64,000 bases of DNA from the NCBI GenBank assembly GCA_026169815.1, contig JAPFDT010000043.1, positions 15,118 to 79,117 on the forward strand, written 5' to 3'. The number at the start of each line of letters is the position of its first letter. Position 1 is the stretch's first letter. The position numbers were made by a program, and so were the translations under genes. Of this stretch, positions 1 through 64,000 are shown one piece after another. The stretch is from Pseudogracilibacillus sp. Its GTDB lineage: Bacteria; Bacillota; Bacilli; Bacillales; Amphibacillaceae. The notes below the pieces were generated by a model, which had not been told where the DNA came from, ran no database searches, and saw nothing but the letters and a program-made list of their open reading frames with translations.

Positions 1-250
1 TTAAATTACCGCACAATAGTCCTTATTTTAATTGTAACTTGTAAAAATAAATCGTCAAGTGTGTTTTCAGATAATTCCGAAATGTGAGGAAGGTAAGCGT
101 GCAATTTTAAGTATGAGCGCGCAATTCCTCCATCGAGTAGATAGACAGTACCTATCATTCTAGTTCTCAACATCCTTCTAACAAAAAAGTTTTAAATTTA
201 AATGTATAGAATTGGAAATATCTGTTCACAATGGGGATGAGGTGATAAGA

Positions 251-1126
251 ATGAAAGAATTTCCAAACGGATCCAAAAATAAATGGACTCGAATTTTACA
301 GAAGAAATGGTTTTTTCCATCGGTATATTTATTATTAGCGGCATTTCTTCTTACAGGTGTTGTTTGGTATCAGAATTTTGAAAGTAAGTTGATGGAGGGG
401 ATGGACGACGATAGTTCGGAGTTAAGTGATATCGATGCAGCGAATCCGTTCGATGATGAAGAGGCGGAGTCGGTTGTACAGCAGCAAGAAACGATAAAAA
501 TGCCAGTAACAGAAGATATGCAAGCTGAAATTGTCACTAAATTTTTCGATTACAATGATGAACAAGAAGAACAAGAAAAAGGCTTGAACCTTTATAACAA
601 CCGTTATTATCAAAGTACAGGTATCGATATTGCCGCAGATGATGGAGAGACATTTGACGTGGTTGCATCATTAAGTGGTACTGTAGAAGAAGTTAAGGAA
701 GATCCTTTACTAGGACATATTGTCATCATGTCTCATGAAAAAGATGTGTCGACATATTATGCGAGTTTAGGAGAAGTGGATGTAAAAGAAGGCGCTAAAG
801 TAAGTCAAGGCGACAAACTTGGTATCGCTGGGAAAAATTTATTTAGTGAAGAAAGTGGTAATCACGTTCATTTTGAATTACGAAAAGATGAAACACAAGT
901 AAACCCAGAAGACTTTTTCAATGAATCAATTGCTACTTTAATCGAATTTGAACCAGCTGAAGTAGAAGATGAGGCAGTAGAAGAAGAGCAAGAAGTACCT
1001 GAATTAGATGAAGCAGACGAAGAAGAAGAGCTAGACGAAGAAGACACCGAATCTGATGATGAAGATGAAGCGGATTCTGAGGAAGAAGATGCTTTACGAG
1101 ACGTATCATTTTATATGACAACTTAA
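251..1126 (+). CDS. spoIIQ: Stage II sporulation protein Q-like membrane protein with degenerate LytM/M23 domain and acidic C-terminal tail
   Basis: ORF 212..1126; in-frame ATG at 251 follows GAGGTG. N-terminal TM helix (FFPSVYLLLAAFLLTGVVWYQ). M23 core has Ser in place of the first metal-ligand His (STGIDIA) but keeps HVHFE, as in B. subtilis SpoIIQ. Lies directly upstream of spoIIID. Confidence 0.8.
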   Translation: MKEFPNGSKNKWTRILQKKWFFPSVYLLLAAFLLTGVVWYQNFESKLMEGMDDDSSELSDIDAANPFDDEEAESVVQQQETIKMPVTEDMQAEIVTKFFDYNDEQEEQEKGLNLYNNRYYQSTGIDIAADDGETFDVVASLSGTVEEVKEDPLLGHIVIMSHEKDVSTYYASLGEVDVKEGAKVSQGDKLGIAGKNLFSEESGNHVHFELRKDETQVNPEDFFNESIATLIEFEPAEVEDEAVEEEQEVPELDEADEEEELDEEDTESDDEDEADSEEEDALRDVSFYMTT

Positions 1127-1140
1127 AAAAATCTTTTAAA

Positions 1141-1186
1141 ACTGTATGCGAGCAATGTAAAAATTGCGTCGCATACAGTTTTTTAT
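1141..1186 (+). terminator. Rho-independent terminator after spoIIQ
   Basis: Stem ACTGTATGCGA (1141-1151) pairs with TCGCATACAGT (1169-1179), followed by a T-run. Confidence 0.8.
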
Positions 1187-1455
1187 TTGCTTGAAAATCA
1201 ATTCAATTCTGAACAAATGTAGACATTTAATCATATTCCGTATTTTTACTAATAAAATAAAAAGAACAGTAAAATCGTAAAATCTGGGGTGCGAGAAGGA
1301 ATTGAACTGTACAACACTTTGTTTTTGATGTATCGAAATGAAGCTTGTCACAGGAACAAAAGGAAGCCTTGCCATTCATCTGCTTATGTTTTTCTAAATG
1401 TACATGTATACACCGCATGAACACCTCAGAAAAACAACATAGGGAGGCGAACGGT

Positions 1456-1722
1456 GTGCATGATTACATCAAAGAAAGGACAATCAGGATAGGGTATTAT
1501 GTGTTAGAAACACGTAAGACTGTCCGTGTGATTGCAAAAGAATTTGGTGTTTCGAAGAGCACAGTTCATAAAGATTTAACCGAACGATTACCAGAAATAA
1601 ATCCATTGCTCGCCAAACAAGTACAAGAAGTATTAGACTATCATAAGTCAGTTCGGCATATTCGAGGAGGGGAGGCAACGCGTGCAAAATATTTACATGA
1701 AAAGGAACAAGAATTGAAATAA
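1456..1722 (+). CDS. spoIIID: Stage III sporulation protein D, small HTH transcription factor
   Basis: GTG at 1456 lies 8 nt after AGGGAGG. Product (M)HDYIKERTIRIGYYVLETRKTVRVIAKEFGVSKSTVHKDLTERLPEINP... is nearly colinear with B. subtilis SpoIIID. The longer ORF from 1345 has no RBS. Confidence 0.92.
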   Translation: MHDYIKERTIRIGYYVLETRKTVRVIAKEFGVSKSTVHKDLTERLPEINPLLAKQVQEVLDYHKSVRHIRGGEATRAKYLHEKEQELK

Positions 1723-1728
1723 AACGTA

Positions 1729-1774
1729 AAACAGTTAGTGAAAACGTGATTGTTTTTTTCCTAACTGTTTTCCC
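1729..1774 (+). terminator. Terminator after spoIIID
   Basis: AACAGTTAG (1730-1738) pairs with CTAACTGTT (1761-1769), then TTTT; the loop is long. Confidence 0.55.
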
Positions 1775-1948
1775 TTATTAAAAAATTCCCCCCCCCATCA
1801 AACACTTACTTCACTATCCCCCACAACTATCTGCGCGTGCATGCTTGAAACAATGCTTGTGACCATATACAATTAATATGAAACAAATCACGATGAGTTT
1901 TTAATAAATAGCTAGGAATACAATGAAAAATAGACAAGGGTGAATAAA

Positions 1949-2641
1949 ATGAAGAAAATTTATACAAGTTTTGACGAGGCAGTTGCTCATATAGAAGATG
2001 GCATGACGCTAATGGTTGGTGGCTTCGGCTTAGTCGGAATTCCGGAAAATTTAATTAAAGCATTAAAAGAACAGAAGATGACAGACCTAACAGTCATTTC
2101 AAACAACTGTGGAGTAGATGATTGGGGCTTAGGATTACTACTACAAGATAAACAAATTAAAAAAATGATTTCATCGTACGTTGGTGAAAATAAAGAGTTT
2201 GAGAAACAAGTGTTAAACGGTGAATTAGAAGTTGATTTAGTTCCACAAGGTTCACTCGCAGAAAAGATTCGTGCAGGCGGTGCGGGAATTCCAGCATTTT
2301 ACACTCCAGCTGGTGTCGGGACTCCAATTGCTGAAGGACGTGAAACACGCGAATTTAATGGCAGGGAATATTTATTAGAAGAAGCACTTGTAGCTGATGT
2401 AAGCTTAATTCGTGCATGGAAAGCAGATAAAATGGGGAATTTAGTATTCCGTAAAACAGCACAAAACTTTAACCCAATGATGGCTGCAGCTGGAAAAGTG
2501 ACAATTGCAGAAGTGGAAGAAATTGTGGAAGTTGGCGAATTAGATCCAAATGAGATACATACTCCGAGCATTTATGTACAAGGCATTATTCAAGGTGATC
2601 AAGAAAAACGTATTGAACGATTAACAGTGAAAGAAGCGTAA
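1949..2641 (+). CDS. scoA: 3-oxoacid (succinyl-CoA:acetoacetate) CoA-transferase subunit A
   Basis: ORF 1940..2641; ATG at 1949 follows AAGGGTG. Family motifs present: [44 protein letters not shown]. Confidence 0.9.
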
Positions 2642-2656
2642 GGAGGAGAAATATCG

Positions 2657-3316
2657 ATGAGTAAAAATATTCGTGTACAAATTGCAAAAAGAGCAGAAAA
2701 AGAATTACAAGATGGCGATTATGTGAACTTAGGAATCGGTATGCCAACAATGGTAGCTAATCATATTTCCGATGATAAAACGATTGTTATGCAATCGGAA
2801 AATGGTTTATTAGGAATTGGTCCATACCCGACAGAAGATGAAGTAGACCCCGATCTAATTAACGCAGGAAAAGAGACAGTAACAGCAATTAAGGGCGCAA
2901 GTTTTTTCACGAATGCTGAGTCATTTGCGATGATTCGCGGTGGACATATTGATGTTGCCATTTTAGGTGGAATGGAAGTTGCTGAAAATGGTGATTTAGC
3001 AAACTGGATGATTCCAGGTAAAATGATTAAAGGAATGGGCGGCGCCATGGACTTAGTAAATGGTGCAAAAAGAATCATTATCATTATGGACCACGTCACA
3101 CGCGATGGTAAGCCGAAAATTTTAAACCAATGCTCCCTTCCATTAACTGGAAAAGGTGTTGTAAACCGAATTATTACCGACCGAGCTGTCATCGATGTAA
3201 CAGATGCAGGATTGAAACTAGTCGAAGTCGCAGAAGGATATACATTAGAGGATATTATCGCCTCAACAGAACCAGAATTAATCGTCTCAGATAACCTTGT
3301 CTACGACGCATTTTAA
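2657..3316 (+). CDS. scoB: 3-oxoacid CoA-transferase subunit B
   Basis: Has the catalytic-Glu motif QSENGLLGIGP and GGAMDLV. Starts 16 nt after scoA behind GGAGGAG. Confidence 0.9.
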   Translation: MSKNIRVQIAKRAEKELQDGDYVNLGIGMPTMVANHISDDKTIVMQSENGLLGIGPYPTEDEVDPDLINAGKETVTAIKGASFFTNAESFAMIRGGHIDVAILGGMEVAENGDLANWMIPGKMIKGMGGAMDLVNGAKRIIIIMDHVTRDGKPKILNQCSLPLTGKGVVNRIITDRAVIDVTDAGLKLVEVAEGYTLEDIIASTEPELIVSDNLVYDAF

Positions 3317-3329
3317 TTACTTAAAAAAA

Positions 3330-3368
3330 CTTTATCCACTCGCTCAAAGTAGTGGATAAAGTTTTTTA
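3330..3368 (+). terminator. Terminator after scoB
   Basis: CTTTATCCACT (3330-3340) pairs with AGTGGATAAAG (3351-3361), followed by TTTTTT. Confidence 0.85.
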
Positions 3369-3374
3369 TCTTCC

Positions 3375-4025
3375 TCCGCTCGGAATTGTGGTGACTTTGC
3401 TCGTTTAGGGTTGCCCCCGCTCGGATTTGTGGTGTCTCTGCTCGTTTTCGGCTCCCCCTGCTCGGATTTCAGGTGTTCTCGCTCGTTTTCGGCAGCCCTC
3501 GCTCGGATTTCAGGTGTCCTCGCTCGTTTTGGTCAGCCCTCGCTCGGATTTTAGGTGTTCTCGCTCGTTTTCGGTTGCCCCCGCTCGGATTTCAGGTGTC
3601 CTCGCTCGTTTTCGGCAGCCCTCGCTCGGATTTGTGGTGTCTCTGCTCGTTTTCGGCTCCCCCCGCTCGGATTTCAGGTGTTCTCGCTCGTTTTGGTCAG
3701 CCCCCGCTCGGATATCAGGTGTCTTCGCTCGTTTTCGGCTACCCTCGCTCGGATTTCAGGTGTTCTCGCTCGTTTTCGGCTACCCTCGCTCGGATTTCAG
3801 GTGGCTTCGCTCGTTTTGGTCAGCCCCCGCTCGGATATCAGGTGTCCTCGCTCGTTTTCGGCTCCCCTCGCTCGGATTTCAGGTGTCCTCGCTCGTTTTC
3901 GGCTCCCCCCGCTCGAATTTCAGCTGTCCTCGCTCGTTTATGATTGCCCTCGCTCGGATTTCAGCTGTCCTCGCTCGTTTTCACAGCTCTTCGCTCGAAT
4001 TTCCAACAATCCCGCTCGTTTAACT
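3375..4025 (+). repeat. Tandem array, 41-bp compound unit (two related ~20/21-bp half units each starting GCTCG), about 16 copies
   Basis: GCTCGG recurs at 3378, 3419, 3460 and onward with exact 41-bp phasing. Unit is roughly GCTCGGATTTCAGGTGTYCTC + GCTCGTTTTCGGCWSCCCYC. All three + frames are open but there is no RBS. Confidence 0.95.
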
Positions 4026-4230
4026 AAAAATTTTATTATTCAAAAGAGGAGAATAGACTCATATTACAACATTCAAAACATCTAAAAGTTGAGAAAAATT
4101 TTTTCCCTCAAAAAATGTCATAATCATTAGGTTTATTGTTGTAAATTGTGGTAGAATAGGTTGTTAGAAGTATAAAAACGATTATAAATGAAATTTGAGA
4201 TAGATTTATAACTAGGAGGACAAAAGAATT

Positions 4231-5232
4231 ATGTTTTCGAGAGACATTGGAATTGACCTAGGAACAGCAAACGTGCTCATTCACGTTAAAGGAAAAGGAA
4301 TTGTATTAAATGAGCCAGCTGTTGTTGCGATGGATCGTACGAGTGGAAAAGTATTAGCTGTTGGTGAAGAAGCGTATTTAATGGTTGGAAGAACTCCGGG
4401 AAATATTGAAGCAATTCGTCCACTTAAAGATGGGGTAATTGCTGATTTTGACGTGACTGAAGCGATGTTAAAACATTTTATTAATAAAATTAAAGTTCGT
4501 GGATTTTTATCGAAGCCGAGAATGCTCATTTGTTGTCCAACGAACATTACAAAAGTTGAACAAAAAGCGATTAAAGAAGCGGCAGAAAAATCTGGTGGAC
4601 GTAAAGTTTACCTAGAAGAAGAGCCGAAAGTTGCGGCAATCGGAGCAGGAATGGAAATTTTCCAACCGAGTGGAAATATGGTAATTGATATCGGTGGAGG
4701 AACGACTGACGTTGCGGTTCTTTCAATGGGTGATATCGTTACAGCAGAGTCGATTAAACTTGCTGGTGACACGTTTGACCATGATATTTTACAATACATT
4801 AAGAAGAAATATAAATTATTAATTGGTGAACGTACAGCGGAAGATATTAAAGTCCAAGTAGGTACAGTATTTAAAGATAGTCGTCATGAATCAATCGACA
4901 TTCGTGGACGTGATATGGTAAGTGGATTGCCACAAACAATTACGGTACATTCTGAGGAAATTGAAGAAGCATTACGTGAACCTGTTGCACTTATTGTTCA
5001 ATCTGCAAAAGCAGTATTAGAGCGTACACCACCAGAGTTATCAGCTGACATTATTGACCGTGGCGTTATTTTAACAGGTGGGGGCGCAATGATTCATGGC
5101 TTAGATTTATTGTTAGCAGAGGAATTGAAGGTACCTGTTTTAATGGCAGAAGAACCAATGAATTGTGTAGCTAAAGGAACAGGACTTATGTTAGCAAATA
5201 TCGATAAAATTGAATCGAGAAAAATCATTTAA
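4231..5232 (+). CDS. mbl: MreB-family rod-shape determining actin homologue (Mbl by synteny)
   Basis: DIGIDLGTANVLIHVKGKGIVLNEPAVVA..., DIGGGTTDVAVLS, LTGGGAMIHGLD. Position spoIIID-mbl-flhO-flhP matches B. subtilis. Confidence 0.88.
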   Translation: MFSRDIGIDLGTANVLIHVKGKGIVLNEPAVVAMDRTSGKVLAVGEEAYLMVGRTPGNIEAIRPLKDGVIADFDVTEAMLKHFINKIKVRGFLSKPRMLICCPTNITKVEQKAIKEAAEKSGGRKVYLEEEPKVAAIGAGMEIFQPSGNMVIDIGGGTTDVAVLSMGDIVTAESIKLAGDTFDHDILQYIKKKYKLLIGERTAEDIKVQVGTVFKDSRHESIDIRGRDMVSGLPQTITVHSEEIEEALREPVALIVQSAKAVLERTPPELSADIIDRGVILTGGGAMIHGLDLLLAEELKVPVLMAEEPMNCVAKGTGLMLANIDKIESRKII

Positions 5233-5285
5233 CTTTTTATTGAAACGAAAATATTTGGAAAAAAAGCTAGTAAGGAGGTTTTTCA

Positions 5286-6110
5286 ATGTTACGAGGGTTT
5301 TATACAGCCGCAAGTGGAATGATATCGCAACAGCGCGTTCAAGAAGCTTTATCTGATAATATAGCGAATGTTAATACTCCTGGTTATAAAGCAGACGAAC
5401 CTGTATTACGAGCATTTCCAGAAATGTTACTAAGGCAAATGGGATCGAATGAAGAAGGTTTAGGTCAAGGACCAACTCGTACCCGTTCAGGACAAGGAAT
5501 TGGTTCATTGAACACAGCAGCATACGTACAAGAGTTAATTCCGGAGTTCTCCCAAGGACCGATTCGAGAAACAGGACAACCAACTGATTTAGCACTCGTT
5601 GACGGCGTACTACCAGATGAGACGGGTAGCTTATTTTTCACGGTTGAAAATGAAGCTGGAGATGTGCGTTATACACGTAACGGTCATTTCACAGTTGATG
5701 CAGATGGTTACCTGACAACGAATGAAGGTAATTATATTTTAGATGATAATAATAACCGGATTCAGCCAAATAGTTTAGATTTCGTCGTTAACGCAAATGG
5801 ACAAATTGAAGCGGATGGTATGAATGCAAATCTCGGTATTGCCTATGTTGCGAACGTCGAAGATATGGTCAAAGAGGAAAATAATCTTTGGACAGGCGAA
5901 GATGGGGATGTCGCAGCAGTTGATGCACGTGGAGAAGATGTCACTTTTTCTATTTTACAAAACACACTTGAAGGTGCGAATGTAGACGCTGGAAAAACAA
6001 TGACAGATATGATGAGTGCTTATCGCATGTTCGAGCAAAGTCAACGGATGTTAAAAGTATATGACGAAAATATGCAAAAAACCGTATCAGAAGTTGGTCG
6101 TTTAGGTTAA
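5286..6110 (+). CDS. flhO: Flagellar basal-body rod protein (FlgF/FlgG family)
   Basis: N-terminal rod motif MLRGFYTAASGMISQQRVQEALSDNIANVNTPGYK and C-terminal YRMFEQSQRMLKVYDE. Named by synteny after mbl. Confidence 0.8.
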   Translation: MLRGFYTAASGMISQQRVQEALSDNIANVNTPGYKADEPVLRAFPEMLLRQMGSNEEGLGQGPTRTRSGQGIGSLNTAAYVQELIPEFSQGPIRETGQPTDLALVDGVLPDETGSLFFTVENEAGDVRYTRNGHFTVDADGYLTTNEGNYILDDNNNRIQPNSLDFVVNANGQIEADGMNANLGIAYVANVEDMVKEENNLWTGEDGDVAAVDARGEDVTFSILQNTLEGANVDAGKTMTDMMSAYRMFEQSQRMLKVYDENMQKTVSEVGRLG

Positions 6111-6133
6111 AAAATTTATAAGAGGTGACTTAG

Positions 6134-6964
6134 ATGTCTTTTCGAATGTCGTCACTAGCAGCAGGAACGATGAATCAATTACAACAAAAAATGGATATGA
6201 TTGCACATAACTTAGCAAACAGTAATACAGTTGGTTATAAAGAACGTCAAACAGAGTTTTCTGATTTGTTATCGCAACAAATTAATAATCTAACACCAGC
6301 TGACCAAGCAGGGCCACGCCTTACGCCTGATGGATTAAGAGAAGGAATGGGTGCCCGTTTAGGTGCAATTAATTCGAATTTAGAAATGGGCTCGATTCAA
6401 GTGACAGAGCGTGAACTTGATAACGTCCTTCGTAATGAAAAACATTTATTCCAAGTTCAGGCAGAACATAACGGACAACAAGAAGTTCAATATACACGCG
6501 ACGGCTCTTTTTACTTACAACCTGTCGGAAATGGCGATGACATGATGTTAGTAACACAAGATGGGCTACCTGTTTTAGGACAAAATGGCACCATTCAATT
6601 TTCTGGAGCAGATGTTGAACAAATTCAAATGGACGAAGCTGGGAATCTCTATGTGAAACGAGCAGGACAAGTGGAAGATGAAATTGTCGGCACACTTGCA
6701 CTTTCTGAGGCAACTTTTCCTCGCGCACTTGAAACAGTAGGTGACAACTTATTCCGTATCGGAGAAGAATTTGCAAACAATAACGTCATGCAAGCTGTAC
6801 AAAACGACGATCGTGTCATTCAAAATGGAGCGATTGAAATGTCGAACGTCAGCATGCAAGATCAAATGACAGACTTAATCAATGCCCAACGTTCTTATCA
6901 AATGAACGCACGCAGTGTTACAATGAGCGACCAAATGCAAGGATTAATTAATCAACTGAGATAA
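6134..6964 (+). CDS. flhP: Flagellar basal-body rod protein (FlgG family)
   Basis: NLANSNTVGYK near the N-terminus and LINAQRSYQMNARSVTMSDQM near the C-terminus. Named by synteny. Confidence 0.8.
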   Translation: MSFRMSSLAAGTMNQLQQKMDMIAHNLANSNTVGYKERQTEFSDLLSQQINNLTPADQAGPRLTPDGLREGMGARLGAINSNLEMGSIQVTERELDNVLRNEKHLFQVQAEHNGQQEVQYTRDGSFYLQPVGNGDDMMLVTQDGLPVLGQNGTIQFSGADVEQIQMDEAGNLYVKRAGQVEDEIVGTLALSEATFPRALETVGDNLFRIGEEFANNNVMQAVQNDDRVIQNGAIEMSNVSMQDQMTDLINAQRSYQMNARSVTMSDQMQGLINQLR

Positions 6965-7066
6965 AAAGTATGAAAAATGATGATGTATCTATTTGTATGT
7001 TATAATATAGTACGTCATTTATGTTCCAATGTGGACAACGTCAAGTTAAAGTAAGGTGAAATATAC

Positions 7067-7390
7067 ATGAGTAAACACTCAAATGAGCAAACAAAAGCGA
7101 AAATAAAGGATGAGCATGAAGAAGTCGAAGCAACTTCAGAAACTACATCCATAAAAAAAGCAGAGCAATCGAATGAACAAACGGACACCACTGAAGGAAA
7201 GTTTAAAATAAATTTTCGAACACGAAAATTTCCAATTTGGTTACGAATCATCGTCGTGCTCATATTGCTCATTATAAGCCTTTTATTAGGTTTAATCGTT
7301 GGTTATGCCTTTTTTGGCGACGGTGAAGTCGTCGACGCATTAAAAATTGAAACATACCAACACATTTTAGATATAATCAACAAAGAATAA
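7067..7390 (+). CDS. Small conserved single-pass membrane protein with Lys/Glu-rich N-terminus (family often mis-annotated as RNA polymerase beta subunit)
   Basis: TM segment FPIWLRIIVVLILLIISLLLGLIVGYAFF followed by TYQHILDIINKE. RBS AAGGTGA lies upstream. Confidence 0.7.
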   Translation: MSKHSNEQTKAKIKDEHEEVEATSETTSIKKAEQSNEQTDTTEGKFKINFRTRKFPIWLRIIVVLILLIISLLLGLIVGYAFFGDGEVVDALKIETYQHILDIINKE

Positions 7391-7507
7391 TCATACTCCT
7401 GTCCCAAGGTGGATAGGAGTATTGTTGTAAATAGATAAATGAATCAAATTCATAATAGATAATTTAATTAAAAACACGAATGATTATATACAAAGTGTTA
7501 TTAACAT

Positions 7508-7717
7508 ACGTTTTTAACTCCCGTAACTAGGTTTACTTGAATGTAAGCCGACTGACTCTTGCGGGAAAAGCAAAAGTTCTTCGGTGGGTGAACGATAGTG
7601 AAACCCATGAGTCCGAAAATCCTTGGTACAATACGATAGTGTTGTACCAAGAGTTGAGGCCATGCCCGCAGAAAGCAGTCGGCTGGAATGAAAGTAAACG
7701 GTTCTACCTTCAAACGT
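7508..7717 (+). ncRNA. Structured RNA candidate, 6S-RNA-like extended hairpin (~200 nt)
   Basis: Nested helices: 7531-7538/7692-7699 (GTTTACTT/AAGTAAAC), 7547-7554/7676-7683 (GCCGACTG/CAGTCGGC) and 7560-7565/7665-7670 (TGCGGG/CCCGCA). They enclose an unpaired A-rich 5' bubble, a terminal hairpin (7579-7617) and a 10-bp hairpin (7622-7651). Not verified with a covariance model; strand assignment is tentative. Confidence 0.45.
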
Positions 7718-7793
7718 AAAGTTCGTGTTTGAGATACTAAAATAAATGATGTAATTGATTCAATTTAAAAATAAATGAAAAGAGGCGTTCCTT

Positions 7794-8216
7794 ATGTTAG
7801 ATGTACAACAAATTAAAGAAATCATTCCTCATCGTTATCCTTTTTTACTCGTTGATAAAGTAACAGAAATGGAAGAAGGCAAACGTGTCGTAGGCTTAAA
7901 AAACGTTTCAGCTAATGAACCATTTTTCGAAGGTCATTTTCCAGAATACCCAGTTATGCCTGGTGTATTAATTTTAGAAGCTTTAGCACAAGTTGGCGCG
8001 ATTGCTGTTTTAGATATGGAGGAAAATAAAGGAAAAATTGGCTTTTTAGCTGGAGTAGATAAATGCCGTTTTAAACGAGAAGTAAAACCAGGGGATCAAC
8101 TCGAATTAGAAGTTGAAATTATACGTATGAAAGGCCCTATTGGAAAAGGAAAAGGGATTGCGAAAGTCGACGGGGAAGTTGCCTGCCAAGCAGAAATTAC
8201 TTTTGCTATAAAATAA
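7794..8216 (+). CDS. fabZ: 3-hydroxyacyl-ACP dehydratase
   Basis: [36 protein letters not shown]; 140 aa. Confidence 0.95.
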
Positions 8217-8266
8217 AAAATAAGCTTGTAGACGCTACATATGCGTTTGCAAGCTTATTTTTTATT
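8217..8266 (+). terminator. Terminator after fabZ
   Basis: AATAAGCTTG pairs with CAAGCTTATT, followed by a T-run. Confidence 0.8.
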
Positions 8267-8281
8267 GTGTCACACTAAACC

Positions 8282-8310
8282 TTGACAAGTATAACACATT
8301 TAGATATATT
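8282..8310 (+). promoter_or_regulatory. Sigma-A-type promoter for the ribose operon
   Basis: TTGACA (8282-8287), 17-nt spacer, TATATT (8305-8310). Confidence 0.55.
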
Positions 8311-8315
8311 ATAAA

Positions 8316-8330
8316 TATAACCGGTTACAT
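8316..8330. promoter_or_regulatory. Candidate LacI-family (RbsR) operator 1
   Basis: TATAACCGGTTACAT is a near-palindrome around AACCGGTT, just downstream of the -10. Confidence 0.45.
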
Positions 8331-8374
8331 CATTGTTACATATCATGTTATGTATTAATTAAGAGGAAAATAAC

Positions 8375-8388
8375 TGAACCGGTTACAT
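8375..8388. promoter_or_regulatory. Candidate LacI-family (RbsR) operator 2
   Basis: TGAACCGGTTACAT is a second copy of the same half-sites, next to the rbsR RBS. Confidence 0.45.
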
Positions 8389-8400
8389 GGAGGTCGAAAA

Positions 8401-9405
8401 ATGGCTACGATTCGTGATGTCGCCAAACAAGCAGGCGTATCGATTGCGACAGTTTCAAGAGTGATTAACAATAAAGGAAAAATTAAGCAAGAAACCGAAA
8501 CGACAGTTCGCGAGGCGATTAAAAAATTAAATTATATACCTAACAAAGTAGCACAAGGTCTATCAAATCAACGCTCAAATGCAGTTGCATTTATATTACC
8601 TTCGATTAGTAACCCGTTTTTTCCAGAAATGGCACGTGCAGTAGAAGACGTCGCTCAACAACATGGTTACCACGTATTTATCTGTAATACAGATGATAAA
8701 CGAGAAAAGGTGCTAAATTATCTTGATAATTTAGCGACACATTATGTAGATGGCATTATTTTAAATTCACATATAATAAAAGAAGCAGATTTAGAAAAGT
8801 TAAGAAACAACAATATATCAATAGTTATGATGGACCGAGTTTTAGAACACGAAGAAACCACAGCCTTTGCAGTAAAAAATCGTGCAGGAGGACGTAAAGC
8901 AACAGAACATTTACTCGATGTTGGTTGTAAACGAGTTGCCCATATTAGTGGTGTGACAGATATTCCGACTGCTCAAGATCGAATGTGGGGCTATCTTGAT
9001 GTTGTTGGAACCTTGCCATGGTATGACACTAGCTACATTAGTCGAAGTGATTTCACTGTAGAGGGAGGCTATCAAGCGGCGAAAGAATTGTTCATGCGTC
9101 ACCCTGAAGTTGATGGTATTTTTGCAGGGAATGACTTAATGGCAATTGGTGCATTACGAGCAGCACATGAATGGGGGAAGGCGATACCGAATGAATTAGC
9201 GATTGTCGGTTTTGACGGTATTGATATGAGCGCACTTACGACCCCACCAATGACGACAGTACAACAACCAATTTATGAGCTAGGTGAACTTGCAATGAAA
9301 GAATTATTAGGTCATATGAATGACGAAGCATATGAAGCGAAAACAGTGAACCTCGACGTTGAATTAATTATTCGAGAAACGACGATGCGAACACAACAAA
9401 ATTAA
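8401..9405 (+). CDS. rbsR: LacI-family transcriptional repressor of the ribose operon
   Basis: N-terminal HTH MATIRDVAKQAGVSIATVSRVINN plus a periplasmic-binding-protein-like sugar domain. First gene of the rbs cluster. Confidence 0.85.
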   Translation: MATIRDVAKQAGVSIATVSRVINNKGKIKQETETTVREAIKKLNYIPNKVAQGLSNQRSNAVAFILPSISNPFFPEMARAVEDVAQQHGYHVFICNTDDKREKVLNYLDNLATHYVDGIILNSHIIKEADLEKLRNNNISIVMMDRVLEHEETTAFAVKNRAGGRKATEHLLDVGCKRVAHISGVTDIPTAQDRMWGYLDVVGTLPWYDTSYISRSDFTVEGGYQAAKELFMRHPEVDGIFAGNDLMAIGALRAAHEWGKAIPNELAIVGFDGIDMSALTTPPMTTVQQPIYELGELAMKELLGHMNDEAYEAKTVNLDVELIIRETTMRTQQN

Positions 9406-9489
9406 GCAAAGAAAAAGACTATTCGTTCACGATTACAACAATATGATAACTAGAAGACGCGAATCAAGTTGTTAGTGGGAGGAAATAAC

Positions 9490-10431
9490 ATGGCAAAAAT
9501 TTGTGTAGTAGGCAGTGTGAATATGGATATCGTAACATACGTAAATGATATTCCAGTTCGCGGACAAACAGTAAATGGAAAAAAACTAGTAGAAACAGCA
9601 GGAGGGAAAGGAGCGAACCAGGCAGTCGCAGTAGCGAAACAAAATAAAGACGTTGCGCTCATTGGATGTATCGGCGATGATTACCACGGAGATATGTTAC
9701 TCCAAAGTTTACGCGAATATAAGGTCGATACTTCGAAATTGAAACAATTACAAGACACAGCTAGCGGAAAAACATCAATCGTTGTCGAAGATTCAGGGGA
9801 AAATTTCATTATTTATTTAGAAGGTGCTAATAAAAAATTAGACAAAGGCTACGTACGTAACACAATACAAGCCGAAAAGAATTGTGAAGTATTGCTTGTA
9901 CAATTAGAAAGTCCATATGATGTCGTTTTAGAAGCGATGAAAACAGCGCACGAACAAGGAATAAAAGTTATCTTAGATCCAGCACCATCCAATCACGTAA
10001 CAGATGAGTTACTACAGTATGCTCATTTAGTATTACCTAATGAACAAGAAACAAGAGAGATTACTGGTATAACGATTACCGATGAAGCATCAGCGCTCAC
10101 TGCAGCTACTATTTTTAAACAAAAAGGGATTGAACAAGGTGTATTAAAAGTAGGCGCAACAGGCTCATATGTGTTTGACAAACAAGATATGACATTTATC
10201 GATGCCATCCAAGTTAAAGCAATTGACACGGTCGGTGCAGGTGATTGTTTTGCAGGGGCATTTGCAAGTGCATATGTCGATGGATTGTCATTAGTAGAAG
10301 CAGCAAAACACGCTAATATTGTTGCAGCACTAAAAGTAACGAAAGCAGGAGCGCAAGACGGAATACCAACACAACAAGAAGTGAAAGACTTTTGTACGGA
10401 AAGAAACTTACCATGTTATGTAACGAAATAA
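9490..10431 (+). CDS. rbsK: Ribokinase
   Basis: ATG at 9490 follows GGGAGG (the ORF extends back to 9469). PfkB motifs present: [23 protein letters not shown]. Confidence 0.9.
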
Positions 10432-10480
10432 ATCCGGAACAACAAAGTCGAGAAAGAAAAAGAAACTAGGAGGTGCTAAG

Positions 10481-11992
10481 ATGCGACAAACCCCTTTTGT
10501 TGAAATGACAGGAATAGATAAAGCATTCGATGGAAATAAAGTATTGCAGAATGTTCATTTAACGGTAAATAAAGGTGAAGTGCATGCACTCATGGGAGAA
10601 AACGGTGCAGGTAAATCAACTTTAATTAAAATTATGTGTGGGGTTCATTCACGTGATGCAGGTGAAGTGAAAGTAAATAACGAGCCAATTGTATTTAAAA
10701 CACCTAAAGAAGCCGAAGAACGAGGCATTAATATTATTCATCAAGAGTTAAATATTATTCCAGAATTAACTGTGACACAAAACATGTTTTTAGGTAAAGA
10801 GTTAACGTACGGAAAAACAGGTATTTTAAATAAACAAGCAATGCGAAAAGCAACGAAAAAAAGCTTACTAGAACTCGGTGTAGATTCAATTCATCCTGAT
10901 GAATTAGCCGGAAACTTATCAGTTGGTCAGCAACAAATGATCGAAATCGCCCGCGCTCTAGCGACAAAGTCAGAATTAATTGTCATGGATGAACCAACAG
11001 CAGCACTGACTGACCGTGAAATCGAAAGTTTATTCGAAGTTATTAACTCTCTACGTGACCGAGGTGTTAGTATTATTTACGTGTCACATAGAATGGAGGA
11101 AATTTTTGCTATATGTGACCGGATTACTGTATTGCGTGATGGATTATATGTCGGAACAGAAGTAATTAAGGAAACGACATTTGACGATATAGTAAGAATG
11201 ATGGTAGGACGCGAACTAGGTGAACGATTCCCTACGCGTCATGCAGAAATAGGCGATGTCGTTTTATCTGTTGAAAATTTAGCATTAGCAGGCGTATTTA
11301 AAGATGTGAGTTTCCATGTACGAGCTGGTGAAATACTTGGCGTAGCTGGATTAATGGGAGCAGGACGAACTGAAGTAGTCGAAACTATTTTTGGTTATAG
11401 AAAAAAAGAACAAGGTGAAGTAAAGTTACATGGAAAATCGATTGAAATTAACCATCCAGTTGATGCTGTACAACATGGGATAGCCTTTATAACGGAAGAT
11501 AGAAAAGATAAAGGACTACTAATCGACGCGTCGATTCGAGATAATGTCGCTTTAACAAATTTATCAACGATATCAAAATCAGGTGTTGTCATACGCTCAA
11601 AAGAAAAATCCCTCGTCGATGATTTAGTGAAACGGCTGCACGTTCGGATGGCACATGTTCATCAACCAGTGAAAAGTCTAAGTGGAGGAAACCAACAAAA
11701 AGTAGTTATCGCCAAATGGTTAGGCATCCAACCACAAGTATTAATATTAGACGAGCCTACACGTGGTGTTGATATCGGTGCAAAGAAGGAAATCTATTCT
11801 ATTATGAATGAACTAAGTGAAAATGGAGTAGCTATTGTGATGATATCATCGGAATTACCAGAAGTACTAGGCATAAGTGATCGAATTATGGTACTTCATG
11901 AAGGAAAAGTGATGCGTAAGCTACAACGCGAAGAAGCCGATCAAGAAAAAATTATGTTAGCAGCGACTGGGAGGTATCATGATGAGAAATAA
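10481..11992 (+). CDS. rbsA: Ribose/sugar ABC transporter ATP-binding protein (duplicated NBD)
   Basis: Walker [10 protein letters not shown]; signatures LSVGQQQ and LSGGNQQK; 503 aa with two NBDs. Confidence 0.9.
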
Positions 11993-12917
11993 GCTGAGTG
12001 AAAATATAGCAAAAATAGGACCACTCATCGGACTCGTTTTTATAGTTATCTTATTAGCCTTTTTAAGTGATAGCTTTTTAACGGTTGATAATATATTAAA
12101 TTTACTACGTCAAATATCGATTAACGCATTAATTGCATTCGGTATGACATTTGTTATTTTAACAGCTGGAATTGACTTATCTGTCGGGTCTTTACTCGCC
12201 TTAGGAAGTGCTCTGACAGCAGGAATGTTATCGAGCGGAATGGATCCAATTTTAGCGATTTTTCTAGGGTTAATTATTGGATTAGTATTAGGTGCTTTAA
12301 ATGGATTAATTATTACAAAAGGAAAAGTCGCGCCATTTATTGCGACATTAGCGACGATGACGATTTTCCGGGGAGCAACATTAGTATATACAGATGGAAA
12401 ACCAGTAACAGGATTATCTGATAGTGTGTTATTCCAAATGATGGGGAAAGGGTATTTCTTCTTTATTCCAGTTCCAGTCATTATTATGTTAGTCGTCTTC
12501 CTTGTTTTATACTTTATTTTACACAATACAGTGTTTGGCCGCCGCGTCTATGCGGTTGGTGGAAATGAAGAAGCTGCCACATTATCTGGTGTGAAATCAG
12601 ACCGCATTAAAATATTAGTGTACTCACTTACAGGAATGTTAGCTGTTTTAGCAGGGATTATTTTAACGAGCCGTTTGAATTCCGCACAACCGACAGCTGG
12701 AACGATGTATGAACTAGATGCTATTGCAGCAGTCGTAATAGGTGGGACGAGCTTAATGGGTGGACGTGGACGGATTACTGGGACATTGATCGGTGCATTA
12801 ATTATCGGTGTCATTAGTAACGGACTTAACTTACTTAACGTCTCCTCCTTTTATCAACAAATTGTAAAAGGTGCAGTTATCTTATTTGCTGTTATGCTTG
12901 ATCGCAGTCGAGATTAA
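11979..12917 (+). CDS. rbsC: Ribose ABC transporter permease
   Basis: Polytopic membrane protein of the RbsC/AraH family ([20 protein letters not shown]). Overlaps the end of rbsA. Confidence 0.88.
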
Positions 12918-12956
12918 ATTATAAAAAAACACAATATATTATTTGGAGGAATTAAC

Positions 12957-13907
12957 ATGAAAAGAATAATAACGAGTTTTTTAGCATTAACATTATTAAT
13001 TGTTTTAGGAGCATGTTCATTAGATAAACCTGGTTCAGATTCAGACGATGAAGCAACAGATGATAATGCAACAACAGAAGAAGCAAGCGAATTAAAAGTT
13101 GGTTTTTCTATATCGACATTAAACAACCCATTCTTTGTCGATTTACGTAACGGAGCAGAAGACGCAGCAGAAGCAGAAGATATTGATATAGTTGTAGCAG
13201 ATGCACAAGATGATGCTTCTAAACAAATTAATGACATTGAAGATTTATTGCAACAAAATATTGACGTATTAATTGTAAATCCAACAGAAGGAGAATCAGT
13301 TGTCGCTGGTATTGAAGCAGCAAATAATGCGGACATTCCAGTTATTACTGTAGACCGTAGCGCTGCAAGTGGCGAAATCGTCACACATATTGCTTCAGAT
13401 AACGTAAGAGGTGGAGAAATGGCAGCAGAGCACATTGAAGAAATCCTTGGCGCAGATGGAGGTAAATTAATTGAGTTAGAAGGTATTTCAGGTGCCGCAT
13501 CAGCAATTGAACGTGGGGAAGGTTTCCACAATATTATAGATGATTTAACTGAATTCGATATTGTCGCAAGTCAAACGGCAAATTTTGATAGGACAGAAGG
13601 ATTATCAGTAACAGAAAATATTTTACAAGGTAATAAAGATGTTCAAGCTATTTTTGCTCATAATGATGAAATGGCATTAGGTGCCGTTGAAGCGTTAGAG
13701 TCACAAGGTATGTTAGATGATGTTATCGTTGTCGGATTCGACGCGACAGATGATGCGCTGGTAGCAGTAGAAGATGACCGTATGGAAGCGACAATTGCTC
13801 AACAGCCTGATTTAATTAGCGAAGCAGCTATTCAAGCAGCAATTGACATTTATAACGGTGAAGATTTAGAAGATTTCATTCCAGTAGATCTTGAATTAAT
13901 TAAATAA
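12957..13907 (+). CDS. rbsB: Ribose-binding lipoprotein
   Basis: Lipobox LIVLGAC. Periplasmic-binding fold (LKVGFSISTLNNPFFV, IFAHNDEMALGA). Confidence 0.85.
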   Translation: MKRIITSFLALTLLIVLGACSLDKPGSDSDDEATDDNATTEEASELKVGFSISTLNNPFFVDLRNGAEDAAEAEDIDIVVADAQDDASKQINDIEDLLQQNIDVLIVNPTEGESVVAGIEAANNADIPVITVDRSAASGEIVTHIASDNVRGGEMAAEHIEEILGADGGKLIELEGISGAASAIERGEGFHNIIDDLTEFDIVASQTANFDRTEGLSVTENILQGNKDVQAIFAHNDEMALGAVEALESQGMLDDVIVVGFDATDDALVAVEDDRMEATIAQQPDLISEAAIQAAIDIYNGEDLEDFIPVDLELIK

Positions 13908-13913
13908 TAATCC

Positions 13914-13967
13914 ATCCCTTTGTTTATTGTGATATTTTACGATAATAAGCAAAGGGATTTTTTTAAT
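13914..13967 (+). terminator. Terminator after rbsB
   Basis: TCCCTTTG pairs with CAAAGGGA, followed by TTTTTTT. Confidence 0.7.
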
Positions 13968-14030
13968 GGAGCATACTAGGGAAAAAATTGGTTAAGCTAA
14001 CAACGAAGCAAAAAGAGAAGGAGGGATACT

Positions 14031-14282
14031 ATGTTGAAAAAAATCTCCATCGCATTGTTTGCAGTATTGTTCGCGACAGCTTGTGGAACTGCTAATAATG
14101 AACCTGCTCCAAATGATGTTCCAGATGAGGAAAATATTGCCCCAGACAACCAAGACGAGCTTGATCCACGAGACGGAGAGGGGCTAGATGAAGAGCCAAT
14201 GCCGGAGGATCAGCCGGATGTGGATATGGAAGAAGAACCGTTAGATGAAAATGACCGAGAAAATGATCGAGATCGCGAGTAA
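14031..14282 (+). CDS. Small acidic lipoprotein, function unknown
   Basis: Signal peptide with lipobox LFATAC; the rest is a D/E/P-rich low-complexity tail. RBS GAAGGAGGG lies upstream. Confidence 0.6.
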   Translation: MLKKISIALFAVLFATACGTANNEPAPNDVPDEENIAPDNQDELDPRDGEGLDEEPMPEDQPDVDMEEEPLDENDRENDRDRE

Positions 14283-14315
14283 ATAACAAGACGATGTAAG
14301 AACATATATGATAAA

Positions 14316-14356
14316 AACATCCGCCCTCATGCGATGATGATGGCGGATATTTTTAA
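14316..14356. terminator. Bidirectional terminator between the lipoprotein gene and the IclR gene
   Basis: ATCCGCC (14319-14325) pairs with GGCGGAT (14342-14348), flanked by an A-run and a T-run. Confidence 0.7.
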
Positions 14357-14364
14357 TCATTTAT

Positions 14365-15123
14365 TTATTTCACGTAACCTAATCGCTCAGAGATCTCTTC
14401 TGTCGCTTTCAGTAATTTTTCTGCGTAAATTTTCACATCTTCTGTTTGATAATTTGCTTCCATTCCTGCGATACTTAAACCTGCCACAACATTTCCAGTA
14501 TGATCAAATATCGGAGCCGCTATTTCGGATGTGTAGTCATATAACTCCGAATGACTTACCGTATAACCATCTGTCTTTGCTCGCTCAATTAATTGATACA
14601 ATGTGTTCTTATCCGTGATTGTACCTTTCGCTAACTTAGCAAAATCTGTACCTTCTATATAATCGTCAATGACATCAGTAGGCAAATAAGCTAGAATAAT
14701 GCGCGAACAAGCCCCAGCATACAAAGGACTCTCTCTACCAATGGCCGTATATAAACGCACCTTTTGTTTCGTGTCTATTTTTTCAATATACATCGTCGTG
14801 TCCTTACTTTGTTGGATTGTTAAATTAATCGCTTCTTCCACATCATTATGCAATGCCTTCATAATTGGATAAGCTGTTTCGCGAATATCTAATCGGGAAG
14901 AAACCAGTGAACCAAATTGAAGAAAAATTAGCCCAAGCCGATAATTCGCATCAGCTCCTTTTTCTAAAAATCCCATACCTTCAAGTGTGGACAACATTCG
15001 ATAAACGGACGTTTTAGGAATACCAGATAAATCAATAATCTCTTGAAAAGATAGTTGCGGATGATCGATAAACAAATTTAAAATTTCCATAGAACGGACA
15101 ACTGTTTTATTTTGATAACTCAT
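14365..15123 (-). CDS. IclR-family transcriptional regulator
   Basis: N-terminal wHTH (RSMEILNLFIDHPQLSFQEIIDLSGIPKTSVYRMLSTLE) plus an IclR effector domain. ATG at 15123 lies 8 nt after GAGGTGG (the ORF extends to 15135). Confidence 0.9.
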   Translation of the reverse strand: MSYQNKTVVRSMEILNLFIDHPQLSFQEIIDLSGIPKTSVYRMLSTLEGMGFLEKGADANYRLGLIFLQFGSLVSSRLDIRETAYPIMKALHNDVEEAINLTIQQSKDTTMYIEKIDTKQKVRLYTAIGRESPLYAGACSRIILAYLPTDVIDDYIEGTDFAKLAKGTITDKNTLYQLIERAKTDGYTVSHSELYDYTSEIAAPIFDHTGNVVAGLSIAGMEANYQTEDVKIYAEKLLKATEEISERLGYVK

Positions 15124-15202
15124 TATTAATGCCACCTCATAAAAAATAACCTAAATATATTTTAACATATTTATCCTTAGAACTATAATTGAAGTATAGG
15201 AA

Positions 15203-15702
15203 GTTGATCGTTCTCCTATCTTGGAATTTGCTCTCCCGCTTTGGACTTTGCTCTCCCGCCTTGTAATTTGCTCTCCCGCCCTGGAATTTGCTCTCCCTCT
15301 TTGGACTTTGCTCTCCCGCTTTGGACTTTGCTCTCCCGCCTTGTAATTTGCTCTCCCGCCCTGGAATTTGCTCTCCCGCTCTGGATTTTGCTCTCCCGCC
15401 CTGGAATTTGCTCTCCCTCCTCGGACTTTGCTCTCCCGCCCTGGACTTTGCTCTCCCGCCTTGGATTTTGCTCTCCCGCCCTGGAATTTGCTCTCCCGCT
15501 TTGGACTTTGCTCTCCCGCCTTGTAATTTGCTCTCCCGCCTTGGAATTTGCTCTCTCGCCTTGGAATTTGCTCTCCCGCCCTGGAATTTGCTCTCCCTCT
15601 TTGGACTTTGCTCTCCCGCCCTGGATTTTGCTCTCCCGCCCTGGAAATTGCTCTCCCGCCTTGGAAATTGCTCTCCCTACCCGCATTTTGCTCTCGCTCT
15701 GC
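15203..15702 (-). repeat. Tandem array of about 25 x 20-bp units, core GAGAGCA on the minus strand
   Basis: The + strand reads TTGCTCTCCCGCCYTGGAAT head-to-tail; reverse complement consensus is GAGAGCAAATTCCAAGGCGG. At least five reading frames are open and none has an RBS. Confidence 0.95.
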
Positions 15703-15975
15703 AAAACTTTCACAATCCCTCATGAATTATCACTTTTCGAGATTAAATTACTTGTAAACTTGTATGATGCGTGTATCATGGAAAAGTATAAGAAGTTGTT
15801 CAAAAAGTCTGGTAAAAAGAATGATTTGCTTTTCTTGATAGGTTTGCTATTTAACGTGCATCAGCTATTTTCATAATTTTTTCTGTTAAAAAACGCAACC
15901 GAATCGAAATGCTAGATTTTTTATCCTCTTGATGAACAAATAGTAGAGATTTTTTATTAAATAGGAGGACATCGT

Positions 15976-16833
15976 ATGCGTAAAATTATCTTTTCAGTTT
16001 GTTTAGGACTTATCCTTATATTAGCCGCTTGCAGTAACGATGAGGAAACAAATGACAACACAGAAGCGGCACCAACACCCGTAGAAGTAGCAAAAGTAAA
16101 AACAGGTGATTTTATTATTGAAAAAACATTGTACGGTGAAACATCACCTGAGAAACAAATGCCAGTTATGCTAGAACAGCCGTCAGAGATTAAAACTGTT
16201 CACGTAAAAAATGGCGACAAAGTAAAAAAAGACGATAAACTCATTACGATAAAAACACCAGCAGGAGATCAATCGGTCAATGCAAGTACAGATGGAGTGG
16301 TTGGCCAATTAACAGCAAAAGCAGGAAGTTTCCAATCAAATGAAGACCCAATTCTTGTCATTGCAGATTTAGATACATTAACCATTCATTATATGGTCAC
16401 AGCGAATGCACGCGATTTATTTAAAGTAGACGATAAGCTAGATGTTGAAATAAACAATGACACTTATGAAGCAAAAGTAACCTCGATTGACACATTACCG
16501 AATGAAACAGGCCAATATGCAGTCGAGTTTGAATTAGAAAATAAAGATAACGACGTTTTACCTGGTGAACCAGCAAAGGTGAAGGTAGCAGAGGAAAAGG
16601 TGAAGAAAACGAAAATCATTCCAACAGAAGCGGTTCTTACAGAAGGGGATGAACAATTCATCTTTATCGTCCGTGACGACCAGGTTGAGCGTGTCCTTGT
16701 TGAAGTCCAAGAAACACAATCAGATAAATCAGCTGTAAAAGCAGACATAAAAAAAGATGATCAAGTCGTCGTAAATGGGCACTTTACATTGACAGATCAA
16801 GCAGAAATCGACGTTCAAAAGGAAGATAAATAA
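15976..16833 (+). CDS. Efflux RND transporter periplasmic adaptor (membrane fusion protein), lipoprotein
   Basis: Lipobox LILILAAC; biotinyl-lipoyl-like and beta-barrel segments. Immediately precedes the RND pump and is translationally coupled to it. Confidence 0.75.
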   Translation: MRKIIFSVCLGLILILAACSNDEETNDNTEAAPTPVEVAKVKTGDFIIEKTLYGETSPEKQMPVMLEQPSEIKTVHVKNGDKVKKDDKLITIKTPAGDQSVNASTDGVVGQLTAKAGSFQSNEDPILVIADLDTLTIHYMVTANARDLFKVDDKLDVEINNDTYEAKVTSIDTLPNETGQYAVEFELENKDNDVLPGEPAKVKVAEEKVKKTKIIPTEAVLTEGDEQFIFIVRDDQVERVLVEVQETQSDKSAVKADIKKDDQVVVNGHFTLTDQAEIDVQKEDK

Positions 16834-16835
16834 CG

Positions 16836-19800
16836 ATGAAATTAGTTTCCTTATCCGTTAGAAGACCTGTTGGCGTCATTATGATTGTACTAGCGATTAT
16901 TGCCCTAGGGTTTGTCTCGGTTCGAAATTTAGCCGTTGATTTATTCCCGAAAATTGATTTACCAATCGCAGTTATTGCGACAACATATGACGATGCAGCA
17001 CCAGAAGAAGTTGAAAATCTCATATCCAAACCAGTAGAATCAGCGATTAGTTCTGTTGAAGGAATTGAGGAAGTCCAGACACAATCCGAAACAGACGCAT
17101 CAGTCGTTGTTATGATGTTTAAAAATGGTACAGATTTAGACCAAGCATTACTCGATGTGAGAGAACGAGTCGATCAAGTAAAAGGTATGTTACCTGACAG
17201 GGCAGGAGATCCAAATATTATGCGTTTTAGCCCTGATGAATTACCTGTTATGTGGATTAGTCTAACAGGTCAAGATACGGATGTATTAACAGACCTGGCG
17301 GATGACCAAGTCGTGCCATTTTTTGAACGACAAGAAGGAGTCGCCTCTGTATCTGTCGAAGGGGAAAAAACTCGTGAAATTCAGCTCATTTTAGATGAAG
17401 CGGCAATGATGCAATATGGGGTCAACCCACAAGAAGTCATGCAAGCTTTAAATGATGCAAACCAAGCAAGTTCTGTCGGTACAATTGATAAAGGTACCCA
17501 AGACTTACAAGTACGTATGACAGGTGAATTTGCATCCATTGACGATATTAAGCAAACGACCATTACATCACAGTCTGGAGCAAGTATCGTCGTCCAAGAT
17601 GTAGCCGAGGTAAAAGATGATTTTAAAAAGTCAGATGATCTCACCCTTGTAAATGGTGATCCATCACTCGTCTTATCAATTATGAAAAAGACGGACGCAA
17701 ACTCAGTTGACGTAGCAAAAAATATTCATAAATATATCGCTGATTTAGAAGAAGATTTACCAGCAGATGTCGGTGTGAATGTCGTAATCGATACATCAGA
17801 GTTCATTCAAGAATCGGTTGATTCCGTTATTCAAAATATTTTAATCGGTGGCGCGATATCTGTTTTCGTTTTACTATTATTTTTAAAAAGTATTCGTGCA
17901 ACAATTGTTATTGGTTTATCGATACCAATTGCGATTATTTCAACATTTGCACTCATGTACTTTACCGGTGAAACGTTAAATATTTTAACACTCGGTGGTT
18001 TAGCACTAGGAATCGGAATGATGGTAGACAGTTCCATCGTTATTTTGGAAAATATATATTCCTACAGGCAGCGTGGTCACGATCTAATTGATTCAGCGAT
18101 TAAAGGAGCTGCGGAATTAACGCCGGCCGTAATTGCATCAACGACAACTACATTAGTCGTCTTTTTACCGATTGTGTATGTGGAAGGAATCGCATCAGAT
18201 ATTTTCACACCACTCGCTTTAACGGTCTCATTTTCGTTAATCGCATCACTAGTCGTTGCGGTAACATTAGTGCCAATGCTTTCATCGAAATTATTATCAA
18301 AAGCAATGGACGATGGACGACGCTATTGGTTCGATAATCTATTAGAAAAATTAAACAACACTTATGCACGGGCACTAGAAAAAGTATTGAAATTTAGAAA
18401 AACATCTATTCTCGTAACGGTCTTATTAATGGTTGGAAGTTTAGGACTCATTCCATTTATTGGTGCAGAATTCATTCCAGCTGGAGATCAAGGACAATTA
18501 ACCGTTAATGTAGAAACAGCACCAGGAACGAACGTCAAACATACGGAAAAAGTCGTTGACCAAGTAAATGAAAAAATGAATAAATATGAAGATACGATTG
18601 ACGTTAGTTACGTCACAGTTGGTGGCGGAGATTTTGCAACAGGCGGATCAAGCGGAAACCAAGCTAGTTTTACTGTCCAATTAGTTCCGCAATCTGACCG
18701 TTCCATGACAACAGCTGAATTCGTACAAAAATTAAATGACGATGTAGCATCGATTGCCGGAGCAGAGATTACGATAAGTGAAATGGAAGCAGGCGTCGGT
18801 ATGGGCGACCCAATCCAAATTAACTTAAACGGAAAAGAACATGACGTCCTCCGTGATTTAGGAAATCAAGTCGTCGCAGAAATAGAGGATATCGATGGCG
18901 TGTACAATCCAGAATCAGGATCAGACTTAGGTGTTCCACAATTAAAAGTAGAAATTGATCAAGATAAAGCAGCATTTCACAAGTTATCAACTGAAGATAT
19001 TCAATCGCAAATTGAAATGAATTTTATCGGGCAAGTCGTCACAGTATATCGCGAAGACGGACGTGAAATTGACGTCACGATGATGTACCCAGAAGACGCC
19101 CATAATACAATTGCAGATTTAGAAGATATGAAAATCCAAACAGAAGAAGGTGCCAGCATCCCACTCGTCGATGTCGCAGATTTTATCGAAGAGCAAGGAG
19201 CCGTCACATTAGTTAGGCAAAATCAACAAGCACAAATGAGCGTTACATCAGAATTATCTGATCGAGATTTAAGCAGTGTAACGAAAGATATCGAAAAAAC
19301 ATTAGATAAGATGAGCTTCCCAGAAGGATATACGTATTCGATCGGCGGCGAAGCAGAAGACATGCAAGAATCATTCGCAGATTTAACAATGGCACTTATC
19401 TTCTCGATATTCTTAGTTTACGCTGTAATGGCAATTCAATTTGAAAACTTTTTATTCCCGTTCATCATCATGTTTTCAATGCCAGCAACCGTTATCGGAA
19501 TTGTATTCGGATTATTTGTCAGTGGTCTATCATTTAGTATTCCAGCGTTCATCGGTATTATTATGCTCGCCGGAATCGTCGTTAACAACTCCATCATCCT
19601 CGTCGACTATATTAATATATTGCGACGTCGCGGCATGGAACGTCATGAAGCAATTATCGAAGCCGGAAAAAGCCGACTCCGCCCAATACTCATGACAACA
19701 TTAACGACAGTCCTAGCGATGATCCCACTCGGTTTAGCACTAGGCGAAGGAGCGGAAATGCAACAACCACTCGCCATAACAATTATATTCGGCTTGAGTG

Positions 19801-19895
19801 TATCAAGTATATTCACACTACTACTCATCCCAATCGTCTACACATACTTTGACGATTTAACGAGAAAAATCTTACGCCGAGATACAAATATTTAA
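16836..19895 (+). CDS. RND (AcrB/SwrC-type) efflux transporter permease
   Basis: 1019 aa. N-terminal RRPVGVIMIVLAIIALG, 12-TM architecture with two large loops, and a C-terminal RLRPILMTTLTTVLAMIPL motif. Confidence 0.92.
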   Translation: MKLVSLSVRRPVGVIMIVLAIIALGFVSVRNLAVDLFPKIDLPIAVIATTYDDAAPEEVENLISKPVESAISSVEGIEEVQTQSETDASVVVMMFKNGTDLDQALLDVRERVDQVKGMLPDRAGDPNIMRFSPDELPVMWISLTGQDTDVLTDLADDQVVPFFERQEGVASVSVEGEKTREIQLILDEAAMMQYGVNPQEVMQALNDANQASSVGTIDKGTQDLQVRMTGEFASIDDIKQTTITSQSGASIVVQDVAEVKDDFKKSDDLTLVNGDPSLVLSIMKKTDANSVDVAKNIHKYIADLEEDLPADVGVNVVIDTSEFIQESVDSVIQNILIGGAISVFVLLLFLKSIRATIVIGLSIPIAIISTFALMYFTGETLNILTLGGLALGIGMMVDSSIVILENIYSYRQRGHDLIDSAIKGAAELTPAVIASTTTTLVVFLPIVYVEGIASDIFTPLALTVSFSLIASLVVAVTLVPMLSSKLLSKAMDDGRRYWFDNLLEKLNNTYARALEKVLKFRKTSILVTVLLMVGSLGLIPFIGAEFIPAGDQGQLTVNVETAPGTNVKHTEKVVDQVNEKMNKYEDTIDVSYVTVGGGDFATGGSSGNQASFTVQLVPQSDRSMTTAEFVQKLNDDVASIAGAEITISEMEAGVGMGDPIQINLNGKEHDVLRDLGNQVVAEIEDIDGVYNPESGSDLGVPQLKVEIDQDKAAFHKLSTEDIQSQIEMNFIGQVVTVYREDGREIDVTMMYPEDAHNTIADLEDMKIQTEEGASIPLVDVADFIEEQGAVTLVRQNQQAQMSVTSELSDRDLSSVTKDIEKTLDKMSFPEGYTYSIGGEAEDMQESFADLTMALIFSIFLVYAVMAIQFENFLFPFIIMFSMPATVIGIVFGLFVSGLSFSIPAFIGIIMLAGIVVNNSIILVDYINILRRRGMERHEAIIEAGKSRLRPILMTTLTTVLAMIPLGLALGEGAEMQQPLAITIIFGLSVSSIFTLLLIPIVYTYFDDLTRKILRRDTNI

Positions 19896-19898
19896 AAC

Positions 19899-19938
19899 AA
19901 TCCCGCGCCCCAGCACAATTGGGAGCGCGGGATTTTTG
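19899..19938 (+). terminator. Terminator after the RND pump gene
   Basis: AATCCCGCGC pairs with GCGCGGGATT, followed by TTTTT. Confidence 0.85.
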
Positions 19939-19941
19939 TAT

Positions 19942-20240
19942 GGAGCGAAATCTTGAGCGGGAGAGCAAGATTCTGATTGGGAGAGCAAGACTCTGATTGG
20001 GAGAGCAGAGTTTTAGTTAGGAGAGCAAAGTTTTAGTTAGGAGAGCAAAGTTTTAGTTTGGAGAGCAAGGTTTTAGTTTGGAGAGCAAAGTTTTAGTTTG
20101 GAGAGCAAGGTTTTGTTTGGGAGAGCAAAGTTTTGTTTGGGAGAGCAAGGTTTTAGTTGGGAGAGCAAGGTTTTGTTTGGGAGAGCAAGATTCTGATTGG
20201 GAGAGCAAGAATCTGAGCTCGAGAGCAAAATCACGATCGT
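19942..20240 (+). repeat. Tandem array of 15 x 20-bp units, core GAGAGCA on the plus strand
   Basis: GAGAGC occurs at 19961, 19981 ... 20221 with exact 20-bp phasing. Consensus is GAGAGCAARRTTYTRDTTKG. Confidence 0.95.
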
Positions 20241-20249
20241 AAGTACTAT

Positions 20250-20283
20250 TAAAATAGGAAAGTTCTAGCGATTGCTAGAACTC
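20250..20283 (-). terminator. Terminator after the NERD gene
   Basis: AGTTCTAGC pairs with GCTAGAACT; on the minus strand it is followed by TTCCTATTTT. Confidence 0.55.
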
Positions 20284-20303
20284 TCTTCTCTAATTGATTT
20301 GCT

Positions 20304-21266
20304 TTATTTAACAATTGTCCATTTGTAACGTGTGGCTTGTTTTATATTTTGAGATTGTTGAAGAATATATTTTGTTGTGTGGCGAGAGTTTAGTTGTAAG
20401 AATTGGCGACATTGCGGATTAGTTAATGTTTCATTAAATAATATTTTAAAATCCTGTAAAGCTTTTTCATGTGCATTGTTGCAAGTTGCACTACATGATG
20501 GACAATACCAATTGCCTGTTTTGCGCTTCATTCCGAGAAAGTTACATTGTGGGCATTGAACACCAGACAAGATTTCTGATGGATGAATTTGGTATTTCTT
20601 CATAATATCAATCATAAAATCTTCACAGTTACGCATTATATGTTGAACCACTTTATTCCTAGAATGTGAACTTTTTTCAATAGGGTGTTTAGAGGCAAGT
20701 TCTTCATTGAGTCTCCTTACTTGGTGCGGAATATCTTCTACATACGTGACAATATTTTTTAAACTATTTTCCTCACCTTTCACTTTGATATAAGTGCTGC
20801 GTTCTGAAAAGGCAACGAAGTAATAAATTGGTAAACCACTTTGTTTAGCTATTTGAAGGAAGCGCAGTAAGTTTGCTTGGACTGTTTGCACTTGAGTAAT
20901 TGGATATTTATAACGTTCAATATCACCTTCTATATCGCGATAACATTGTCTTAAAGTCGTATCAAAGGTGATAATTCCGGTAAAACTTTTTACTTCAACA
21001 ATGAAAATCGCATGATCTGAGACGATAAGTGAATCAATTTGCGTTTGCTTGTTATGCAAGGAGAAACAAACATCAGCCATAATTGTAAAATCATCAGACA
21101 AACCTTCAATATGATAATCAAGTTTTCTTTCTCCATTATAGCCCTTTTGTAGCTTGGCGGCATCGATACGCAAATCTTTTAACTGTGGATGATTACTAGG
21201 CAATCTCGGTATCAATGCATCTAACATTTGTAATGGTAGTGGACGATTACGATAGCGTATTATCAT
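20304..21266 (-). CDS. NERD (nuclease-related domain) protein with C-terminal zinc ribbon
   Basis: NERD signature KGYNGERKLDYHI ... HAIFIVEVKSFTG. C-terminal CPQC-x14-CPSC ribbon. Confidence 0.85.
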   Translation of the reverse strand: MIIRYRNRPLPLQMLDALIPRLPSNHPQLKDLRIDAAKLQKGYNGERKLDYHIEGLSDDFTIMADVCFSLHNKQTQIDSLIVSDHAIFIVEVKSFTGIITFDTTLRQCYRDIEGDIERYKYPITQVQTVQANLLRFLQIAKQSGLPIYYFVAFSERSTYIKVKGEENSLKNIVTYVEDIPHQVRRLNEELASKHPIEKSSHSRNKVVQHIMRNCEDFMIDIMKKYQIHPSEILSGVQCPQCNFLGMKRKTGNWYCPSCSATCNNAHEKALQDFKILFNETLTNPQCRQFLQLNSRHTTKYILQQSQNIKQATRYKWTIVK

Positions 21267-21447
21267 AGTGTAATTCCTTTCTTTTTATTAATAGCTTAAT
21301 CTAACTTTTTTAATTCGTCAAAAAGGCAAAATTGTTAATTGAAACAGAAATATGTACCAATTTTTAAAAAGTCTCTAGTAAATTTGTGAAGTTCGAATGA
21401 AGATAGCTATGAATTTTGAAAATCAGATGATTTATAAAAATATAAAA

Positions 21448-21768
21448 GGAGAGCAAGATCTAAGAGTGAGAGCAAAATCCAGAGCGGGAGAGCAGATTCC
21501 AGAGCAGGAGAGCAGATTCCAGAGCAGGAGAGCAGATTCCAGAGCAGGAGAGCAAATTCCAAGGCGTGAGAGCAAATTCCAAGGCGTGAGAGCAAATTCC
21601 AGGGCGTGAGAGCAAATTCCAAGGCGAGAGAGCAAATTCCAAGGCGGGAGAGCAGATTCCAAGGCGTGAGAGCAATCTCCAAGGCGTGAGAGCAAATTCC
21701 AAGGCGTGAGAGCAAATTCCAAGGCAGGAGAGCAGATCACCAAAATAAGTGAGCGATCATTTCCTAAG
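21448..21768 (+). repeat. Tandem array of about 15 x 20-bp units plus a degenerate terminal unit, core GAGAGCA on the plus strand
   Basis: GAGAGC occurs at 21448, 21467, 21487 ... 21728. Consensus is GAGAGCARATTCCARGGCGT. The terminal unit is GTGAGCGATCATTTCCTAAG. Confidence 0.95.
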
Positions 21769-21874
21769 TTCAGCGCTCCATTTTTGATAAAACTGAAAAC
21801 CTCACATGTCTTATTATGAATTCACATTATGTAGACCGATTGTCATAATCGTGGGTGAAAGGGGAGTATATCAT

Positions 21875-22087
21875 TTGAAAAGAAACTCGCGTGAAGAAAC
21901 GATTAAATCAACCGCTTATTTACTCCAAATAAAAAACTATGTAGGTAAGAGTATTAATGATATTATTGAACATAGTGGTTCACCAAGAGGATCGCTTTAC
22001 TATCATTACCCAAAAGAAAAGGAACAATTAGCGCTCGAAGTAGTTTTAAGGACGAAAGAAAATCTGACAGCTTTTATCACAGATTAA
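21875..22087 (+). pseudogene. TetR-family regulator, N-terminal HTH fragment only (~70 aa)
   Basis: The TTG at 21875 follows AAAGGGGAG. The sequence REETIKSTAYLLQIKNYVGKSINDIIEHSGSPRGSLYYHYPKEKEQL is a TetR HTH. The ORF stops where the ligand domain should begin. Confidence 0.65.
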
Positions 22088-22215
22088 TGTTAATACTCGA
22101 CCATATTAACTTAGTAGGAACAAATCTATTAATAGGATCGAATAACGATGACTTAGGAACACGTTTCCCAGATGCATCTGAAGTGTATAACAAAGACTTA
22201 CGCAATATCGCTTAA
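22087..22215 (+). pseudogene. Purine nucleoside phosphorylase (PunA-type) internal fragment
   Basis: The 42-aa ORF MLILDHINLVGTNLLIGSNNDDLGTRFPDASEVYNKDLRNIA matches the conserved ...SDHINxxGxNPLxGxNxxxxGxRFPDMSxAYDKDL block of PunA. The N- and C-terminal parts are absent. Confidence 0.65.
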
Positions 22216-22246
22216 TAAAATCAAAAAAAGTTAGGAGAATTTACAC

Positions 22247-22939
22247 ATGAGTGAAAATAAACCATTATTAACAGGTGAACAATTAGCAAAAATGATTGAC
22301 CATACATTGTTAAAACCTGAAAGTACAAAAGAAGAAATCGAAATATTATGCGCAGAAGCAAAAGAATATAATTTTGCAACAGTATGTATTAATCCATCTT
22401 ATGTGCCAACAGCAGTAGCAGCCCTAAAAGGTTCAGATGTCGGGATTACAACAGTAATCGGCTTCCCTTTAGGAGCAACAACGACAATTACAAAAGTTGA
22501 AGAAACAAAAGATGCAATTAAAGCAGGAGCAACAGAAGTAGATATGGTCATTAATATTGGCTGGTTAAAATCAAAAGATTACGAAGCGGTAGAGCAAGAC
22601 ATTGCAGACGTAGTATCAGCAGCTAATGGACAAGCAGAAGTTAAAGTTATTATTGAAACAGGACTTTTAACTGACGAAGAAAAAGTAGAAGCATGTAAGC
22701 TAGCAAAAGCTGCAGGGGCAGATTTTGTCAAAACATCGACAGGATTCGGTCCAGGCAGTGCAACACCAGAAGATATCGCGTTAATGCGTAAAACAGTTGG
22801 ACCAGACATGGGCGTTAAAGCATCAGGCGGCGTTCGTGACATTGAATCAGCAAGAAACATGGTCGCAGCAGGAGCAACACGATTAGGCGCAAGCTCAGGA
22901 ATAGCTATCGTGCAAGGCGGGCAAGGAACAGGGTATTAA
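22247..22939 (+). CDS. deoC: Deoxyribose-phosphate aldolase
   Basis: IDHTLLKPE, Schiff-base lysine context [17 protein letters not shown]. Confidence 0.95.
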
Positions 22940-22989
22940 ATTAAAGTTGGGAAATAGAAGCGGATAGAACAAGAAATTACCTTAAAAAA

Positions 22990-23032
22990 ATCTGAGTACT
23001 GAATCGAAATGGATTTAGTACTCAGATTTTTC
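22990..23032 (+). terminator. Terminator after deoC
   Basis: ATCTGAGTACT pairs with AGTACTCAGAT, followed by TTTTT. Confidence 0.85.
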
Positions 23033-23215
23033 ATTCCTCATAATGGGATAGCCTCATTTAATATATTTTCCTTTTATATCAGGTATTATTAACAGTTTGT
23101 TCTACCTAAAAATATTATTCGCTACAGAAGAGATAATATCCTTTTGACAAAATGAACATTAAATCTCCAAACAAAAACATAATCTCCTAATAATCGTCAC
23201 TTTCCCCTTTAATAT

Positions 23216-23245
23216 TTGCAACTATAGCTTAACTTTCGCTATAAT
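23216..23245 (+). promoter_or_regulatory. Sigma-A-type promoter upstream of tagO
   Basis: TTGCAA (23216-23221), 18-nt spacer, TATAAT (23240-23245). Confidence 0.5.
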
Positions 23246-23290
23246 CTAATAGCAAAGTAAAAATGCAGGAACTTTAATGAGGGATATATT

Positions 23291-24388
23291 ATGTTAAATT
23301 ACGTTGATTTAATGATTGCTTCCTTTATTGCACTCATATCAACATTTATATTAACGTTTGGAGTAAGGAAATTTGCCTTTCGCTTTAATTTTGTCGATTT
23401 CCCCAACCAACGTAAAATTCATAAACATGTTACACCACGTATCGGTGGATTAGGTATATTTTTAGGAGCGGCATTAGGACTGCTTTATTTACAACCAGAA
23501 CATATTCATTTAACGGGAATTTCACTAGGGGCGCTCGTCATCGTAATTACTGGATTATTAGATGACCGACTCGACATTCGTCCAATCATAAAATTAACTG
23601 GACAACTTGTCGCAGCATCGTTTCTTATCTCATCTGGATTAATTATTGAAAAAGTAACACTACCATTCTTCGGCATGATCGAATTAGGCGCATTTAGCGT
23701 GCTCATTACGTTTTTATGGGTTGTTGGGATAACGAACGCAATTAACTTAATCGACGGCTTAGATGGACTTGCTTCAGGCGTTTCGACGATTGCACTTTCA
23801 AGTATGTTCGTTATGGCATTAATTGATTTACAAATTTTTGCCGCCTTTTTATGTGTCGTCTTAATCGGAGCTAATTTAGGTTTTTTATACCACAATTTCT
23901 ATCCAGCAAAAATTTATATGGGCGATACTGGATCGAACTTTCTAGGATATATGATTGCCGTCATTTCAATGCTCGGTTTATTTAAAAATATCGCCTTATT
24001 CAGTTTCGTTATTCCAGTCATCGTGCTGGCTATTCCTATTTTTGATACATTATTCGCCATATTACGACGTGCTTCCAATAAACAAGGTATTATGATGGCC
24101 GATAATAAACATATTCATTATCAATTACTAGACGCAGGTTTCTCACATAGACAAACTGTGCTCATCATATATGGATTTAGTTTCATTTTCGGAGTACTTG
24201 CTATTGTATTTACAGAAGCATCTTTCCTTGTCTCAGCTTTAGTAACGCTATTTGTGCTATTTTTAATCCACATTCTAGCCGAGCTAGCAGGAGTTGTATT
24301 AGGAGGAAGACGACCTGTTGTAGATGGGATATTGAATATATTAGGGATTCGTACAGACGAATCAGAAGAAGACCACTTTAACGAATAA
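23291..24388 (+). CDS. tagO: Undecaprenyl-phosphate GlcNAc-1-phosphate transferase (MraY/WecA family)
   Basis: Polytopic membrane protein with NAINLIDGLDGLASG and YMGDTGSNFLGY motifs. Confidence 0.9.
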   Translation: MLNYVDLMIASFIALISTFILTFGVRKFAFRFNFVDFPNQRKIHKHVTPRIGGLGIFLGAALGLLYLQPEHIHLTGISLGALVIVITGLLDDRLDIRPIIKLTGQLVAASFLISSGLIIEKVTLPFFGMIELGAFSVLITFLWVVGITNAINLIDGLDGLASGVSTIALSSMFVMALIDLQIFAAFLCVVLIGANLGFLYHNFYPAKIYMGDTGSNFLGYMIAVISMLGLFKNIALFSFVIPVIVLAIPIFDTLFAILRRASNKQGIMMADNKHIHYQLLDAGFSHRQTVLIIYGFSFIFGVLAIVFTEASFLVSALVTLFVLFLIHILAELAGVVLGGRRPVVDGILNILGIRTDESEEDHFNE

Positions 24389-24390
24389 AA

Positions 24391-24429
24391 AAATCCGCAA
24401 ACACATTAGACGTGTTCGCGGATTTTTTC
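24391..24429. terminator. Bidirectional terminator between tagO and the convergent TagB-like gene
   Basis: ATCCGCAAACAC pairs with GTGTTCGCGGAT (one mismatch), flanked by an A-run and a T-run. It overlaps the last codons of the minus-strand gene. Confidence 0.7.
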
Positions 24430-25602
24430 TGTTTCAACTTCAACTTCTAGTTCATATATTGTTTGAATTAACTGTGCACTTGATTCCCCATGCGAATATT
24501 TATTCCATTCCTCAGCAAAAGGTTTTACCCGTTCTAATTGGAATGATTTTTCTTTAATTACTTCAATAATTTCATCAGTAGTCTCAACGACAGGACCGGG
24601 AACACGTGTATAATAATCTTTCCATAGTCCACGCTTTTCCATATAATCATCAAAGTCATAAGCATAAAAGATCATTGGTCGATTTAATAGAGAAAATTCA
24701 AATGGAATCGATGAATAATCTGTTATTAAAATATCTGTTCCGATTAATAAATGATTAATATCCGCATAATTGGATACATTATAAATGAATCCTGGATATT
24801 TATTTTCGAACGAATGATTCACAGCAGGATGTAATCGTAAAAACAAAATATAATCATGTTTAAAATGTTGATACATTTTATCTAAATTAATTTTTAATGT
24901 ACCGTTATTTAATTCATCATCTCGATAAGTAGGCGCATATAAAATTACCTTTTTATCTTTTATTAATGGAAAATTACTTCGCAAAATTTGCTGTGTTTCT
25001 TGTTTTTTTATATCATCAAAGAAGAAATCAGTTCTCGGAATTCCTGTCTTAATAAAACGTTCTTCAGGTAAATCAAAACTATCTTGAAATATATCAATCA
25101 TGCGATCTGAACCAACTGTTACGTAGTCAAATCGATTATAAACTTGTTTAAATCTTCCTAAAGCCTTATCTGTACGTGTTTCATTAGTTAAATCTTCTAA
25201 ACCAAACTTCTTAATAGCTCCAGCAGCATGCCATAATTGAACACACTTAACCTTAGTATCAAACTCAGTAACAGCTAAAAACCCATAGTAATTATCGACA
25301 AACACATAACGCGCCGTCGCTAAATGATAGATTGACGTAATAAAATCCTTTAATCTACTAGCCTCAAAATTTAGTACCGTTTGATTCGATGTTTCTACAA
25401 ATCTATTCCTATTATTCTCATTCGTTAAGACAATAGTAGTATGATTATCTACCATTTGATTTAATTGATTCAGAGTAGCTTCAATATTACCACCAAATGA
25501 AGCTACAAATACGGTTTTATCTTGTAATGGTTTACGTTTAAAAAAGTTAAACATAACTTTGAAACAGAATAAATATAGTGAAATGAAAAATTCTCTACGC
25601 AT
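24406..25602 (-). CDS. CDP-glycerol glycerophosphotransferase (TagB/TagF family)
   Basis: 398 aa of the Glyphos_transf type (VQLWHAAGAIKKFG, ILYAPTYRDDE, LITDYSSIPFEFSLLNRPMIFYAYD). Overlaps tagD by 8 nt. Confidence 0.85.
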   Translation of the reverse strand: MRREFFISLYLFCFKVMFNFFKRKPLQDKTVFVASFGGNIEATLNQLNQMVDNHTTIVLTNENNRNRFVETSNQTVLNFEASRLKDFITSIYHLATARYVFVDNYYGFLAVTEFDTKVKCVQLWHAAGAIKKFGLEDLTNETRTDKALGRFKQVYNRFDYVTVGSDRMIDIFQDSFDLPEERFIKTGIPRTDFFFDDIKKQETQQILRSNFPLIKDKKVILYAPTYRDDELNNGTLKINLDKMYQHFKHDYILFLRLHPAVNHSFENKYPGFIYNVSNYADINHLLIGTDILITDYSSIPFEFSLLNRPMIFYAYDFDDYMEKRGLWKDYYTRVPGPVVETTDEIIEVIKEKSFQLERVKPFAEEWNKYSHGESSAQLIQTIYELEVEVETEKIREHV

Positions 25603-25993
25603 TTGATTTCTGATTTAAATCTTTTTTAATTTGTGTGGTTGATATACCCTCAGTTCGTGGTAAATAAACAACCTCACATTGTTCTTGTAGAAAATCAAAT
25701 TTCCCTTCCCAGTCATCGCCCATAACGAAAACATCGATGTCATGTTTCTTAACATCTTCTTTCTTTTGTTCCCAGTTGTCCTCAGCGATAACTTCATCTA
25801 CATAACGTACAGCTTCTAAAATTGCTTTACGTTGTTCAAATGTATAATATGCCTTTTTCCCTTTACCTGCATTAAACTCATCAGAAGAAATAGCGACTAC
25901 TAAATAGTCCCCTAATTCCTTTGCACGGCGCAATATATTAATATGTCCTGTATGAAGTAAATCAAACGTTCCATACGTAATTACTTTCTTCAT
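25595..25993 (-). CDS. tagD: Glycerol-3-phosphate cytidylyltransferase
   Basis: MKKVITYGTFDLLHTGHINILRRAKELGDYLVVAISSDEFN, with the RTEGISTT motif. Confidence 0.95.
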   Translation of the reverse strand: MKKVITYGTFDLLHTGHINILRRAKELGDYLVVAISSDEFNAGKGKKAYYTFEQRKAILEAVRYVDEVIAEDNWEQKKEDVKKHDIDVFVMGDDWEGKFDFLQEQCEVVYLPRTEGISTTQIKKDLNQKSNA

Positions 25994-26205
25994 TTAATAA
26001 CCTCCGAATTATATTCAGTACTTTCTAGATTATACTACAGACTTAGTTTAAATTCGATATAATAGGATGAATTATAATTGGTAAATATTGATGTTATTTC
26101 AAGTTATCGTCACATTGTATAAAATTTCACTAAAATAAATAGAGAATTCTTTTACAAAAAGTAGTAGTAGTATTATACTTATTAGTTGTAGAGGAGGTGA
26201 AATGA

Positions 26206-28617
26206 GTGGAAAATAACAGGTCTATTGCACTATTTTTAGTTTTACTTACTTTCATATGGACCTTCAGCCCTTCAGTTTCATATGCAATGAATGAAAAAGC
26301 AACTTCTAATCTGGAAGAAAATGAGGAATCAGAACTAAATGAAATAATTTTAATTTCGGAAGATGAAGATTCAGAAATTAATATATATGAAGATGAAGAG
26401 TTAAATAAAGTATTATCAATCATACCTAACGAATCTAATGTTAACGTGTTAGATTTAGCTGAAGATGATTATTTATTCATACATTATGAAGGTAAGGACA
26501 TAGAGGAAAATCCAGTAGATATTGAAGGATATGTAGATACAGAGTCGGTATTAACTGAAGAAATAATAGACGACAATATAGATGATGAAACAGAGGAAGT
26601 CGAAGATACTGAGGAATCAGGTGAGGAAGAGTCGAAAGATAAATCTAAAGTTGAAGAGGCTGATGATAAAGCTGATGCAGAAAAAGAGTCTACTGAGTCT
26701 AATGACTCAAATGAAGAGTTAATTGAAGATGAAGAGGAAGAATCTTCAGAAGAAAATAATGATTCTAAGGATATTCAATCAATTGCTGTAGCGATGAATC
26801 AAGTTTCTTACAATGGGGTAGCTTTAAAAAATAAAACTCATGTTTATTCAAGTCAATCACGAGATTCCAAACCTCTAAAGTCATATTCACAAGGCTCTAT
26901 TTTAAAATATAACTCATTAAATAACAATTGGTATCAAGCTATAGTGAAGATTAAAGGTGTATGGGAAGTAGGATATATTCATTCAAATGATGTAGATAAT
27001 GTTGTAAGTACTCAATCTACATTATACGGAATTGTGCCAAGTGGAAAAGTGAATGTATTTTCAAAAGCTTCAAAAACGTCTAAGTCTTTAAAGTCCTATT
27101 CAGTTGGTTCTAAGTTAAAATATAAAACTTTTTCTAAAGATTGGTATGAAGCAACTGTTTATGTTAGCGGTGTTGCAACAAAAGGTTATATTTATAAGAA
27201 TGATATAGAGGACATAGAAACCAATCAAAAGACATTGTATGGGATAGCTAATAAAGCCCCTACACACATTTACTCAAAAGCTGCAACTAATTCTAGTAAG
27301 TTAAAATCTTATGAACAAGGCTCGATTTTAAAATATAAGACTTTAACGAAGGATTGGTATGAGGCAACTGTATTTGTAAAAGGTAAGAAAAAAGTAGGTT
27401 ATATTCATAAGTCTCATATTGAAGATAAAGTAAGTGATCAGGAGTCTGAATTTGGGGTTGGTCTTCATAACAAAACTAATATTTATACAAAAGCTTCTAC
27501 TAGCTCTAAGGTTTTAAAAAACTATAAACAAGGCAGTATTTTAAAGTATAAAACATTCTCTAAGAATTGGTATGAAGCTAAAGTAAAAGTAAATGGTGCT
27601 TATAAAACTGGATATATTCATAAAAATCATGTAGGAAAGCCAAGTAAACAAAGTACGTTACAAGGTCTTGCTACAAATAAAACTACACAAGTATATTCTC
27701 AGCCGTTTACTTCATCTAAACCTCTAAAAGGATATTCAGAAGGAAAGGTACTTAAATATAAATCCTATGCTAACAGTTGGTATGAAGCCAGAGTAAAAGT
27801 AAATGGTTCTTATCAAACGGGGTACATTCATAAAAAACATGTAGAGGATATAGCTGCTAAACAAAAGAGTACTAAAGGTAAAGCAAAACGATCGAATACT
27901 AATGTCTATAGTAAAGCTACAAAAAATGCTAAAGTTTTAAAGAGTTATAAATCAGGTAGTGTATTAAAGTTTAAAACTTATACTGATAATTGGTATGAAG
28001 CCAGAGTAAAGGTGAATGGTTCTTATCAAACAGGTTATATTCATCAATCAGATATCAGTTCGATAAATGGACAATTAGTATATTTAGATGCTGGTCATGG
28101 TGGATCTGATTCAGGTGCTCCAGGAAATGGATTGCTGGAAAAAGATTTAACTTTAGATATTGCTAAAAGAGTTCAGAAATTATTAGAATCAAATGGTTTT
28201 ATTGTAATGATGTCAAGAGCCACAGATAAATATTTATCTCTTTCTCAAAGAACAAAAGAAGCAAATGATGCTAATGCTGATATTTTTGTTAGTATTCATA
28301 TTAACTCTTTTACAAACGAGAGTGCAAATGGTATAGAAACTTGGAACATGAGCAAAGGGCCAAAAGCTAAAGAAAGTAATATTCTGGCTAAAGAACTACA
28401 AAAAGAATTAATTAAAGAAACTAAATTAAATGATCGTGGTGTAAAAGATGGAAACCTACATGTTAACCGCAAATCTAAAATGCCAAGCTCTTTAGTAGAA
28501 TTAGGATTTATTAGTAACAAAAGTGATGCTCAAAAGTTAAAACAAGCCTCATTCAAAAATAAATTAGCTAAAGGTATTACTAATGGCATTAAATCTTATT
28601 TTAATTTAGTTCATTAG
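26206..28617 (+). CDS. Secreted cell-wall hydrolase: acidic linker, ~9 SH3b repeats, C-terminal N-acetylmuramoyl-L-alanine amidase (Amidase_3)
   Basis: GTG start after AGGAGGTG; signal peptide. Repeated ...SYxQGSILKYKTFSKxWYEAxVKVNGxYKTGYIH modules. C-terminal domain has VYLDAGHGGSDSGA ... IFVSIHINS ... VELGFISN. Confidence 0.88.
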   Translation: MENNRSIALFLVLLTFIWTFSPSVSYAMNEKATSNLEENEESELNEIILISEDEDSEINIYEDEELNKVLSIIPNESNVNVLDLAEDDYLFIHYEGKDIEENPVDIEGYVDTESVLTEEIIDDNIDDETEEVEDTEESGEEESKDKSKVEEADDKADAEKESTESNDSNEELIEDEEEESSEENNDSKDIQSIAVAMNQVSYNGVALKNKTHVYSSQSRDSKPLKSYSQGSILKYNSLNNNWYQAIVKIKGVWEVGYIHSNDVDNVVSTQSTLYGIVPSGKVNVFSKASKTSKSLKSYSVGSKLKYKTFSKDWYEATVYVSGVATKGYIYKNDIEDIETNQKTLYGIANKAPTHIYSKAATNSSKLKSYEQGSILKYKTLTKDWYEATVFVKGKKKVGYIHKSHIEDKVSDQESEFGVGLHNKTNIYTKASTSSKVLKNYKQGSILKYKTFSKNWYEAKVKVNGAYKTGYIHKNHVGKPSKQSTLQGLATNKTTQVYSQPFTSSKPLKGYSEGKVLKYKSYANSWYEARVKVNGSYQTGYIHKKHVEDIAAKQKSTKGKAKRSNTNVYSKATKNAKVLKSYKSGSVLKFKTYTDNWYEARVKVNGSYQTGYIHQSDISSINGQLVYLDAGHGGSDSGAPGNGLLEKDLTLDIAKRVQKLLESNGFIVMMSRATDKYLSLSQRTKEANDANADIFVSIHINSFTNESANGIETWNMSKGPKAKESNILAKELQKELIKETKLNDRGVKDGNLHVNRKSKMPSSLVELGFISNKSDAQKLKQASFKNKLAKGITNGIKSYFNLVH

Positions 28618-28642
28618 GAAATAAGAGTTTCATAGTATTAAT

Positions 28643-28682
28643 AAAAAGCCAACGTCATAATTCAGTGACGTTGGCTTTTTAT
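28643..28682. terminator. Bidirectional terminator between the two convergent autolysin genes
   Basis: AAGCCAACGTCA pairs with TGACGTTGGCTT, flanked by an A-run and a T-run. Confidence 0.85.
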
Positions 28683-28683
28683 A

Positions 28684-31600
28684 TTATTTATATTTCGGTA
28701 CATCGAAAGTTAATGAATAGTTATCGAGTAAATCATAAAATTTAACAAGATTACTAGTTTGTTTAACCGCCCAATTAATATCTGTAGCGTATTGATGGAA
28801 GTATTTATCTCCATTTACAATACTCGTTGGATCCCACTTCATTTTATATAAAGTATCTTGTCCAGCATGAATATAGTTTTTAGCAACAAATTCTGCTCCC
28901 CCAATAATCGCATCTTCAGGTGTGAACCATCCTTCTTCAAAAGCTCGTTTCATACCACATTCCCTTGGATCCTCACACGAGTCTGCTGCACCAATGCCGT
29001 ACATATTATAAACTTTCATACCTTTATAAGTATCGCCATTAGCTAAAGCAGATGAGCCGTTTCCAGTTTCTAATAAGGCATGTGAGATTAAATATAATTC
29101 ATTAATATTAAACTTTTTGGCTGCTTCTTGAAAAGCCTTTGCTTTTCCAGATAATATTCCCTTATTATTAAGGATTTTATTATTTACTTCCTTATCATTT
29201 GTATATACTGGTTCGGAAAGTACAGCGAATTGATAATAAGCATTAGTACCTTTATTAAAGTTAGCAGGGTTCATACTCTTCTTAACTTCATCCTCTAGAG
29301 GAATAATCCAAGTATGAAATTTATAGTAATCACTAGTACTACTTTGTTCATAGACTGTAATAGTGTCATGTACATAACGTTCATCTATAGTTCCAATTTG
29401 CTTATTCTTTCCGTTAGGGCTATTATATACTTTTTGATTTTTTCCGTTGACCTTCCACTGTCCTTTTTCTTTTTTCAAAGCACTTTTCTTGACATACATA
29501 TTAGTATGGCTAGTTTTAGGCTTAGTTGGATTATTCATCTGGGCATTAACTACTTGATTGATTGTCATGTTATAATTTGTTGATTTATATTGTAACGTTT
29601 TTTTACCTACATCATCAACGTGAATATATCCTGTTTTATAAGATCCATTTACCTTTACTCTAGCTTCATACCAATTTTTCGAAAAAGTTTTGAATTTAAT
29701 CGGGCTTCCTTTAGAGTATGTTTTTATGACTTCAGAGTTTCTTGATGCAGTTTGATAGATCGTTGTCGGATCTTTTGCTGCAAATGATCCATTAACAGTT
29801 TTTTGTGCTTTTGCAGACTCAGCATCTTCAATATCTTTGTATTGGATATATCCTGTTTGATAAGAACCATTAATCTTCACGCTAGCTTGATACCAACCAT
29901 TACCATATTCTTTATACTTTAAAATACTCCCTTGCTCATAAGTTTTAATAACCTGAGAAGAAGAGAAGGGTTTTTGATAAATATTAGTTGGTTTCTTTAA
30001 TCCAATTCCCCTTAGGTCGATTTGATTAGAAGGCGTTCCTACATGGTTTTTATGAATATACCCAGTTTTATAGGTACCATTTACTTTTACCCTAGCCTCG
30101 TACCAATTACTGGAGAATGTTTTATATTTTAAGATACTACCTTTATTGTAAGATTTTAAAACTTTAGAATCAGTAGAACTTTTTGTATAAATATTTATTT
30201 TGTTTTGAAGCCCTACTCCGAATTCAGATTCTTGTTTAGCTACTTTGTTTTCCACGTGGGATTTATGAATGTACCCAGTTTTCTTATTCCCTTTAATAAA
30301 TACTGTAGCTTCATACCAATCTTTAGAAAAAGTTTTATACTTTAAAATCGATCCTTGTTCGTAAGACTTTAATTTTTTAGAATTAGTCGAAGCTTTAGAA
30401 TAAACGTTCGTAGGTGACTTAGTTCCGATACCCCTTGTTGTTTCTTGTTTACTCAATTTGTTTTCTACATGAGACTTGTGAATATATCCAGTTTTATAAG
30501 CACCGTTTACTTTTACTCTAGCTTCATACCAATCTTTAGAAAAAGTTTTATACTTTAAAATTGATCCTTGTTCGTAAGACTTTATTTTTTTAGAACTAGT
30601 CGAAGCTTTAGAATAAATATTCGTAGGTGACTTAGTGCCAATACCCCTTACCGTCTCTTGTTTATTCAATTTGTTTTCTACATGAGACTTGTGAATATAT
30701 CCAGTTTTATAAGCACCGTTTACTTTTACTCTAGCTTCATACCAATCTTTAGAAAAAGTTTTATACTTTAAAATCGATCCTTGTTCGTAAGATTTTAACT
30801 TACTAGAATTAGTTGCAGCTTTAGAATAAATATGTGTAGGTGATTTAGTACCAATTCCTTGTAAAGTTTCTTGTTTATCAACTTTACTTTCAACATGAGA
30901 TTTATTAATATACCCTGTAGAAGGTTTACCGTTAATAAAGACAGTTGCTTCATACCAATTCGAATTTAAAGAACGATATTTTAAAATCGATCCTTTTGAA
31001 TAAGACTTTAAAATATTTGAATCAGTAGATTGCTTAGAATAAACATTAGTCTCACTCTTCAAAGCAACTCCATAAAATATTTCTTGTTTCAATGAAAGTG
31101 TAGAGGTAGATGTTTTTTCTTTAGATGAATCATTAGAATTTAAATCATCTATCTCCTCAGTTTGAGTATCTTCAGAGTCAATGTCAGTATCGACTAAAGT
31201 ATCATCTTCATTAATATCATCATCTTGATTCGTTTCATTATCCTCGTTCTTTTTCTTATCAGATGAGTCATCTATAAGTTCGATATACTTATTTTCTACA
31301 TAACCTTCTAAAAAGTTAGCATCCAAGTCATTGTCAGAATTCCTATCTTCCTGTGACTCAGCATTTGATTCGTTATCATAAATCTCATCTTTTTCGAGTT
31401 TATCGCTAGAATCATTGATATCTAATTCCTCTTTTCTTACCATATCAATTACATCCCTGTCCACATCGGGACTATCTATTAATTTATTTAAATCAAGATT
31501 CGATGTGCTGGAATCAAACTTAACTAACGAATGTGTCTCGGACTTTTCTACAACTTCAACTTCATCATTATTTTCTAAGAAAAAAAGTATGTCATCTTTT

Positions 31601-31779
31601 TCATCCTTATCTTCTAGAACCTCCCGATATAATGGAATCTCTGAAATATCCTCATGGTCTATAGTTATAAAAGCATTGACTTTTAAACTGTTATCTTCTT
31701 CTGAGTTATTATCGTTTGCTAACGCATAAAGAGGGGTGAATGAAGTTTGAACAACCAGTATAAATGTAAGGAAAACCAA
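28684..31779 (-). CDS. Secreted cell-wall hydrolase: acidic linker, ~9 SH3b repeats, C-terminal N-acetylglucosaminidase (LytD-like glucosaminidase domain)
   Basis: 1031+ aa with the same SH3b module family as the amidase gene. C-terminal region has AFQEAAKKFNINELYLISHALLETGNGSS ... YNMYGIGA ... ATDINWA. The true start is probably a few codons upstream (see findings). Confidence 0.85.
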   Translation of the reverse strand: MVFLTFILVVQTSFTPLYALANDNNSEEDNSLKVNAFITIDHEDISEIPLYREVLEDKDEKDDILFFLENNDEVEVVEKSETHSLVKFDSSTSNLDLNKLIDSPDVDRDVIDMVRKEELDINDSSDKLEKDEIYDNESNAESQEDRNSDNDLDANFLEGYVENKYIELIDDSSDKKKNEDNETNQDDDINEDDTLVDTDIDSEDTQTEEIDDLNSNDSSKEKTSTSTLSLKQEIFYGVALKSETNVYSKQSTDSNILKSYSKGSILKYRSLNSNWYEATVFINGKPSTGYINKSHVESKVDKQETLQGIGTKSPTHIYSKAATNSSKLKSYEQGSILKYKTFSKDWYEARVKVNGAYKTGYIHKSHVENKLNKQETVRGIGTKSPTNIYSKASTSSKKIKSYEQGSILKYKTFSKDWYEARVKVNGAYKTGYIHKSHVENKLSKQETTRGIGTKSPTNVYSKASTNSKKLKSYEQGSILKYKTFSKDWYEATVFIKGNKKTGYIHKSHVENKVAKQESEFGVGLQNKINIYTKSSTDSKVLKSYNKGSILKYKTFSSNWYEARVKVNGTYKTGYIHKNHVGTPSNQIDLRGIGLKKPTNIYQKPFSSSQVIKTYEQGSILKYKEYGNGWYQASVKINGSYQTGYIQYKDIEDAESAKAQKTVNGSFAAKDPTTIYQTASRNSEVIKTYSKGSPIKFKTFSKNWYEARVKVNGSYKTGYIHVDDVGKKTLQYKSTNYNMTINQVVNAQMNNPTKPKTSHTNMYVKKSALKKEKGQWKVNGKNQKVYNSPNGKNKQIGTIDERYVHDTITVYEQSSTSDYYKFHTWIIPLEDEVKKSMNPANFNKGTNAYYQFAVLSEPVYTNDKEVNNKILNNKGILSGKAKAFQEAAKKFNINELYLISHALLETGNGSSALANGDTYKGMKVYNMYGIGAADSCEDPRECGMKRAFEEGWFTPEDAIIGGAEFVAKNYIHAGQDTLYKMKWDPTSIVNGDKYFHQYATDINWAVKQTSNLVKFYDLLDNYSLTFDVPKYK
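30238..30876 (-). repeat. Three near-identical in-frame 213-bp (71-aa) tandem SH3b modules inside the glucosaminidase gene
   Basis: Unit starts (minus strand) are at 30876, 30663 and 30450. Long stretches are identical between units, e.g. CCAGTTTTATAAGCACCGTTTACTTTTACTCTAGCTTCATACCAATC at 30488 and 30701. Confidence 0.9.
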
Positions 31780-32301
31780 AGCAATTTTTCTGTTAATTAT
31801 TATGAGTCACTCCTTATTTAAATTGTGTAGACAAAAAATAAACTATCCTCCTTTAATTTTATAACCCTAGTATTATACCATTCCTTTGTTATGTTCTTAA
31901 AAGAGGGGTATAATTGCTAGTCACTAATGACTATATTATTAAAAAGGTAATAATGCAATTATAATATAATAATAAAACATTCATATAACAAGAAAAAACA
32001 ATTTGTGAAGAAAATATTACAATTTGAACAAATCTATTATTTCGGATTTATATATATTAGTAGAGTAAGTGATACTAAGATAGATGTGGTAATATATTGT
32101 TTGAAAATTAATAAACTATAGTAAAGAAAGAAGTGGGATAATATCAAAAATGATATTTGGCAGATGACTTATAAAGAGTTATATTATCATTTCTTCATAA
32201 ATTTGATATAATTGATAAGGATAAAAGACTTATGATAAGTTGTTGTATTGGAAAAGCTCATAAAGAGATATGAAATAAAAATTAATAAATAGGAGTTAAA
32301 C

Positions 32302-35300
32302 ATGTCTATGTTGTCATTATTTAAAAAGAAGAATAAAAAATTTAAACATAAATTAAGCTTAATACAAAATGAAAATGAATTAAATATTCAAGGAGAACTT
32401 GGTAATGAAAAGTATTTAGTTACAGGTCTTTATCTCGTAAACCGTCAAAGCTTTTACGAAAAGCATGAATATGGTAAACAAAAACCATCTATTAACTTTA
32501 AATTTTCAGTATCATTATCAACGTTATTACAAAACTTGAGAAAGAGTGATTTAGAGGAAACATACGACTGGTACTTACAAGTAAGATGTTTGGAGGAAAA
32601 CCTTACAGAAGCTAAACGAAATTCAGATGATGTTTATATCTTTGAAGAAAAAGAAGAAAAATGGGCTGAATACTTAATAAGATGTGGCAGATTTCAACAT
32701 ACATTTGCAAAACCTTTAACTCCATATGAAGAACAGGGTCATACAATTGATAATTTTATCACTCTGAAAGGTAATTTATCTTTAAATATTAATAAGGAAG
32801 CTTCATCTCCTGTAAAACTGCAAATAGATAATGTTAAAAGCTCCAAAGGACAACTTCATCTGAAAGGAAAGATTTTTAGTAGAAGTTCTTTTGTTGGGAC
32901 GGGACAAGTCTGTGTGATAGGACGAACTTCAGGAATACAATTAAAAGCAAACACGATAAACTTTAATCACCTAAAAATAGAGACCATTAATAAATTTGGT
33001 TTAAATCGTTATACGTACGAAGCTACAATAGATTTAGTTCATATGAATGGTGATGAACTATTACCTGAAGATGTCTATGATTTATTTCTTAATATTAAAT
33101 TTCATGATAAAAATGAGGAAACTTTAATTCGGGTAGGTAAACCTACTCGTAGAGCAAAGTTGTTTTTAAAGGATATGTACTCAATTATAGGACAAGAAGC
33201 CACAATAATAAACCCTTATTATACTTTTAAATTAGAGAATTTATCATTTGAAATATATAACTACCCGATTGAATCCTATAGATATTTACGTAAATTATTA
33301 AGGTTCTCATGGATTATTCGGTTATTAAATAAGCATAAAAATGTTTGGTTAGTTGGAGAACGAACGTATAAGGCACAGGATACAGGATATAGCTTTTTTA
33401 AACATATGCGTGAAACATATCCAGAAAAAAATGTATATTATGTCATCGACGAAAGATCTCCAGAGAAGGGAAATGTAGAGGCATTAGGAAATACGTTAAA
33501 TTATAAATCAAAAGAGCATATTTGGAATACAATTATTGCTCAAAAGGTTATATCATCTCATCATCCAGATTATTTATATCCTTTAAGAACACCAACATTT
33601 AAAAAGAAGATCAAGCCTGATAAAGCATTTTTACAGCATGGTGTAATGGGGACGAAGAACATGGTCGCAAATTATGGTAAGAATGCTCAAGGCTTTAATA
33701 CTGATTTATTTATGGTTAGTTCGGAATTTGAAAAGGATATGATAATTAATGACTTTGGATATGATGCTAATCAAGTTTTCGTAACGGGACTTTCCCGCTT
33801 CGACCAACTGTTTGCTAACGATGTAAAAGTAAAAAGACAAATATTAATTATACCGACATGGAGAGATTGGATTATAACCGATCAAGCCTTTTTAGAAAGT
33901 GAATACTATGAACGCTATACACAATTAATCAATAATGAATTATTACATCGAATGGCTTATGAACATAAGTTTGATATATTGTTTTGTTTACATCCGAATA
34001 TGCAACAATACAGTAAACACTTTGAAAGTGAAGCTGTTAAAGTCATTAATCAAGGTGAAATTGATGTACAATATTTAATAAAAGAAAGTGCCATGATGAT
34101 TACCGATTATTCAAGTGTTGGTTTTGATTTCAGTTTCTTGCATAAACCTGTAATATATTATCAATTTGATCGAAATAGATTTATTGGTAGGCGTCCATCC
34201 CATTTGGATTTAGATAATGACCTGCCTGGGGATATAGCTTTTGAACTTGAATCATTGCTAGAGTATATTCAAAATCATGTTGAGTATGATTTTACAATGA
34301 AGGATAAATATAAATTTCGTGCAAATAACTTCATAAAATACAGAGATCAAGGGGCTTCGGAAAGAATTTATCAAGTTATTCAACATAATACGGTAAAGAA
34401 AAGTTTTAAAGATAACCCAGACTATCAGATAATTAGGGACGCATTATACAATAAGTTTCGTAAAAGCAAACATTATTTTCCGATAATGAAATTATTTTAT
34501 AACGTGGGAAGAGTCATAGTACCAGTTGATAAAAAATTAATAGTATTCGAAAGTGGTCTAGGAAGACAATATGGAGATAGTCCTAAAGATATTTATGAAG
34601 AAATATTAAAACAAGAGTTAAATTATAAAAAAGTTTGGATTTATAATAGGCAACATAGCTTTTCTGATTCTTCTACTAAAAAAGTGCAACGTTTAAGTCC
34701 ACAGTATTATTATTATTTACTAAGGGCACGATACTGGGTAAATAATCAAAACTTCCCAACGTACATCAAAAAACGTTCACAAACGACTTACTTGCAAACG
34801 TGGCACGGAACGCCGTTGAAAAAAATGTTGTATGACATAGAAGAAATTCAAGGTAGAAGTGAGGATTATTTAGACAGAGTTAGTGATGCTATTAAAAATT
34901 GGGATTATTTAATTTCTCCTAGTCCCTATGCTTCGGAAGCATTTAGAAGTGCATTTAACTATAAGAAAGACATAATCGAAACTGGGTATCCAAGAAATGA
35001 TATATTTTATCGACATGACCAGGAAATTTTGAAAAGGAAAGTATTAAATCGTCTACACTTACCTAAAGATAAAAAGATTATTCTTTATGCACCAACATTC
35101 AGAGATAACAGAACGTCCGTAAATAATAAATTTATATTTGATTTGGAGATGGATTTAAATGTTATGCGAGAGCAACTAGGCGATGACTATGTTGTTTTAT
35201 TAAGAATGCATGTCGTTATGCAAAGAAATTTAAGTATAGATGAGTCGCTTGAAGACTTTGTTTATGACGTATCAAGTTATCCAGATATCCAAGAATTACA

Positions 35301-35622
35301 ATTAATAACAGATGTTTTAATTACAGATTATTCTTCTGTTATGTTTGATTTTGCTAATACTGGTAAACCAATGTTGTTCTTTACTTATGATTTAGCAGAA
35401 TATCGCGATAAAACTAGAGGGTTTTATATGAATTTTGAAGAAGAAGCCCCTGGACCTTTAGTATTTAATACAGAAGAAATAATTAATTCAATAAAAGATT
35501 TAGATTCAACTGTTCTGGATTATGAAGACAAATATGAAAAGTTCACTTTAAAATATTGTGCACTCGAAGATGGAGAAGCAAGCAAAAGAGTTGTAGAAAA
35601 GGTATTTATAAAAGATAAATAA
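32302..35622 (+). CDS. Fused double CDP-glycerol glycerophosphotransferase (TagF-like N-domain + polymerase domain + second TagB/TarF-like domain)
   Basis: 1106 aa. The first catalytic domain runs ~aa 340-700 (FLQHGVMGTKNM, MITDYSSVGFDFSFLHKPVIYYQFD). The second runs ~aa 715-1106 (LQTWHGTPLKKM, ILYAPTFRDN, LITDYSSVMFDFANTGKPMLFFTYD). Confidence 0.85.
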   Translation: MSMLSLFKKKNKKFKHKLSLIQNENELNIQGELGNEKYLVTGLYLVNRQSFYEKHEYGKQKPSINFKFSVSLSTLLQNLRKSDLEETYDWYLQVRCLEENLTEAKRNSDDVYIFEEKEEKWAEYLIRCGRFQHTFAKPLTPYEEQGHTIDNFITLKGNLSLNINKEASSPVKLQIDNVKSSKGQLHLKGKIFSRSSFVGTGQVCVIGRTSGIQLKANTINFNHLKIETINKFGLNRYTYEATIDLVHMNGDELLPEDVYDLFLNIKFHDKNEETLIRVGKPTRRAKLFLKDMYSIIGQEATIINPYYTFKLENLSFEIYNYPIESYRYLRKLLRFSWIIRLLNKHKNVWLVGERTYKAQDTGYSFFKHMRETYPEKNVYYVIDERSPEKGNVEALGNTLNYKSKEHIWNTIIAQKVISSHHPDYLYPLRTPTFKKKIKPDKAFLQHGVMGTKNMVANYGKNAQGFNTDLFMVSSEFEKDMIINDFGYDANQVFVTGLSRFDQLFANDVKVKRQILIIPTWRDWIITDQAFLESEYYERYTQLINNELLHRMAYEHKFDILFCLHPNMQQYSKHFESEAVKVINQGEIDVQYLIKESAMMITDYSSVGFDFSFLHKPVIYYQFDRNRFIGRRPSHLDLDNDLPGDIAFELESLLEYIQNHVEYDFTMKDKYKFRANNFIKYRDQGASERIYQVIQHNTVKKSFKDNPDYQIIRDALYNKFRKSKHYFPIMKLFYNVGRVIVPVDKKLIVFESGLGRQYGDSPKDIYEEILKQELNYKKVWIYNRQHSFSDSSTKKVQRLSPQYYYYLLRARYWVNNQNFPTYIKKRSQTTYLQTWHGTPLKKMLYDIEEIQGRSEDYLDRVSDAIKNWDYLISPSPYASEAFRSAFNYKKDIIETGYPRNDIFYRHDQEILKRKVLNRLHLPKDKKIILYAPTFRDNRTSVNNKFIFDLEMDLNVMREQLGDDYVVLLRMHVVMQRNLSIDESLEDFVYDVSSYPDIQELQLITDVLITDYSSVMFDFANTGKPMLFFTYDLAEYRDKTRGFYMNFEEEAPGPLVFNTEEIINSIKDLDSTVLDYEDKYEKFTLKYCALEDGEASKRVVEKVFIKDK

Positions 35623-35815
35623 TAATTCATACTAAAGACTAAAAAACATTTCACATAAAATTTAACTCATTCTGTTTTCAATAAAAGATGATTTATTCTA
35701 TAGAGTTATAGGGGTAGAGTTAGGAAAAATAAATTAATTAACATCTATCTTTAAAATGCTAACCTTATCTAAGATAGAAAGTTAGTTAATCAGCGAAATA
35801 AATTATAAATATGGA

Positions 35816-36250
35816 TTATATTTGAAAGTTTTTTAGGTAAACAATATGGTGTTAATCCACGCGTGGTTTTGAATATATGAAAGAACATTATCCAGAGTTT
35901 AAAATGTACTGGAGTATAGAGCGGAAGTCGTTGTATTTGTTCGGCAATCTCCCAAATATTTCTATTCGGCGAATTTTAATTAAATGGTGCCTTTAATAAA
36001 TCGTGCGTAATACTAGTATTGGATATCGAATAGCCGACTTCCGTTATGGATGCCTAAGCGAAAGAAAACCATATATATACAAACTTGGCATGGTACCCCA
36101 TTAAACGATTAGCTGTAGATATGGATGAAGTGCATATGCCAGGAACAAACACAGAAGTATATAAAAAATCTTTACAACTGTCGTTGAATAAAAAGGTAAT
36201 TCTATACGCTCCAACATAGCGTGATAATCAGTTTACTTTTGAAATGGATG
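35816..36250 (+). pseudogene. Decayed, internally deleted copy of the TagF-like gene at 39935..41116
   Basis: Clear nucleotide similarity to 40030-40630 (e.g. TTTGAAAGTTTTTTAGGTAAACAATA, TATATATACAAAC-TGGCATGGTAC, GATATGGATGAAGT-CATATGCC-GGAACA). It is interrupted by multiple stops and frameshifts and lacks a ~190-bp internal segment. Confidence 0.8.
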
Positions 36251-36379
36251 GAATAGCACGTTAGTATCAAGATGCTTTCCAAATCTAGCGAACAGACAGT
36301 GCATAATCAAGTATGTATTTTGTCATTAATGTGAATGAAAAAGCTACAGGAATTATCACGTTTTAAAAGGAGATTAAAA

Positions 36380-37885
36380 ATGAAAAATAAAACGCCCATA
36401 ATTTTATTAAATTCATTAAACATAAATAGAGGAGGCGTCACAAAATCTGTTCTTACCTATGCTAATCTGTTAGTAAAGCAATATAAGAAAGTGATTATAG
36501 GCACATTTTTATATCAGCGTAACCATAAAGAAATAGTACAAACATTATATGAACAAAACAAGTTAGATAAACGTGTTATTGTATTAAATATGTTTGAAGA
36601 AATGAAACCAAATAAAAAACAAAAGATTATAGAGCATAAAATAAAGGAAAAAAAATTAATTGAAATTGAAGATACAAATCAAAAAACTCCTTCATTTCGA
36701 TATTTTAAAAATGGATTATATGTTAAATATAAAAGATTTGATGAAGATGGTAATTTAATATTTATTGATTATATGAATAATGCAAGACAAAGAATCCTCA
36801 GAGAAGAATATAATTCTTTTGGTTTATTAAGTCGTAGAAGACATATGGATTTAACTACAAATCAGTCCAGATTAGATCAATACTTTGATAATAAGGAAAA
36901 TTGTTATTTAACTACTTGGATTAATCCTAAAACATTAAAAGAAGCGCGCTTTTTTAATTTTGTTAAAAATCCGATAGAATTTAAATCATTAAATGAAATA
37001 AGAACTTTTTGGTTAAATAAAATAATTAATAACATAAAAAATCCTGTCTTTATAATTGATCAAAGAAATATCGATAATTTAATGAAAAACATTCAACACT
37101 CTAACCTAAAAACAATAGCTGTTTTACACAATAATTATTATGAAAAACCTTATACATATGGTTCAAATATAAAGCCTGATTTTCATTATTTATTTAATAA
37201 TCTTGCTTTATTCGATAAAATTATTTGTTTAACACAAGCTCAAAAAACGGATATCTTCAGGGACTTTAATTTAGACAACAATAAAGTTGAAGTTATTTCT
37301 CACGCAGTCGAGCCAGTTGATAGTGATGTATTAACTAATCAAAATAAGGTTAACCCATATACCGCAGTATCTATTGCGAGATATGTGAAGCAAAAAAGAA
37401 TTGATGAGGCTATTTATGCATTTAGATTAGTAGTTAATAAAATTCCAAACGCACAATATCATATCTATGGACAAGGTAACCAGCAAGAAGCGTTACAAAA
37501 ATTAATAAATGATTTAGATTTGCAAAATAATGTTAAATTAAAAGGTTATACTAATGAAGCTTACAATGAACTTAGTAAAGCGAGTTGTTCAATTCTAACT
37601 TCTGATTTTGAAGGTTTTGGAAGAGTTGTATCTGAAAGTCTTTCTGTGGGAACACCGGTAGTATCTTATAATATAAACTATGGTCCTCCTGATATTATTC
37701 GAAACAATGTTGATGGGTATATCGTAGAAAAAGGGAATAAACAAGAATTAGCTGAAAAAATTATTGACATATTTAAGAATGAAAAATTAAGAAAAAGGTT
37801 ATCAAAAAATGCATTAGAAGTTAAGGAGAGATTTAGTTACAAAAAATTAGAGAATAAATGGCTAGATCTTTTAAAGAGAATATAA
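36380..37885 (+). CDS. Glycosyltransferase family 4 (TagE-like teichoic acid glycosyltransferase candidate)
   Basis: ATG at 36380 follows AAAGGAG. C-terminal GT1/GT4 motif SDFEGFGRVVSESLSVGTPVVSYNINYGPPDII. Located inside the tag cluster. Confidence 0.75.
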   Translation: MKNKTPIILLNSLNINRGGVTKSVLTYANLLVKQYKKVIIGTFLYQRNHKEIVQTLYEQNKLDKRVIVLNMFEEMKPNKKQKIIEHKIKEKKLIEIEDTNQKTPSFRYFKNGLYVKYKRFDEDGNLIFIDYMNNARQRILREEYNSFGLLSRRRHMDLTTNQSRLDQYFDNKENCYLTTWINPKTLKEARFFNFVKNPIEFKSLNEIRTFWLNKIINNIKNPVFIIDQRNIDNLMKNIQHSNLKTIAVLHNNYYEKPYTYGSNIKPDFHYLFNNLALFDKIICLTQAQKTDIFRDFNLDNNKVEVISHAVEPVDSDVLTNQNKVNPYTAVSIARYVKQKRIDEAIYAFRLVVNKIPNAQYHIYGQGNQQEALQKLINDLDLQNNVKLKGYTNEAYNELSKASCSILTSDFEGFGRVVSESLSVGTPVVSYNINYGPPDIIRNNVDGYIVEKGNKQELAEKIIDIFKNEKLRKRLSKNALEVKERFSYKKLENKWLDLLKRI

Positions 37886-38317
37886 ACAAACAAGCTCTTG
37901 TACTTGATTTTTTGATTATGGAAAATCAATTATTTAAATACTCTAAGCTGTAAGAACACTGTACTTTATTGCATAGAGCTTTCAAACCTGCCAATATGAT
38001 AATAAATTCAAGAGCTAAATCATTAAAAATATATGAATGTGTAACAGCTAAAAATCGATCCTCACTTTTCAGGTATTAATCTTATTTTCAATCATCAACT
38101 TTTTATCACGAAATATAAGAACATAGTTTACTTAGTGATTATTTAGAAAAAGCATTAAGTTTAATTGAAAAATATACATTCTATATTTATAGGTTTTATT
38201 TCGTTTTTAAGTACTTAGGCGTAAAAGCTCGATTCAAATTTTGGCGAGTTATGTTTATCTTGTTATAGTTTAAAAAAATTATGTTATATTAAATCTTCAT
38301 GAAGAGGTGAATAGTAA

Positions 38318-39877
38318 ATGGATTCAGATATTTATAGTCTAGCAAGAAAATATCATGAAACAGGAAACTGGAGAAAAGCAATTGAAAATTATAAAGAATA
38401 TTTTAAACATGCCGAAGATCCAAAGGAAGAAAGTTATGTTTACTATGCACAAACGCTAAAAAAACTAAATCATTTAATTAAGTCAGAAATGATTCTTGTA
38501 GAAGGAAATAAATTGTACCCGAATAATACAGGGATATTAAAAGAACTTATTAAATTGTATCAAGCTAAAAAAGAACACTCTAATGCTAATGCTATGGCAA
38601 AGTTATTAGTGAAAGTGGATCCAACTTGTGCTGAATCTTATTTTGTTTTAGGGACAACCTATGCATCGATAAAAAAGAAGAAAAAAGCAAAGTTGAATTA
38701 TCTCACAGGTCTTGAATACAAACATGATATGCAAATGAAAGATATAATAAAAAGGATACAGAGTAAATTTGTTAATGTAAATGATAATGTAAGTTCTGAA
38801 TATAATTTCGTTTCTGGAAGGAGTAATTATGGTTCTATAACTCATAAATTTAAAAAAGAAAAGTATTTCACTAAAATATCTAATTTTTCCACATTAGCTA
38901 AAAGAGAAGAGTTGTTTTATAGCCAAATCTGTGGAGATTTTCCTTATTTAAAGAAGTATACTCCTAATTTTGTGGATTCATTAGTTTTGGATAATTTATC
39001 CTATCTAACAATTGGATATATAGAAAGTAAACCAAGTAATATTGAAAATCTTAAAGCGGTATTACAAATATCTCAAAAGATATCATCTATATCTTATCAA
39101 GAAATAGTTGATAAATATCCTAATCCCAATTACTCCTTTCAATTAAAAAACAAACCCAATCCTATGGTTATATTCTTTACTCAAATTCATAAAAAAGAAA
39201 TTAATGAAAGGTTGTTTGATTCATTATATAAAGTAATGAAAGAAAATAATTATCCTAAATCCTTGAATAAAGTTATAAACAAATTAGAGTCTTTAATCAT
39301 GGAAAACTATTTATATAACTTTATCGATCCTCAGGAACATTATTCTTTATTACATGGTGATTTTAATTCTAGTAACATTAGGGTAAGTGAGGAGGATCAA
39401 AGCATCAAAGTGATAGATTGGGAAACGTTTAAAATAGGTCCTCATTTCCTTGATATTGCAAGATACATGTCTGGAGTGTTATTACCATATAATGATGTGA
39501 AATCAATATACTTACAAGATGAAAAAATTAATAATAATTTATCATTAATTGAAAAAATATTTTTCTTATATTCTATAATACTCTTATATATTCTAACAAT
39601 AGGGGCTAATAATATTGAAAAGAATATAGATAAATATATAACACCAGCATTATCTGATTTAGAAATGTATGTTACACAGTTTAAACAGAATGAATATAGT
39701 GTAATTGTAGAGTCATTATTAAAAGAAAATAAGAAAGTTAACAAAAAGAATCAAGAAATTAACTTATTAAAAATAAAAATTAAAGAAACTCAAGAAATAC
39801 TAGACAGTACATTAAATAGTAAATCATGGAAACTAACAGCTCCATTACGAAAACTGATGCAGTGGAGAAATAAATAA
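38318..39877 (+). CDS. TPR-repeat / protein-kinase-like (APH/ChoK fold) / C-terminal coiled-coil protein, function unknown
   Basis: aa 1-130 form TPR-like helices. The kinase catalytic loop LLHGDFNSSNIRV and metal-binding IKVIDWETF are present. The C-terminus is a Lys-rich coiled coil ending SKSWKLTAPLRKLMQWR. Confidence 0.7.
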   Translation: MDSDIYSLARKYHETGNWRKAIENYKEYFKHAEDPKEESYVYYAQTLKKLNHLIKSEMILVEGNKLYPNNTGILKELIKLYQAKKEHSNANAMAKLLVKVDPTCAESYFVLGTTYASIKKKKKAKLNYLTGLEYKHDMQMKDIIKRIQSKFVNVNDNVSSEYNFVSGRSNYGSITHKFKKEKYFTKISNFSTLAKREELFYSQICGDFPYLKKYTPNFVDSLVLDNLSYLTIGYIESKPSNIENLKAVLQISQKISSISYQEIVDKYPNPNYSFQLKNKPNPMVIFFTQIHKKEINERLFDSLYKVMKENNYPKSLNKVINKLESLIMENYLYNFIDPQEHYSLLHGDFNSSNIRVSEEDQSIKVIDWETFKIGPHFLDIARYMSGVLLPYNDVKSIYLQDEKINNNLSLIEKIFFLYSIILLYILTIGANNIEKNIDKYITPALSDLEMYVTQFKQNEYSVIVESLLKENKKVNKKNQEINLLKIKIKETQEILDSTLNSKSWKLTAPLRKLMQWRNK

Positions 39878-39934
39878 AGTAGGAATCTATTTAAAATCTG
39901 AAGAAAAGTAACATAGATTATTAGGTGATAATAA

Positions 39935-41116
39935 GTGGTTAATAAATTAAAAAATATATTTTTTAGAATGTACAAACTCTCTTTTCTTATTGTAGGCAAA
40001 ATACTTCCAAAAAACAAAAACATAATTATGTTTGAAAGTTTTTTAGGTAAACAATACAGTGATAGTCCACGTGCTATTTATGAATATATACAAGAAAATA
40101 AACCAAACTATAAGATGTACTGGAGCGTTGAGCGAAAATCCATGCATTTATTTGCTGATCTTCCAGTAATTCCAGTGCGCCGATTCTCACTTAAATGGTT
40201 AATTCTAATGAATCGAGCAAAGTATTGGGTTTCGAACAGTAGATTACCTTTATGGATTCCCAAACCTGATAAGACGATATATATACAAACATGGCATGGT
40301 ACACCTTTAAAACGCTTAGCGGTTGATATGGATGAAGTACATATGCCTGGAACAGATACAGAGAGCTATAAACGTAATTTCACGACTGAATCAGCGAAGT
40401 GGGATTATTTAATTTCACCTAATGCATATTCAACGGAGATATTTAAACGTGCATTCCAATTTGAAAATCAAGTAATTGAATCAGGATATCCTAGAAATGA
40501 CTATTTATTTCAACAAAATAATAAAGATGAAATAAATCGCATTAAACGAATGTTACAGCTACCATTAGATAAAAAGGTTATTCTTTATGCACCTACTTGG
40601 CGTGATAATCAATTTTATGGAAGAGGTCGCTATAAATTTGATATTCCAATGGATTTGAAAAAGCTTAAAGAAGAATTAGGCAATGAATATGTTGTTGTTC
40701 TTCGTATGCACTATTTAGTAGCCGAAAACTTGGATATTAAAGATCATGAAGGATTTATTTACGATGCATCTCATCATGCAGATATTCGAGAACTATATCT
40801 AGTAGCTGATATGCTAATCACGGATTATTCTTCTGTCTTTTTTGATTATGCGAACTTAAAAAGACCAATGATATTTTATGTGTATGATATAGAGGAATAT
40901 CGTGACAAGTTACGTGGTTTTTATATCGACTTTGAAAAAGAAGCACCAGGTCCACTAGTGAAAACAACTGATGCATTAATTACGGAAATAAAGCAAATTG
41001 AAGCAGACTTTCAAGTAACTGAGCAAATACAAACTTTTTATGATAAATTCTGTAATTTAGAAGATGGTAAAGCAAGTGAACGTGTAGTGAATACAATATT
41101 CAACGACAAAGAATAG
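39935..41116 (+). CDS. CDP-glycerol glycerophosphotransferase (TagB/TagF/TarF family)
   Basis: GTG start after AGGTGA. Motifs IQTWHGTPLKRL, ILYAPTWRDNQ, LITDYSSVFFDYANLKRPMIFYVYD. Confidence 0.88.
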   Translation: MVNKLKNIFFRMYKLSFLIVGKILPKNKNIIMFESFLGKQYSDSPRAIYEYIQENKPNYKMYWSVERKSMHLFADLPVIPVRRFSLKWLILMNRAKYWVSNSRLPLWIPKPDKTIYIQTWHGTPLKRLAVDMDEVHMPGTDTESYKRNFTTESAKWDYLISPNAYSTEIFKRAFQFENQVIESGYPRNDYLFQQNNKDEINRIKRMLQLPLDKKVILYAPTWRDNQFYGRGRYKFDIPMDLKKLKEELGNEYVVVLRMHYLVAENLDIKDHEGFIYDASHHADIRELYLVADMLITDYSSVFFDYANLKRPMIFYVYDIEEYRDKLRGFYIDFEKEAPGPLVKTTDALITEIKQIEADFQVTEQIQTFYDKFCNLEDGKASERVVNTIFNDKE

Positions 41117-41143
41117 ACATTAAACTGTCTATTCTTTGTGTTT
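41109..41143 (+). terminator. Possible weak terminator or attenuator after the TagF-like gene
   Basis: AAGAATAGAC pairs with GTCTATTCTT and overlaps the stop codon, then TGTGTTT. Confidence 0.4.
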
Positions 41144-41216
41144 AAAAAGAGTTAAATGTATAATTTAAGAAGTTACTATTGGATAGTACGAGTATTTGAG
41201 ATGAGAGGATATCCAA

Positions 41217-42038
41217 ATGAGAGCACCAATTAAAGTTTTTAAAGAACAAATAGAACATTTTTATTTAATACGTAGGTTGTCGTTATATGAAATAAAAAGT
41301 AAAAATCGTAATAACTATTTAGGTATGGCTTGGGAACTAATTAACCCAGCTATACAAATGATGATATATTGGTTTGTATTTAGTACGATAAGATCTCGTG
41401 CGCCAATTGATATGAATGGCGTAGAAGTGCCGTTTTTCCCGTGGTTGTTAGCCGGATTCTTTATCTGGATATTTTCATATCAATCGATTATTCAAGGATC
41501 AAATTCAATCTATACTCGTTTACGAATGTTGTCTAAGATGAATTTCCCAATGAGTGTGATTCCGAATTTTGTTATATTTTCAAACTTTTATATTCATTTA
41601 ATTTTGTTAGGTATTTCAATGATAATCTTGAATATTATGGGGTATTTCGCAAGTATTTATTATTTCCAATTAATTTATTTTATTATAGCAGCATTTTGTT
41701 TGTTGTTTTCGATATCATTGATTACATCAACAATTTCAACAATTATCCGAGATTTTCATTTATTCCTTAACTCGACTGTAAGGATGTTATTGTATTTATC
41801 AGGTGTGTTATGGCCGTTAACCTTGCTAGAAGATTTCCCTTTAATGATAAAAATTATGATGTTAAATCCAATTTATTATTTAATTCAAGGATATCGTGCA
41901 GCTTTATTTGGGTCAGAATGGTATTTTATAACGAACTGGCAATATTCATTGATATTCTGGGGAATTGTTATCGTGCTATTTATCATTGGTTCAACGTTAC
42001 ATGTGAAGTTTAGAAGACATTTTATTGATTATTTATAA
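41217..42038 (+). CDS. tagG: Teichoic acid ABC transporter permease
   Basis: ABC-2 type permease with 6 TM segments; N-terminal YLGMAWELINPAIQMMIYWFVF. Adjacent to tagH. Confidence 0.9.
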   Translation: MRAPIKVFKEQIEHFYLIRRLSLYEIKSKNRNNYLGMAWELINPAIQMMIYWFVFSTIRSRAPIDMNGVEVPFFPWLLAGFFIWIFSYQSIIQGSNSIYTRLRMLSKMNFPMSVIPNFVIFSNFYIHLILLGISMIILNIMGYFASIYYFQLIYFIIAAFCLLFSISLITSTISTIIRDFHLFLNSTVRMLLYLSGVLWPLTLLEDFPLMIKIMMLNPIYYLIQGYRAALFGSEWYFITNWQYSLIFWGIVIVLFIIGSTLHVKFRRHFIDYL

Positions 42039-42054
42039 GGATTAGTGATGCTAC

Positions 42055-43359
42055 GTGGATAAAGCAATTATCGTAGAAAATGTATCGAAAAAATATACAT
42101 TATATGAAAGTACGAAAGATCGTCTCCTTGATTTGTTTGCACCAACAACAAGAGGCGAACCTTTCTATGCACTGAGAGGTATTGACTTCCAAGCGGATCA
42201 TGGTGAAGTAATTGGTTTTATTGGAACAAATGGTTCTGGTAAATCAACGTTATCAAATATTATTGCTGGAATTGTTCCGGAAACATCTGGTAAAGTGACA
42301 GTAAATGGACAAGCAGCACTAATCGCCGTATCTGCTGGATTAAAAAATGACTTAACAGGTCGAGACAATATTGAATTGAAGTTGCTTATGTTAGGGTTTA
42401 GTAAACCTGAAATAGAAGCATTAGAAGATGATATTATTGAATTCTCGGAGTTAGGTAATTTTATTGATCAGCCTGTAAAATCCTATTCTAGTGGAATGAA
42501 ATCTCGATTAGGTTTTTCCATTTCAGTGAATGTTGATCCAGATATTTTAATTATTGATGAAGCCTTGTCTGTTGGAGATCGAGCTTTTGCTGAAAAAAGT
42601 TTGGATAAGATGAATGAATTTAAAGAAGAAGGTAAAACGATGATTTTCGTCAGTCATTCAATTGGACAGATGAAAAAGTTTTGCGATAAAATTCTTTGGC
42701 TAGAGTTTGGAAAGGTAAAGCAATATGGTGATGTAGCGGAAGTGATGCCACAATATGAAGAGTTTTTGAATATGTGGAAGCGACTGTCGAAGAAGCAACG
42801 TGAAGAGTATCGAGAAAAAGCTATAAATGATACGTTAGATTATGAGCGTTTTTTAGAGAAGGTAGAAGCAGAAGAAGAAGTGAAGTACAAAGAGAAGTTA
42901 GTGAGTAAGGTTGCTAGAATTAAAAGCGCTGAATCACCAATCTATGAGGATCCTCAAGATTTAACATCAGAAAAAACTGCTAAAAATTATCGAGGAAAAG
43001 CTTATTATATTAAGAAACAAGGAACTTTGAATAAGGAAAAGTATTATTTAATTAGTACAGAACCAAGTGCTACTGCGGGTGTTATTGGTTGGATGAAAGC
43101 ATCTGATTTACATACACGAAATTTAGTCTATATTGATGATGATGAAAAAGAATTTATCATACATGGAGAAGGAAACGCAGTAGACCAACCATGGGGTGCA
43201 AGAAAGAATGTTGTATATGAAGATTTATCAGCTTTTTCCGGTGAGAAATTTCATGTAACTAGGACCGAACTAGTTGGAAATAGAACATGGTATTATGGCA
43301 CTGTAAAAAATGAAAATTTATGGCTTCGCAGCAGTCGTCTTGAACCAATCCCTGAATAA
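42055..43359 (+). CDS. tagH: Teichoic acid ABC transporter ATP-binding protein with a ~190-aa C-terminal extension containing two GW/SH3b-like modules
   Basis: Walker A GTNGSGKST, signature YSSGMKSRL, Walker B ILIIDEALS. The tail has no TM segment and contains ...YYLISTEPSATAGVIGWMKASDL and ...WYYGTVKNENLWLRSSRL. Confidence 0.88.
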   Translation: MDKAIIVENVSKKYTLYESTKDRLLDLFAPTTRGEPFYALRGIDFQADHGEVIGFIGTNGSGKSTLSNIIAGIVPETSGKVTVNGQAALIAVSAGLKNDLTGRDNIELKLLMLGFSKPEIEALEDDIIEFSELGNFIDQPVKSYSSGMKSRLGFSISVNVDPDILIIDEALSVGDRAFAEKSLDKMNEFKEEGKTMIFVSHSIGQMKKFCDKILWLEFGKVKQYGDVAEVMPQYEEFLNMWKRLSKKQREEYREKAINDTLDYERFLEKVEAEEEVKYKEKLVSKVARIKSAESPIYEDPQDLTSEKTAKNYRGKAYYIKKQGTLNKEKYYLISTEPSATAGVIGWMKASDLHTRNLVYIDDDEKEFIIHGEGNAVDQPWGARKNVVYEDLSAFSGEKFHVTRTELVGNRTWYYGTVKNENLWLRSSRLEPIPE

Positions 43360-43377
43360 CTTAATATATATTCCTAA

Positions 43378-43415
43378 ACACTTTTAACGCATTCAACGTT
43401 AAAAGTGTTTTTTTC
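43378..43415. terminator. Bidirectional terminator between tagH and the convergent flippase gene
   Basis: ACACTTTTAACG pairs with CGTTAAAAGTGT, followed by TTTTTTT. Confidence 0.85.
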
Positions 43416-44811
43416 ATTCATTTCCTACAACTCGCCTCCACACATTCCTCACCAATCCCCAATTCACCCACAAAAACACACCACATGCTCCAATCAACGC
43501 ACCACTCATAATTACTAAACTCTCACTAAAAGAAACCACCATCGCTATAATAACCCCACCAAACAATACCATCATATCCCTCACAGGAAACACTACCTTA
43601 AACAATTTCTCCGCAGCTTTTACCCTCATCACCCACGTCACGATAAAGGCAATCATTGTCGCCATCGCAATACCATACAATCCAAACAAAGGAATGAGTA
43701 ATAAGTTCCCAACAATATTTACGCCTGCACCGATAACAGAGGAGCGGAATATTGGACTAGTCTCCTTTGCACCATGAAATCCTGCTGACCAAAACAAAGC
43801 AAAAGCGTGGAATAACGTCGCAATTAATAATATCCCACTATACTGCCATGCCGCTTCGTATGCACTGTCGATAAAAAGGATAATAAGCGGTTTAGCTAGT
43901 AAAATGAGTACAATAACTGTCGTTGTCAGGAAGCGAAAATAATGCGTAAAAATAGTTGTAAAATACGCATCTTTATTCGCATCATCATAATAGATAATTG
44001 CACTATCTTTCCACGCTAAAGAAAATACAGTGTTCATCATTAGTAATAAAGCAGGTACTTTAAGTGCAATCGCATAAATCCCATTACTCGTTAAGCCGAG
44101 AAAAGCACTAATAAACCATCGATCAGACATTGTCATAATCCACCAGCTTGCTGTTGCGGGAATAATCGGCCAAGCATACCTATAAAAATCGCTTAATAAA
44201 GATGAAGTGTATTGACGATATATAATAAATTGACTAAACTTACTTTTCATCCATGTAAATAAGGAAACACTAATACTAGCAATAATTTGCGCATAAAAAA
44301 ATGCAACAACACCCAGTTCTAATTGAAAAATAAAATAAATCATAAAACTTATCATCACAATACTATGTATAATGCTCATACTGGCAAATAAACGATTCAA
44401 CATGAGTCCACGTACACATTGTTGGAGAAAGCTAAAAAACAACATACTTTGTAACAAAATAAGTGCCTGCCATTGAAAGGGAAAATCGATGAATAAAAAG
44501 AGAATAATCGCTAATAATGCACTGCTTATCATATGACGCAACAAGGCGAAAAAACCAGTCGAAATAATTTTTGCTTGTTCTTGCTTGTCACTTGTTTGGA
44601 GTAACCAACGATATGTAGCACTATTTAATTCAAAACTAACTAATGGCATAAGTAATGTAATCGTCGTTAAAAACAAATCCCACGTACCAAATGCTTCTGG
44701 ACTAAAATAAGTAGTATAAATGGGTAGCATAATAAAAGCGAGTAAAGAAGTGCCAAAATGCGCAAAGCTATATAATAATGTATCTTGCCACAGTTTTTTC
44801 GTTTGCTTCAT
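43414..44811 (-). CDS. Polysaccharide/oligosaccharide flippase (Wzx, MOP superfamily)
   Basis: 465 aa, ~14 TM segments. The N-terminus LLYSFAHFGTSLLAFIMLPIYTTYFSPEAFG is typical of Polysacc_synt proteins. Confidence 0.8.
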   Translation of the reverse strand: MKQTKKLWQDTLLYSFAHFGTSLLAFIMLPIYTTYFSPEAFGTWDLFLTTITLLMPLVSFELNSATYRWLLQTSDKQEQAKIISTGFFALLRHMISSALLAIILFLFIDFPFQWQALILLQSMLFFSFLQQCVRGLMLNRLFASMSIIHSIVMISFMIYFIFQLELGVVAFFYAQIIASISVSLFTWMKSKFSQFIIYRQYTSSLLSDFYRYAWPIIPATASWWIMTMSDRWFISAFLGLTSNGIYAIALKVPALLLMMNTVFSLAWKDSAIIYYDDANKDAYFTTIFTHYFRFLTTTVIVLILLAKPLIILFIDSAYEAAWQYSGILLIATLFHAFALFWSAGFHGAKETSPIFRSSVIGAGVNIVGNLLLIPLFGLYGIAMATMIAFIVTWVMRVKAAEKLFKVVFPVRDMMVLFGGVIIAMVVSFSESLVIMSGALIGACGVFLWVNWGLVRNVWRRVVGNE

Positions 44812-44812
44812 C

Positions 44813-45868
44813 TTAATCTACCTCTAACTCACTGTCTAATATCCTAAATTGATTTTCTGCGTCATTTATTTGATACTCAACCGAAATGGCATCTTGTGAA
44901 CAAGCTGTGCGCATTTTTTTAATAACATTTTCTCCGTAACATTGCTTAATATGACAATGGGGGATAGTTAACGCATTATCTTCTATAACTGTTAACATTT
45001 TATTACTGTAGATAATGGCAAATGTTGGCTTTTCATAAAGTAAACTTAAAATCATCGCATGAAACCTCGTTGCAATAACAGCATTTGCTTGTGCGATTAG
45101 TTGTAATGCTGTCGCAATGTCTGTTTCATAATCAAAACTCATCATGTGTGAATAGTATTGTGGATGAATGAGTTTATAAATCTGTTCGATTGCTTGATCA
45201 TCTTTTTCCCGCTTACAAAAAGCCATCCAGACAATATTGTATCCTTCATTCATACAAGCGACTGCTAAGGAGGCAAGTGTGTTGAAATAAGCATCATTAA
45301 TGTCCTGTAACTCTTTTCGTATTGACGGATAAATAACAGAAATGACGATAGTAGCTACTGTTTTATTCACATGATCTACAGGCTGCGTAAATACAACGTC
45401 GTTTGCATAACGGACGTTAGGTAAATGTTTGAATAAATGATATGAATTTTTATCGCGAAAACATATATCATCACAGTTTTTAAAAAAGTCTTCATACTTA
45501 TGATAAAAATTTAAAGAATGATAAGGACCGAAATTTGCGCCTAAAATAAAAAAATTCGCATGACGTTTTTGTGCTTGTTTCATTTGTTTCCAATGCTTTT
45601 TCCAACCAGGCTGTTCAATAAAAAGCGAACCTCCTATATAGACAGCTATGGAAGGACGGAGAAGTAAGTAATACATCATTTTTCCAATCAATGTATCACT
45701 AGGCATAATGTGTAAATTCGTTATGTTGCTAAATGTTTCTTTGTATTTCTTAGGGGCATATAAGTAAAACGTGATATGTGGATAACGTTGACATAAGATG
45801 TGAATAAATAAATCGTCCCCAAGATTATGTGCTGTATAAGCGTAGATCATCACTTTTCTTCTTGTCAT
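44813..45868 (-). CDS. Polysaccharide pyruvyl transferase family protein
   Basis: N-terminal MIYAYTAHNLGDDLFIHIL (xNxGD motif), ~350 aa, cytoplasmic. Lies in a Wzx/Wzy operon. Confidence 0.7.
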   Translation of the reverse strand: MTRRKVMIYAYTAHNLGDDLFIHILCQRYPHITFYLYAPKKYKETFSNITNLHIMPSDTLIGKMMYYLLLRPSIAVYIGGSLFIEQPGWKKHWKQMKQAQKRHANFFILGANFGPYHSLNFYHKYEDFFKNCDDICFRDKNSYHLFKHLPNVRYANDVVFTQPVDHVNKTVATIVISVIYPSIRKELQDINDAYFNTLASLAVACMNEGYNIVWMAFCKREKDDQAIEQIYKLIHPQYYSHMMSFDYETDIATALQLIAQANAVIATRFHAMILSLLYEKPTFAIIYSNKMLTVIEDNALTIPHCHIKQCYGENVIKKMRTACSQDAISVEYQINDAENQFRILDSELEVD

Positions 45869-46860
45869 CCACGTTGCCTCCTAATGATTTTTTTCACGAA
45901 TGATTTTAAAGTATAAAATATATGCAAGCAAAATATTCCGCGTTTTCGAATGAAAAAGGTAAAAAAACTATCTTCCGTTCTAGCCACTTCTTGCACAGTT
46001 TCATCCAATACAATGGATTGGAGCACCTTGTATTGTTGTTTATAACTTAGTGGTGTTTTTGGTTGATAGACGTTACTTATCGCATAAGCTGTACTATGAA
46101 GGAATATACGATTCGCTGTTTTGATGTTTCTTGTTGTGGCACTATCTTGTTCGTATAAAAATCTTACAAAATATTCGTGTAAGCTTTTTTGAATCGGAAA
46201 TAAAGTTGGTTCATATTGTCGTGTTAAAGAACGAGCTTCATAGCAATATTTATATGGTGCCGCTTCTGTAAAAGCGATGTTCCCACAATGTCTTAAATAA
46301 TCTAAGTTAAATAAAAGGTCTTCTCCGATTGAAAATTGTGATGAAAATAAAATGTTATATTCTGCAATAAGGGCGCGGCGATACATTTTGTTGCATGGTG
46401 ATGGTAGAAGTGTCTGCTCATACAAGGCGCTGATTTTTTCTAGCCATTTTACACGTGGTGCAAGGCAAGTAGCTCGTGGCCGAATCGTTTTGTCTTCTGT
46501 TTCATAACCACAAATGACAAGGTCAGATTGCGCTGTCATCATGTCAACAAGTTGTGCTGTCATCGTTGGTTGAATCCAATCATCTGCATCAACAAATTGT
46601 ATAAACGCTCCTGTGGCATGAATTAACCCTTTATTACGTGCCATAGATGGACCTTGATTATTTTGCTGAAAGAATTGAATACGATCATCAGTTTTTTTCA
46701 GTTGTTGCACTTGTTTGCTTCCGTGATCAGTTGAACCGTCATCAATAACGATAATGTCTAAATTTTTGTAAGTTTGCGCTTGTACACTTTGAATCGCTCG
46801 TTTTATCGTAGCTTCAGCATTGTACATTGGTATAATTACGGAAACGAGAGCTTCATTCAT
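45865..46860 (-). CDS. Glycosyltransferase family 2
   Basis: VSVIIPMYNAEATIKRAIQSVQAQTYKNLDIIVIDDGSTD and the DADD motif (FVDADDW). The ATG at 46860 forms an ATGAATGA overlap with the upstream stop. Confidence 0.9.
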   Translation of the reverse strand: MNEALVSVIIPMYNAEATIKRAIQSVQAQTYKNLDIIVIDDGSTDHGSKQVQQLKKTDDRIQFFQQNNQGPSMARNKGLIHATGAFIQFVDADDWIQPTMTAQLVDMMTAQSDLVICGYETEDKTIRPRATCLAPRVKWLEKISALYEQTLLPSPCNKMYRRALIAEYNILFSSQFSIGEDLLFNLDYLRHCGNIAFTEAAPYKYCYEARSLTRQYEPTLFPIQKSLHEYFVRFLYEQDSATTRNIKTANRIFLHSTAYAISNVYQPKTPLSYKQQYKVLQSIVLDETVQEVARTEDSFFTFFIRKRGIFCLHIFYTLKSFVKKIIRRQRG

Positions 46861-48025
46861 TTGCAATACTGCCAATCCAAATGACTAACAGGGCAACATA
46901 GGACATAACTGCTGGTGCGAATAAGACATGCCCTGCCACAAAGGAAATCCCTATCGTTAATAAAAGTGTCCCCATACTATACATATATGGAAAAGTTAAC
47001 TTCCAGCGAGTTATCTTATAGCTGAGCAAAGCAAGTGGTAGTAGTAAAATAATTGTTCCAAGCCATCCGAAACTGAAAAATAAATCATAAAAGTCCATCT
47101 CAATTGTTTTTGCAGCTTTCTTATAATCACCGGCATAACCAAGGCCGACCATTTGTCGCAAAAAAGGCGCCTGACGATAATCTTGTAGTGTCGTTTCTAA
47201 ATATACATCTCGTGAACTAAGTAACGAATGTTGCTGTTCATCTGTTTCTACTTCATGATGATTTGCTGTATCTAATTGATTCGTTGAAGCAGCTGTAAAT
47301 GGTATATATACGAATAATAAACCGAGTAATATACTTAATGTGATTGCGTGTTGCCATTTACGTTTAAAAAACGCATACAACAGTATAGGAATAAATAAAA
47401 TTAATCCGCCATACAAAGCTGTTTTTGTCCCAATCATCGGAAAAATAAACAATGTGATTATGATTGTAAAAGTCGTCAAATTCGTCCATGTATGTAAAAA
47501 GTAAACTAAAACGAGTGCGAATAAAATTAAAATAATGACGCTTAATTCATTTGCGGAAAAATACCAACCAGAATAACCTGATTTAACATAAGCGTAACTG
47601 TTAAGATTTGTGTTCGTAAAATAAGCCAACCAATATGTCGAACTGACAATGAACAAAGCAATATGGACAACTCGGAGAAAGCGAATTTGTTCAATTTGTT
47701 TCGTAGTAATGATGTGAATTACTAGTGAAATCATCGTAATAAAATAAGCGACTTTTAACATAAAACTTACTTCTTCCATTAAGTAAAAGGGAGTTTTCAT
47801 GAAAAAGTTACTAACAAATGTCACTGCAGTCAATATGTAAGCAAGTAAAAATACGAGACGATATTGTTTTTTCATTGGTTCGATAATCCATATATAGATT
47901 ATGACGAGAGCCATTAATAAAGTACGTATTATCGCTCCGATTGATAATGTCCATTCTTCCGTAAAAGCTGTCGCTATATCAATGATTGGCAATAAAATAA
48001 TTAATTGATAAACACGTTTATTCAT
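46853..48025 (-). CDS. O-antigen polymerase/ligase-like (Wzy-type) polytopic membrane protein
   Basis: 390 aa, ~10-11 TM segments with one larger hydrophilic loop. First gene of the operon with GT2, pyruvyl transferase and Wzx. Confidence 0.6.
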   Translation of the reverse strand: MNKRVYQLIILLPIIDIATAFTEEWTLSIGAIIRTLLMALVIIYIWIIEPMKKQYRLVFLLAYILTAVTFVSNFFMKTPFYLMEEVSFMLKVAYFITMISLVIHIITTKQIEQIRFLRVVHIALFIVSSTYWLAYFTNTNLNSYAYVKSGYSGWYFSANELSVIILILFALVLVYFLHTWTNLTTFTIIITLFIFPMIGTKTALYGGLILFIPILLYAFFKRKWQHAITLSILLGLLFVYIPFTAASTNQLDTANHHEVETDEQQHSLLSSRDVYLETTLQDYRQAPFLRQMVGLGYAGDYKKAAKTIEMDFYDLFFSFGWLGTIILLLPLALLSYKITRWKLTFPYMYSMGTLLLTIGISFVAGHVLFAPAVMSYVALLVIWIGSIANE

Positions 48026-48150
48026 CTTGTCCTCACCCCATGTATTATGTCCATTATTGGTGCATAATGCCTTTTTTATTCACAACAATTATAAAAACTT
48101 TCCATTTGGTTATGCTGAGCAATAGGTAACGAAATGAGGAGAATAAATAA

Positions 48151-49269
48151 GTGAAAGTATTATTTTTAAATGCAGGTAATGAAACTGGCGGTGGGATGGT
48201 TCATATTTTACAAATGTTACAAAGCTTGCAGCAGAAAGGAGAGGGCACGTTCGTATTAGCTGTTTTAGAAGAAGGATTATTAAGAGAACGTGCCGAAGCT
48301 TTAGGTATTGAGACGGTTTGTTTTAGTGAGATGCGTTTTCCATTTTTACATGAATTACAATTTTATATTGAACAGGGGAATTTCACACATATCCATACAC
48401 ATGGACCTCGTGCGAATGTGTTAATCGCTTTTTTACGACGTCGTTTACGATCTGAATTTGAATGGGTAACGACAGTGCATAGTAATCCATTAGTTGATTT
48501 TGCACATAAAGGATTACGTGGGAAATTGCTAAGTAAGTTACATATTAGTGCATTAAAAAAAGCGGATAAAATGATTACAGTTTGTGAAGCTTTTCAACCT
48601 GTCCTGAAAAGAACTGGTGTGAAAAAACCTCTTATGACTACGATTCGAAATGGAGCACAATTTACGACGAAGATGGATGAAGAAGCTATTGTAAATGACA
48701 AACGCCGTGCTTTAGGATTAGCAGACGAACATATTGTTTTTGTGCAAATTGCCAGATTAGAAGCGGTTAAAGCACATGAAAAAGGTTTGTATGCATTTCG
48801 GAATATTGTAGATAAGTTTCCTTTTGCTCGACTTCTTTTTGTTGGTGCAGGTCCTCTTGAGGGGGAGTTAAAACAATTAACGGAAAAATTAAACTTGGAA
48901 GATTACGTCACCTTTTTAGGTGAACGAGATGATGTAGCTGATTTATTGAAGTTGTCACATGTATCTTTATTAACATCTATTAGTGAAGGATTTCCTTACG
49001 TACTCTTAGAATCAGCTCAAGCGAAAAAGCCTGTCATTGCAACAGATGTAGGCGATGTCCGTCATTTAGTTCATCAAGACTCAGTAGGATGGCTCGTTGA
49101 AGCTGGAAGTGAAATAGGTGTAGTAGAAGCGATGGAAGCAGCAATTGTTTCAAAACGAGATGGTAGGTTGGAAAAAAAGGGAGAAGCTTTGTATGAACAT
49201 GCAAAAAAGAAGTTTTCAGTGAAAACGCAGACTAAGAAATTGTTAGAAGTGTACCGGGAGAAAATATAA
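48151..49269 (+). CDS. Glycosyltransferase family 4
   Basis: GTG start. C-terminal motif SISEGFPYVLLESAQAKKPVIATDVGDVRHLV. Confidence 0.85.
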   Translation: MKVLFLNAGNETGGGMVHILQMLQSLQQKGEGTFVLAVLEEGLLRERAEALGIETVCFSEMRFPFLHELQFYIEQGNFTHIHTHGPRANVLIAFLRRRLRSEFEWVTTVHSNPLVDFAHKGLRGKLLSKLHISALKKADKMITVCEAFQPVLKRTGVKKPLMTTIRNGAQFTTKMDEEAIVNDKRRALGLADEHIVFVQIARLEAVKAHEKGLYAFRNIVDKFPFARLLFVGAGPLEGELKQLTEKLNLEDYVTFLGERDDVADLLKLSHVSLLTSISEGFPYVLLESAQAKKPVIATDVGDVRHLVHQDSVGWLVEAGSEIGVVEAMEAAIVSKRDGRLEKKGEALYEHAKKKFSVKTQTKKLLEVYREKI

Positions 49270-49304
49270 AAAACCTCGTTGTACTGTGTGAGTACAACGA
49301 GGTC
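49266..49304. terminator. Terminator between the convergent GT4 and LCP genes (strong on the minus strand)
   Basis: ACCTCGTTGTACT pairs with AGTACAACGAGGT. The minus-strand reading is followed by TTTTTTATATTTT. Confidence 0.8.
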
Positions 49305-49310
49305 ATTCGT

Positions 49311-50438
49311 TTAGTATGTTGGTTCTTCTTCATACGTCGGCTCTTCTTCGTATGTTGGTTCCTCATTATTTTGTTCATTAAATTCAGAGGAATCTTCCTC
49401 TTCATCATTATCTTCATTTTCGTCCTCGTCTGAATCAAGGTCGAAGTCATAGCCGTAATCTGTTATCGGAATTTCTAAATGCTTTTCGAGCGTATTGATT
49501 GTTCTTGCTAAATCCATATCATCGAATTTCCAATAATAAATCCCATTCGGTTTATAATCATAACCATCAATGTTTAATGTTTCAATATCGATGTTTGTAC
49601 CGTGTGTCGCATAACTTAGGAAACTTTTCATTTCAGTAAATGTCATATCTGTTTTTAAATTTTCACCAATCGCATCAATAACATCATCATATTTTAAAAT
49701 TGATTTAACATTCATTGTTTTCGATACGAGTGCTTTAATAATTTCTTGTTGACGTTTTCCACGCTCAACATCACTATCTAATTTTCTCGTTCTAGCTAAG
49801 GCTAATGCTTCTTCCCCGTTTAATTGTTGATATCCAGGGTATAGATGGATAGCGTCCGCTTTGTCTTTAGAATCTTGTTCTTGAAATTCGTATGGTACAT
49901 CGACTGAGATACCATCTAATGCATCAACAACATCCATGAAAGCTTCAAAGTTCACTCGGATATAATAATCAATTGGAATATCTAATAAATTCTCTACAGT
50001 GTCAATTGTCGCACGTGTTCCGCCATATGAATGAGCATGGTTAATTTTGTCCTCGTAATTTACATAAGGGATGTGGACAAGTGCATCACGTGGAAGACTT
50101 AATAATTTAACACTTTTATCATCTTTATTTAATGTTGCGACTAATAGGGCATCTGTACGTGTACCCTCATCTGCTCCTCGTTTGTCACTAGCGTCAATTC
50201 CCATAAGTAAAATCGAGACGTTGTCGAATTTTGGGTCGACATAATCCATTCGTAAATCAGATTTCTCCCTATCTGCGTCGTCGTGTGATTTTGAGATAGC
50301 GCTATCTGCTTTTGAGTGTAAATACATGAAGTAAGATCCCCCAGCAATTAATAAAATGACTAATGGAAGGATTATTTTAAAACGTTTTTTAAGGACACGT
50401 TTTTTCTTTACTTCGATTCTTGATGATTCATTTCCCAT
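49311..50438 (-). CDS. LytR-CpsA-Psr (LCP) family glycopolymer-to-peptidoglycan ligase with acidic EEPTY-repeat tail
   Basis: N-terminal TM segment; LLMGIDASDKRGADEGTRTDALLVATLN; C-terminal EEPTYEEEPTYEEEPTY. The ATG at 50438 follows GGAGA. Confidence 0.9.
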   Translation of the reverse strand: MGNESSRIEVKKKRVLKKRFKIILPLVILLIAGGSYFMYLHSKADSAISKSHDDADREKSDLRMDYVDPKFDNVSILLMGIDASDKRGADEGTRTDALLVATLNKDDKSVKLLSLPRDALVHIPYVNYEDKINHAHSYGGTRATIDTVENLLDIPIDYYIRVNFEAFMDVVDALDGISVDVPYEFQEQDSKDKADAIHLYPGYQQLNGEEALALARTRKLDSDVERGKRQQEIIKALVSKTMNVKSILKYDDVIDAIGENLKTDMTFTEMKSFLSYATHGTNIDIETLNIDGYDYKPNGIYYWKFDDMDLARTINTLEKHLEIPITDYGYDFDLDSDEDENEDNDEEEDSSEFNEQNNEEPTYEEEPTYEEEPTY

Positions 50439-50659
50439 GATATTCTCCAATCTCCTTTTTTAGGATGTATATATAAATAATGGCATTTGTGTCAATTCGG
50501 AATTAGAATAGTTATATAGCTTCGTGTATGATATCACATACCTAGCTATTTTATCAAAAACTGCTACCATATATCATACTACTTTTTTTATTGTACGTAA
50601 ATACATATCTACTCATTATTAACTAATAACTCGAATAAAATGGGAAAGGTTGTTGGAAA

Positions 50660-51391
50660 GTGTCGACAAAGCTTGAAACAGTAACAATTATGGATATACC
50701 ATTTGTTAATAAAACATATAAAGACTTTATTGAAACAGTTATATCAGCAACAATAGACGAAGAAAAACAGTTCATCGTAACAGCAAATCCAGAAATAGTA
50801 ATGGCGACACGAAAAGATGCAACTTATAAACAAATAGTCCAAACAGCAGATTATGTTGTGCCGGATGGGATAGGGATTATCGTTGCAGCGAAATTACAAA
50901 AAGAAGCGTTACAAGAACGAATTGCGGGTTTTGATGTTATGACAAGTTTGTTAGAAAAAGCAGATGCGCATAAGTTAAGTTGTTTTTTCTTAGGTGCTTC
51001 AGAAGCAGTAAATGAAAAAGCGGTGCAACAAATTCAGAAAACATATCCTAATTTAATTGTTGCTGGACGTCATCATGGTTATTTTGATATAAGTGATACA
51101 GAGGTGCAAGAGCAAGTCATTGCTTCAGAAGCAGATTTAATTTTTGTTGCATTAGGGTTTCCGAAGCAGGAAAAATGGATTGATGCTTGTATGCCACGTT
51201 GTCCTAAAGGGACATTTATTGGTGTCGGCGGAAGTTTCGATGTGTTTGCAGGTAATGTGAAGCGAGCACCTGACTTTTGGATAAAATGGAATATCGAGTG
51301 GCTTTATCGTTTGTTAAAACAGCCATTTAGATGGAAGCGCATGTTGCCGATTGTGAAGTTTTTATGGTTAATAGTTAGGAAAAAGGATTGA
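50660..51391 (+). CDS. tagA: WecG/TagA/CpsF-family N-acetylmannosaminyltransferase
   Basis: VTANPEIVM, PDGIGII, FFLGASEAV...AGRHHGYF, GFPKQEKW. Confidence 0.88.
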   Translation: MSTKLETVTIMDIPFVNKTYKDFIETVISATIDEEKQFIVTANPEIVMATRKDATYKQIVQTADYVVPDGIGIIVAAKLQKEALQERIAGFDVMTSLLEKADAHKLSCFFLGASEAVNEKAVQQIQKTYPNLIVAGRHHGYFDISDTEVQEQVIASEADLIFVALGFPKQEKWIDACMPRCPKGTFIGVGGSFDVFAGNVKRAPDFWIKWNIEWLYRLLKQPFRWKRMLPIVKFLWLIVRKKD

Positions 51392-51393
51392 AT

Positions 51394-51442
51394 GACAGCA
51401 GTTTAGACGATACATTTTTCGTCGGAACTGTTGTTTTTTTAT
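51394..51442 (+). terminator. Terminator after tagA
   Basis: ACAGCAGTT..AGACGA pairs with TCGTC..AACTGTTGT, followed by TTTTTTT. Confidence 0.75.
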
Positions 51443-51512
51443 TTTTATTATAATTCATGCCACCTTATTTACCTCCCCAGCGATAGTATGGGTGAAAGTG
51501 AGGTGAGGGAAC

Positions 51513-51734
51513 ATGGCAGAGAGTATTTTACAACATTCACAGTTGCGTTTAATTTTAAATAACGGAACAGATCCAGAGACGGACAGAGTTAAAACGAAGA
51601 CAAAATCGTTTAACAATGTCACGGAAGATGCAACAGCGGATCAATTGTATGCAGTGGCAAATGCGCTTGTATCATTGCAGACACTTCCGTTACACGACCT
51701 GCAACGAGTGGATACGTCAGATTTAATTGAGTAA
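51513..51734 (+). CDS. DUF1659-family small protein
   Basis: 73 aa; LRLILNNGTDPETDRVKTKTKSFNNV...ADQLYAVANAL. RBS GAGGTGAGGG lies upstream. Confidence 0.75.
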   Translation: MAESILQHSQLRLILNNGTDPETDRVKTKTKSFNNVTEDATADQLYAVANALVSLQTLPLHDLQRVDTSDLIE

Positions 51735-51767
51735 GCAGATGACTAATTGTTAGAAAGGAGGTATGTC

Positions 51768-51998
51768 ATGAAGAAATTAGAGCTGATTTTTGCAACAGAT
51801 CTTGATAAGACAGTGACGTTCTCATTAGATTCACCTGTTGAGCCGGTTGATGGAGCAGCAGTGAATGAAGCGATGGATTTGATTGTCGCAGAAAATATTT
51901 TCAAGCCCGCTTCAGGTGGCGAAATTATTAAGAAGAAAGCTGCTCGTATCGTGGACCGTCAAGTGGAAGACATTGAACTTGATATTGACGAAGCGTAA
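51768..51998 (+). CDS. DUF2922-family small protein
   Basis: ATG at 51768 follows AAGGAGG. MKKLELIFATDLDKTVTFSLDSPVEPVDGAAV is typical of the partner of DUF1659. Confidence 0.75.
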   Translation: MKKLELIFATDLDKTVTFSLDSPVEPVDGAAVNEAMDLIVAENIFKPASGGEIIKKKAARIVDRQVEDIELDIDEA

Positions 51999-52016
51999 TG
52001 ACGAGTGAAAGGAGAA

Positions 52017-52049
52017 ACAGGCTGGCTGAAGCGCTAGCCTGTTTTTTCG
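52017..52049 (+). terminator. Terminator after the DUF2922 gene
   Basis: AACAGGCT pairs with AGCCTGTT, followed by TTTTT. Confidence 0.7.
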
Positions 52050-52086
52050 CTTAAGCAGCGGAACTACAAGTGAGGAGGGATTTTTC

Positions 52087-52221
52087 ATGGAAACATGGAT
52101 TGCGTTTGTAACCGAATTGAGCTTTCCTATAGCGATTACGTTTTATTTATTACATCGTATAGAAGGAAAACTTGATGTGTTAAACGACTCTATCCGCATG
52201 TTACCAGACAAAATGCGCTAA
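52087..52221 (+). CDS. yvrJ: YvrJ-family small membrane protein (44 aa; not in the supplied ORF track)
   Basis: The ATG at 52087 follows GAGGAGGG. Product is METWIAFVTELSFPIAITFYLLHRIEGKLDVLNDSIRMLPDKMR. This family classically follows DUF1659/DUF2922 genes. Confidence 0.7.
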   Translation: METWIAFVTELSFPIAITFYLLHRIEGKLDVLNDSIRMLPDKMR

Positions 52222-52232
52222 AGAAATAGGGG

Positions 52233-52266
52233 AGACAGCACTTTCTGAGGGAAGTGCTGTTTTTTG
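52233..52266 (+). terminator. Terminator after yvrJ
   Basis: ACAGCACTT pairs with AAGTGCTGT, followed by TTTTTT. Confidence 0.8.
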
Positions 52267-52410
52267 ATGAGGAATGTGTTGGCACGGCTCATTCTCCAAA
52301 AATATTTTCACAATTTTAATGCTTATTTAAAGTTTTCTCCTTTTCATATGTAGGAACTGGTCAAAAATGCTATACTTATATGAAATAGAATGGACGAGGA
52401 GTGTTTGGTT

Positions 52411-53163
52411 ATGGTGAAGTTGTTGGGGCGTTTGCCGGCGATTTGTACGCCGCTTACTGGAAAGACGCGTGAGGAGATTATGGATCAGCTTGGTGTGGTG
52501 CGGATGCATTTGCCTGATGTGATTGAGTGGAGGGCGGATTTTTTTCATGAGTTGGCGGATACGGAGCTTGTGCTAGATGTGATTCGAGAGATTAAAGAGG
52601 TGACAGAGATTCCGTTGTTATTTACGATTCGCGCACAGCATGAGGGTGGCGAGCGGATTGTATTGACAGATGCGGATAAGCTTGCGTTAGTGAAGCTGGT
52701 GTGTGCGGAGACGGCTGTAGAGATGGTTGATGTGGAGACGTCGAATGGCGATGATTTTGTTCGTGATGTTCGTGCGGCTGCGGATGCTGCGGGGAAGCGG
52801 TTAATTTTGTCGTATCATAATTTTGAATATACACCGGATAATGCGGAATTAATGAAGCGAGCGCAGAATGCAGAGAAGTTGGGTGCAGATTTTGTTAAGT
52901 TGGCTGTGATGCCTCAGGATAAGGCGGATGTGTTTCAGCTCTTGCATGTGACGAAGGAAATTGATGAGGCGCTAGACGTTCCTGTCATCACGATGTCGAT
53001 GGGAGATGTAGGTGGGCTCAGTCGCATTATTGGTTGGGTATATGGTTCAGTGTTGACCTTTGGAGTTGGGGTCGAGTTGTCAGCGCCGGGGCAAATGCCG
53101 GTGAAGGAGTTACGTGAAGCGATTCGAAAAACGCAGGATTTAGTGCCGAAGTGGGAGAAGTAG
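52411..53163 (+). CDS. aroD: Type I 3-dehydroquinate dehydratase
   Basis: ATG at 52411 lies 9 nt after GAGGAG (the ORF extends to 52390). Motifs IEWRADFF, LFTIRAQHEGG, ILSYHNFEYTP, FVKLAVMP (catalytic Lys). Confidence 0.9.
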   Translation: MVKLLGRLPAICTPLTGKTREEIMDQLGVVRMHLPDVIEWRADFFHELADTELVLDVIREIKEVTEIPLLFTIRAQHEGGERIVLTDADKLALVKLVCAETAVEMVDVETSNGDDFVRDVRAAADAAGKRLILSYHNFEYTPDNAELMKRAQNAEKLGADFVKLAVMPQDKADVFQLLHVTKEIDEALDVPVITMSMGDVGGLSRIIGWVYGSVLTFGVGVELSAPGQMPVKELREAIRKTQDLVPKWEK

Positions 53164-53257
53164 AGAGAATTATCAAAAGATATTATAAAATTGTTGAAAT
53201 GGTAATACTAATTTAAAAGGTTTATGAAATTGATAAATTTATTTTAGGGGGGATATT

Positions 53258-54715
53258 TTGAAATTATCGAAATATGAACCATCATTAACTCTGAGTGAAT
53301 TACTTACTAGAGAAGAAGGAGCCTATTATGATCGGAAATCTGCTAAAATTCCAATTTCTAAATTGGCTGAGGCTATAATTGGTTTTGCAAATGCTGATGG
53401 CGGAATGATAGCAATAGGAATTGAAAATAGAAAACTACAAGGTATTTGTTCACAAGGTAATACTAAAGTTAATGATTTTATTCAATGTGGTTTTGAAAAA
53501 TGCTTTCCATCAGTCAATTACGAGTATGAGAAAATCGCAATAGTAAAAGAGAATAAAAAAGAAGATGAATTACTTTTACTTCATATAAAGCCAAGTATAG
53601 ATAAAGTTCATAAATCAGAAGCGAATGAAGTTTTCTTAAGAGTAGGCGATGAAACTAAAAAGTTAAGTTACGATCAACGAATTGATATTGAATATGATAA
53701 AGGAAGTAGGCTATATGAGGAACAGATTGCTGATGGATGTACGATGGATGATTTAGATATTGAAGTTGTCCAAAAGTATAAAGAAAAGTTACAATTTAAA
53801 GGTGATCATAAAGAGTTGTTGTTAGCTAGAGGTTTTTTGAAAAGAGATAAAAACATGTTAAATGTTACTATAGCTGGTGCACTTTTGTTTGCTAAATATC
53901 CAACCCAATTTGTGCCAAGTGCTAAGCTACGCTTTTACAGATATGATGGTATAAAAGCTAAGGTAGGGACAGATATCAATATATCTAAACAAAAAGAGTT
54001 TGAAGCGCCATTGTCAATATTAATTGAACAAGCTAAGCATTTCATTGATTCACAATTAAGGGAATTTATGACATTAGATATGGAAACAGGAAAATTTACA
54101 AGCATTCCAGAGTATCCTCCGTTTGCGTGGCAAGAAGGAATTATTAATGCAATTACCCATAGAGCATATAATATACACGGTGATGATATTAAAGTTTTTA
54201 TGTTTGATGATAGATTAGAGATTCACAGTCCTGGAAAATTACCAAATATAGTCAGTGTAGACAACATTCGTTATACAAGATATTCTAGAAATCCAAAAAT
54301 TGCACGAGGTTTGTCCGATTTAGAATGGGTACGTGAATTGAATGAAGGAGTTAAACGTATTTATATTGATATGGAAAAGTTCTTTTTGGATCCTCCTGTA
54401 TATGAAGAAAAACATAACACTGTAATTTTAACTTTAAAAAATAATTATATCATGCGAAAAACACGAAAAGAAGAACGGATTTCAGCAATATTTGACCGTA
54501 ATTGGAAAACTTTATCTAATAGCGAGAAAAAAGCACTAGAACTTGTATATGAGAAAGGTCATGTAAGAACCCGTGATCTAGCCTTAGCACTTAACAGAGG
54601 ACAAGGATTTGCTTTAGATGTTTTAAAATCTTTAAAAGATAAAGAATTATTAAGACTAGTAGCTTCGTCGAATTTCGATCCCAATCAGTATTATGAATTA
54701 AATACGGAAGAGTGA
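53258..54715 (+). CDS. AlbA_2 (Schlafen-like divergent AAA) / HATPase_c_4 / C-terminal wHTH protein
   Basis: N-terminal EGAYYDRKSAKI...LAEAIIGFANADGGMIAIGIE. Central region AITHRAYNIHGDDIKVFMFDDRLEIHSPGKLPN. TTG start after GGGGGG. Confidence 0.7.
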   Translation: MKLSKYEPSLTLSELLTREEGAYYDRKSAKIPISKLAEAIIGFANADGGMIAIGIENRKLQGICSQGNTKVNDFIQCGFEKCFPSVNYEYEKIAIVKENKKEDELLLLHIKPSIDKVHKSEANEVFLRVGDETKKLSYDQRIDIEYDKGSRLYEEQIADGCTMDDLDIEVVQKYKEKLQFKGDHKELLLARGFLKRDKNMLNVTIAGALLFAKYPTQFVPSAKLRFYRYDGIKAKVGTDINISKQKEFEAPLSILIEQAKHFIDSQLREFMTLDMETGKFTSIPEYPPFAWQEGIINAITHRAYNIHGDDIKVFMFDDRLEIHSPGKLPNIVSVDNIRYTRYSRNPKIARGLSDLEWVRELNEGVKRIYIDMEKFFLDPPVYEEKHNTVILTLKNNYIMRKTRKEERISAIFDRNWKTLSNSEKKALELVYEKGHVRTRDLALALNRGQGFALDVLKSLKDKELLRLVASSNFDPNQYYELNTEE

Positions 54716-54837
54716 AGAGTGAGGTTAAAGATAAAATAACGAAACGTTGATAACTTTATATCTATTTGTTTTTTAACAGATAATAAATAAAATTAAAATA
54801 ACGGGGCTTTATTAGTAGCTGGCTTCACGATAGGTTA

Positions 54838-55330
54838 CGAGCCTCTCGTGAAGTACTCTGAGCCTCTCGCATGTTTCCCGCTGAGTTGTGTGTTAAAAAG
54901 CTTGGTTCCTCGCGATAACATTCAGTATTATTTTAAGAGCTTCTTGTTTAAAGTCATGAGCCTCTCGTGAAGTACTCTGAGCCTCTCGCATGTTTCCCGC
55001 TGAGTTGTGTGTTAAAAAGCTTGGTTCCTCGCGGTAACATTCAGTATTATTTTAAGAGCTTCTTATTTAAAGTCACGAGCCTCTCGTGAAGTACTCTGAG
55101 CCTCTCGCATGTCTCCCGCTGAGTTATGTGTTAAAAAGGCTTGGTTCCTCGCGGTAACATTCAGTATTATTTTAAGAGCTTCTTGTTTAAAGTCACGAGC
55201 CTCTCGTGAAGTGCTCTGAGCCTCTCGCATGTTTCCTGCTGAGTTGTGTGTTAAAAAGCTTGGTTCCTCGCGGTAACATTCAGTATTATTTTAAGAGCTT
55301 CTTGTTTAAAGTCATAAGCCTCTCGTTTGC
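54838..55330 (+). repeat. Tandem array of 4 full + 1 partial copies of a 119-bp unit
   Basis: Unit starts are at 54838, 54957, 55076, 55195 and 55314 (partial), with very few differences between copies. Each unit starts with the hairpin TCACGAG-CCT-CTCGTGA and holds two GAGCCTCTCG boxes 21 bp apart. Confidence 0.95.
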
Positions 55331-55418
55331 AGACTATAAGTTTCATATTCGATTTTCCCCCGTTTATCCTTTCTCATTCAGGGTATGATATGAACATGAG
55401 GAAGGCGAGGTGAGGAAA

Positions 55419-55652
55419 ATGCCAAATAAACGGGACAAAGAGAAGCTTTCTGAAAAAATTAAACACCAGGATGACTTTCGTGAAGAGGATCGCACGGCTT
55501 TAGATGAGTTTGCCGATCAAAAATTTGCCGATGATATTCCTCTTGAAGATTTGAAAATTGAAGGGGAACAGGAAAAGGACAAGCATAAACAACAAGACAC
55601 GTCGCAATCGGAAGAAAAATATGATGCCGATTACGGTGATAATAATCGTTAA
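55419..55652 (+). CDS. Small highly charged (Asp/Glu/Lys-rich) protein, function unknown
   Basis: The ATG at 55419 follows GAGGTGAGG. 77 aa with no hydrophobic segment. Confidence 0.55.
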   Translation: MPNKRDKEKLSEKIKHQDDFREEDRTALDEFADQKFADDIPLEDLKIEGEQEKDKHKQQDTSQSEEKYDADYGDNNR

Positions 55653-55696
55653 AAAAGTGGCACCTTCATGAAAGTGGAGGTGTTTTTTGTATGAAA

Positions 55697-55725
55697 AAAG
55701 AGCGAAGAATGAAGTCTCCGCTCTA
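55697..55725 (-). terminator. Terminator after the SDR gene
   Basis: AGAGCG pairs with CGCTCT; on the minus strand it is followed by TTTTTT. Confidence 0.6.
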
Positions 55726-55732
55726 GCTCGTT

Positions 55733-56383
55733 TTATAATTTTTCAATCGCTTCATCAATTTCGATTGTGCCTTTTACGACTTGAAATTCTTTGCCAATTG
55801 TTGTGTTCTTTTCCAAACAAGTGAGGATAACTTTGGCAACGTCTTGTCGTGGGATTTCCTCACGTCCAACAGTAGAAGCGGCTGTAATTTTTCCATTGGC
55901 TTCATCATTTGTTAACAATCCTGGATGGATAATCGTGTAGTCTAAATTCGTACTGCGTAACCATTCATCAGCATAATGTTTTGCAACAACATACGGCGCG
56001 AAAGAGTCAGACGCTTCTTGAATCGCCGCACGCCTTGTGTCGAATGAGCTAATCATAATGTAGCGTTTGATATTCGCCTGTTCAGCAGCTTGCATCGTTT
56101 TCACCGCACCATCAAGGTCGATGAGCAATGTTTTATCTTTTCCAGTATGTGGACCTGATCCTGCCGTGAACACAATCGCATCACAGCCAGCCGCAGCTTT
56201 CGCAATAGCATCCACATCGTCCTCTAAATCCGCAATAACAGTTTCAGCACCTATTTTATTAAAAAAATCTGCCTGCGCCTCGTCACGAATCATCGCCACA
56301 GCTTTAATCTCCTCGTGGTTTTGCATATATGTGACAAGATGCTTTCCAATTTGTCCATTCGCACCAACAATTAATACTCTCAT
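55733..56383 (-). CDS. NAD(P)H-binding atypical SDR (YhfK-like) oxidoreductase
   Basis: Rossmann motif MRVLIVGANGQIGKHL; 216 aa. Confidence 0.85.
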   Translation of the reverse strand: MRVLIVGANGQIGKHLVTYMQNHEEIKAVAMIRDEAQADFFNKIGAETVIADLEDDVDAIAKAAAGCDAIVFTAGSGPHTGKDKTLLIDLDGAVKTMQAAEQANIKRYIMISSFDTRRAAIQEASDSFAPYVVAKHYADEWLRSTNLDYTIIHPGLLTNDEANGKITAASTVGREEIPRQDVAKVILTCLEKNTTIGKEFQVVKGTIEIDEAIEKL

Positions 56384-56463
56384 AAAAATTCTCCCTTCAA
56401 AATGGATCTTGTAACGTCAAGTATGATGGAATGGAAGAGGGAAGTCTAATGATTATTAGTGTG

Positions 56464-56840
56464 GAGAGCAAAATTCTGAGTGGGAGAGCAAGATTCTAAG
56501 AAGGAGAGCAAAATTCTAAGAAGGAGAGCAAAATTCTAAGAAGGAGAGCAATATTTGAGTTGGGAGAGCAATATTTGAGTTGGGAGAGCAAGATTCTGAG
56601 GGGGAGAGCAAGATTCTGAGAGGGAGAGCAAGATTCTGAGCGGGAGAGCAAGATTTGAGGGGGAGAGCAATATTTGAGTTGGGAGAGCAAGATTTGAGAA
56701 GGGAGAGCAAGATTCAGAGTTGGAGAGCAAGATTCAGAGTTGGGAGAGCAAGATTCAGAGTTGGGAGAGCAAGATTCTGAGGGGGAGAGCAAGATTCTGA
56801 GGGGGAGAGCAAATTTTGAAGCGGGTGAGCACCTCCAGCG
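56464..56840 (+). repeat. Tandem array of about 18 x 19/20/21-bp units, core GAGAGCA on the plus strand
   Basis: GAGAGC occurs at 56464, 56484 ... 56644, then 56663, 56683, 56703, 56723, 56744, 56765, 56785 and 56805, with a degenerate GTGAGC at 56825. It is a mosaic of subtypes (AAAATTCTAAGAAG, AATATTTGAGTTGG, AAGATTCTGAGRGG, AAGATTCAGAGTTG). Confidence 0.95.
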
Positions 56841-57021
56841 TCTACACTGTAATTAAACAAAAAATCCACTATGCCATATCAGTTTCATCTTCACCTAAAT
56901 AGGAATTTAGGTAGATCCCTCGCGAATTCTATTGTACAGAAAAATAGTAACTTTTTAATCGCAAAAAAACAGGTGTGATATACTAGAAAAAGAGGAATAT
57001 AAAAACAAAGGAGCGATAAAG

Positions 57022-57957
57022 TTGAAAAAAATAACGATTAAAGGAACAGAACTTGACGTTTTTCCAATTGGCTTAGGGACAAATGCAGTAGGTGGACAGA
57101 AATATTATCCAAATATTACAGATGAGGCAGGGCGTGAATTTTTACGAAAAGCGCTTAGTGTTGAGATGGATTTTTGGGATACGGCTTTTACGTATGGACC
57201 GAAACGTTCGGAGGAAATTATCGGAGAAGTACTTGCCGCAGATAAAGCGCGTCACAACGTTGTGCTCGCTTCAAAAGCAGCCCATCAATTTACAGAAGAC
57301 GGAACAGTGTATAACAACCATCCAGATTTTTTACAAGAAGCGGTAAAAGAAAGTATGGAACGATTGCAGACAGATTTTATCGATTTATTTTACATTCATT
57401 TTCCAGATGAGGACACGCCAAAATATGAAGCAGTCGGAGCCTTGCAAGAACTTAAAGAAAAAGGTATCATCCGCGCAATAGGAGTATCGAATTTTTCTGC
57501 TAAACAGTTGGCAGAAGCGAATCAAGATGGCTATGTCGATGTCGTACAAGATCATTACAATTTATTAACACGTGGGGCAGAAGAAACGCTCTTTCCATAT
57601 ATTAATGAGCATAACATGTCGTTCGTACCTTATTTCCCATTTGCATCAGGACTTTTAACAGGAAAATATACGCCCGAAACGACGTTTGATGAAGGCGATT
57701 TACGTTTAAATAAACCAGATTTCCAAGGTGGAAAATGGCAAGAAAATTTAGCAAAAGTCGATAAACTACGTGATATCGCCACAGCTAAAAATTGCGAAGT
57801 AGCCCATCTCGTCTTAGCTTGGTATTTAACACGAAACGAAATTGACGTCGTCATCCCAGGAGCAAAAACAGCGGCACAAATTGAAAGCAACATGAAAGCA
57901 GCCGAAGTCGAGTTAGATGAAAGTGAAATTATCGTCATCGATTCATTATTTAGATAA
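57022..57957 (+). CDS. Aldo/keto reductase
   Basis: TTG start after AAGGAG. Motifs GLGTNAVGG, FWDTAFTYG, IDLFYIHFPD, IGVSNFS. Confidence 0.9.
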   Translation: MKKITIKGTELDVFPIGLGTNAVGGQKYYPNITDEAGREFLRKALSVEMDFWDTAFTYGPKRSEEIIGEVLAADKARHNVVLASKAAHQFTEDGTVYNNHPDFLQEAVKESMERLQTDFIDLFYIHFPDEDTPKYEAVGALQELKEKGIIRAIGVSNFSAKQLAEANQDGYVDVVQDHYNLLTRGAEETLFPYINEHNMSFVPYFPFASGLLTGKYTPETTFDEGDLRLNKPDFQGGKWQENLAKVDKLRDIATAKNCEVAHLVLAWYLTRNEIDVVIPGAKTAAQIESNMKAAEVELDESEIIVIDSLFR

Positions 57958-58117
57958 ACACAAGGAGCAGGGAAACCTGCTTTTTTCCAGAATAAATTAA
58001 CTGAAAATTCACACGAAACATGATATAATAAATGTGTGCACAAAAATAAAACTAGCAACATATAATGGGAAAGGATGAATGTATGGAAATCACAATCGAA
58101 TAGGAGGTTGATGTCAC

Positions 58118-59035
58118 ATGAACAACAACAAGGAGATGGTTTATGACATTATTCAAGCTACATTAGATGTAGCGAAAGAGACGATTACACATGTCGAGAG
58201 AACACCAGGCGGCGAAACGAATGAAAGTTACTTTGCAACAGTTGCAGGGAAAAAGTATGTCGTCAGACTGCCAGGAAAAGGCACCGAAGTTTTAATTGAT
58301 CGCAGCATTGAAAAGGAAAACTTAACATTTGGCACGAAACTAGGGATTAACCCAGCATTCGTTTATTTCGATGAAAGGAGTGGCATTAAAATTTCTCACG
58401 CCATCGAAGCAGCAACACCATTAACACAAGCAACCGCAAGGGACGCACATATTTTTCATAAATTAATTCATCTTTTCCAAACATTACATGAAACAGACGA
58501 TGTCATGTCGAATCGTTTTGATTTATTTCAAAAAATCAACGAATACGAACAACTAGCCTTCGCAGCAAACAGCGTAACCTTACAACAAATCGTACCATTA
58601 CGTTCCGAGATCCATGCACTACAACAAGTTTACGAATCATACGACATCGTAGACGTAGAAGCCCCATGCCATATGGACTCAGTCATCATCAATATTTTAC
58701 AAGACAAAACAGACAACTTATATTTAATCGACTGGGAATACAGCGGTATGTTCGACCCACTATGGGACATCGCAACATTAATACTATCATTAGAGCTTAA
58801 TGAGGAGGAAGAACACTATTTCCTCACGAACTATTTCAGACGCGAACCAACTGTCGACGAATTACAACGTCTCCATCTACTAAAAATATTCCTCGACTAC
58901 TACTGGAGCCTCTGGTATATATATAAAGAAACACAAGGAGACAACTTCGGCAACAAAGGCACAGCTCGCATCCAACGAGCAAAACACCACCTCGCAACAT
59001 ACAAAATGGCATATGAAGTGGATGTGGTTGTTTGA
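58118..59035 (+). CDS. Choline/ethanolamine-kinase-like phosphotransferase (APH fold)
   Basis: ETNESYFATVAGKKYVVRLPG, catalytic CHMDSVIINIL, LYLIDWEYSGMFDPLWDIA. Confidence 0.75.
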   Translation: MNNNKEMVYDIIQATLDVAKETITHVERTPGGETNESYFATVAGKKYVVRLPGKGTEVLIDRSIEKENLTFGTKLGINPAFVYFDERSGIKISHAIEAATPLTQATARDAHIFHKLIHLFQTLHETDDVMSNRFDLFQKINEYEQLAFAANSVTLQQIVPLRSEIHALQQVYESYDIVDVEAPCHMDSVIINILQDKTDNLYLIDWEYSGMFDPLWDIATLILSLELNEEEEHYFLTNYFRREPTVDELQRLHLLKIFLDYYWSLWYIYKETQGDNFGNKGTARIQRAKHHLATYKMAYEVDVVV

Positions 59036-59417
59036 AAGGAGAGCAGAATTATCAGCAGAGGTCATAATTTAATGTGAGGGCTCATTAATACAAATGGTAA
59101 AGCAAGATGACAATATGAGCCCTCGTCACAATTCCACAATGACTCAGTAGTTTCCCTCTATTAATAATACTTTTTGAAAGAAATTTTTAACATCTAAATA
59201 TAAAGTCGTGTTATCTTAAATCGGCTTTCTTCTATGTGCACCCAATCGAATTAGATATATCTTAATTAGCATCTCCGCAAAGAGATAAAGGATAAGTTAT
59301 TAATCAGTTTGCGAGACTTCATAATTTATGAATGTTTTTAATGACTTTTGACATCAATTTAATTATACTGAAGGTAGATACATAACTATCAATTAGTCGA
59401 AGAAATAGAAAAGGAGA

Positions 59418-59921
59418 ATGAATTTGAGCTCTAATATAAAATTATTTCATAAACTATATGTTGAAAACTTGTTAAGAGTTGATTGGAATAAAAAAGATTT
59501 AGGATTAGGTGTTTCTAGAAAGATAAACTCGACAGACAAACAAGCGATAGATAAAACGGTTGTAAATGACTTTATGACTTACGTTACAGAAATTATGGAT
59601 TATGTGACAAAAAAGGATTATGAAAAATCTGATGTTTTTTACGAGCTTCAAAATATCATGGGAGATGACTTTGATAAAATTGTTTATGAAGCAGAGAAAA
59701 GTGCTACAATAATAGAACCAACTTTAGAGGGTTTAGATGTAGAATACTTAACTAAAAGAAGTTATCGAGATATTAAACATATAATAGGATACAATGCAAA
59801 GTTAAAGTTAAATCTGAGTAATGATGAGGAAATAACTATAGAATTAGACGAACAGCAACTTACTACCTTTTCTGAATCACTAACGTTAGCGTTAGAAGAG
59901 TTGAAGTCCTTAAAGAAGTAA
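59418..59921 (+). CDS. Hypothetical protein (167 aa), no recognisable domain
   Basis: The ATG follows AAAAGGAGA. AT-rich; first gene of a tightly packed 3-gene cassette. Confidence 0.6.
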   Translation: MNLSSNIKLFHKLYVENLLRVDWNKKDLGLGVSRKINSTDKQAIDKTVVNDFMTYVTEIMDYVTKKDYEKSDVFYELQNIMGDDFDKIVYEAEKSATIIEPTLEGLDVEYLTKRSYRDIKHIIGYNAKLKLNLSNDEEITIELDEQQLTTFSESLTLALEELKSLKK

Positions 59922-59946
59922 ATATATAGAAAAAGGGGTGATATTT

Positions 59947-60348
59947 ATGCTTAAAGAAAAAATGTATTTTCATAAAAGTGATATGATAAATATAACAACC
60001 CGAGATCATTTACAAGATCATTTATATGTGGAAACGAACAGAAGTGGATTTACAGAGTATAAAATTCCACAAAGAACATATACTAGTAATATGAATAAAA
60101 TAATAAAACGATATTTAAAAGAAAAGACTACAGATTCTGAAGTTGTCGTCGTTGATGAAGATGTGTTACAGGGAATGCCAATAATAGAAGGAACAAGGTT
60201 GCCTGTAACTTTAATTTTAGCCTACATTCGAGATGAAGAGAATTTTGAAGAAGTTTTAGAGGATTTTCCATATATTACTAAAGAACAGGTAGTAGCTTCT
60301 TTAGACTATTTAATCAAAGTAATTGGAGATCCATATCAAGATGAATGA
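59947..60348 (+). CDS. DUF433-domain protein (antitoxin-like) with ~70-aa N-terminal extension
   Basis: ATG at 59947 follows AAAGGGG. C-terminal LQGMPIIEGTRLPVTLILAYIRDEENFEEVLEDFPYITKEQVVASLDYL matches the DUF433 pattern. Confidence 0.75.
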   Translation: MLKEKMYFHKSDMINITTRDHLQDHLYVETNRSGFTEYKIPQRTYTSNMNKIIKRYLKEKTTDSEVVVVDEDVLQGMPIIEGTRLPVTLILAYIRDEENFEEVLEDFPYITKEQVVASLDYLIKVIGDPYQDE

Positions 60349-60766
60349 TATTTCCTTTTTGCTAGATGAGAATATCACACCTATGGCTGAAACATATCTG
60401 AATGCTATGGGTTATAGATGTAAACATATAGTAACGATGGGGCTTCAAGGTTCAAACGATGAGAAAGTATTGAAGGTAGCTAAAGACTTAAATTCATGTT
60501 TATGTACGATGAATGGAAAAGATTTTGTAGTTCAAGTAATTCCAAGAGGAGATAGTTTTCATCCGGGATTGTTTTGGGTAATCGATAATGTTACTAGAAA
60601 AAATTACACCCATGTTTTTGATTTAATCATACAATTTATTGAAAGTACGGATACAATGAAAAATAAAATTATTAAATTACATGAGGATGAATATGGATTT
60701 AAAATAAATCAATATTATCCAGTCGGGGATTTCCTACGAATGTATTCTAACGGATTAAGTCATTAA
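60341..60766 (+). CDS. DUF5615-type PIN-like (Mut7-C-like) putative RNase toxin
   Basis: The ATG at 60341 overlaps the upstream stop (ATGAATGA). SFLLDENITPMAETYLNAMGY...GSNDEKVLKVAKDLNSCLCTMNGKDF fits the DUF5615 pattern. Confidence 0.7.
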   Translation: MNDISFLLDENITPMAETYLNAMGYRCKHIVTMGLQGSNDEKVLKVAKDLNSCLCTMNGKDFVVQVIPRGDSFHPGLFWVIDNVTRKNYTHVFDLIIQFIESTDTMKNKIIKLHEDEYGFKINQYYPVGDFLRMYSNGLSH

Positions 60767-60785
60767 TATGAAATAGACTTATAAA

Positions 60786-60817
60786 AAAGACTTCAGTACA
60801 TGCTGAAGTCTTTTTTA
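60786..60817 (+). terminator. Terminator after the 3-gene cassette
   Basis: AGACTTCAG pairs with CTGAAGTCT, followed by TTTTTT. Confidence 0.85.
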
Positions 60818-60969
60818 AATGCTGATTATATAAGAAAATTCTTTTCCCCAAACAGACTATATCGAAAAGAACAATCCACGCACATGGACGAGTCAATCTA
60901 TTTAAATTCTCCGACTCAATCGACTAAATATTGCAAACTATGATATGATTTAACAAACGAACTATTTAT

Positions 60970-61908
60970 TTGAAGGTGAAGCGATTGGTTGAATTTATCA
61001 TTATTTTGCGCGATATTATTTTACCGGTTTTTATCATTATGACAATCGGATTTATTTTACAGAAAAAATTTACACTCGATGTTTATACATTAGCACGTCT
61101 TAATATATATTACGTCGTGCCGGCATTTATATTTGTCCGTTTATATGAAGCAATTATTCCGTGGAGTATATTTGCGAAAGTTATTTTATTCGTCAGTTTA
61201 CTCGTCGCCACTTTATATGTGCTATCAATGTTTACTGGCATGTTGCTTGGACTCGACACAAGAAAACGCGTCACATTTACAAACAGCGTTATTTTTTACA
61301 ACTCTGGAAATTACGCCGTTCCTGTAAACGACCTTGTTTTTCGCGGCGACCCATTTGCGATGTCAATTCAAGTAATCGTCCTAATGTTTCAAAATATATT
61401 CATATTCTCATACGGCATTTTCTCCCTGCAGTCAATGGATTCAGGAAAATTACGCGCCGCACTCGCATATTTCAAAATGCCCGTCATGTACGCTATGTTA
61501 CTCGGAATTTCAATGAACGCACTTGACCTATCAGTGCCAGAATTTCTCTGGGTACCAGTCAACTATATCGCGGAGGCCATGATCGCCATTGCCTTGCTCA
61601 CGCTCGGCGCACAAGTTGCTCAACTCAAATTAACAACAGGACTCCGCACCGTCTATTTCAGCATGATATTGCGCCTACTCGTGAGCCCGCTCATCGCACT
61701 CGGACTCATATTAGTATTTGGCCTATCTGGCTTAACTGCCCAAGCACTGTTCATTGCAAGCTCTATGCCAACAGCCGTCAACAGCGCTGTCATCGCCCAA
61801 GAATATGACAACCACCCAGAAATGGCGGCTCAAATTGTGCTATTCTCAACCGTCGCATCAGCTTTCACTGTATCACTTACGATATTCATCGCACGAATGT
61901 TATTTTAA
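60970..61908 (+). CDS. AEC (auxin efflux carrier) family transporter
   Basis: About 10 TM segments. Motifs ILPVFIIMTIGF and FYNSGNYAVPVN. The start codon is uncertain (TTG 60970 or a downstream TTG). Confidence 0.8.
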   Translation: MKVKRLVEFIIILRDIILPVFIIMTIGFILQKKFTLDVYTLARLNIYYVVPAFIFVRLYEAIIPWSIFAKVILFVSLLVATLYVLSMFTGMLLGLDTRKRVTFTNSVIFYNSGNYAVPVNDLVFRGDPFAMSIQVIVLMFQNIFIFSYGIFSLQSMDSGKLRAALAYFKMPVMYAMLLGISMNALDLSVPEFLWVPVNYIAEAMIAIALLTLGAQVAQLKLTTGLRTVYFSMILRLLVSPLIALGLILVFGLSGLTAQALFIASSMPTAVNSAVIAQEYDNHPEMAAQIVLFSTVASAFTVSLTIFIARMLF

Positions 61909-61923
61909 TATAATATATTCAAA

Positions 61924-61964
61924 AAAGAGCATGCAGCAAAACAAACGCACATGCTCTTTTTGTT
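61924..61964 (+). terminator. Terminator after the AEC transporter gene
   Basis: AAGAGCATG pairs with CATGCTCTT, followed by TTTTTG. Confidence 0.8.
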
Positions 61965-62063
61965 TGAGAAAAAAGAGGGGAGGGGAATGCATCTATTAAG
62001 AGAATAGCTTATAATACAAGTTCAAAAGATTTTAAAACATAAAGGAAAAGATTTAATCAATAC

Positions 62064-62098
62064 AAAAAAATCCCCAGCCACACAAGTAGCTGGAGATT
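62064..62098 (-). terminator. Terminator after the LysM-NlpC/P60 gene
   Basis: On the minus strand, TCCAGC pairs with GCTGG(G)GA and is followed by TTTTTTT. Confidence 0.7.
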
Positions 62099-62115
62099 CC
62101 CTAACAGTATTCTTT

Positions 62116-63714
62116 TTAGTAAAAACGTTTGTAGCTATGGAAGTGGTCGCCCCAGTATGGTCCTTTTACATTTGCGATTGCTACGCCTGAACTTGAGCCA
62201 GCATGGATCATTTGTCCGCCGCCAATGTAAATTCCCATGTGTGACATGCCACTCTTATACGTACCTTCGAAAAACACAAGGTCGCCTGGTTGTGGGTTAC
62301 TGACGATGTATGATTTATTGTAGTAACCTTCAACACTCGTTCGACCAATGTCATTTCCGCTTTCTTTATGTGCCCAATGGATGAATCCACTACAGTCGAA
62401 TCCACCTGGTTGTGATCCGCCCCATACATATGGTGTACCTATTACAGATTTAGCGTTTGAAATTAAGTCGCCACCGCCAACATTGTTTTGTTCAGCAGCT
62501 TTAGCTTCCTCTTCTTTTTTCTTCTGTTCAGCAGCCTCTGCAGCTTTGCGGTCAGCTTCTTCCTTTTCAGCTGCTATACGATCTTGTTCAGCTTTCTTCG
62601 CAGCTTCAGCAGCCTTACGCTCTTCTTCCTCTTTTTGTTTCTGTGCAGCGATTCTTTCTTCTTCTTGCTTCTTCTCAGCAGCTACTCGTTCTTCTTCAGC
62701 TTTCTTTTCAGCAGCTTCTGCTTCCGCCGCTTCACGTTCAGCTTGCTCGTCCGTATTATTTGCTTCAGCGCTCACTGTTTGAACAGTTGCTTCATTATCT
62801 GTGCTTGCGCTTGCTTGTTGTACTTCAGGTGCATCTTCCACTTTAGCTTCTTCTTCCTCAGCCTCCGCTTCCGCACGTTCTGCCTCTTCAGCAGCCGCTT
62901 CTTCTTCCGCCGCTGCCGCTTCCTCAGCTACACGAGCTTCCTCTGCCTCTCGTTCAGCTTGCTCCGCTTCTTCCGCTTCTCGCTCAGCTGCTTCAGCAGC
63001 CGCAAGTTCCGCTTCCTCACGCTCAGCCTCTTCTGCAGCCACACGCTCCGCTTCCTCGCGTTCAGCCTGCTCTGCAGCCTCAGCTTCCGCAACCGCCGCA
63101 GCTTCTTCCTCGGCCGCCGCTTGCTCAGCTGCCACACGTTCTTCCTCAGCAATACGTTCAGCTTCAGCAGCTTTCTCCGCCTCACGAGCCTCACGTTCTG
63201 CCTCTTCTTCAGCAGCTTCCGCCTCAGCAACCTCAACTTCTACAGCTTCACGCTCTGCTTCTTCATTTACTTCAACAATAACTAACTCTTCCGCCACGTC
63301 TTCAGAATCCGAATCTTCTCGAGCATCGCCATTTAACGCTAACTCTTGTCCAGGAAGAATTAATGTATTATTTAAATTGTTCCACGTCATTAAATCTTCT
63401 GTCGTAACTCCATATTTATGAGCAATCTCACTAAGCGTGTCACCGCTCACGACTTCATGTGATCCATCTTTTCCAACAGATTCAGACTTCTCACTAGCAC
63501 GATCCTCAGCAACCTCACTATCTAGAGCACGCTTCTTAACAACTTCTTTTGCATCTATTTCCTTAACCTTTAAATCATGCTTTAGCGAAACCGTCCATGG
63601 AGTCTCGCTCGTTTTATTCGTTAACTCAGTAGCATCCGACGCACCTGGCAACGCTAACGCTGAGGCAATGACAGCTGTAGCAGTAACAGACATAAATACT
63701 CTCTTGTTCGACAA
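62116..63714 (-). CDS. Secreted peptidoglycan hydrolase: signal peptide, LysM, ~270-aa Ala/Glu-rich helical region, C-terminal NlpC/P60 endopeptidase
   Basis: LysM HEVVSGDTLSEIAHKYGVTTEDLMTWNNL. NlpC/P60 catalytic Cys GGFDCSGFIHWAH and His SHMGIYIGGGQMIHA. Confidence 0.9.
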   Translation of the reverse strand: MSNKRVFMSVTATAVIASALALPGASDATELTNKTSETPWTVSLKHDLKVKEIDAKEVVKKRALDSEVAEDRASEKSESVGKDGSHEVVSGDTLSEIAHKYGVTTEDLMTWNNLNNTLILPGQELALNGDAREDSDSEDVAEELVIVEVNEEAEREAVEVEVAEAEAAEEEAEREAREAEKAAEAERIAEEERVAAEQAAAEEEAAAVAEAEAAEQAEREEAERVAAEEAEREEAELAAAEAAEREAEEAEQAEREAEEARVAEEAAAAEEEAAAEEAERAEAEAEEEEAKVEDAPEVQQASASTDNEATVQTVSAEANNTDEQAEREAAEAEAAEKKAEEERVAAEKKQEEERIAAQKQKEEEERKAAEAAKKAEQDRIAAEKEEADRKAAEAAEQKKKEEEAKAAEQNNVGGGDLISNAKSVIGTPYVWGGSQPGGFDCSGFIHWAHKESGNDIGRTSVEGYYNKSYIVSNPQPGDLVFFEGTYKSGMSHMGIYIGGGQMIHAGSSSGVAIANVKGPYWGDHFHSYKRFY

Positions 63715-64000
63715 TCAAAAAACCCCTTCCTTCATATATCTATATGAAATAGTATGTATTTAACAATTTCCACGAAAAACATTCGCAAACTCTCTTTGTA
63801 AAAAAATGAACTTATCTAGCACACACTACACTAGTAATCTCATTTTCCTGAAAGCACTAATACTTTCAAAACTATCAAATAGAGCTGTTTTTACAATTAT
63901 GCTACCAATTATAGCACCAATCTCACATAAAACCTAGTAATAATTAACAAAAATAGCCAAAAAATACAAGAAATTTGAACAAATAATCAACAACTAGCCT

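Follow-up and report, generated by a model that had tools for sequence, protein, structure and literature searches.

In the 64,000-nucleotide stretch of Pseudogracilibacillus sp. DNA analysed here (the window), the intergenic region between a gene for an IclR-family regulator and a divergently transcribed HlyD/AcrB operon is occupied by a head-to-tail array of 20-bp units, A2 (Table 1). A preliminary description of this region had counted about 25 such copies in the divergent iclR/RND-efflux setting, and inspection of the sequence agrees: 24 perfect GAGAGCA cores lie on the minus strand in exact 20-bp steps from 15229 to 15695, with degenerate units beyond them at the edges. TRF delimits the repeat at 15220-15677, with a period of 20, 22.9 copies, 87% matches, and no indels. 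The likely start of the IclR gene is the ATG at 15123, and the best promoter-like sites flank the array, at 15752-15779 for the operon and 15136-15200 for the IclR gene. A2 is a solo array, without an adjoining nuclease gene.

Table 1. Repeat arrays and neighbouring genes of the window
Feature	Position	Strand	Description
A1	3376..4020 (period 41 over 3376-3982)	-	Second array family, core GAGCG(A/G)
IclR-family regulator gene	14365..15135	-	Flanks A2
A2	15203..15702	-	24 units x 20 bp, consensus GAGAGCAAATTCCAAGGCGG on minus strand
HlyD-type adaptor and AcrB-type RND pump genes	15976..19895	+	Flank A2 on the other side
HlyD	15976-16833	+	
AcrB	16836-19895	+	
A3	19942..20240	+	14-15 units (counted over 19959-20232), consensus GAGAGCAAGGTTTTGGTTGG
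NERD (PD-(D/E)XK) nuclease gene	20304..21266	-	320 aa; between A3 and A4
A4	21448..21768	+	15-16 units, consensus GAGAGCAAATTCCAAGGCGG
A5	56464..56840 (from 56458 by count)	+	18-19 units, consensus GAGAGCAAGATTCTGAGTGG

The three further arrays that the preliminary description had placed at the intervals of A3, A4, and A5 are real, as is the diverged array it had seen at 3375-4025 (A1), and all five are intergenic, as it had stated; three of the five lie between divergent genes. A3 starts past the AcrB terminator and is separated from the NERD stop codon by 64 bp, on the 3′ side of that gene; it falls outside the terminators of both neighbours. A4, in direct orientation relative to A3, precedes the NERD start codon by 182 bp, and its consensus unit is identical to that of A2, which has the opposite orientation. 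A5, like A2 a solo array, separates divergent NAD-binding and aldo-keto reductase genes, and three of its steps measure 19 or 21 bp. The window holds two array families, GAGAGCA and GAGCGR. The second is that of A1, which lies between the CoA-transferase terminator and mbl, reads CGCTCG in its core on the plus strand, and has a 41-bp higher-order unit made of two alternating ~20.5-bp units. The window contains 74 copies of GAGAGCA where 5.5 (SD 1.9) would be expected, 71 of the 74 falling inside arrays, and a three-unit pattern is found 57 times against an expectation of 0.

Core and period are under constraint. Across the 71 units of four window arrays, none of 497 core positions deviates from the array consensus, compared with 184 of 852 at the remaining 12 unit positions. 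By our own calculation, the chance that ~45 variable-position events would all miss the seven core positions is p ~4e-9, a conservative figure that counts only distinct variable positions per array. Spacing in the same four arrays is exactly 20 bp in 63 of 67 steps, which upholds the earlier picture of a dispersed family in strict two-turn phasing. The consensus unit varies among the window arrays and among genera, and relatives carry unrelated cores with the same period: Amphibacillus indicireducens has TTGTGCA arrays next to GAGAGCA ones, and TAACCACG arrays are found in relatives whose Mbl is 95% identical to that of the window. The G that precedes the core is not conserved, being replaced in Amphibacillus (TTGAGAGCA) and in the window array at 21448 (GTGAGAGCA).

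Copy number changes at orthologous sites. Three window arrays occupy equivalent sites in a close relative, L096, namely those of A1, A2, and A3; at the A2 site, beside an IclR protein 92% identical to ours, it has ~8 units against 24 here. Likewise, A. indicireducens and a near-identical metagenome-assembled genome (MAG) have 42 vs. 9 units in one array and 17.7 vs. 14.7 in another, although unit counts from MAG or short-read assemblies may be too low. Higher-order repeats of 40, 60, and 80 bp are also present in the arrays.

A coding-repeat reading was ruled out, and the arrays, A2 included, are taken as noncoding, because the 20-nt period is not a multiple of three, the units of A3 and A5 have stop codons in every 60 nt, and A5 contains 19- or 21-bp steps. 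The window gave no match to Rfam at gathering thresholds, and six 120-nt pieces folded on both strands did no better than shuffled sequences (z +0.06 to +2.43), from which it follows, as had been proposed, that the arrays are not REP/BOX-like. Blastn of the arrays against 72,556 plasmids and 50,697 phages yielded no match, and a single match in IMG/VR is probably due to chance. Matches of a genome-wide pattern scan in Lentisphaeria, Planctomycetota, and others were likewise put down to chance, tandem repeats being numerous, since for the most part they were either arrays with a 10-bp unit or lone arrays of 3-8 copies. Similarities to chi-like, SpoIIIE-recognition-like, sigma-54, and ARG-box motifs were dropped because these motifs are not conserved across arrays.

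The gene between A3 and A4 encodes a protein with a NERD domain (PF08378; E = 6.9e-16, which passes the curated cut-off), a zinc ribbon of the CxxC...CxxC type, and, at its C terminus, a helical domain that resembles a winged helix. The preliminary description had remarked that no transposase accompanies the arrays, which is literally true but passes over this nuclease gene. In an alignment of 38 homologues (33-87% identical), D78 and (E/D)91-x-K93 are invariant or nearly so, and C238, C241, C255, and C258 are invariant; the D...(D/E)xK catalytic motif of the NERD domain is intact. A sequence search returned no solved structure of a relative. The AlphaFold2 model of the protein (pLDDT 93.3) finds fold matches in the PDB to Card1, Can2, Bax1, the R2 endonuclease domain, Cas4, and Hjc, all of them PD-(D/E)XK nuclease folds. 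A curated family or defence-system label was considered and set aside, the only matches being weak, partial ones to PglW and the MAD6 kinase N terminus that fall far below the cut-offs. Judged from its sequences, the family is large and fast-diverging: it comprises 931 clusters at 50% identity (E <= 1e-30), and its members are 21-63% identical where Mbl is 85-95% identical.

Homologues of this protein are regularly accompanied by arrays. All five homologues on long contigs, picked by homology only, have 20-21-bp arrays adjoining the gene, as do 16 of the 18 countable loci among 20 metagenome loci found by protein homology (the duplicate of the window, L115, and a truncated locus, L134, being set apart). 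Together with the mbl-selected locus L108, these make 24 loci chosen blind to arrays, of which 22 carry 20-21-bp arrays beside the gene; the other two lack an adjoining array detectable by TRF, and one of them shows three units by eye. Counted by length, 28 arrays lie within 300 bp of the gene ends (13.4 kb in all) and 11 in the other 100.2 kb, a 19-fold enrichment. In most loci the downstream array begins 14-150 bp past the NERD stop codon, and NERD genes with arrays occur in at least six different genomic contexts. The arrays are physically linked with the NERD gene family. Within a genome, most arrays lie far from any NERD gene. A plasmid homologue from Bacillus thuringiensis has only a 3.8-copy 20-bp repeat upstream, so that long arrays are not obligatory.

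The cores vary among lineages and broadly track the NERD protein tree. Specifically, clades of that tree have common cores, TTGCTC in the window clade and GCACAT, AGTCGCGCACGAAC, AACTCG(C/A)GC, and CGCTC(C/G) in others, and these are kept across NERD proteins that are only 40-60% identical. On contig L131, a further NERD paralogue, divergent from the first, is followed by the unit of the A1 type; the metagenome from which this contig comes also contains the window locus in a copy of 96% identity. Two observations count against the pairing. A NERD locus of Lentibacillus jeotgali, where the gene has arrays of one family on its flanks, also contains arrays of a different family. A. indicireducens is a clear exception to the pairing of core and protein: its NERD protein, only 23% identical to that of the window, adjoins the same TTGCTCTC core. 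The common cores of NERD clades could also reflect, in part, co-inheritance of the gene with its neighbouring DNA instead of recognition.

A Pfam census of 46 flanking proteins revealed no common neighbour besides NERD, only orthologous pairs. Among 25 arrays over several genera, 13 lie in tandem, 5 in divergent, and 4 in convergent contexts, and the orientation of the core relative to neighbour genes in tandem contexts (9 vs. 4) is not significantly biased. An array upstream of mbl was considered as a conserved feature, being present in the window, L096, L108/L109, and Virgibacillus ndiopensis and absent from A. indicireducens and Pseudogracilibacillus auburnensis; the NERD gene explains it better, since L108/L109 and V. 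ndiopensis have a NERD gene at that site.

The window arrays belong to a class of repeats that is already described, although the preliminary description had not recognised them as a known family. Repeats of constant length, 20-21 nt, were reported by Subirana and Messeguer (BMC Evol Biol 2019, PMC6749651; Int J Mol Sci 2021, PMC8161180; a further paper on the class, J Bacteriol 2020, is cited in PMC8161180), and the record of such repeats, fixed in length and free in sequence, goes back to 2019 and takes in Bacillus, Paenibacillus, and further bacteria (PMC8161180). Those of Bacillus are noncoding, with a constant length, a species-specific sequence, a short conserved motif, and a function called enigmatic; many species have very few repeats, and the roles proposed for them, polymerisation of a protein along the DNA and action as a small RNA or sponge (PMC8161180), are the ideas that the preliminary description put forward as well. 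The window arrays agree with the class in each respect: length is fixed, with a period of 20 in four arrays and of 41 (2 x ~20.5) in the fifth; sequence varies among families and species while length is kept; a short sequence is conserved in all units, GAGAGCA being invariant in 71; the arrays are noncoding and intergenic, with several families per genome; and they are partially conserved among strains, array length seldom so. PMC8161180 covers genomes named Bacillus, among which Amphibacillus, Virgibacillus, Oceanobacillus, Lentibacillus, and a source like the present Pseudogracilibacillus are absent, and it names no associated gene; for its 52-nt class, no Cas-like partner protein is known. 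In the literature searched, we found no published account of a link between NERD proteins and 20-21-nt repeats.

Other repeat systems resemble the arrays in part. In Porphyromonas gingivalis, the minisatellite BrickBuilt, which is carried inside a MITE (Klein et al. 2015, PMC4596501), likewise consists of tandem, spacerless units in many intergenic copies; its units are of 23 nt, with leader and tail segments that have small inverted-repeat ends (PMC4596501). Three arrays of V. ndiopensis (L021, L023, and L037) have a common 115-bp leader, an 85-bp tail, and an ~18-bp inverted repeat. In contrast to BrickBuilt, the window arrays and most arrays of other genera have no common flanks, and a search among the window arrays found neither flank similarity nor terminal repeats or other MITE structure; phylum and unit also differ, and no nuclease gene has been reported with BrickBuilt. 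Plasmid iterons and centromere arrays share with the present arrays direct repeats of about two helical turns and a conserved core with a variable remainder. Such repeats stand on one or both sides of the gene of their binding protein, an architecture that resembles the NERD loci, as with the 19-bp iterons incC and incA on both sides of repA in P1 and the twelve 43-bp repeats of sopC after sopB in F, and their specificity diverges with that protein. Unlike in those systems, the adjoining gene here encodes a PD-(D/E)XK nuclease and not a Rep or ParB-type protein, and the arrays are much longer, with as many as 42 units, and occur scattered along the chromosome; the contexts of the NERD loci (spoIIID, mbl, flhO/P, and fabZ) are chromosomal.

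Other families built on short cores include STAR of Staphylococcus aureus, the STRR heptamers of heterocystous cyanobacteria, and MIRU of mycobacteria. These, and the TAACTGA direct repeats of Beggiatoaceae (PMC4679880), are also intergenic, multicopy, lineage-restricted, and variable in copy number; their units, however, are of 7 nt, of 14-nt cores with ~40-nt spacers, or of 46-101 nt with small ORFs, and none is known to have either the strict 20-21-nt length or a linked nuclease gene. CRISPR arrays, too, alternate conserved with variable segments beside a nuclease-type gene. Here, however, the conserved part measures 7-13 nt and the variable part, of ~7-12 nt, consists of variants of one sequence, and dozens of array loci are expected per genome, not a few. 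Lacking unique spacers, the arrays are not CRISPR, as had been argued from the first, and no cas-type domains were found among the flanking genes.

Collectively, these observations make the NERD protein a candidate partner of the arrays. We consider it somewhat more probable than its negation that the arrays serve in cis as the DNA partner of a NERD nuclease with sequence specificity, a zinc ribbon, and, at the C terminus, a helical domain of DNA-binding-like character; that this protein binds or cuts the arrays we infer from genomic linkage. The earlier suggestion of a cooperative binding platform would then have pointed in the right direction, with a NERD nuclease as the candidate in place of a classical nucleoid or partition protein. 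Typically, the nuclease gene lies between two arrays in direct orientation, with copies of the array family dispersed in other intergenic regions. The protein would read the core once per two helical turns, in consecutive units whose cores look towards almost the same side of the helix, and binding or nicking would constrain the core and the 20-21-bp spacing while the other unit positions drift and unequal exchange changes copy number. Solo arrays such as A2 may be leftovers or may offer this protein additional sites; they could arise by recombination between flanking direct arrays, in the manner of solo LTRs, or by ectopic copying, with which the common consensus unit of A2 and the NERD-proximal A4 would agree. 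Patchy distribution and quick array turnover incline us to regard the module as selfish or semi-selfish. Against this reading as a whole counts the occurrence of the published 20-21-nt class in phyla outside the NERD check made here.

The broader proposition, that the fixed-length 20-21-nt repeats of Bacillaceae and a dedicated, rapidly co-evolving nuclease with NERD, zinc-ribbon, and helical domains form a two-part system, we regard as evenly balanced. If it is true, it would amount to a previously unrecognised nuclease-plus-satellite genetic element, or a chromosome-marking system, with more than 900 divergent protein clusters. If the link holds, the fixed length of the repeats would be explained by the geometry of a protein array on DNA, and their species-specific sequence by co-evolution with the protein, and the pair would represent a new type of bacterial nuclease-and-satellite module. 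The window arrays add to the known class a new lineage, a clean constraint on core and spacing, and a reproducible link to one nuclease family, so that an enigmatic repeat class gains a candidate partner protein and becomes experimentally tractable.

Several alternatives have to be weighed against this model. The arrays may instead be a host chromosome-structuring platform that helps to organise the nucleoid or to insulate adjoining promoters; the protein polymerising on it, with a need for two-turn spacing, would be nucleoid-associated or silencing and have no relation to NERD. This idea, raised in the preliminary description and favoured in the published discussion of the class (PMC8161180), would account for the strict 20-21-bp spacing and conserved core and for the presence of arrays in every type of intergenic region, often right past terminators or between divergent promoters. 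We nevertheless judge it improbable, because the cores vary among close relatives (GAGAGCA, GAGCGR, TAACCACG, TTGTGCA), so that a conserved housekeeping protein would need repeated changes of specificity; because the distribution over species is patchy, with no array in 21 kb of P. auburnensis; and because the 19-fold enrichment beside one gene family would be left unexplained. A patchy distribution is what would be expected if the arrays were minisatellites that lack a protein partner and are neutral or purely selfish, multiplied by slippage and unequal exchange and spread by MITE-like carriers or ectopic recombination, with their proximity to NERD genes due only to linkage or to a common preference for permissive sites. 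Their copy number is indeed VNTR-like, the 40-, 60-, and 80-bp higher-order repeats are typical of unequal exchange, and the three V. ndiopensis arrays have a BrickBuilt-like leader and tail. Neutral drift, however, would spare neither the core (0/497 vs. 184/852) nor a 20-21-bp period across lineages with unrelated cores, and linkage alone accounts neither for arrays beside NERD genes in at least six contexts nor for cores kept across 40-60%-identical proteins; moreover, no flanking sequence is common to the window arrays. This explanation therefore seems unlikely to us.

A function at the RNA level, in which transcribed repeats would act as protein sponges or be processed into ~20-nt units that work with the adjoining nuclease, is suggested by the short distance from the stop codon to the downstream array in most loci, near enough for co-transcription with the NERD gene. 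The sense orientation of the core in tandem-gene contexts (9 vs. 4) and the reported transcription of the 52-nt repeats of B. coagulans (PMC8161180, PMC8625621) point the same way. Yet the orientation bias relative to neighbour genes is not significant, there is neither an Rfam match nor predicted structure on either strand (z >= 0), A3 lies past the terminators of both flanking genes, and the variable 12 nt are variants of each other rather than unique guides, all of which makes this function doubtful. The specific proposal of a Shine-Dalgarno or CsrA sponge finds no support, because the GGAG motif is not conserved, the G before the core being variable, and because other lineages have unrelated cores. 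The nuclease-partner model remains the reading that we prefer over all of these.

For A2 in particular, the array might serve as a contingency locus, with gain or loss of units retuning promoter-operator distance or phasing and hence efflux expression. A2 does fill the divergent region, two close relatives differ there by ~16 units, and divergent genes flank three of the window's five arrays. The variable copy number (24 vs. ~8) that the tuning of divergent promoters would call for is thus present, but A2 is situated upstream of the likely promoter on either side; with the best promoter-like sites outside A2 on both sides, unit number would leave the internal spacing of either promoter unchanged. 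Steps of 20 bp would also hold the helical phase nearly constant, and P. auburnensis has the pump without the IclR gene and without the array. Nor are divergent promoters the rule, given the 13 tandem, 5 divergent, and 4 convergent contexts among the 25 arrays: tandem or convergent positions prevail when the genera are taken together. We regard such a locus as very improbable, and A2 is best read as a copy-number-variable solo member of the array family.

The arrays break short-read assemblies and create chimeric contigs. Many NERD homologues in databases lie on short-read contigs of 1.05-1.7 kb, as is to be expected if the assembly is interrupted by repeats to the left and right of the gene.

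The array that separates the IclR regulator gene from the HlyD/AcrB efflux genes (A2) is real and highly non-random. It consists of 20-bp units joined head-to-tail, for which TRF reports period 20 and 22.9 copies (15220-15677, 87% matches, 0 indels); on the minus strand, 24 copies of GAGAGCA follow one another at intervals of exactly 20 bp between 15229 and 15695, and the units at the two edges are degenerate. In the window as a whole, GAGAGCA is found 74 times against 5.5 expected, with 71 of the 74 inside arrays, and triple cores spaced at 20 bp occur 57 times against 0 expected. The array of the preliminary description is borne out by TRF and these core counts, and the neighbours and additional arrays that it named, including a diverged form (A1), were likewise recovered (see table). 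A2 and A4 have one consensus unit in common, GAGAGCAAATTCCAAGGCGG, in opposite orientations, and the 12-nt parts of the A3 and A5 consensus differ from it.

Repeat arrays of the window and the genes beside them
Feature	Position	Strand	Core	Remarks
Array A1	3376-4020		GAGCG(A/G) on minus strand	41-bp higher-order unit = two ~20.5-bp units
IclR regulator gene	14365-15135	-		Flanks A2
Array A2	15203-15702		GAGAGCA	Head-to-tail 20-bp units
HlyD adaptor and AcrB pump genes	15976-19895	+		Flank A2 on its other side
Array A3	19942-20240		GAGAGCA	14-15 units
NERD gene	20304-21266	-		Between A3 and A4
Array A4	21448-21768		GAGAGCA	15-16 units
Array A5	56464-56840		GAGAGCA	18-19 units; three steps of 19 or 21 bp

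Every unit of the four GAGAGCA arrays was aligned and scored against its own array consensus. Departures were seen at 0 of 497 core positions and at 184 of 852 positions in the remaining 12 nt; the probability of the core being missed by chance is about 4e-9, counting only distinct variable positions per array (~45 events). Exact 20-bp steps account for 63 of 67, and the degenerate edge units read GAGCGA..., GTGAGCA... or GAGAACG.... On both strands the array DNA folds no better than shuffled sequence, Rfam contains no match to the arrays, and coding repeats are ruled out because the units are unable to encode a repeated peptide consistently. The arrays are therefore neither coding nor structured, and both their core and their spacing are protected. 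A separate, intergenic tandem repeat at 54837-55326 (4.1 copies of a 119-bp unit, 95% identical, two GAGCCTCTCG motifs per unit) follows a Schlafen/AlbA_2 and HATPase_c_4 gene (53258-54715), and its length is unrelated to the 20-bp class. Also unrelated are the 33- and 39-bp repeats at 62645-63090, which are coding, are multiples of 3 and lie within a LysM/NlpC-P60 gene (62116-63714, minus strand).

In a survey of 176 Bacillus genomes by Subirana and Messeguer (Int J Mol Sci 2021, PMC8161180; the class was treated earlier in PMC6749651 and J Bacteriol 2020), the majority of non-coding tandem repeats proved to be constant in length, either 52 nt or 20-21 nt (781 cases), the latter corresponding to two helical turns. 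The authors describe these repeats as enigmatic: their sequences are specific to the species, one genome contains several families, every unit retains a short conserved signal, and strains share the repeats only in part. As explanations they proposed a protein that forms a polymer along the DNA, or transcription into small RNAs or sponges, and for the 52-nt class no Cas-like partner protein was evident to them (PMC8161180). The window arrays show every feature listed for the 20-21-nt class, so the earlier statement that they are not a described family fails at the level of the class, although PMC8161180 mentions neither the GAGAGCA core nor the genera found here. As a repeat, A2 is a new member of a published, unexplained class.

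What the present analysis adds is a reproducible association of such arrays with a nuclease family, which is absent from the literature that could be searched and which makes the open question of the function of the class directly testable. When the 46 genes flanking 25 arrays were classified by Pfam, no transposase appeared, as had been noted previously, and the only shared neighbour was a NERD-domain gene. In Amphibacillus indicireducens the NERD homologue lies 15 bp from an array, in Virgibacillus ndiopensis the 5' end of the gene faces a 35-unit array upstream of mbl, and in two relatives the homologues adjoin arrays with a different core, TAACCACG. The link was tested on loci picked without regard to arrays, by homology or, for L108, by mbl. 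Beside each of the five homologues on long contigs (L. jeotgali, Virgibacillus sp. L01, V. salinus, Pseudogracilibacillus sp. SO30301A and a MAG) lie 20-21-bp arrays, with a core that differs from locus to locus. Adjacent arrays are also present at 16 of 18 countable metagenome loci (20 by protein homology, less L115, which duplicates the window, and L134, which is truncated). Including L108, 22 of 24 independent loci are array-positive by TRF, and in one of the two negatives three units are visible by eye. Within 300 bp of either gene end, 28 arrays lie in 13.4 kb, versus 11 in the remaining 100.2 kb, a 19-fold enrichment, and arrays occupy 33.6% of bases within 500 bp of the gene versus 4.1% farther off. 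In most loci the downstream array begins 14-219 bp past the NERD stop codon; upstream arrays end 113-480 bp ahead of the start codon, and where both are present their orientation is direct in 10 of 11 loci. Many database homologues consist of the gene alone on contigs of 1.05-1.7 kb, which fits the expectation that repeats on both sides would break short-read assemblies. Inheritance of one locus does not explain the link, since the neighbours of the gene differ between lineages: AcrB (window, L. jeotgali), a site between spoIIID and mbl, a site after purA, or PTS genes. In Pseudogracilibacillus sp. SO30301A, two Rpn/Transposase_31-like genes, also PD-(D/E)XK (L113 3149-4150, 10036-10941), lie <5 kb from a NERD gene accompanied by a 30-unit array. 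A distant homologue (30% identity) on a 571-kb Bacillus thuringiensis plasmid (NZ_CP151868.1) is without a long array; three copies of AATCGTTGATATATT at 20- and 40-bp spacings (L135 3909-3985), ending 16 bp ahead of its start codon, may represent the arrangement in minimal, operator-like form.

Among 38 homologues (33-87% identical), the invariant or near-invariant elements are a GxxGE...D segment, D78 and (E/D)91-x-K93, corresponding to the PD-(D/E)XK motif, cysteines 238, 241, 255 and 258, which form a predicted zinc ribbon, and a C-terminal helical segment of ~60 residues, winged-helix-like in appearance. The AlphaFold2 model (pLDDT 93.3, pTM 0.85) gave Foldseek matches of low TM to the nuclease domain only (Card1, Can2, Bax1, the R2 endonuclease domain, Cas4, Hjc, RecU); no solved structure of a whole-protein relative was found, and neither curated families nor defence models fit. 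The protein belongs to a large, fast-evolving family of 931 clusters at 50% identity (E <= 1e-30), almost all of them full length (310-330 aa), and identity between members is 21-63% where Mbl proteins are 85-95% identical. Within clades of a neighbour-joining tree of 26 NERD proteins, the cores are shared: TTGCTC on the coding strand of the gene in the window clade, and GCACAT, AGTCGCGCACGAAC, AACTCG(C/A)GC or CGCTC(C/G) in others. The A1-type family (CGCTCG) follows a divergent paralogue that falls in the CGCTC clade, on a contig (L131) that matches a 96%-identical copy of the window locus in both metagenome of origin and G+C. Caveats to this pairing are that adjacent DNA is co-inherited with its gene, that the A. 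indicireducens protein is 23% identical yet lies beside a TTGCTCTC core, and that L. jeotgali has a second array family in the same locus. Even so, non-coding DNA that is alike across proteins 40-60% identical needs selection on the core.

On the best-supported reading, the NERD nuclease has the arrays as its DNA partner. One core per two helical turns would be presented by each unit, and the protein would bind, and perhaps nick, successive units, protecting core and spacing while the rest of the unit drifts and copy number changes. The earlier idea of a protein-binding platform is thereby strengthened and gains a concrete candidate, with binding itself predicted. Plasmids carry iteron-rep-iteron and sopB-sopC layouts, and the NERD gene between two direct arrays is similarly arranged. 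This layout also suggests how solo arrays such as A2 and A5 could arise, by recombination between flanking arrays, as with solo LTRs; ectopic copying is a second potential route, given the consensus common to A2 and the gene-proximal A4. Two further proposals, that the arrays tune divergent promoters or act as Shine-Dalgarno sponges, were not supported. No sign emerged that IclR or the pump is controlled by A2; for both, the likely promoters are located outside it, and arrays elsewhere occupy every kind of intergenic context. The catalytic residues are conserved, the distribution is patchy, divergence is fast and paralogous lineages are many; these features favour a selfish or semi-selfish module over a core cellular function, and a host role for the array-NERD module is possible.

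The arrays change between close relatives. One close relative (L096; IclR protein 92% identical, flanks nearly identical) shares three array sites with the window, one upstream of mbl, one between the IclR and HlyD genes and one following the AcrB terminator, and its IclR/HlyD array has ~8 units versus 24 in the window, with different 12-nt parts and the core kept. Orthologous arrays of A. indicireducens and a near-identical MAG, which may under-count, have 42 versus 9 and 17.7 versus 14.7 units. Short-read contigs with the exact window IclR all end within the IclR-side array. Metagenome contig L115 (1-249) joins the flank of the IclR-side array (window 15127-15376) to the NERD-side array (21500-21740); this is an assembly chimera through A2 and A4, which share one consensus unit, and a warning for every short-read assembly of these genomes. 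A ~5.5-kb sugar ABC-transporter block between fabZ and the IclR gene of the window (8401-13907) is absent from L096, and in the window a CoA-transferase pair is inserted between spoIIID and mbl, where the relatives L108/L109 have a NERD gene and two arrays. Just downstream of A4, a 70-aa ORF (21875-22087) comprising only the N-terminal helix-turn-helix of a TetR regulator, then a stop, is probably a pseudogene remnant. The region 23000-43000 is low in G+C (24-33% vs about 36-40% around) and encodes cell-wall/teichoic-acid functions (glycosyltransferases, TarS/Glyphos_transf, SH3-repeat amidase, glucosaminidase), with a 213-bp tandem repeat (30050-31089) inside a 1031-aa SH3-repeat glucosaminidase gene (28684-31779, minus strand).

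The window Mbl is most similar to that of Pseudogracilibacillus (92% identity to P. auburnensis). One genome per species, the source genome not among them, was scanned for triplets of GAGAGCA(A/G) cores spaced 20 bp apart. Multi-locus families were confined to Bacillales of the halophile/alkaliphile group (Amphibacillus, Virgibacillus, Oceanobacillus, Lentibacillus, Gracilibacillus, Domibacillus, Alkalicoccobacillus), all with period 20 and genus-specific 12-nt parts; plasmid and phage collections gave no matches. Matches in other phyla were 10-bp arrays or short singletons and are regarded as chance. In V. ndiopensis, three arrays have a common ~115-bp leader and two a common ~85-bp tail (L021 4885-5000; L023 3145-3258, 3532-3620; L037 3105-3220, 3698-3785), leader and tail carrying an ~18-bp inverted repeat (AAAATGCGACGTAAAC against AAAATGTGACGTAAGT). 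The structure is that of a MITE-like carrier, similar to BrickBuilt of P. gingivalis; a fourth array of this genome (L029) is without it. After fabZ in A. indicireducens (L081 2729-3739), two 20-bp arrays with different cores abut, the first of 13 units with ACTTGTGCA(C/T)AAA, containing the palindrome TTGTGCACAA, and the second of 37 units with ACTTGAGAGCAA, both in the common frame ACTTG...CA..AATC.

Follow-up and report, generated by a model that had tools for sequence, protein, structure and literature searches.

In the window, the 64-kb stretch of Pseudogracilibacillus sp. DNA that was analysed here, a gene for a nuclease-like protein of the NERD family (NERD-1) is bracketed by two arrays of 20-bp repeats, and arrays of this kind accompany related genes at about 35 loci in at least seven genera. 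An earlier note on this DNA had judged a connection of the arrays with the protein to be conceivable but unsupported; the comparative data now argue strongly for such a link. They point to an undescribed gene-plus-repeat partnership in this family of ~320-aa proteins, rather than to chance. With moderate confidence, we propose that NERD-1 is a repeat-associated nuclease that lies beside arrays of its own recognition sites, gene and arrays together forming a conserved module that resembles the RAYT-REPIN systems. Our survey of the literature on NERD proteins with tandem or intergenic repeats, and on 20-bp repeats of Bacillaceae, found nothing relevant.

The earlier note had described two arrays in the same orientation with GAGAGCA on the + strand, and both were recovered by Tandem Repeats Finder and by alignment of in-register units (Table 1). 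Array B was reported at 19959-20209 (period 20, 12.6 copies, 88% matches, score 292), with the repeat running on to 20232, and array C at 21468-21734 (period 20, 13.4 copies, 91% matches, score 345). Every unit of both arrays opens with GAGAGCA on the + strand; on the sense strand of the NERD gene, the core of array B reads TTGCTCTCC. Array B is situated 3' of NERD-1, between the convergent terminators of an RND pump gene and the NERD gene. The bracket is not the sole array feature of the window: array A is found one operon further left, with an IclR-type regulator gene on one side and the HlyD-RND operon on the other, array D separates an NAD-binding epimerase-like gene from a gene for an aldo-keto reductase, and array E represents a second repeat family. 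The unit subtype AAATTCCAAGGCG of array C was also found in array A, and the two arrays share a 47-bp exact inverted match. Further, the unit subtype of array D is common to the edges of array B. GAGAGCA occurred 74 times in the window, compared with 5.5 ± 1.9 expected (none of 100 shuffles reached this count), and all but three occurrences fell inside arrays A, B, C and D.

Table 1. Coordinates of the arrays, the NERD-1 gene and neighbouring features in the window
Feature	Position	Strand	Description
Array E	3368..3986 (repeat 3376-3982)	+	41-bp dimer, about 2 x 20.5 bp, core TCGCTCG
Array A	15208..15700 (units 15229-15695)	-	24 units, GAGAGCA family, without adjacent NERD gene
Array B	19942..20240	+	14 in-register 20-bp units, core GAGAGCA, plus 1 degenerate leading unit
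Terminator-like hairpin of NERD gene	20258..20285	-	12-pair stem, T-rich tail
NERD-1 gene	20304..21266	-	320-aa ORF; Pfam NERD PF08378 match
AT-rich region upstream of NERD-1	21267..21447	-	~180 bp, start codon to array C; presumably holds the NERD-1 promoter
Array C	21448..21768	+	15 units of 20 bp, core GAGAGCA, degenerate end; upstream of NERD-1
TetR-family remnant	21875..22087	+	N-terminal ~70 codons, TTG start; PF00440, ScbR-like E = 3.8e-9
punA internal remnant (purine nucleoside phosphorylase)	22083..22218	+	TIGR01700 positions 105-145 of 249, E = 5.5e-11
Array D	56451..56834 (units 56464-56811)	+	18 units, GAGAGCA family, without adjacent NERD gene

Array sequence folded worse than shuffled sequence (z = +2.70), the units being direct tandem repeats, and this result ruled out a reading of the arrays as REP-like hairpins. 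A CRISPR-like reading was ruled out by the lack of unique spacers: the segments between cores are near-identical in neighbouring units. No cas-like genes were found among the neighbouring genes of the window, and no tRNA, tmRNA or Rfam family was detected in the window, the arrays or a 119-bp repeat. Array ends are only weakly conserved in the window; strongly conserved ends were rejected as a feature of this genome and do occur in the Bacillus cereus group. Around the array-bracketed segment, the candidate terminal inverted repeats consisted of one AT-rich 31-nt pair with 74% complementarity and were likewise rejected.

As the earlier note had claimed, the bracket encloses exactly one intact NERD gene. 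Its product matched Pfam NERD PF08378 over residues 41-154 (E = 6.9e-16; 59.2 bits vs a cutoff of 22.1) and contains the PD-(D/E)xK nuclease core residues E46, D78 and E91-x-K93, a Cys4 zinc ribbon (C238, C241, C255 and C258) and a C-terminal winged helix-turn-helix at about residues 265-318. Among 22-32 homologous sequences, down to ~27% identity, E46, D78 and K93 were invariant and E91 was at least 90% conserved; Q107 and the four cysteines were invariant or nearly so over the same range of identity. The invariance of the catalytic residues across the family argues for a working nuclease. The AF2 model (pLDDT 92.9) indicated a restriction-endonuclease-like fold of the PD-(D/E)xK type, and its best Foldseek matches in the PDB, PD-(D/E)xK nucleases, were Card1, VC1899, Bax1, Can2 and the R2 endonuclease (probability 0.94-0.98), with low TM-scores because a single domain aligns. 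A sequence search of the PDB matched the zinc ribbon only, to eL43-type ribosomal proteins, and an exact-sequence look-up of the protein returned no record. At E ≤ 1e-30, the family numbers 933 representative clusters. Metatranscriptome contigs overlap the NERD ORF in part, weak evidence that it is expressed.

The NERD gene had also been credited with a terminator and a promoter of its own. For the terminator, a terminator-like hairpin is located between the stop codon and array B, and also in relatives L001 and L004. No convincing promoter was found, the best candidate being a 9/12 consensus match at 21291-21262. In homologous loci, too, the upstream array is repeatedly separated from the start codon, by 110-275 bp.

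To examine how far the arrangement extends, we gathered homologous loci by protein-based searches, which are blind to repeats. With a strict detector, 12 of 15 NERD genes had an array no more than 400 bp past the stop codon, vs 15 of 219 other ORFs of the same loci (Fisher p = 1.5e-10), and with a sensitive automatic detector, 31 of 35 NERD loci had one no more than 450 bp away, counts that are not fully independent because many loci come from related species. The remaining four loci (L022, L025, L040 and L047) showed mini-arrays of three or four units by eye. The arrays, with units of 20-21 bp, flank NERD genes of Pseudogracilibacillus, Virgibacillus, Lentibacillus, the Bacillus cereus group, Rossellomorea, Heyndrickxia and Fictibacillus, as well as of metagenomic relatives. 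In the B. anthracis-type locus of the B. cereus group, six or seven units lie immediately 5' of the ribosome-binding site. The genomic context of the NERD gene varied by lineage, and no other neighbour gene was conserved. The 5.5-Mb replicon of Bacillus sp. N5-665 contained 18 array-like places and no detectable NERD homologue; thus, arrays can persist without the gene, at least temporarily. Only one distant NERD homologue was found among PLSDB records, and phages gave distant matches only (24% identity).

At homologous NERD loci, upstream and downstream arrays were direct in 15 of 17 cases (12 of them clearly). Wherever it could be recognised, the array core was on the sense strand of the NERD gene. 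Unit cores varied by lineage around a common AATCG/TCGCTC-like theme, and like recognition helices went with like cores (GCACAT in L014 and L032, CATCGCAC in L024 and L039, TCGCTC in L040, L035 and L038), a correspondence that may reflect shared ancestry rather than co-adaptation. In genomes with two or three NERD paralogues, a different unit family was found beside each. Arrays of the same kind also occur elsewhere in genomes without an adjacent NERD gene. Among orthologous Virgibacillus loci, both the number of arrays and their length varied. In the B. cereus group, gene-adjoining and gene-less arrays, including those on plasmids, share a conserved left-end leader with 80% mean column identity; such shared whole-array ends suggest a spread of whole units, not independent slippage.

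The organism of the window itself appears to contain two paralogue-array pairs. Array E is flanked by a CoA-transferase gene and an mreB/mbl-like gene. A second paralogue, NERD-2 (locus L040; 37% identity to NERD-1), was recovered from the sequencing runs that also contain the window (run X1 contains 0.85 and 0.98 of the sampled words). NERD-2 is flanked by TCGCTCG units, the alignment score of which was 59 to array E vs at most 21 to arrays A and B, the GAGAGCA-family arrays included in this alignment. In the proposed model, NERD-2 pairs with the array E family and NERD-1 with the GAGAGCA family.

We next compared the site with that of close relatives (87-90% protein identity). The NERD gene was present at the same site in these relatives, with an array of 2-3 units upstream and another array downstream. 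The position of array B was kept in L001-L005, the contigs of which break inside the array. Array C has 15 units in the window vs 2-3 in the relatives, with homologous boundaries, and its length has therefore changed in situ. NERD copies were broken by a frameshift in L004 and L005 and by an in-frame stop in L023, and arrays were still there. Two TetR-PNP-NupC loci of relatives that lack the NERD gene were free of arrays over 17 kb and 20 kb.

The earlier note had further envisaged excision or insertion of the gene by homologous recombination between arrays B and C. This is unlikely in the strain of the window because the longest exact stretch common to the two arrays is 13 bp; flanking arrays at other loci resemble each other more closely. 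The expected empty site with a single merged array was not found in the relatives examined. Similarly, contigs from public runs at the locus, fragmented low-coverage pieces ending in arrays, gave no excision or merged-array junctions. As short-read contigs break in arrays, these negative results carry little weight. The TetR and punA fragments to the right of array C, which had been taken as signs of rearrangement at this spot, are real, and their origin is separate from the module. Relatives keep an intact operon TetR-PNP-NupC-DeoC with a TetR-family protein of 183 aa. Compared with L001, the window has two clean deletions, one of 804 bp and one of 1631 bp, which leave the punA remnant between them; nupC is wholly absent from the window, and more than 300 bp separate array C from the point where the deletions begin. 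A reading of the remnants as scars left behind by a cassette insertion was therefore rejected; both arose by deletions, unrelated to the array-NERD module, in a neighbouring deo-type operon. The array-NERD-array module appears to occupy a fixed chromosomal site in the window and not to be an actively excising cassette; its recent change is one of array length (3 vs 15 units upstream between lineages).

The module may work in the manner of a RAYT-REPIN or transposase-MITE pair, as follows. The part of the NERD protein that comprises the zinc ribbon and the winged helix would read the conserved core of the 20-21-bp unit; since units recur every two helical turns, successive cores would face one side of the DNA. 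The gene-adjoining arrays would then be the cognate sites of the NERD protein, and gene-less arrays of the same unit family (A and D) would be further copies elsewhere in the genome. Once bound to the units, the nuclease would nick or cut there. Through repair of the lesions (by slippage, unequal exchange and copying between arrays), arrays would lengthen or shorten, remain similar to one another within a genome and now and then give rise to arrays at new loci, while the NERD gene would persist through its position inside its own repeats. Binding, cleavage and a causal role in the dynamics and spread of arrays are what we infer from the comparison of loci. A broader reading is possible and considerably more doubtful: the NERD/zinc-ribbon/winged-helix family may be the enzyme of a previously unrecognised bacterial genomic element, its paralogues creating, homogenising and dispersing their own arrays, and may thus parallel RAYT-REPIN with a site-specific PD-(D/E)xK nuclease that acts on dsDNA and co-evolves in specificity with its DNA sites. 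This broader reading covers chromosomes and plasmids of Bacillaceae, the B. cereus group included.

The size of the units (20-21 bp) and their spacing of two helical turns would also suit sites that are only bound, like iterons or operators. The winged helix would bind the units and the gene-side arrays would autoregulate or titrate NERD, for which mini-F ori2-repE-incC and parC/ParR offer models; the other arrays would be structural (nucleoid organisation) and would have grown by ordinary slippage, and the nuclease domain would have another target or no activity. The placement of arrays to either side of the gene does recall the rep genes of iteron plasmids, and those of the B. cereus group, Heyndrickxia and Fictibacillus are small (4-7 units), immediately upstream and operator-like. 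However, many other arrays lie downstream beyond the terminator or between convergent genes, where an operator role is impossible, the invariant catalytic residues speak for a working nuclease, gene-less and gene-side arrays of the B. cereus group share whole-array end structure, and no match to plasmid Rep families was found. We consequently regard this explanation as unlikely. We give still less credence to an LTR-like cassette, in which array-NERD-array moves as a whole and gene-less arrays are solo-LTR-like recombination footprints. The mostly direct flanking arrays, the different genomic contexts of the module across genera and paralogues, and one MAG with two 92%-identical copies are in keeping with it, as is N5-665, in which the array and NERD gene found beside ssrA in the B. 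cereus group are replaced by another gene. The borders of that replacement, however, are ssrA-type att repeats instead of arrays, and the short identity between B and C (at most 13 bp) and the absence of a merged-array empty site among the relatives also weigh against a moving cassette. Further, some flanking arrays have just 2-3 units, arrays are far more numerous than genes, and target-site duplications and cassette-terminal repeats were not seen.

The earlier note had also alluded to a defence context, and the gene might act against phages or plasmids with the neighbouring arrays as decoys, sensors or self-markers. NERD domains are known in defence proteins; here, the matches did not go beyond weak similarity to the NERD part of PglW/MAD6, marginal in the case of PglW (E about 1e-3). 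There was no defence island and no PADLOC system match in the window, the neighbours are housekeeping or transport genes, the NERD gene is solitary and vertically inherited within species groups, and its phage matches are distant, so a defence role seems very improbable to us. Lastly, slippage arrays might accumulate in permissive AT-rich intergenic DNA where the NERD gene tends to lie. Arrays are common in the window (five in 64 kb), and by a simple estimate the probability that some gene would be bracketed by two of five arrays among ~50 spacers is a few tenths. Chance or hitchhiking is nevertheless hardly credible and is largely refuted by the present data, given the association in 31-35 of 35 loci vs roughly 7% of other genes, the consistent orientation and the paralogue-specific unit families. 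The reading that we prefer remains a nuclease beside arrays of its own sites.

If the link is functional, a large uncharacterised NERD family gains a concrete substrate, with the B. cereus group among its well-studied carriers, and intergenic tandem arrays that have so far been unexplained gain an origin. Such arrays break short-read assemblies and give spurious ORFs. The logic of a domesticated nuclease with its own dispersed repeats, known for RAYT-REPIN in Proteobacteria, would then reach Bacillota, and would do so through an enzyme of unrelated fold and repeats of another architecture. The paralogue-specific units hint at a natural repertoire of nucleases or DNA-binding proteins whose recognition sites (~10-12 bp) are diverse, and the fast-changing array lengths could serve as strain-typing markers.

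Several known systems share parts of this arrangement. In Tn7, TnsA consists of a PD-(D/E)xK catalytic domain followed by a C-terminal winged helix and acts at repeated transposon-end sites. The NERD protein has the same domain logic but an extra zinc ribbon, no detectable sequence match or top-ranked fold match to TnsA, and no accompanying tnsB, tnsC or inverted transposon ends. Iteron replicons and repeat centromeres such as mini-F ori2-repE-incC, P1 oriR-repA-incA and pSK41 parC contain tandem direct repeats of ~19-22 bp, spaced by two helical turns, on both sides or just upstream of the gene for the protein that binds them. Tandem direct repeats of 17-22 bp flanking a gene are thus common to these systems and the NERD module; unlike them, the module is chromosomal, has arrays at many loci that reach 15-45 units, and encodes a nuclease domain without a match to Rep_3/RepA/RepE, ParR or TubR, and no origin features were identified. 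CRISPR arrays likewise have regular repeats of lineage-specific sequence adjoining a nuclease gene. The conserved core of NERD arrays, in contrast, is 7-10 bp, and the 10-13 bp between cores are nearly identical in neighbouring units and are therefore not unique spacers; cas genes and Rfam or RNA signals are lacking.

The STAR elements of staphylococci have a GC-rich core roughly every 40 bp, and NERD arrays differ in both core and spacing; to our knowledge, no protein-coding gene associated with STAR elements has been reported. Both are lineage-specific intergenic direct repeats with a short regular core and a strain-variable copy number (PMC3532100). RAYT-REPIN differs from the NERD module in its enzyme, RAYT being an HUH/Y1 protein like TnpA of IS200/IS605, whereas the NERD protein combines PD-(D/E)xK, zinc ribbon and winged helix (Pfam finds NERD only). 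Its REP units are palindromic hairpin pairs, whereas NERD arrays are non-palindromic direct tandem units of 20-21 bp (z = +2.70 for folding), and it occurs mainly in Proteobacteria, whereas sequence comparison places the NERD module in Bacillaceae. The two are alike in the following: the gene occurs in one or a few copies with its own short repeats on either side, and these repeats are also dispersed intergenically; the repeats are lineage-specific and paralogues have different repeat families; and the gene is mostly vertically inherited, with repeats that can outlast its loss (PMC3116915, PMC3337134, PMC5581495).

The earlier note had described one NERD-family gene bracketed by two arrays in the same orientation, and this layout was confirmed: arrays B and C enclose a single intact ORF, NERD-1 (320 aa), which is assigned to Pfam NERD (E=6.9e-16) and is accompanied by a terminator-like hairpin. 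The window has a G+C content of 35% and, judged from homologues of its proteins, belongs near Pseudogracilibacillus and Virgibacillus in the Bacillaceae; among GTDB species representatives, the best match was only 60-61% identical. We counted 74 copies of GAGAGCA in the window, compared with 5.5 +/- 1.9 expected, and 71 of these copies fall within arrays A, B, C and D; array E belongs to a second repeat family. The degenerate units that close arrays A, B and C each carry CGATC (e.g., GAGAACGATCA, AGCGATCA, CACGATCG), which is absent from array D. The region of array A is nearly stop-free in all frames, so that spurious ORFs as long as 211 aa arise on both strands; arrays of this kind are likely to cause false gene calls and assembly breaks. 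Two other repeats were noted in the window: an intergenic 119-bp unit (4.1 copies, 95% identity), which has no Rfam match and adjoins a Schlafen/AlbA_2 + HATPase_c_4 gene, and 213/426-bp tandem repeats within a 1031-aa ORF that probably encodes a repeat-containing surface protein.

Coordinates of arrays, genes and related features (L, homologous loci compared)
Feature	Sequence	Position	Strand	Details
Array A	window	15208-15700	-	GAGAGCA family; GAGAGCA span 15229-15695
Array B	window	19942-20240	+	14 units x 20 bp, each opening with GAGAGCA
Array C	window	21448-21768	+	15 units x 20 bp, each opening with GAGAGCA
Array D	window	56464-56811		GAGAGCA family
Array E	window	3368-3986		41-bp dimeric unit, core TCGCTCG; repeat span 3376-3982
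NERD-1	window	20304-21266	-	intact ORF
Hairpin of NERD-1	window	20285-20258		terminator-like
Regions read for CGATC	window	20181-20256; 21688-21770; 15180-15255		array ends
Nearly stop-free region	window	15151-15876		array A
119-bp repeat	window	54837-55326		intergenic
Schlafen/AlbA_2 + HATPase_c_4 gene	window	53258-54715
213/426-bp repeats	window	30050-31089
1031-aa ORF	window	28684-31779	-
Metatranscriptome contigs	window	21032-21263; 20228-20576		parts of NERD-1 ORF
NERD-2-flanking units	L040	2455-2525; 3596-3670
Lost segment 1	L001	5967-6770		TetR C-terminal and PNP N-terminal parts
Lost segment 2	L001	4200-5830		PNP C-terminal part and nupC
Frameshifted NERD	L004/L005	10001-10962		209 + 110 aa
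NERD with in-frame stop	L023	9983-10945
Duplicated module	L044	5977-6306
Leader-bearing arrays	L025; L043; L050; L051	3880-3945; 4860-4925; 6001-6066; 4003-4068
smpB-ssrA site	L052; L043	1658-2791; 4779-6121		LysE-type exporter; array + NERD

The NERD-1 family comprises 933 clusters at 50% identity (E<=1e-30), and its members are annotated solely as "nuclease-related domain-containing protein". In homologues down to ~27% identity, E46, Q76, D78, E91-x-K93 and Q107 show no or almost no variation, and four cysteines (238, 241, 255, 258) are likewise invariant. A confident AlphaFold model (pLDDT 92.9) consists of an N-terminal helical segment, a PD-(D/E)xK core, a zinc ribbon and a C-terminal helix-strand-helix-helix-hairpin, which we read as a putative winged helix. 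The top Foldseek matches were PD-(D/E)xK nucleases (Card1, VC1899, Bax1, Can2 and R2 endonuclease). Mouse-gut metatranscriptome contigs (public sequencing runs X17 and X19) span parts of the ORF; they are weak evidence of expression, because DNA carry-over cannot be excluded.

Homologous loci were retrieved by protein alone, with no repeat criterion, through exact-sequence look-ups of homologues, scans of GTDB genomes and JGI/ENA metagenomes, and look-ups of distant Bacillaceae homologues. In nearly every locus, tandem arrays of 20-21-bp units, often as 40-42-bp dimers, directly adjoined the NERD gene. Under strict detection, 12 of 15 NERD genes were followed by an array no more than 400 bp past the stop, compared with 15 of 219 other ORFs of the same loci (Fisher p=1.5e-10). 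A sensitive detector found one within 450 bp in 31 of 35 NERD loci, the remaining four having mini-arrays of 3-4 units as judged by eye. Downstream arrays begin 0-290 bp past the stop (median ~60 bp). Upstream arrays end ~110-275 bp ahead of the start codon in Pseudogracilibacillus, Virgibacillus and Lentibacillus, and come to ~20-85 bp from it in the B. cereus group and Fictibacillus. Where both arrays exist they are direct in 15 of 17 loci (clearly so in 12), and the core lies on the NERD sense strand in every locus with a recognisable core. The genomic context varies: RND pump and TetR in the window, a Mem_trans gene in Pseudogracilibacillus relatives, smpB-ssrA in the B. cereus group, copA in Rossellomorea and dnaC-purA for the second paralogue, NERD-2. 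No conserved neighbour gene was found across the lineages compared, and we found no publication on this gene-array association. In Virgibacillus flavescens (L023), one of the two loci with an inverted upstream array, NERD carries an in-frame stop. In Rossellomorea vietnamensis (L044), two copies of a module consisting of a 6-unit array and a GC-rich hairpin follow the NERD stop.

The unit cores differ between lineages around a common AATCG/TCGCTC-like theme: TTGCTCTCC in the window, AATCGCTCAT, CATCGCAC, GGCACAT and CTCGAGCGAGCAGC in various relatives, AATCGCGCAC in V. flavescens and AATCGCCGATATA at a B. anthracis-type locus. Similar recognition helices of the NERD proteins go with similar adjoining cores, and in genomes with two or three paralogues a separate unit family lies beside each. 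NERD-2, encoded at L040 downstream of purA and 37% identical to NERD-1, is present in the sequencing runs that contain the window: the two sets of 16 best-ranked runs have 14 in common, and the fraction of sampled words found in run X1 is 0.85 for the NERD-1 stretch and 0.98 for L040. The units flanking NERD-2 aligned to array E with a score of 59, compared with at most 21 to arrays A and B, the GAGAGCA arrays scored. This match and the co-occurrence indicate that each of the organism's two paralogues is paired with one of its two repeat families. Both families also have arrays at sites away from the two NERD genes.

On contigs of five public runs (L001-L005), a NERD protein 87-90% identical to that of the window is encoded within the gene order array, NERD, ~455-bp gap, TetR (183 aa), PNP (272 aa), NupC (404 aa), DeoC and GT4. 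The close relatives have 2-3 units upstream of NERD compared with 15 in the window, and the boundaries of this array are homologous on both sides; downstream, all relatives' contigs reaching the position of array B break off inside an array there. These boundaries and positions indicate that the gene has long occupied this site together with both arrays, whose length changes in place. NERD is frameshifted in two of these relatives (L004/L005). The TetR N-terminal and punA internal fragments right of array C, which the earlier note had taken as a sign of past rearrangement at this spot, are real; BLASTN against L001 revealed two segments cleanly missing from the window, starting more than 300 bp right of array C, so that the fragments are deletion scars of a neighbouring operon and carry no information on cassette traffic. 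The deleted state was found in several independent samples. TetR-PNP-NupC also occurs, in different surroundings, in two more distant relatives, whose loci contain neither a NERD gene nor arrays in 17 kb and 20 kb. The recombination cassette proposed in the earlier note is not supported in this strain. The longest identical run common to arrays B and C is 13 bases, which we judge too short for efficient homologous recombination. Arrays A and C share a 47-bp exact match in inverted orientation and bracket an HlyD-RND-NERD segment of ~6 kb, which could be inverted through them.

The upstream array of a B. thuringiensis homologue matched at 10 places in its own 571-kb record, at 18 in the 5.5-Mb record of Bacillus sp. 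N5-665, and on three further B. thuringiensis and B. mycoides plasmids; no match overlaps an annotated feature. A left-end leader, TGTCG..TCGATAT..TGTCGAATCG, is conserved (mean column identity 80%) in arrays on chromosome or plasmid, with and without an adjacent NERD, a pattern that points to spread of arrays as entire units in the B. cereus group. No NERD homologue was found on the 5.5-Mb N5-665 replicon, and at its smpB-ssrA site a LysE-type exporter gene, bounded by the direct repeat TTATGGTTCTTTTTGTTT, replaces array and NERD. These observations indicate that arrays can outlast the NERD gene and that loss or replacement can take the gene and its neighbouring array together.

The link between protein and arrays suspected in the earlier note is now backed by comparative sequence evidence. 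The findings are consistent with a cognate pairing of protein and DNA, in which a sequence-specific nuclease would be encoded inside arrays of its own sites and further arrays of the same family would lie elsewhere in the genome. Our preferred model, which we consider somewhat probable, is that the NERD protein binds the unit core and nicks or cuts there, and that repair of the lesion would drive array expansion, contraction, homogenisation and occasional spread. What the comparisons themselves show is the gene-array association, the array orientation, the pattern of specificity, the conserved residues and the variable array length; binding, cleavage and a causal role are our inference.

As a rival, pure binding-site arrays, through which the protein would regulate its own gene, are possible at a rather low probability; the invariant catalytic residues speak for a working nuclease. 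Doubtful, and more so, is an LTR-like mobile cassette that would leave an array in place when it is lost: the direct flanking arrays would agree with it, and the short B/C identity argues against it. A defence function appears improbable, none of the defence-system models matching NERD-1. Given the enrichment beside NERD genes, chance adjacency is the most improbable explanation of all.

For the cognate pair of nuclease and arrays, the nearest known logic is that of RAYT-REPIN (PMC3116915, PMC3337134, PMC5581495). Membership in that system is ruled out by enzyme type and repeat structure: NERD-1 is not an HUH/Y1 enzyme, and the window repeat is not palindromic and folds worse than shuffled sequence (z=+2.7). 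Iteron-Rep modules are alike in layout, whereas protein, chromosomal context and scale all differ. To our knowledge, STAR elements have no associated gene. The NERD-associated arrays bear a likeness to these elements (PMC3532100). The NERD-array pair would represent a variant on a known theme, in which a nuclease or transposase goes with dispersed repeats of its own.
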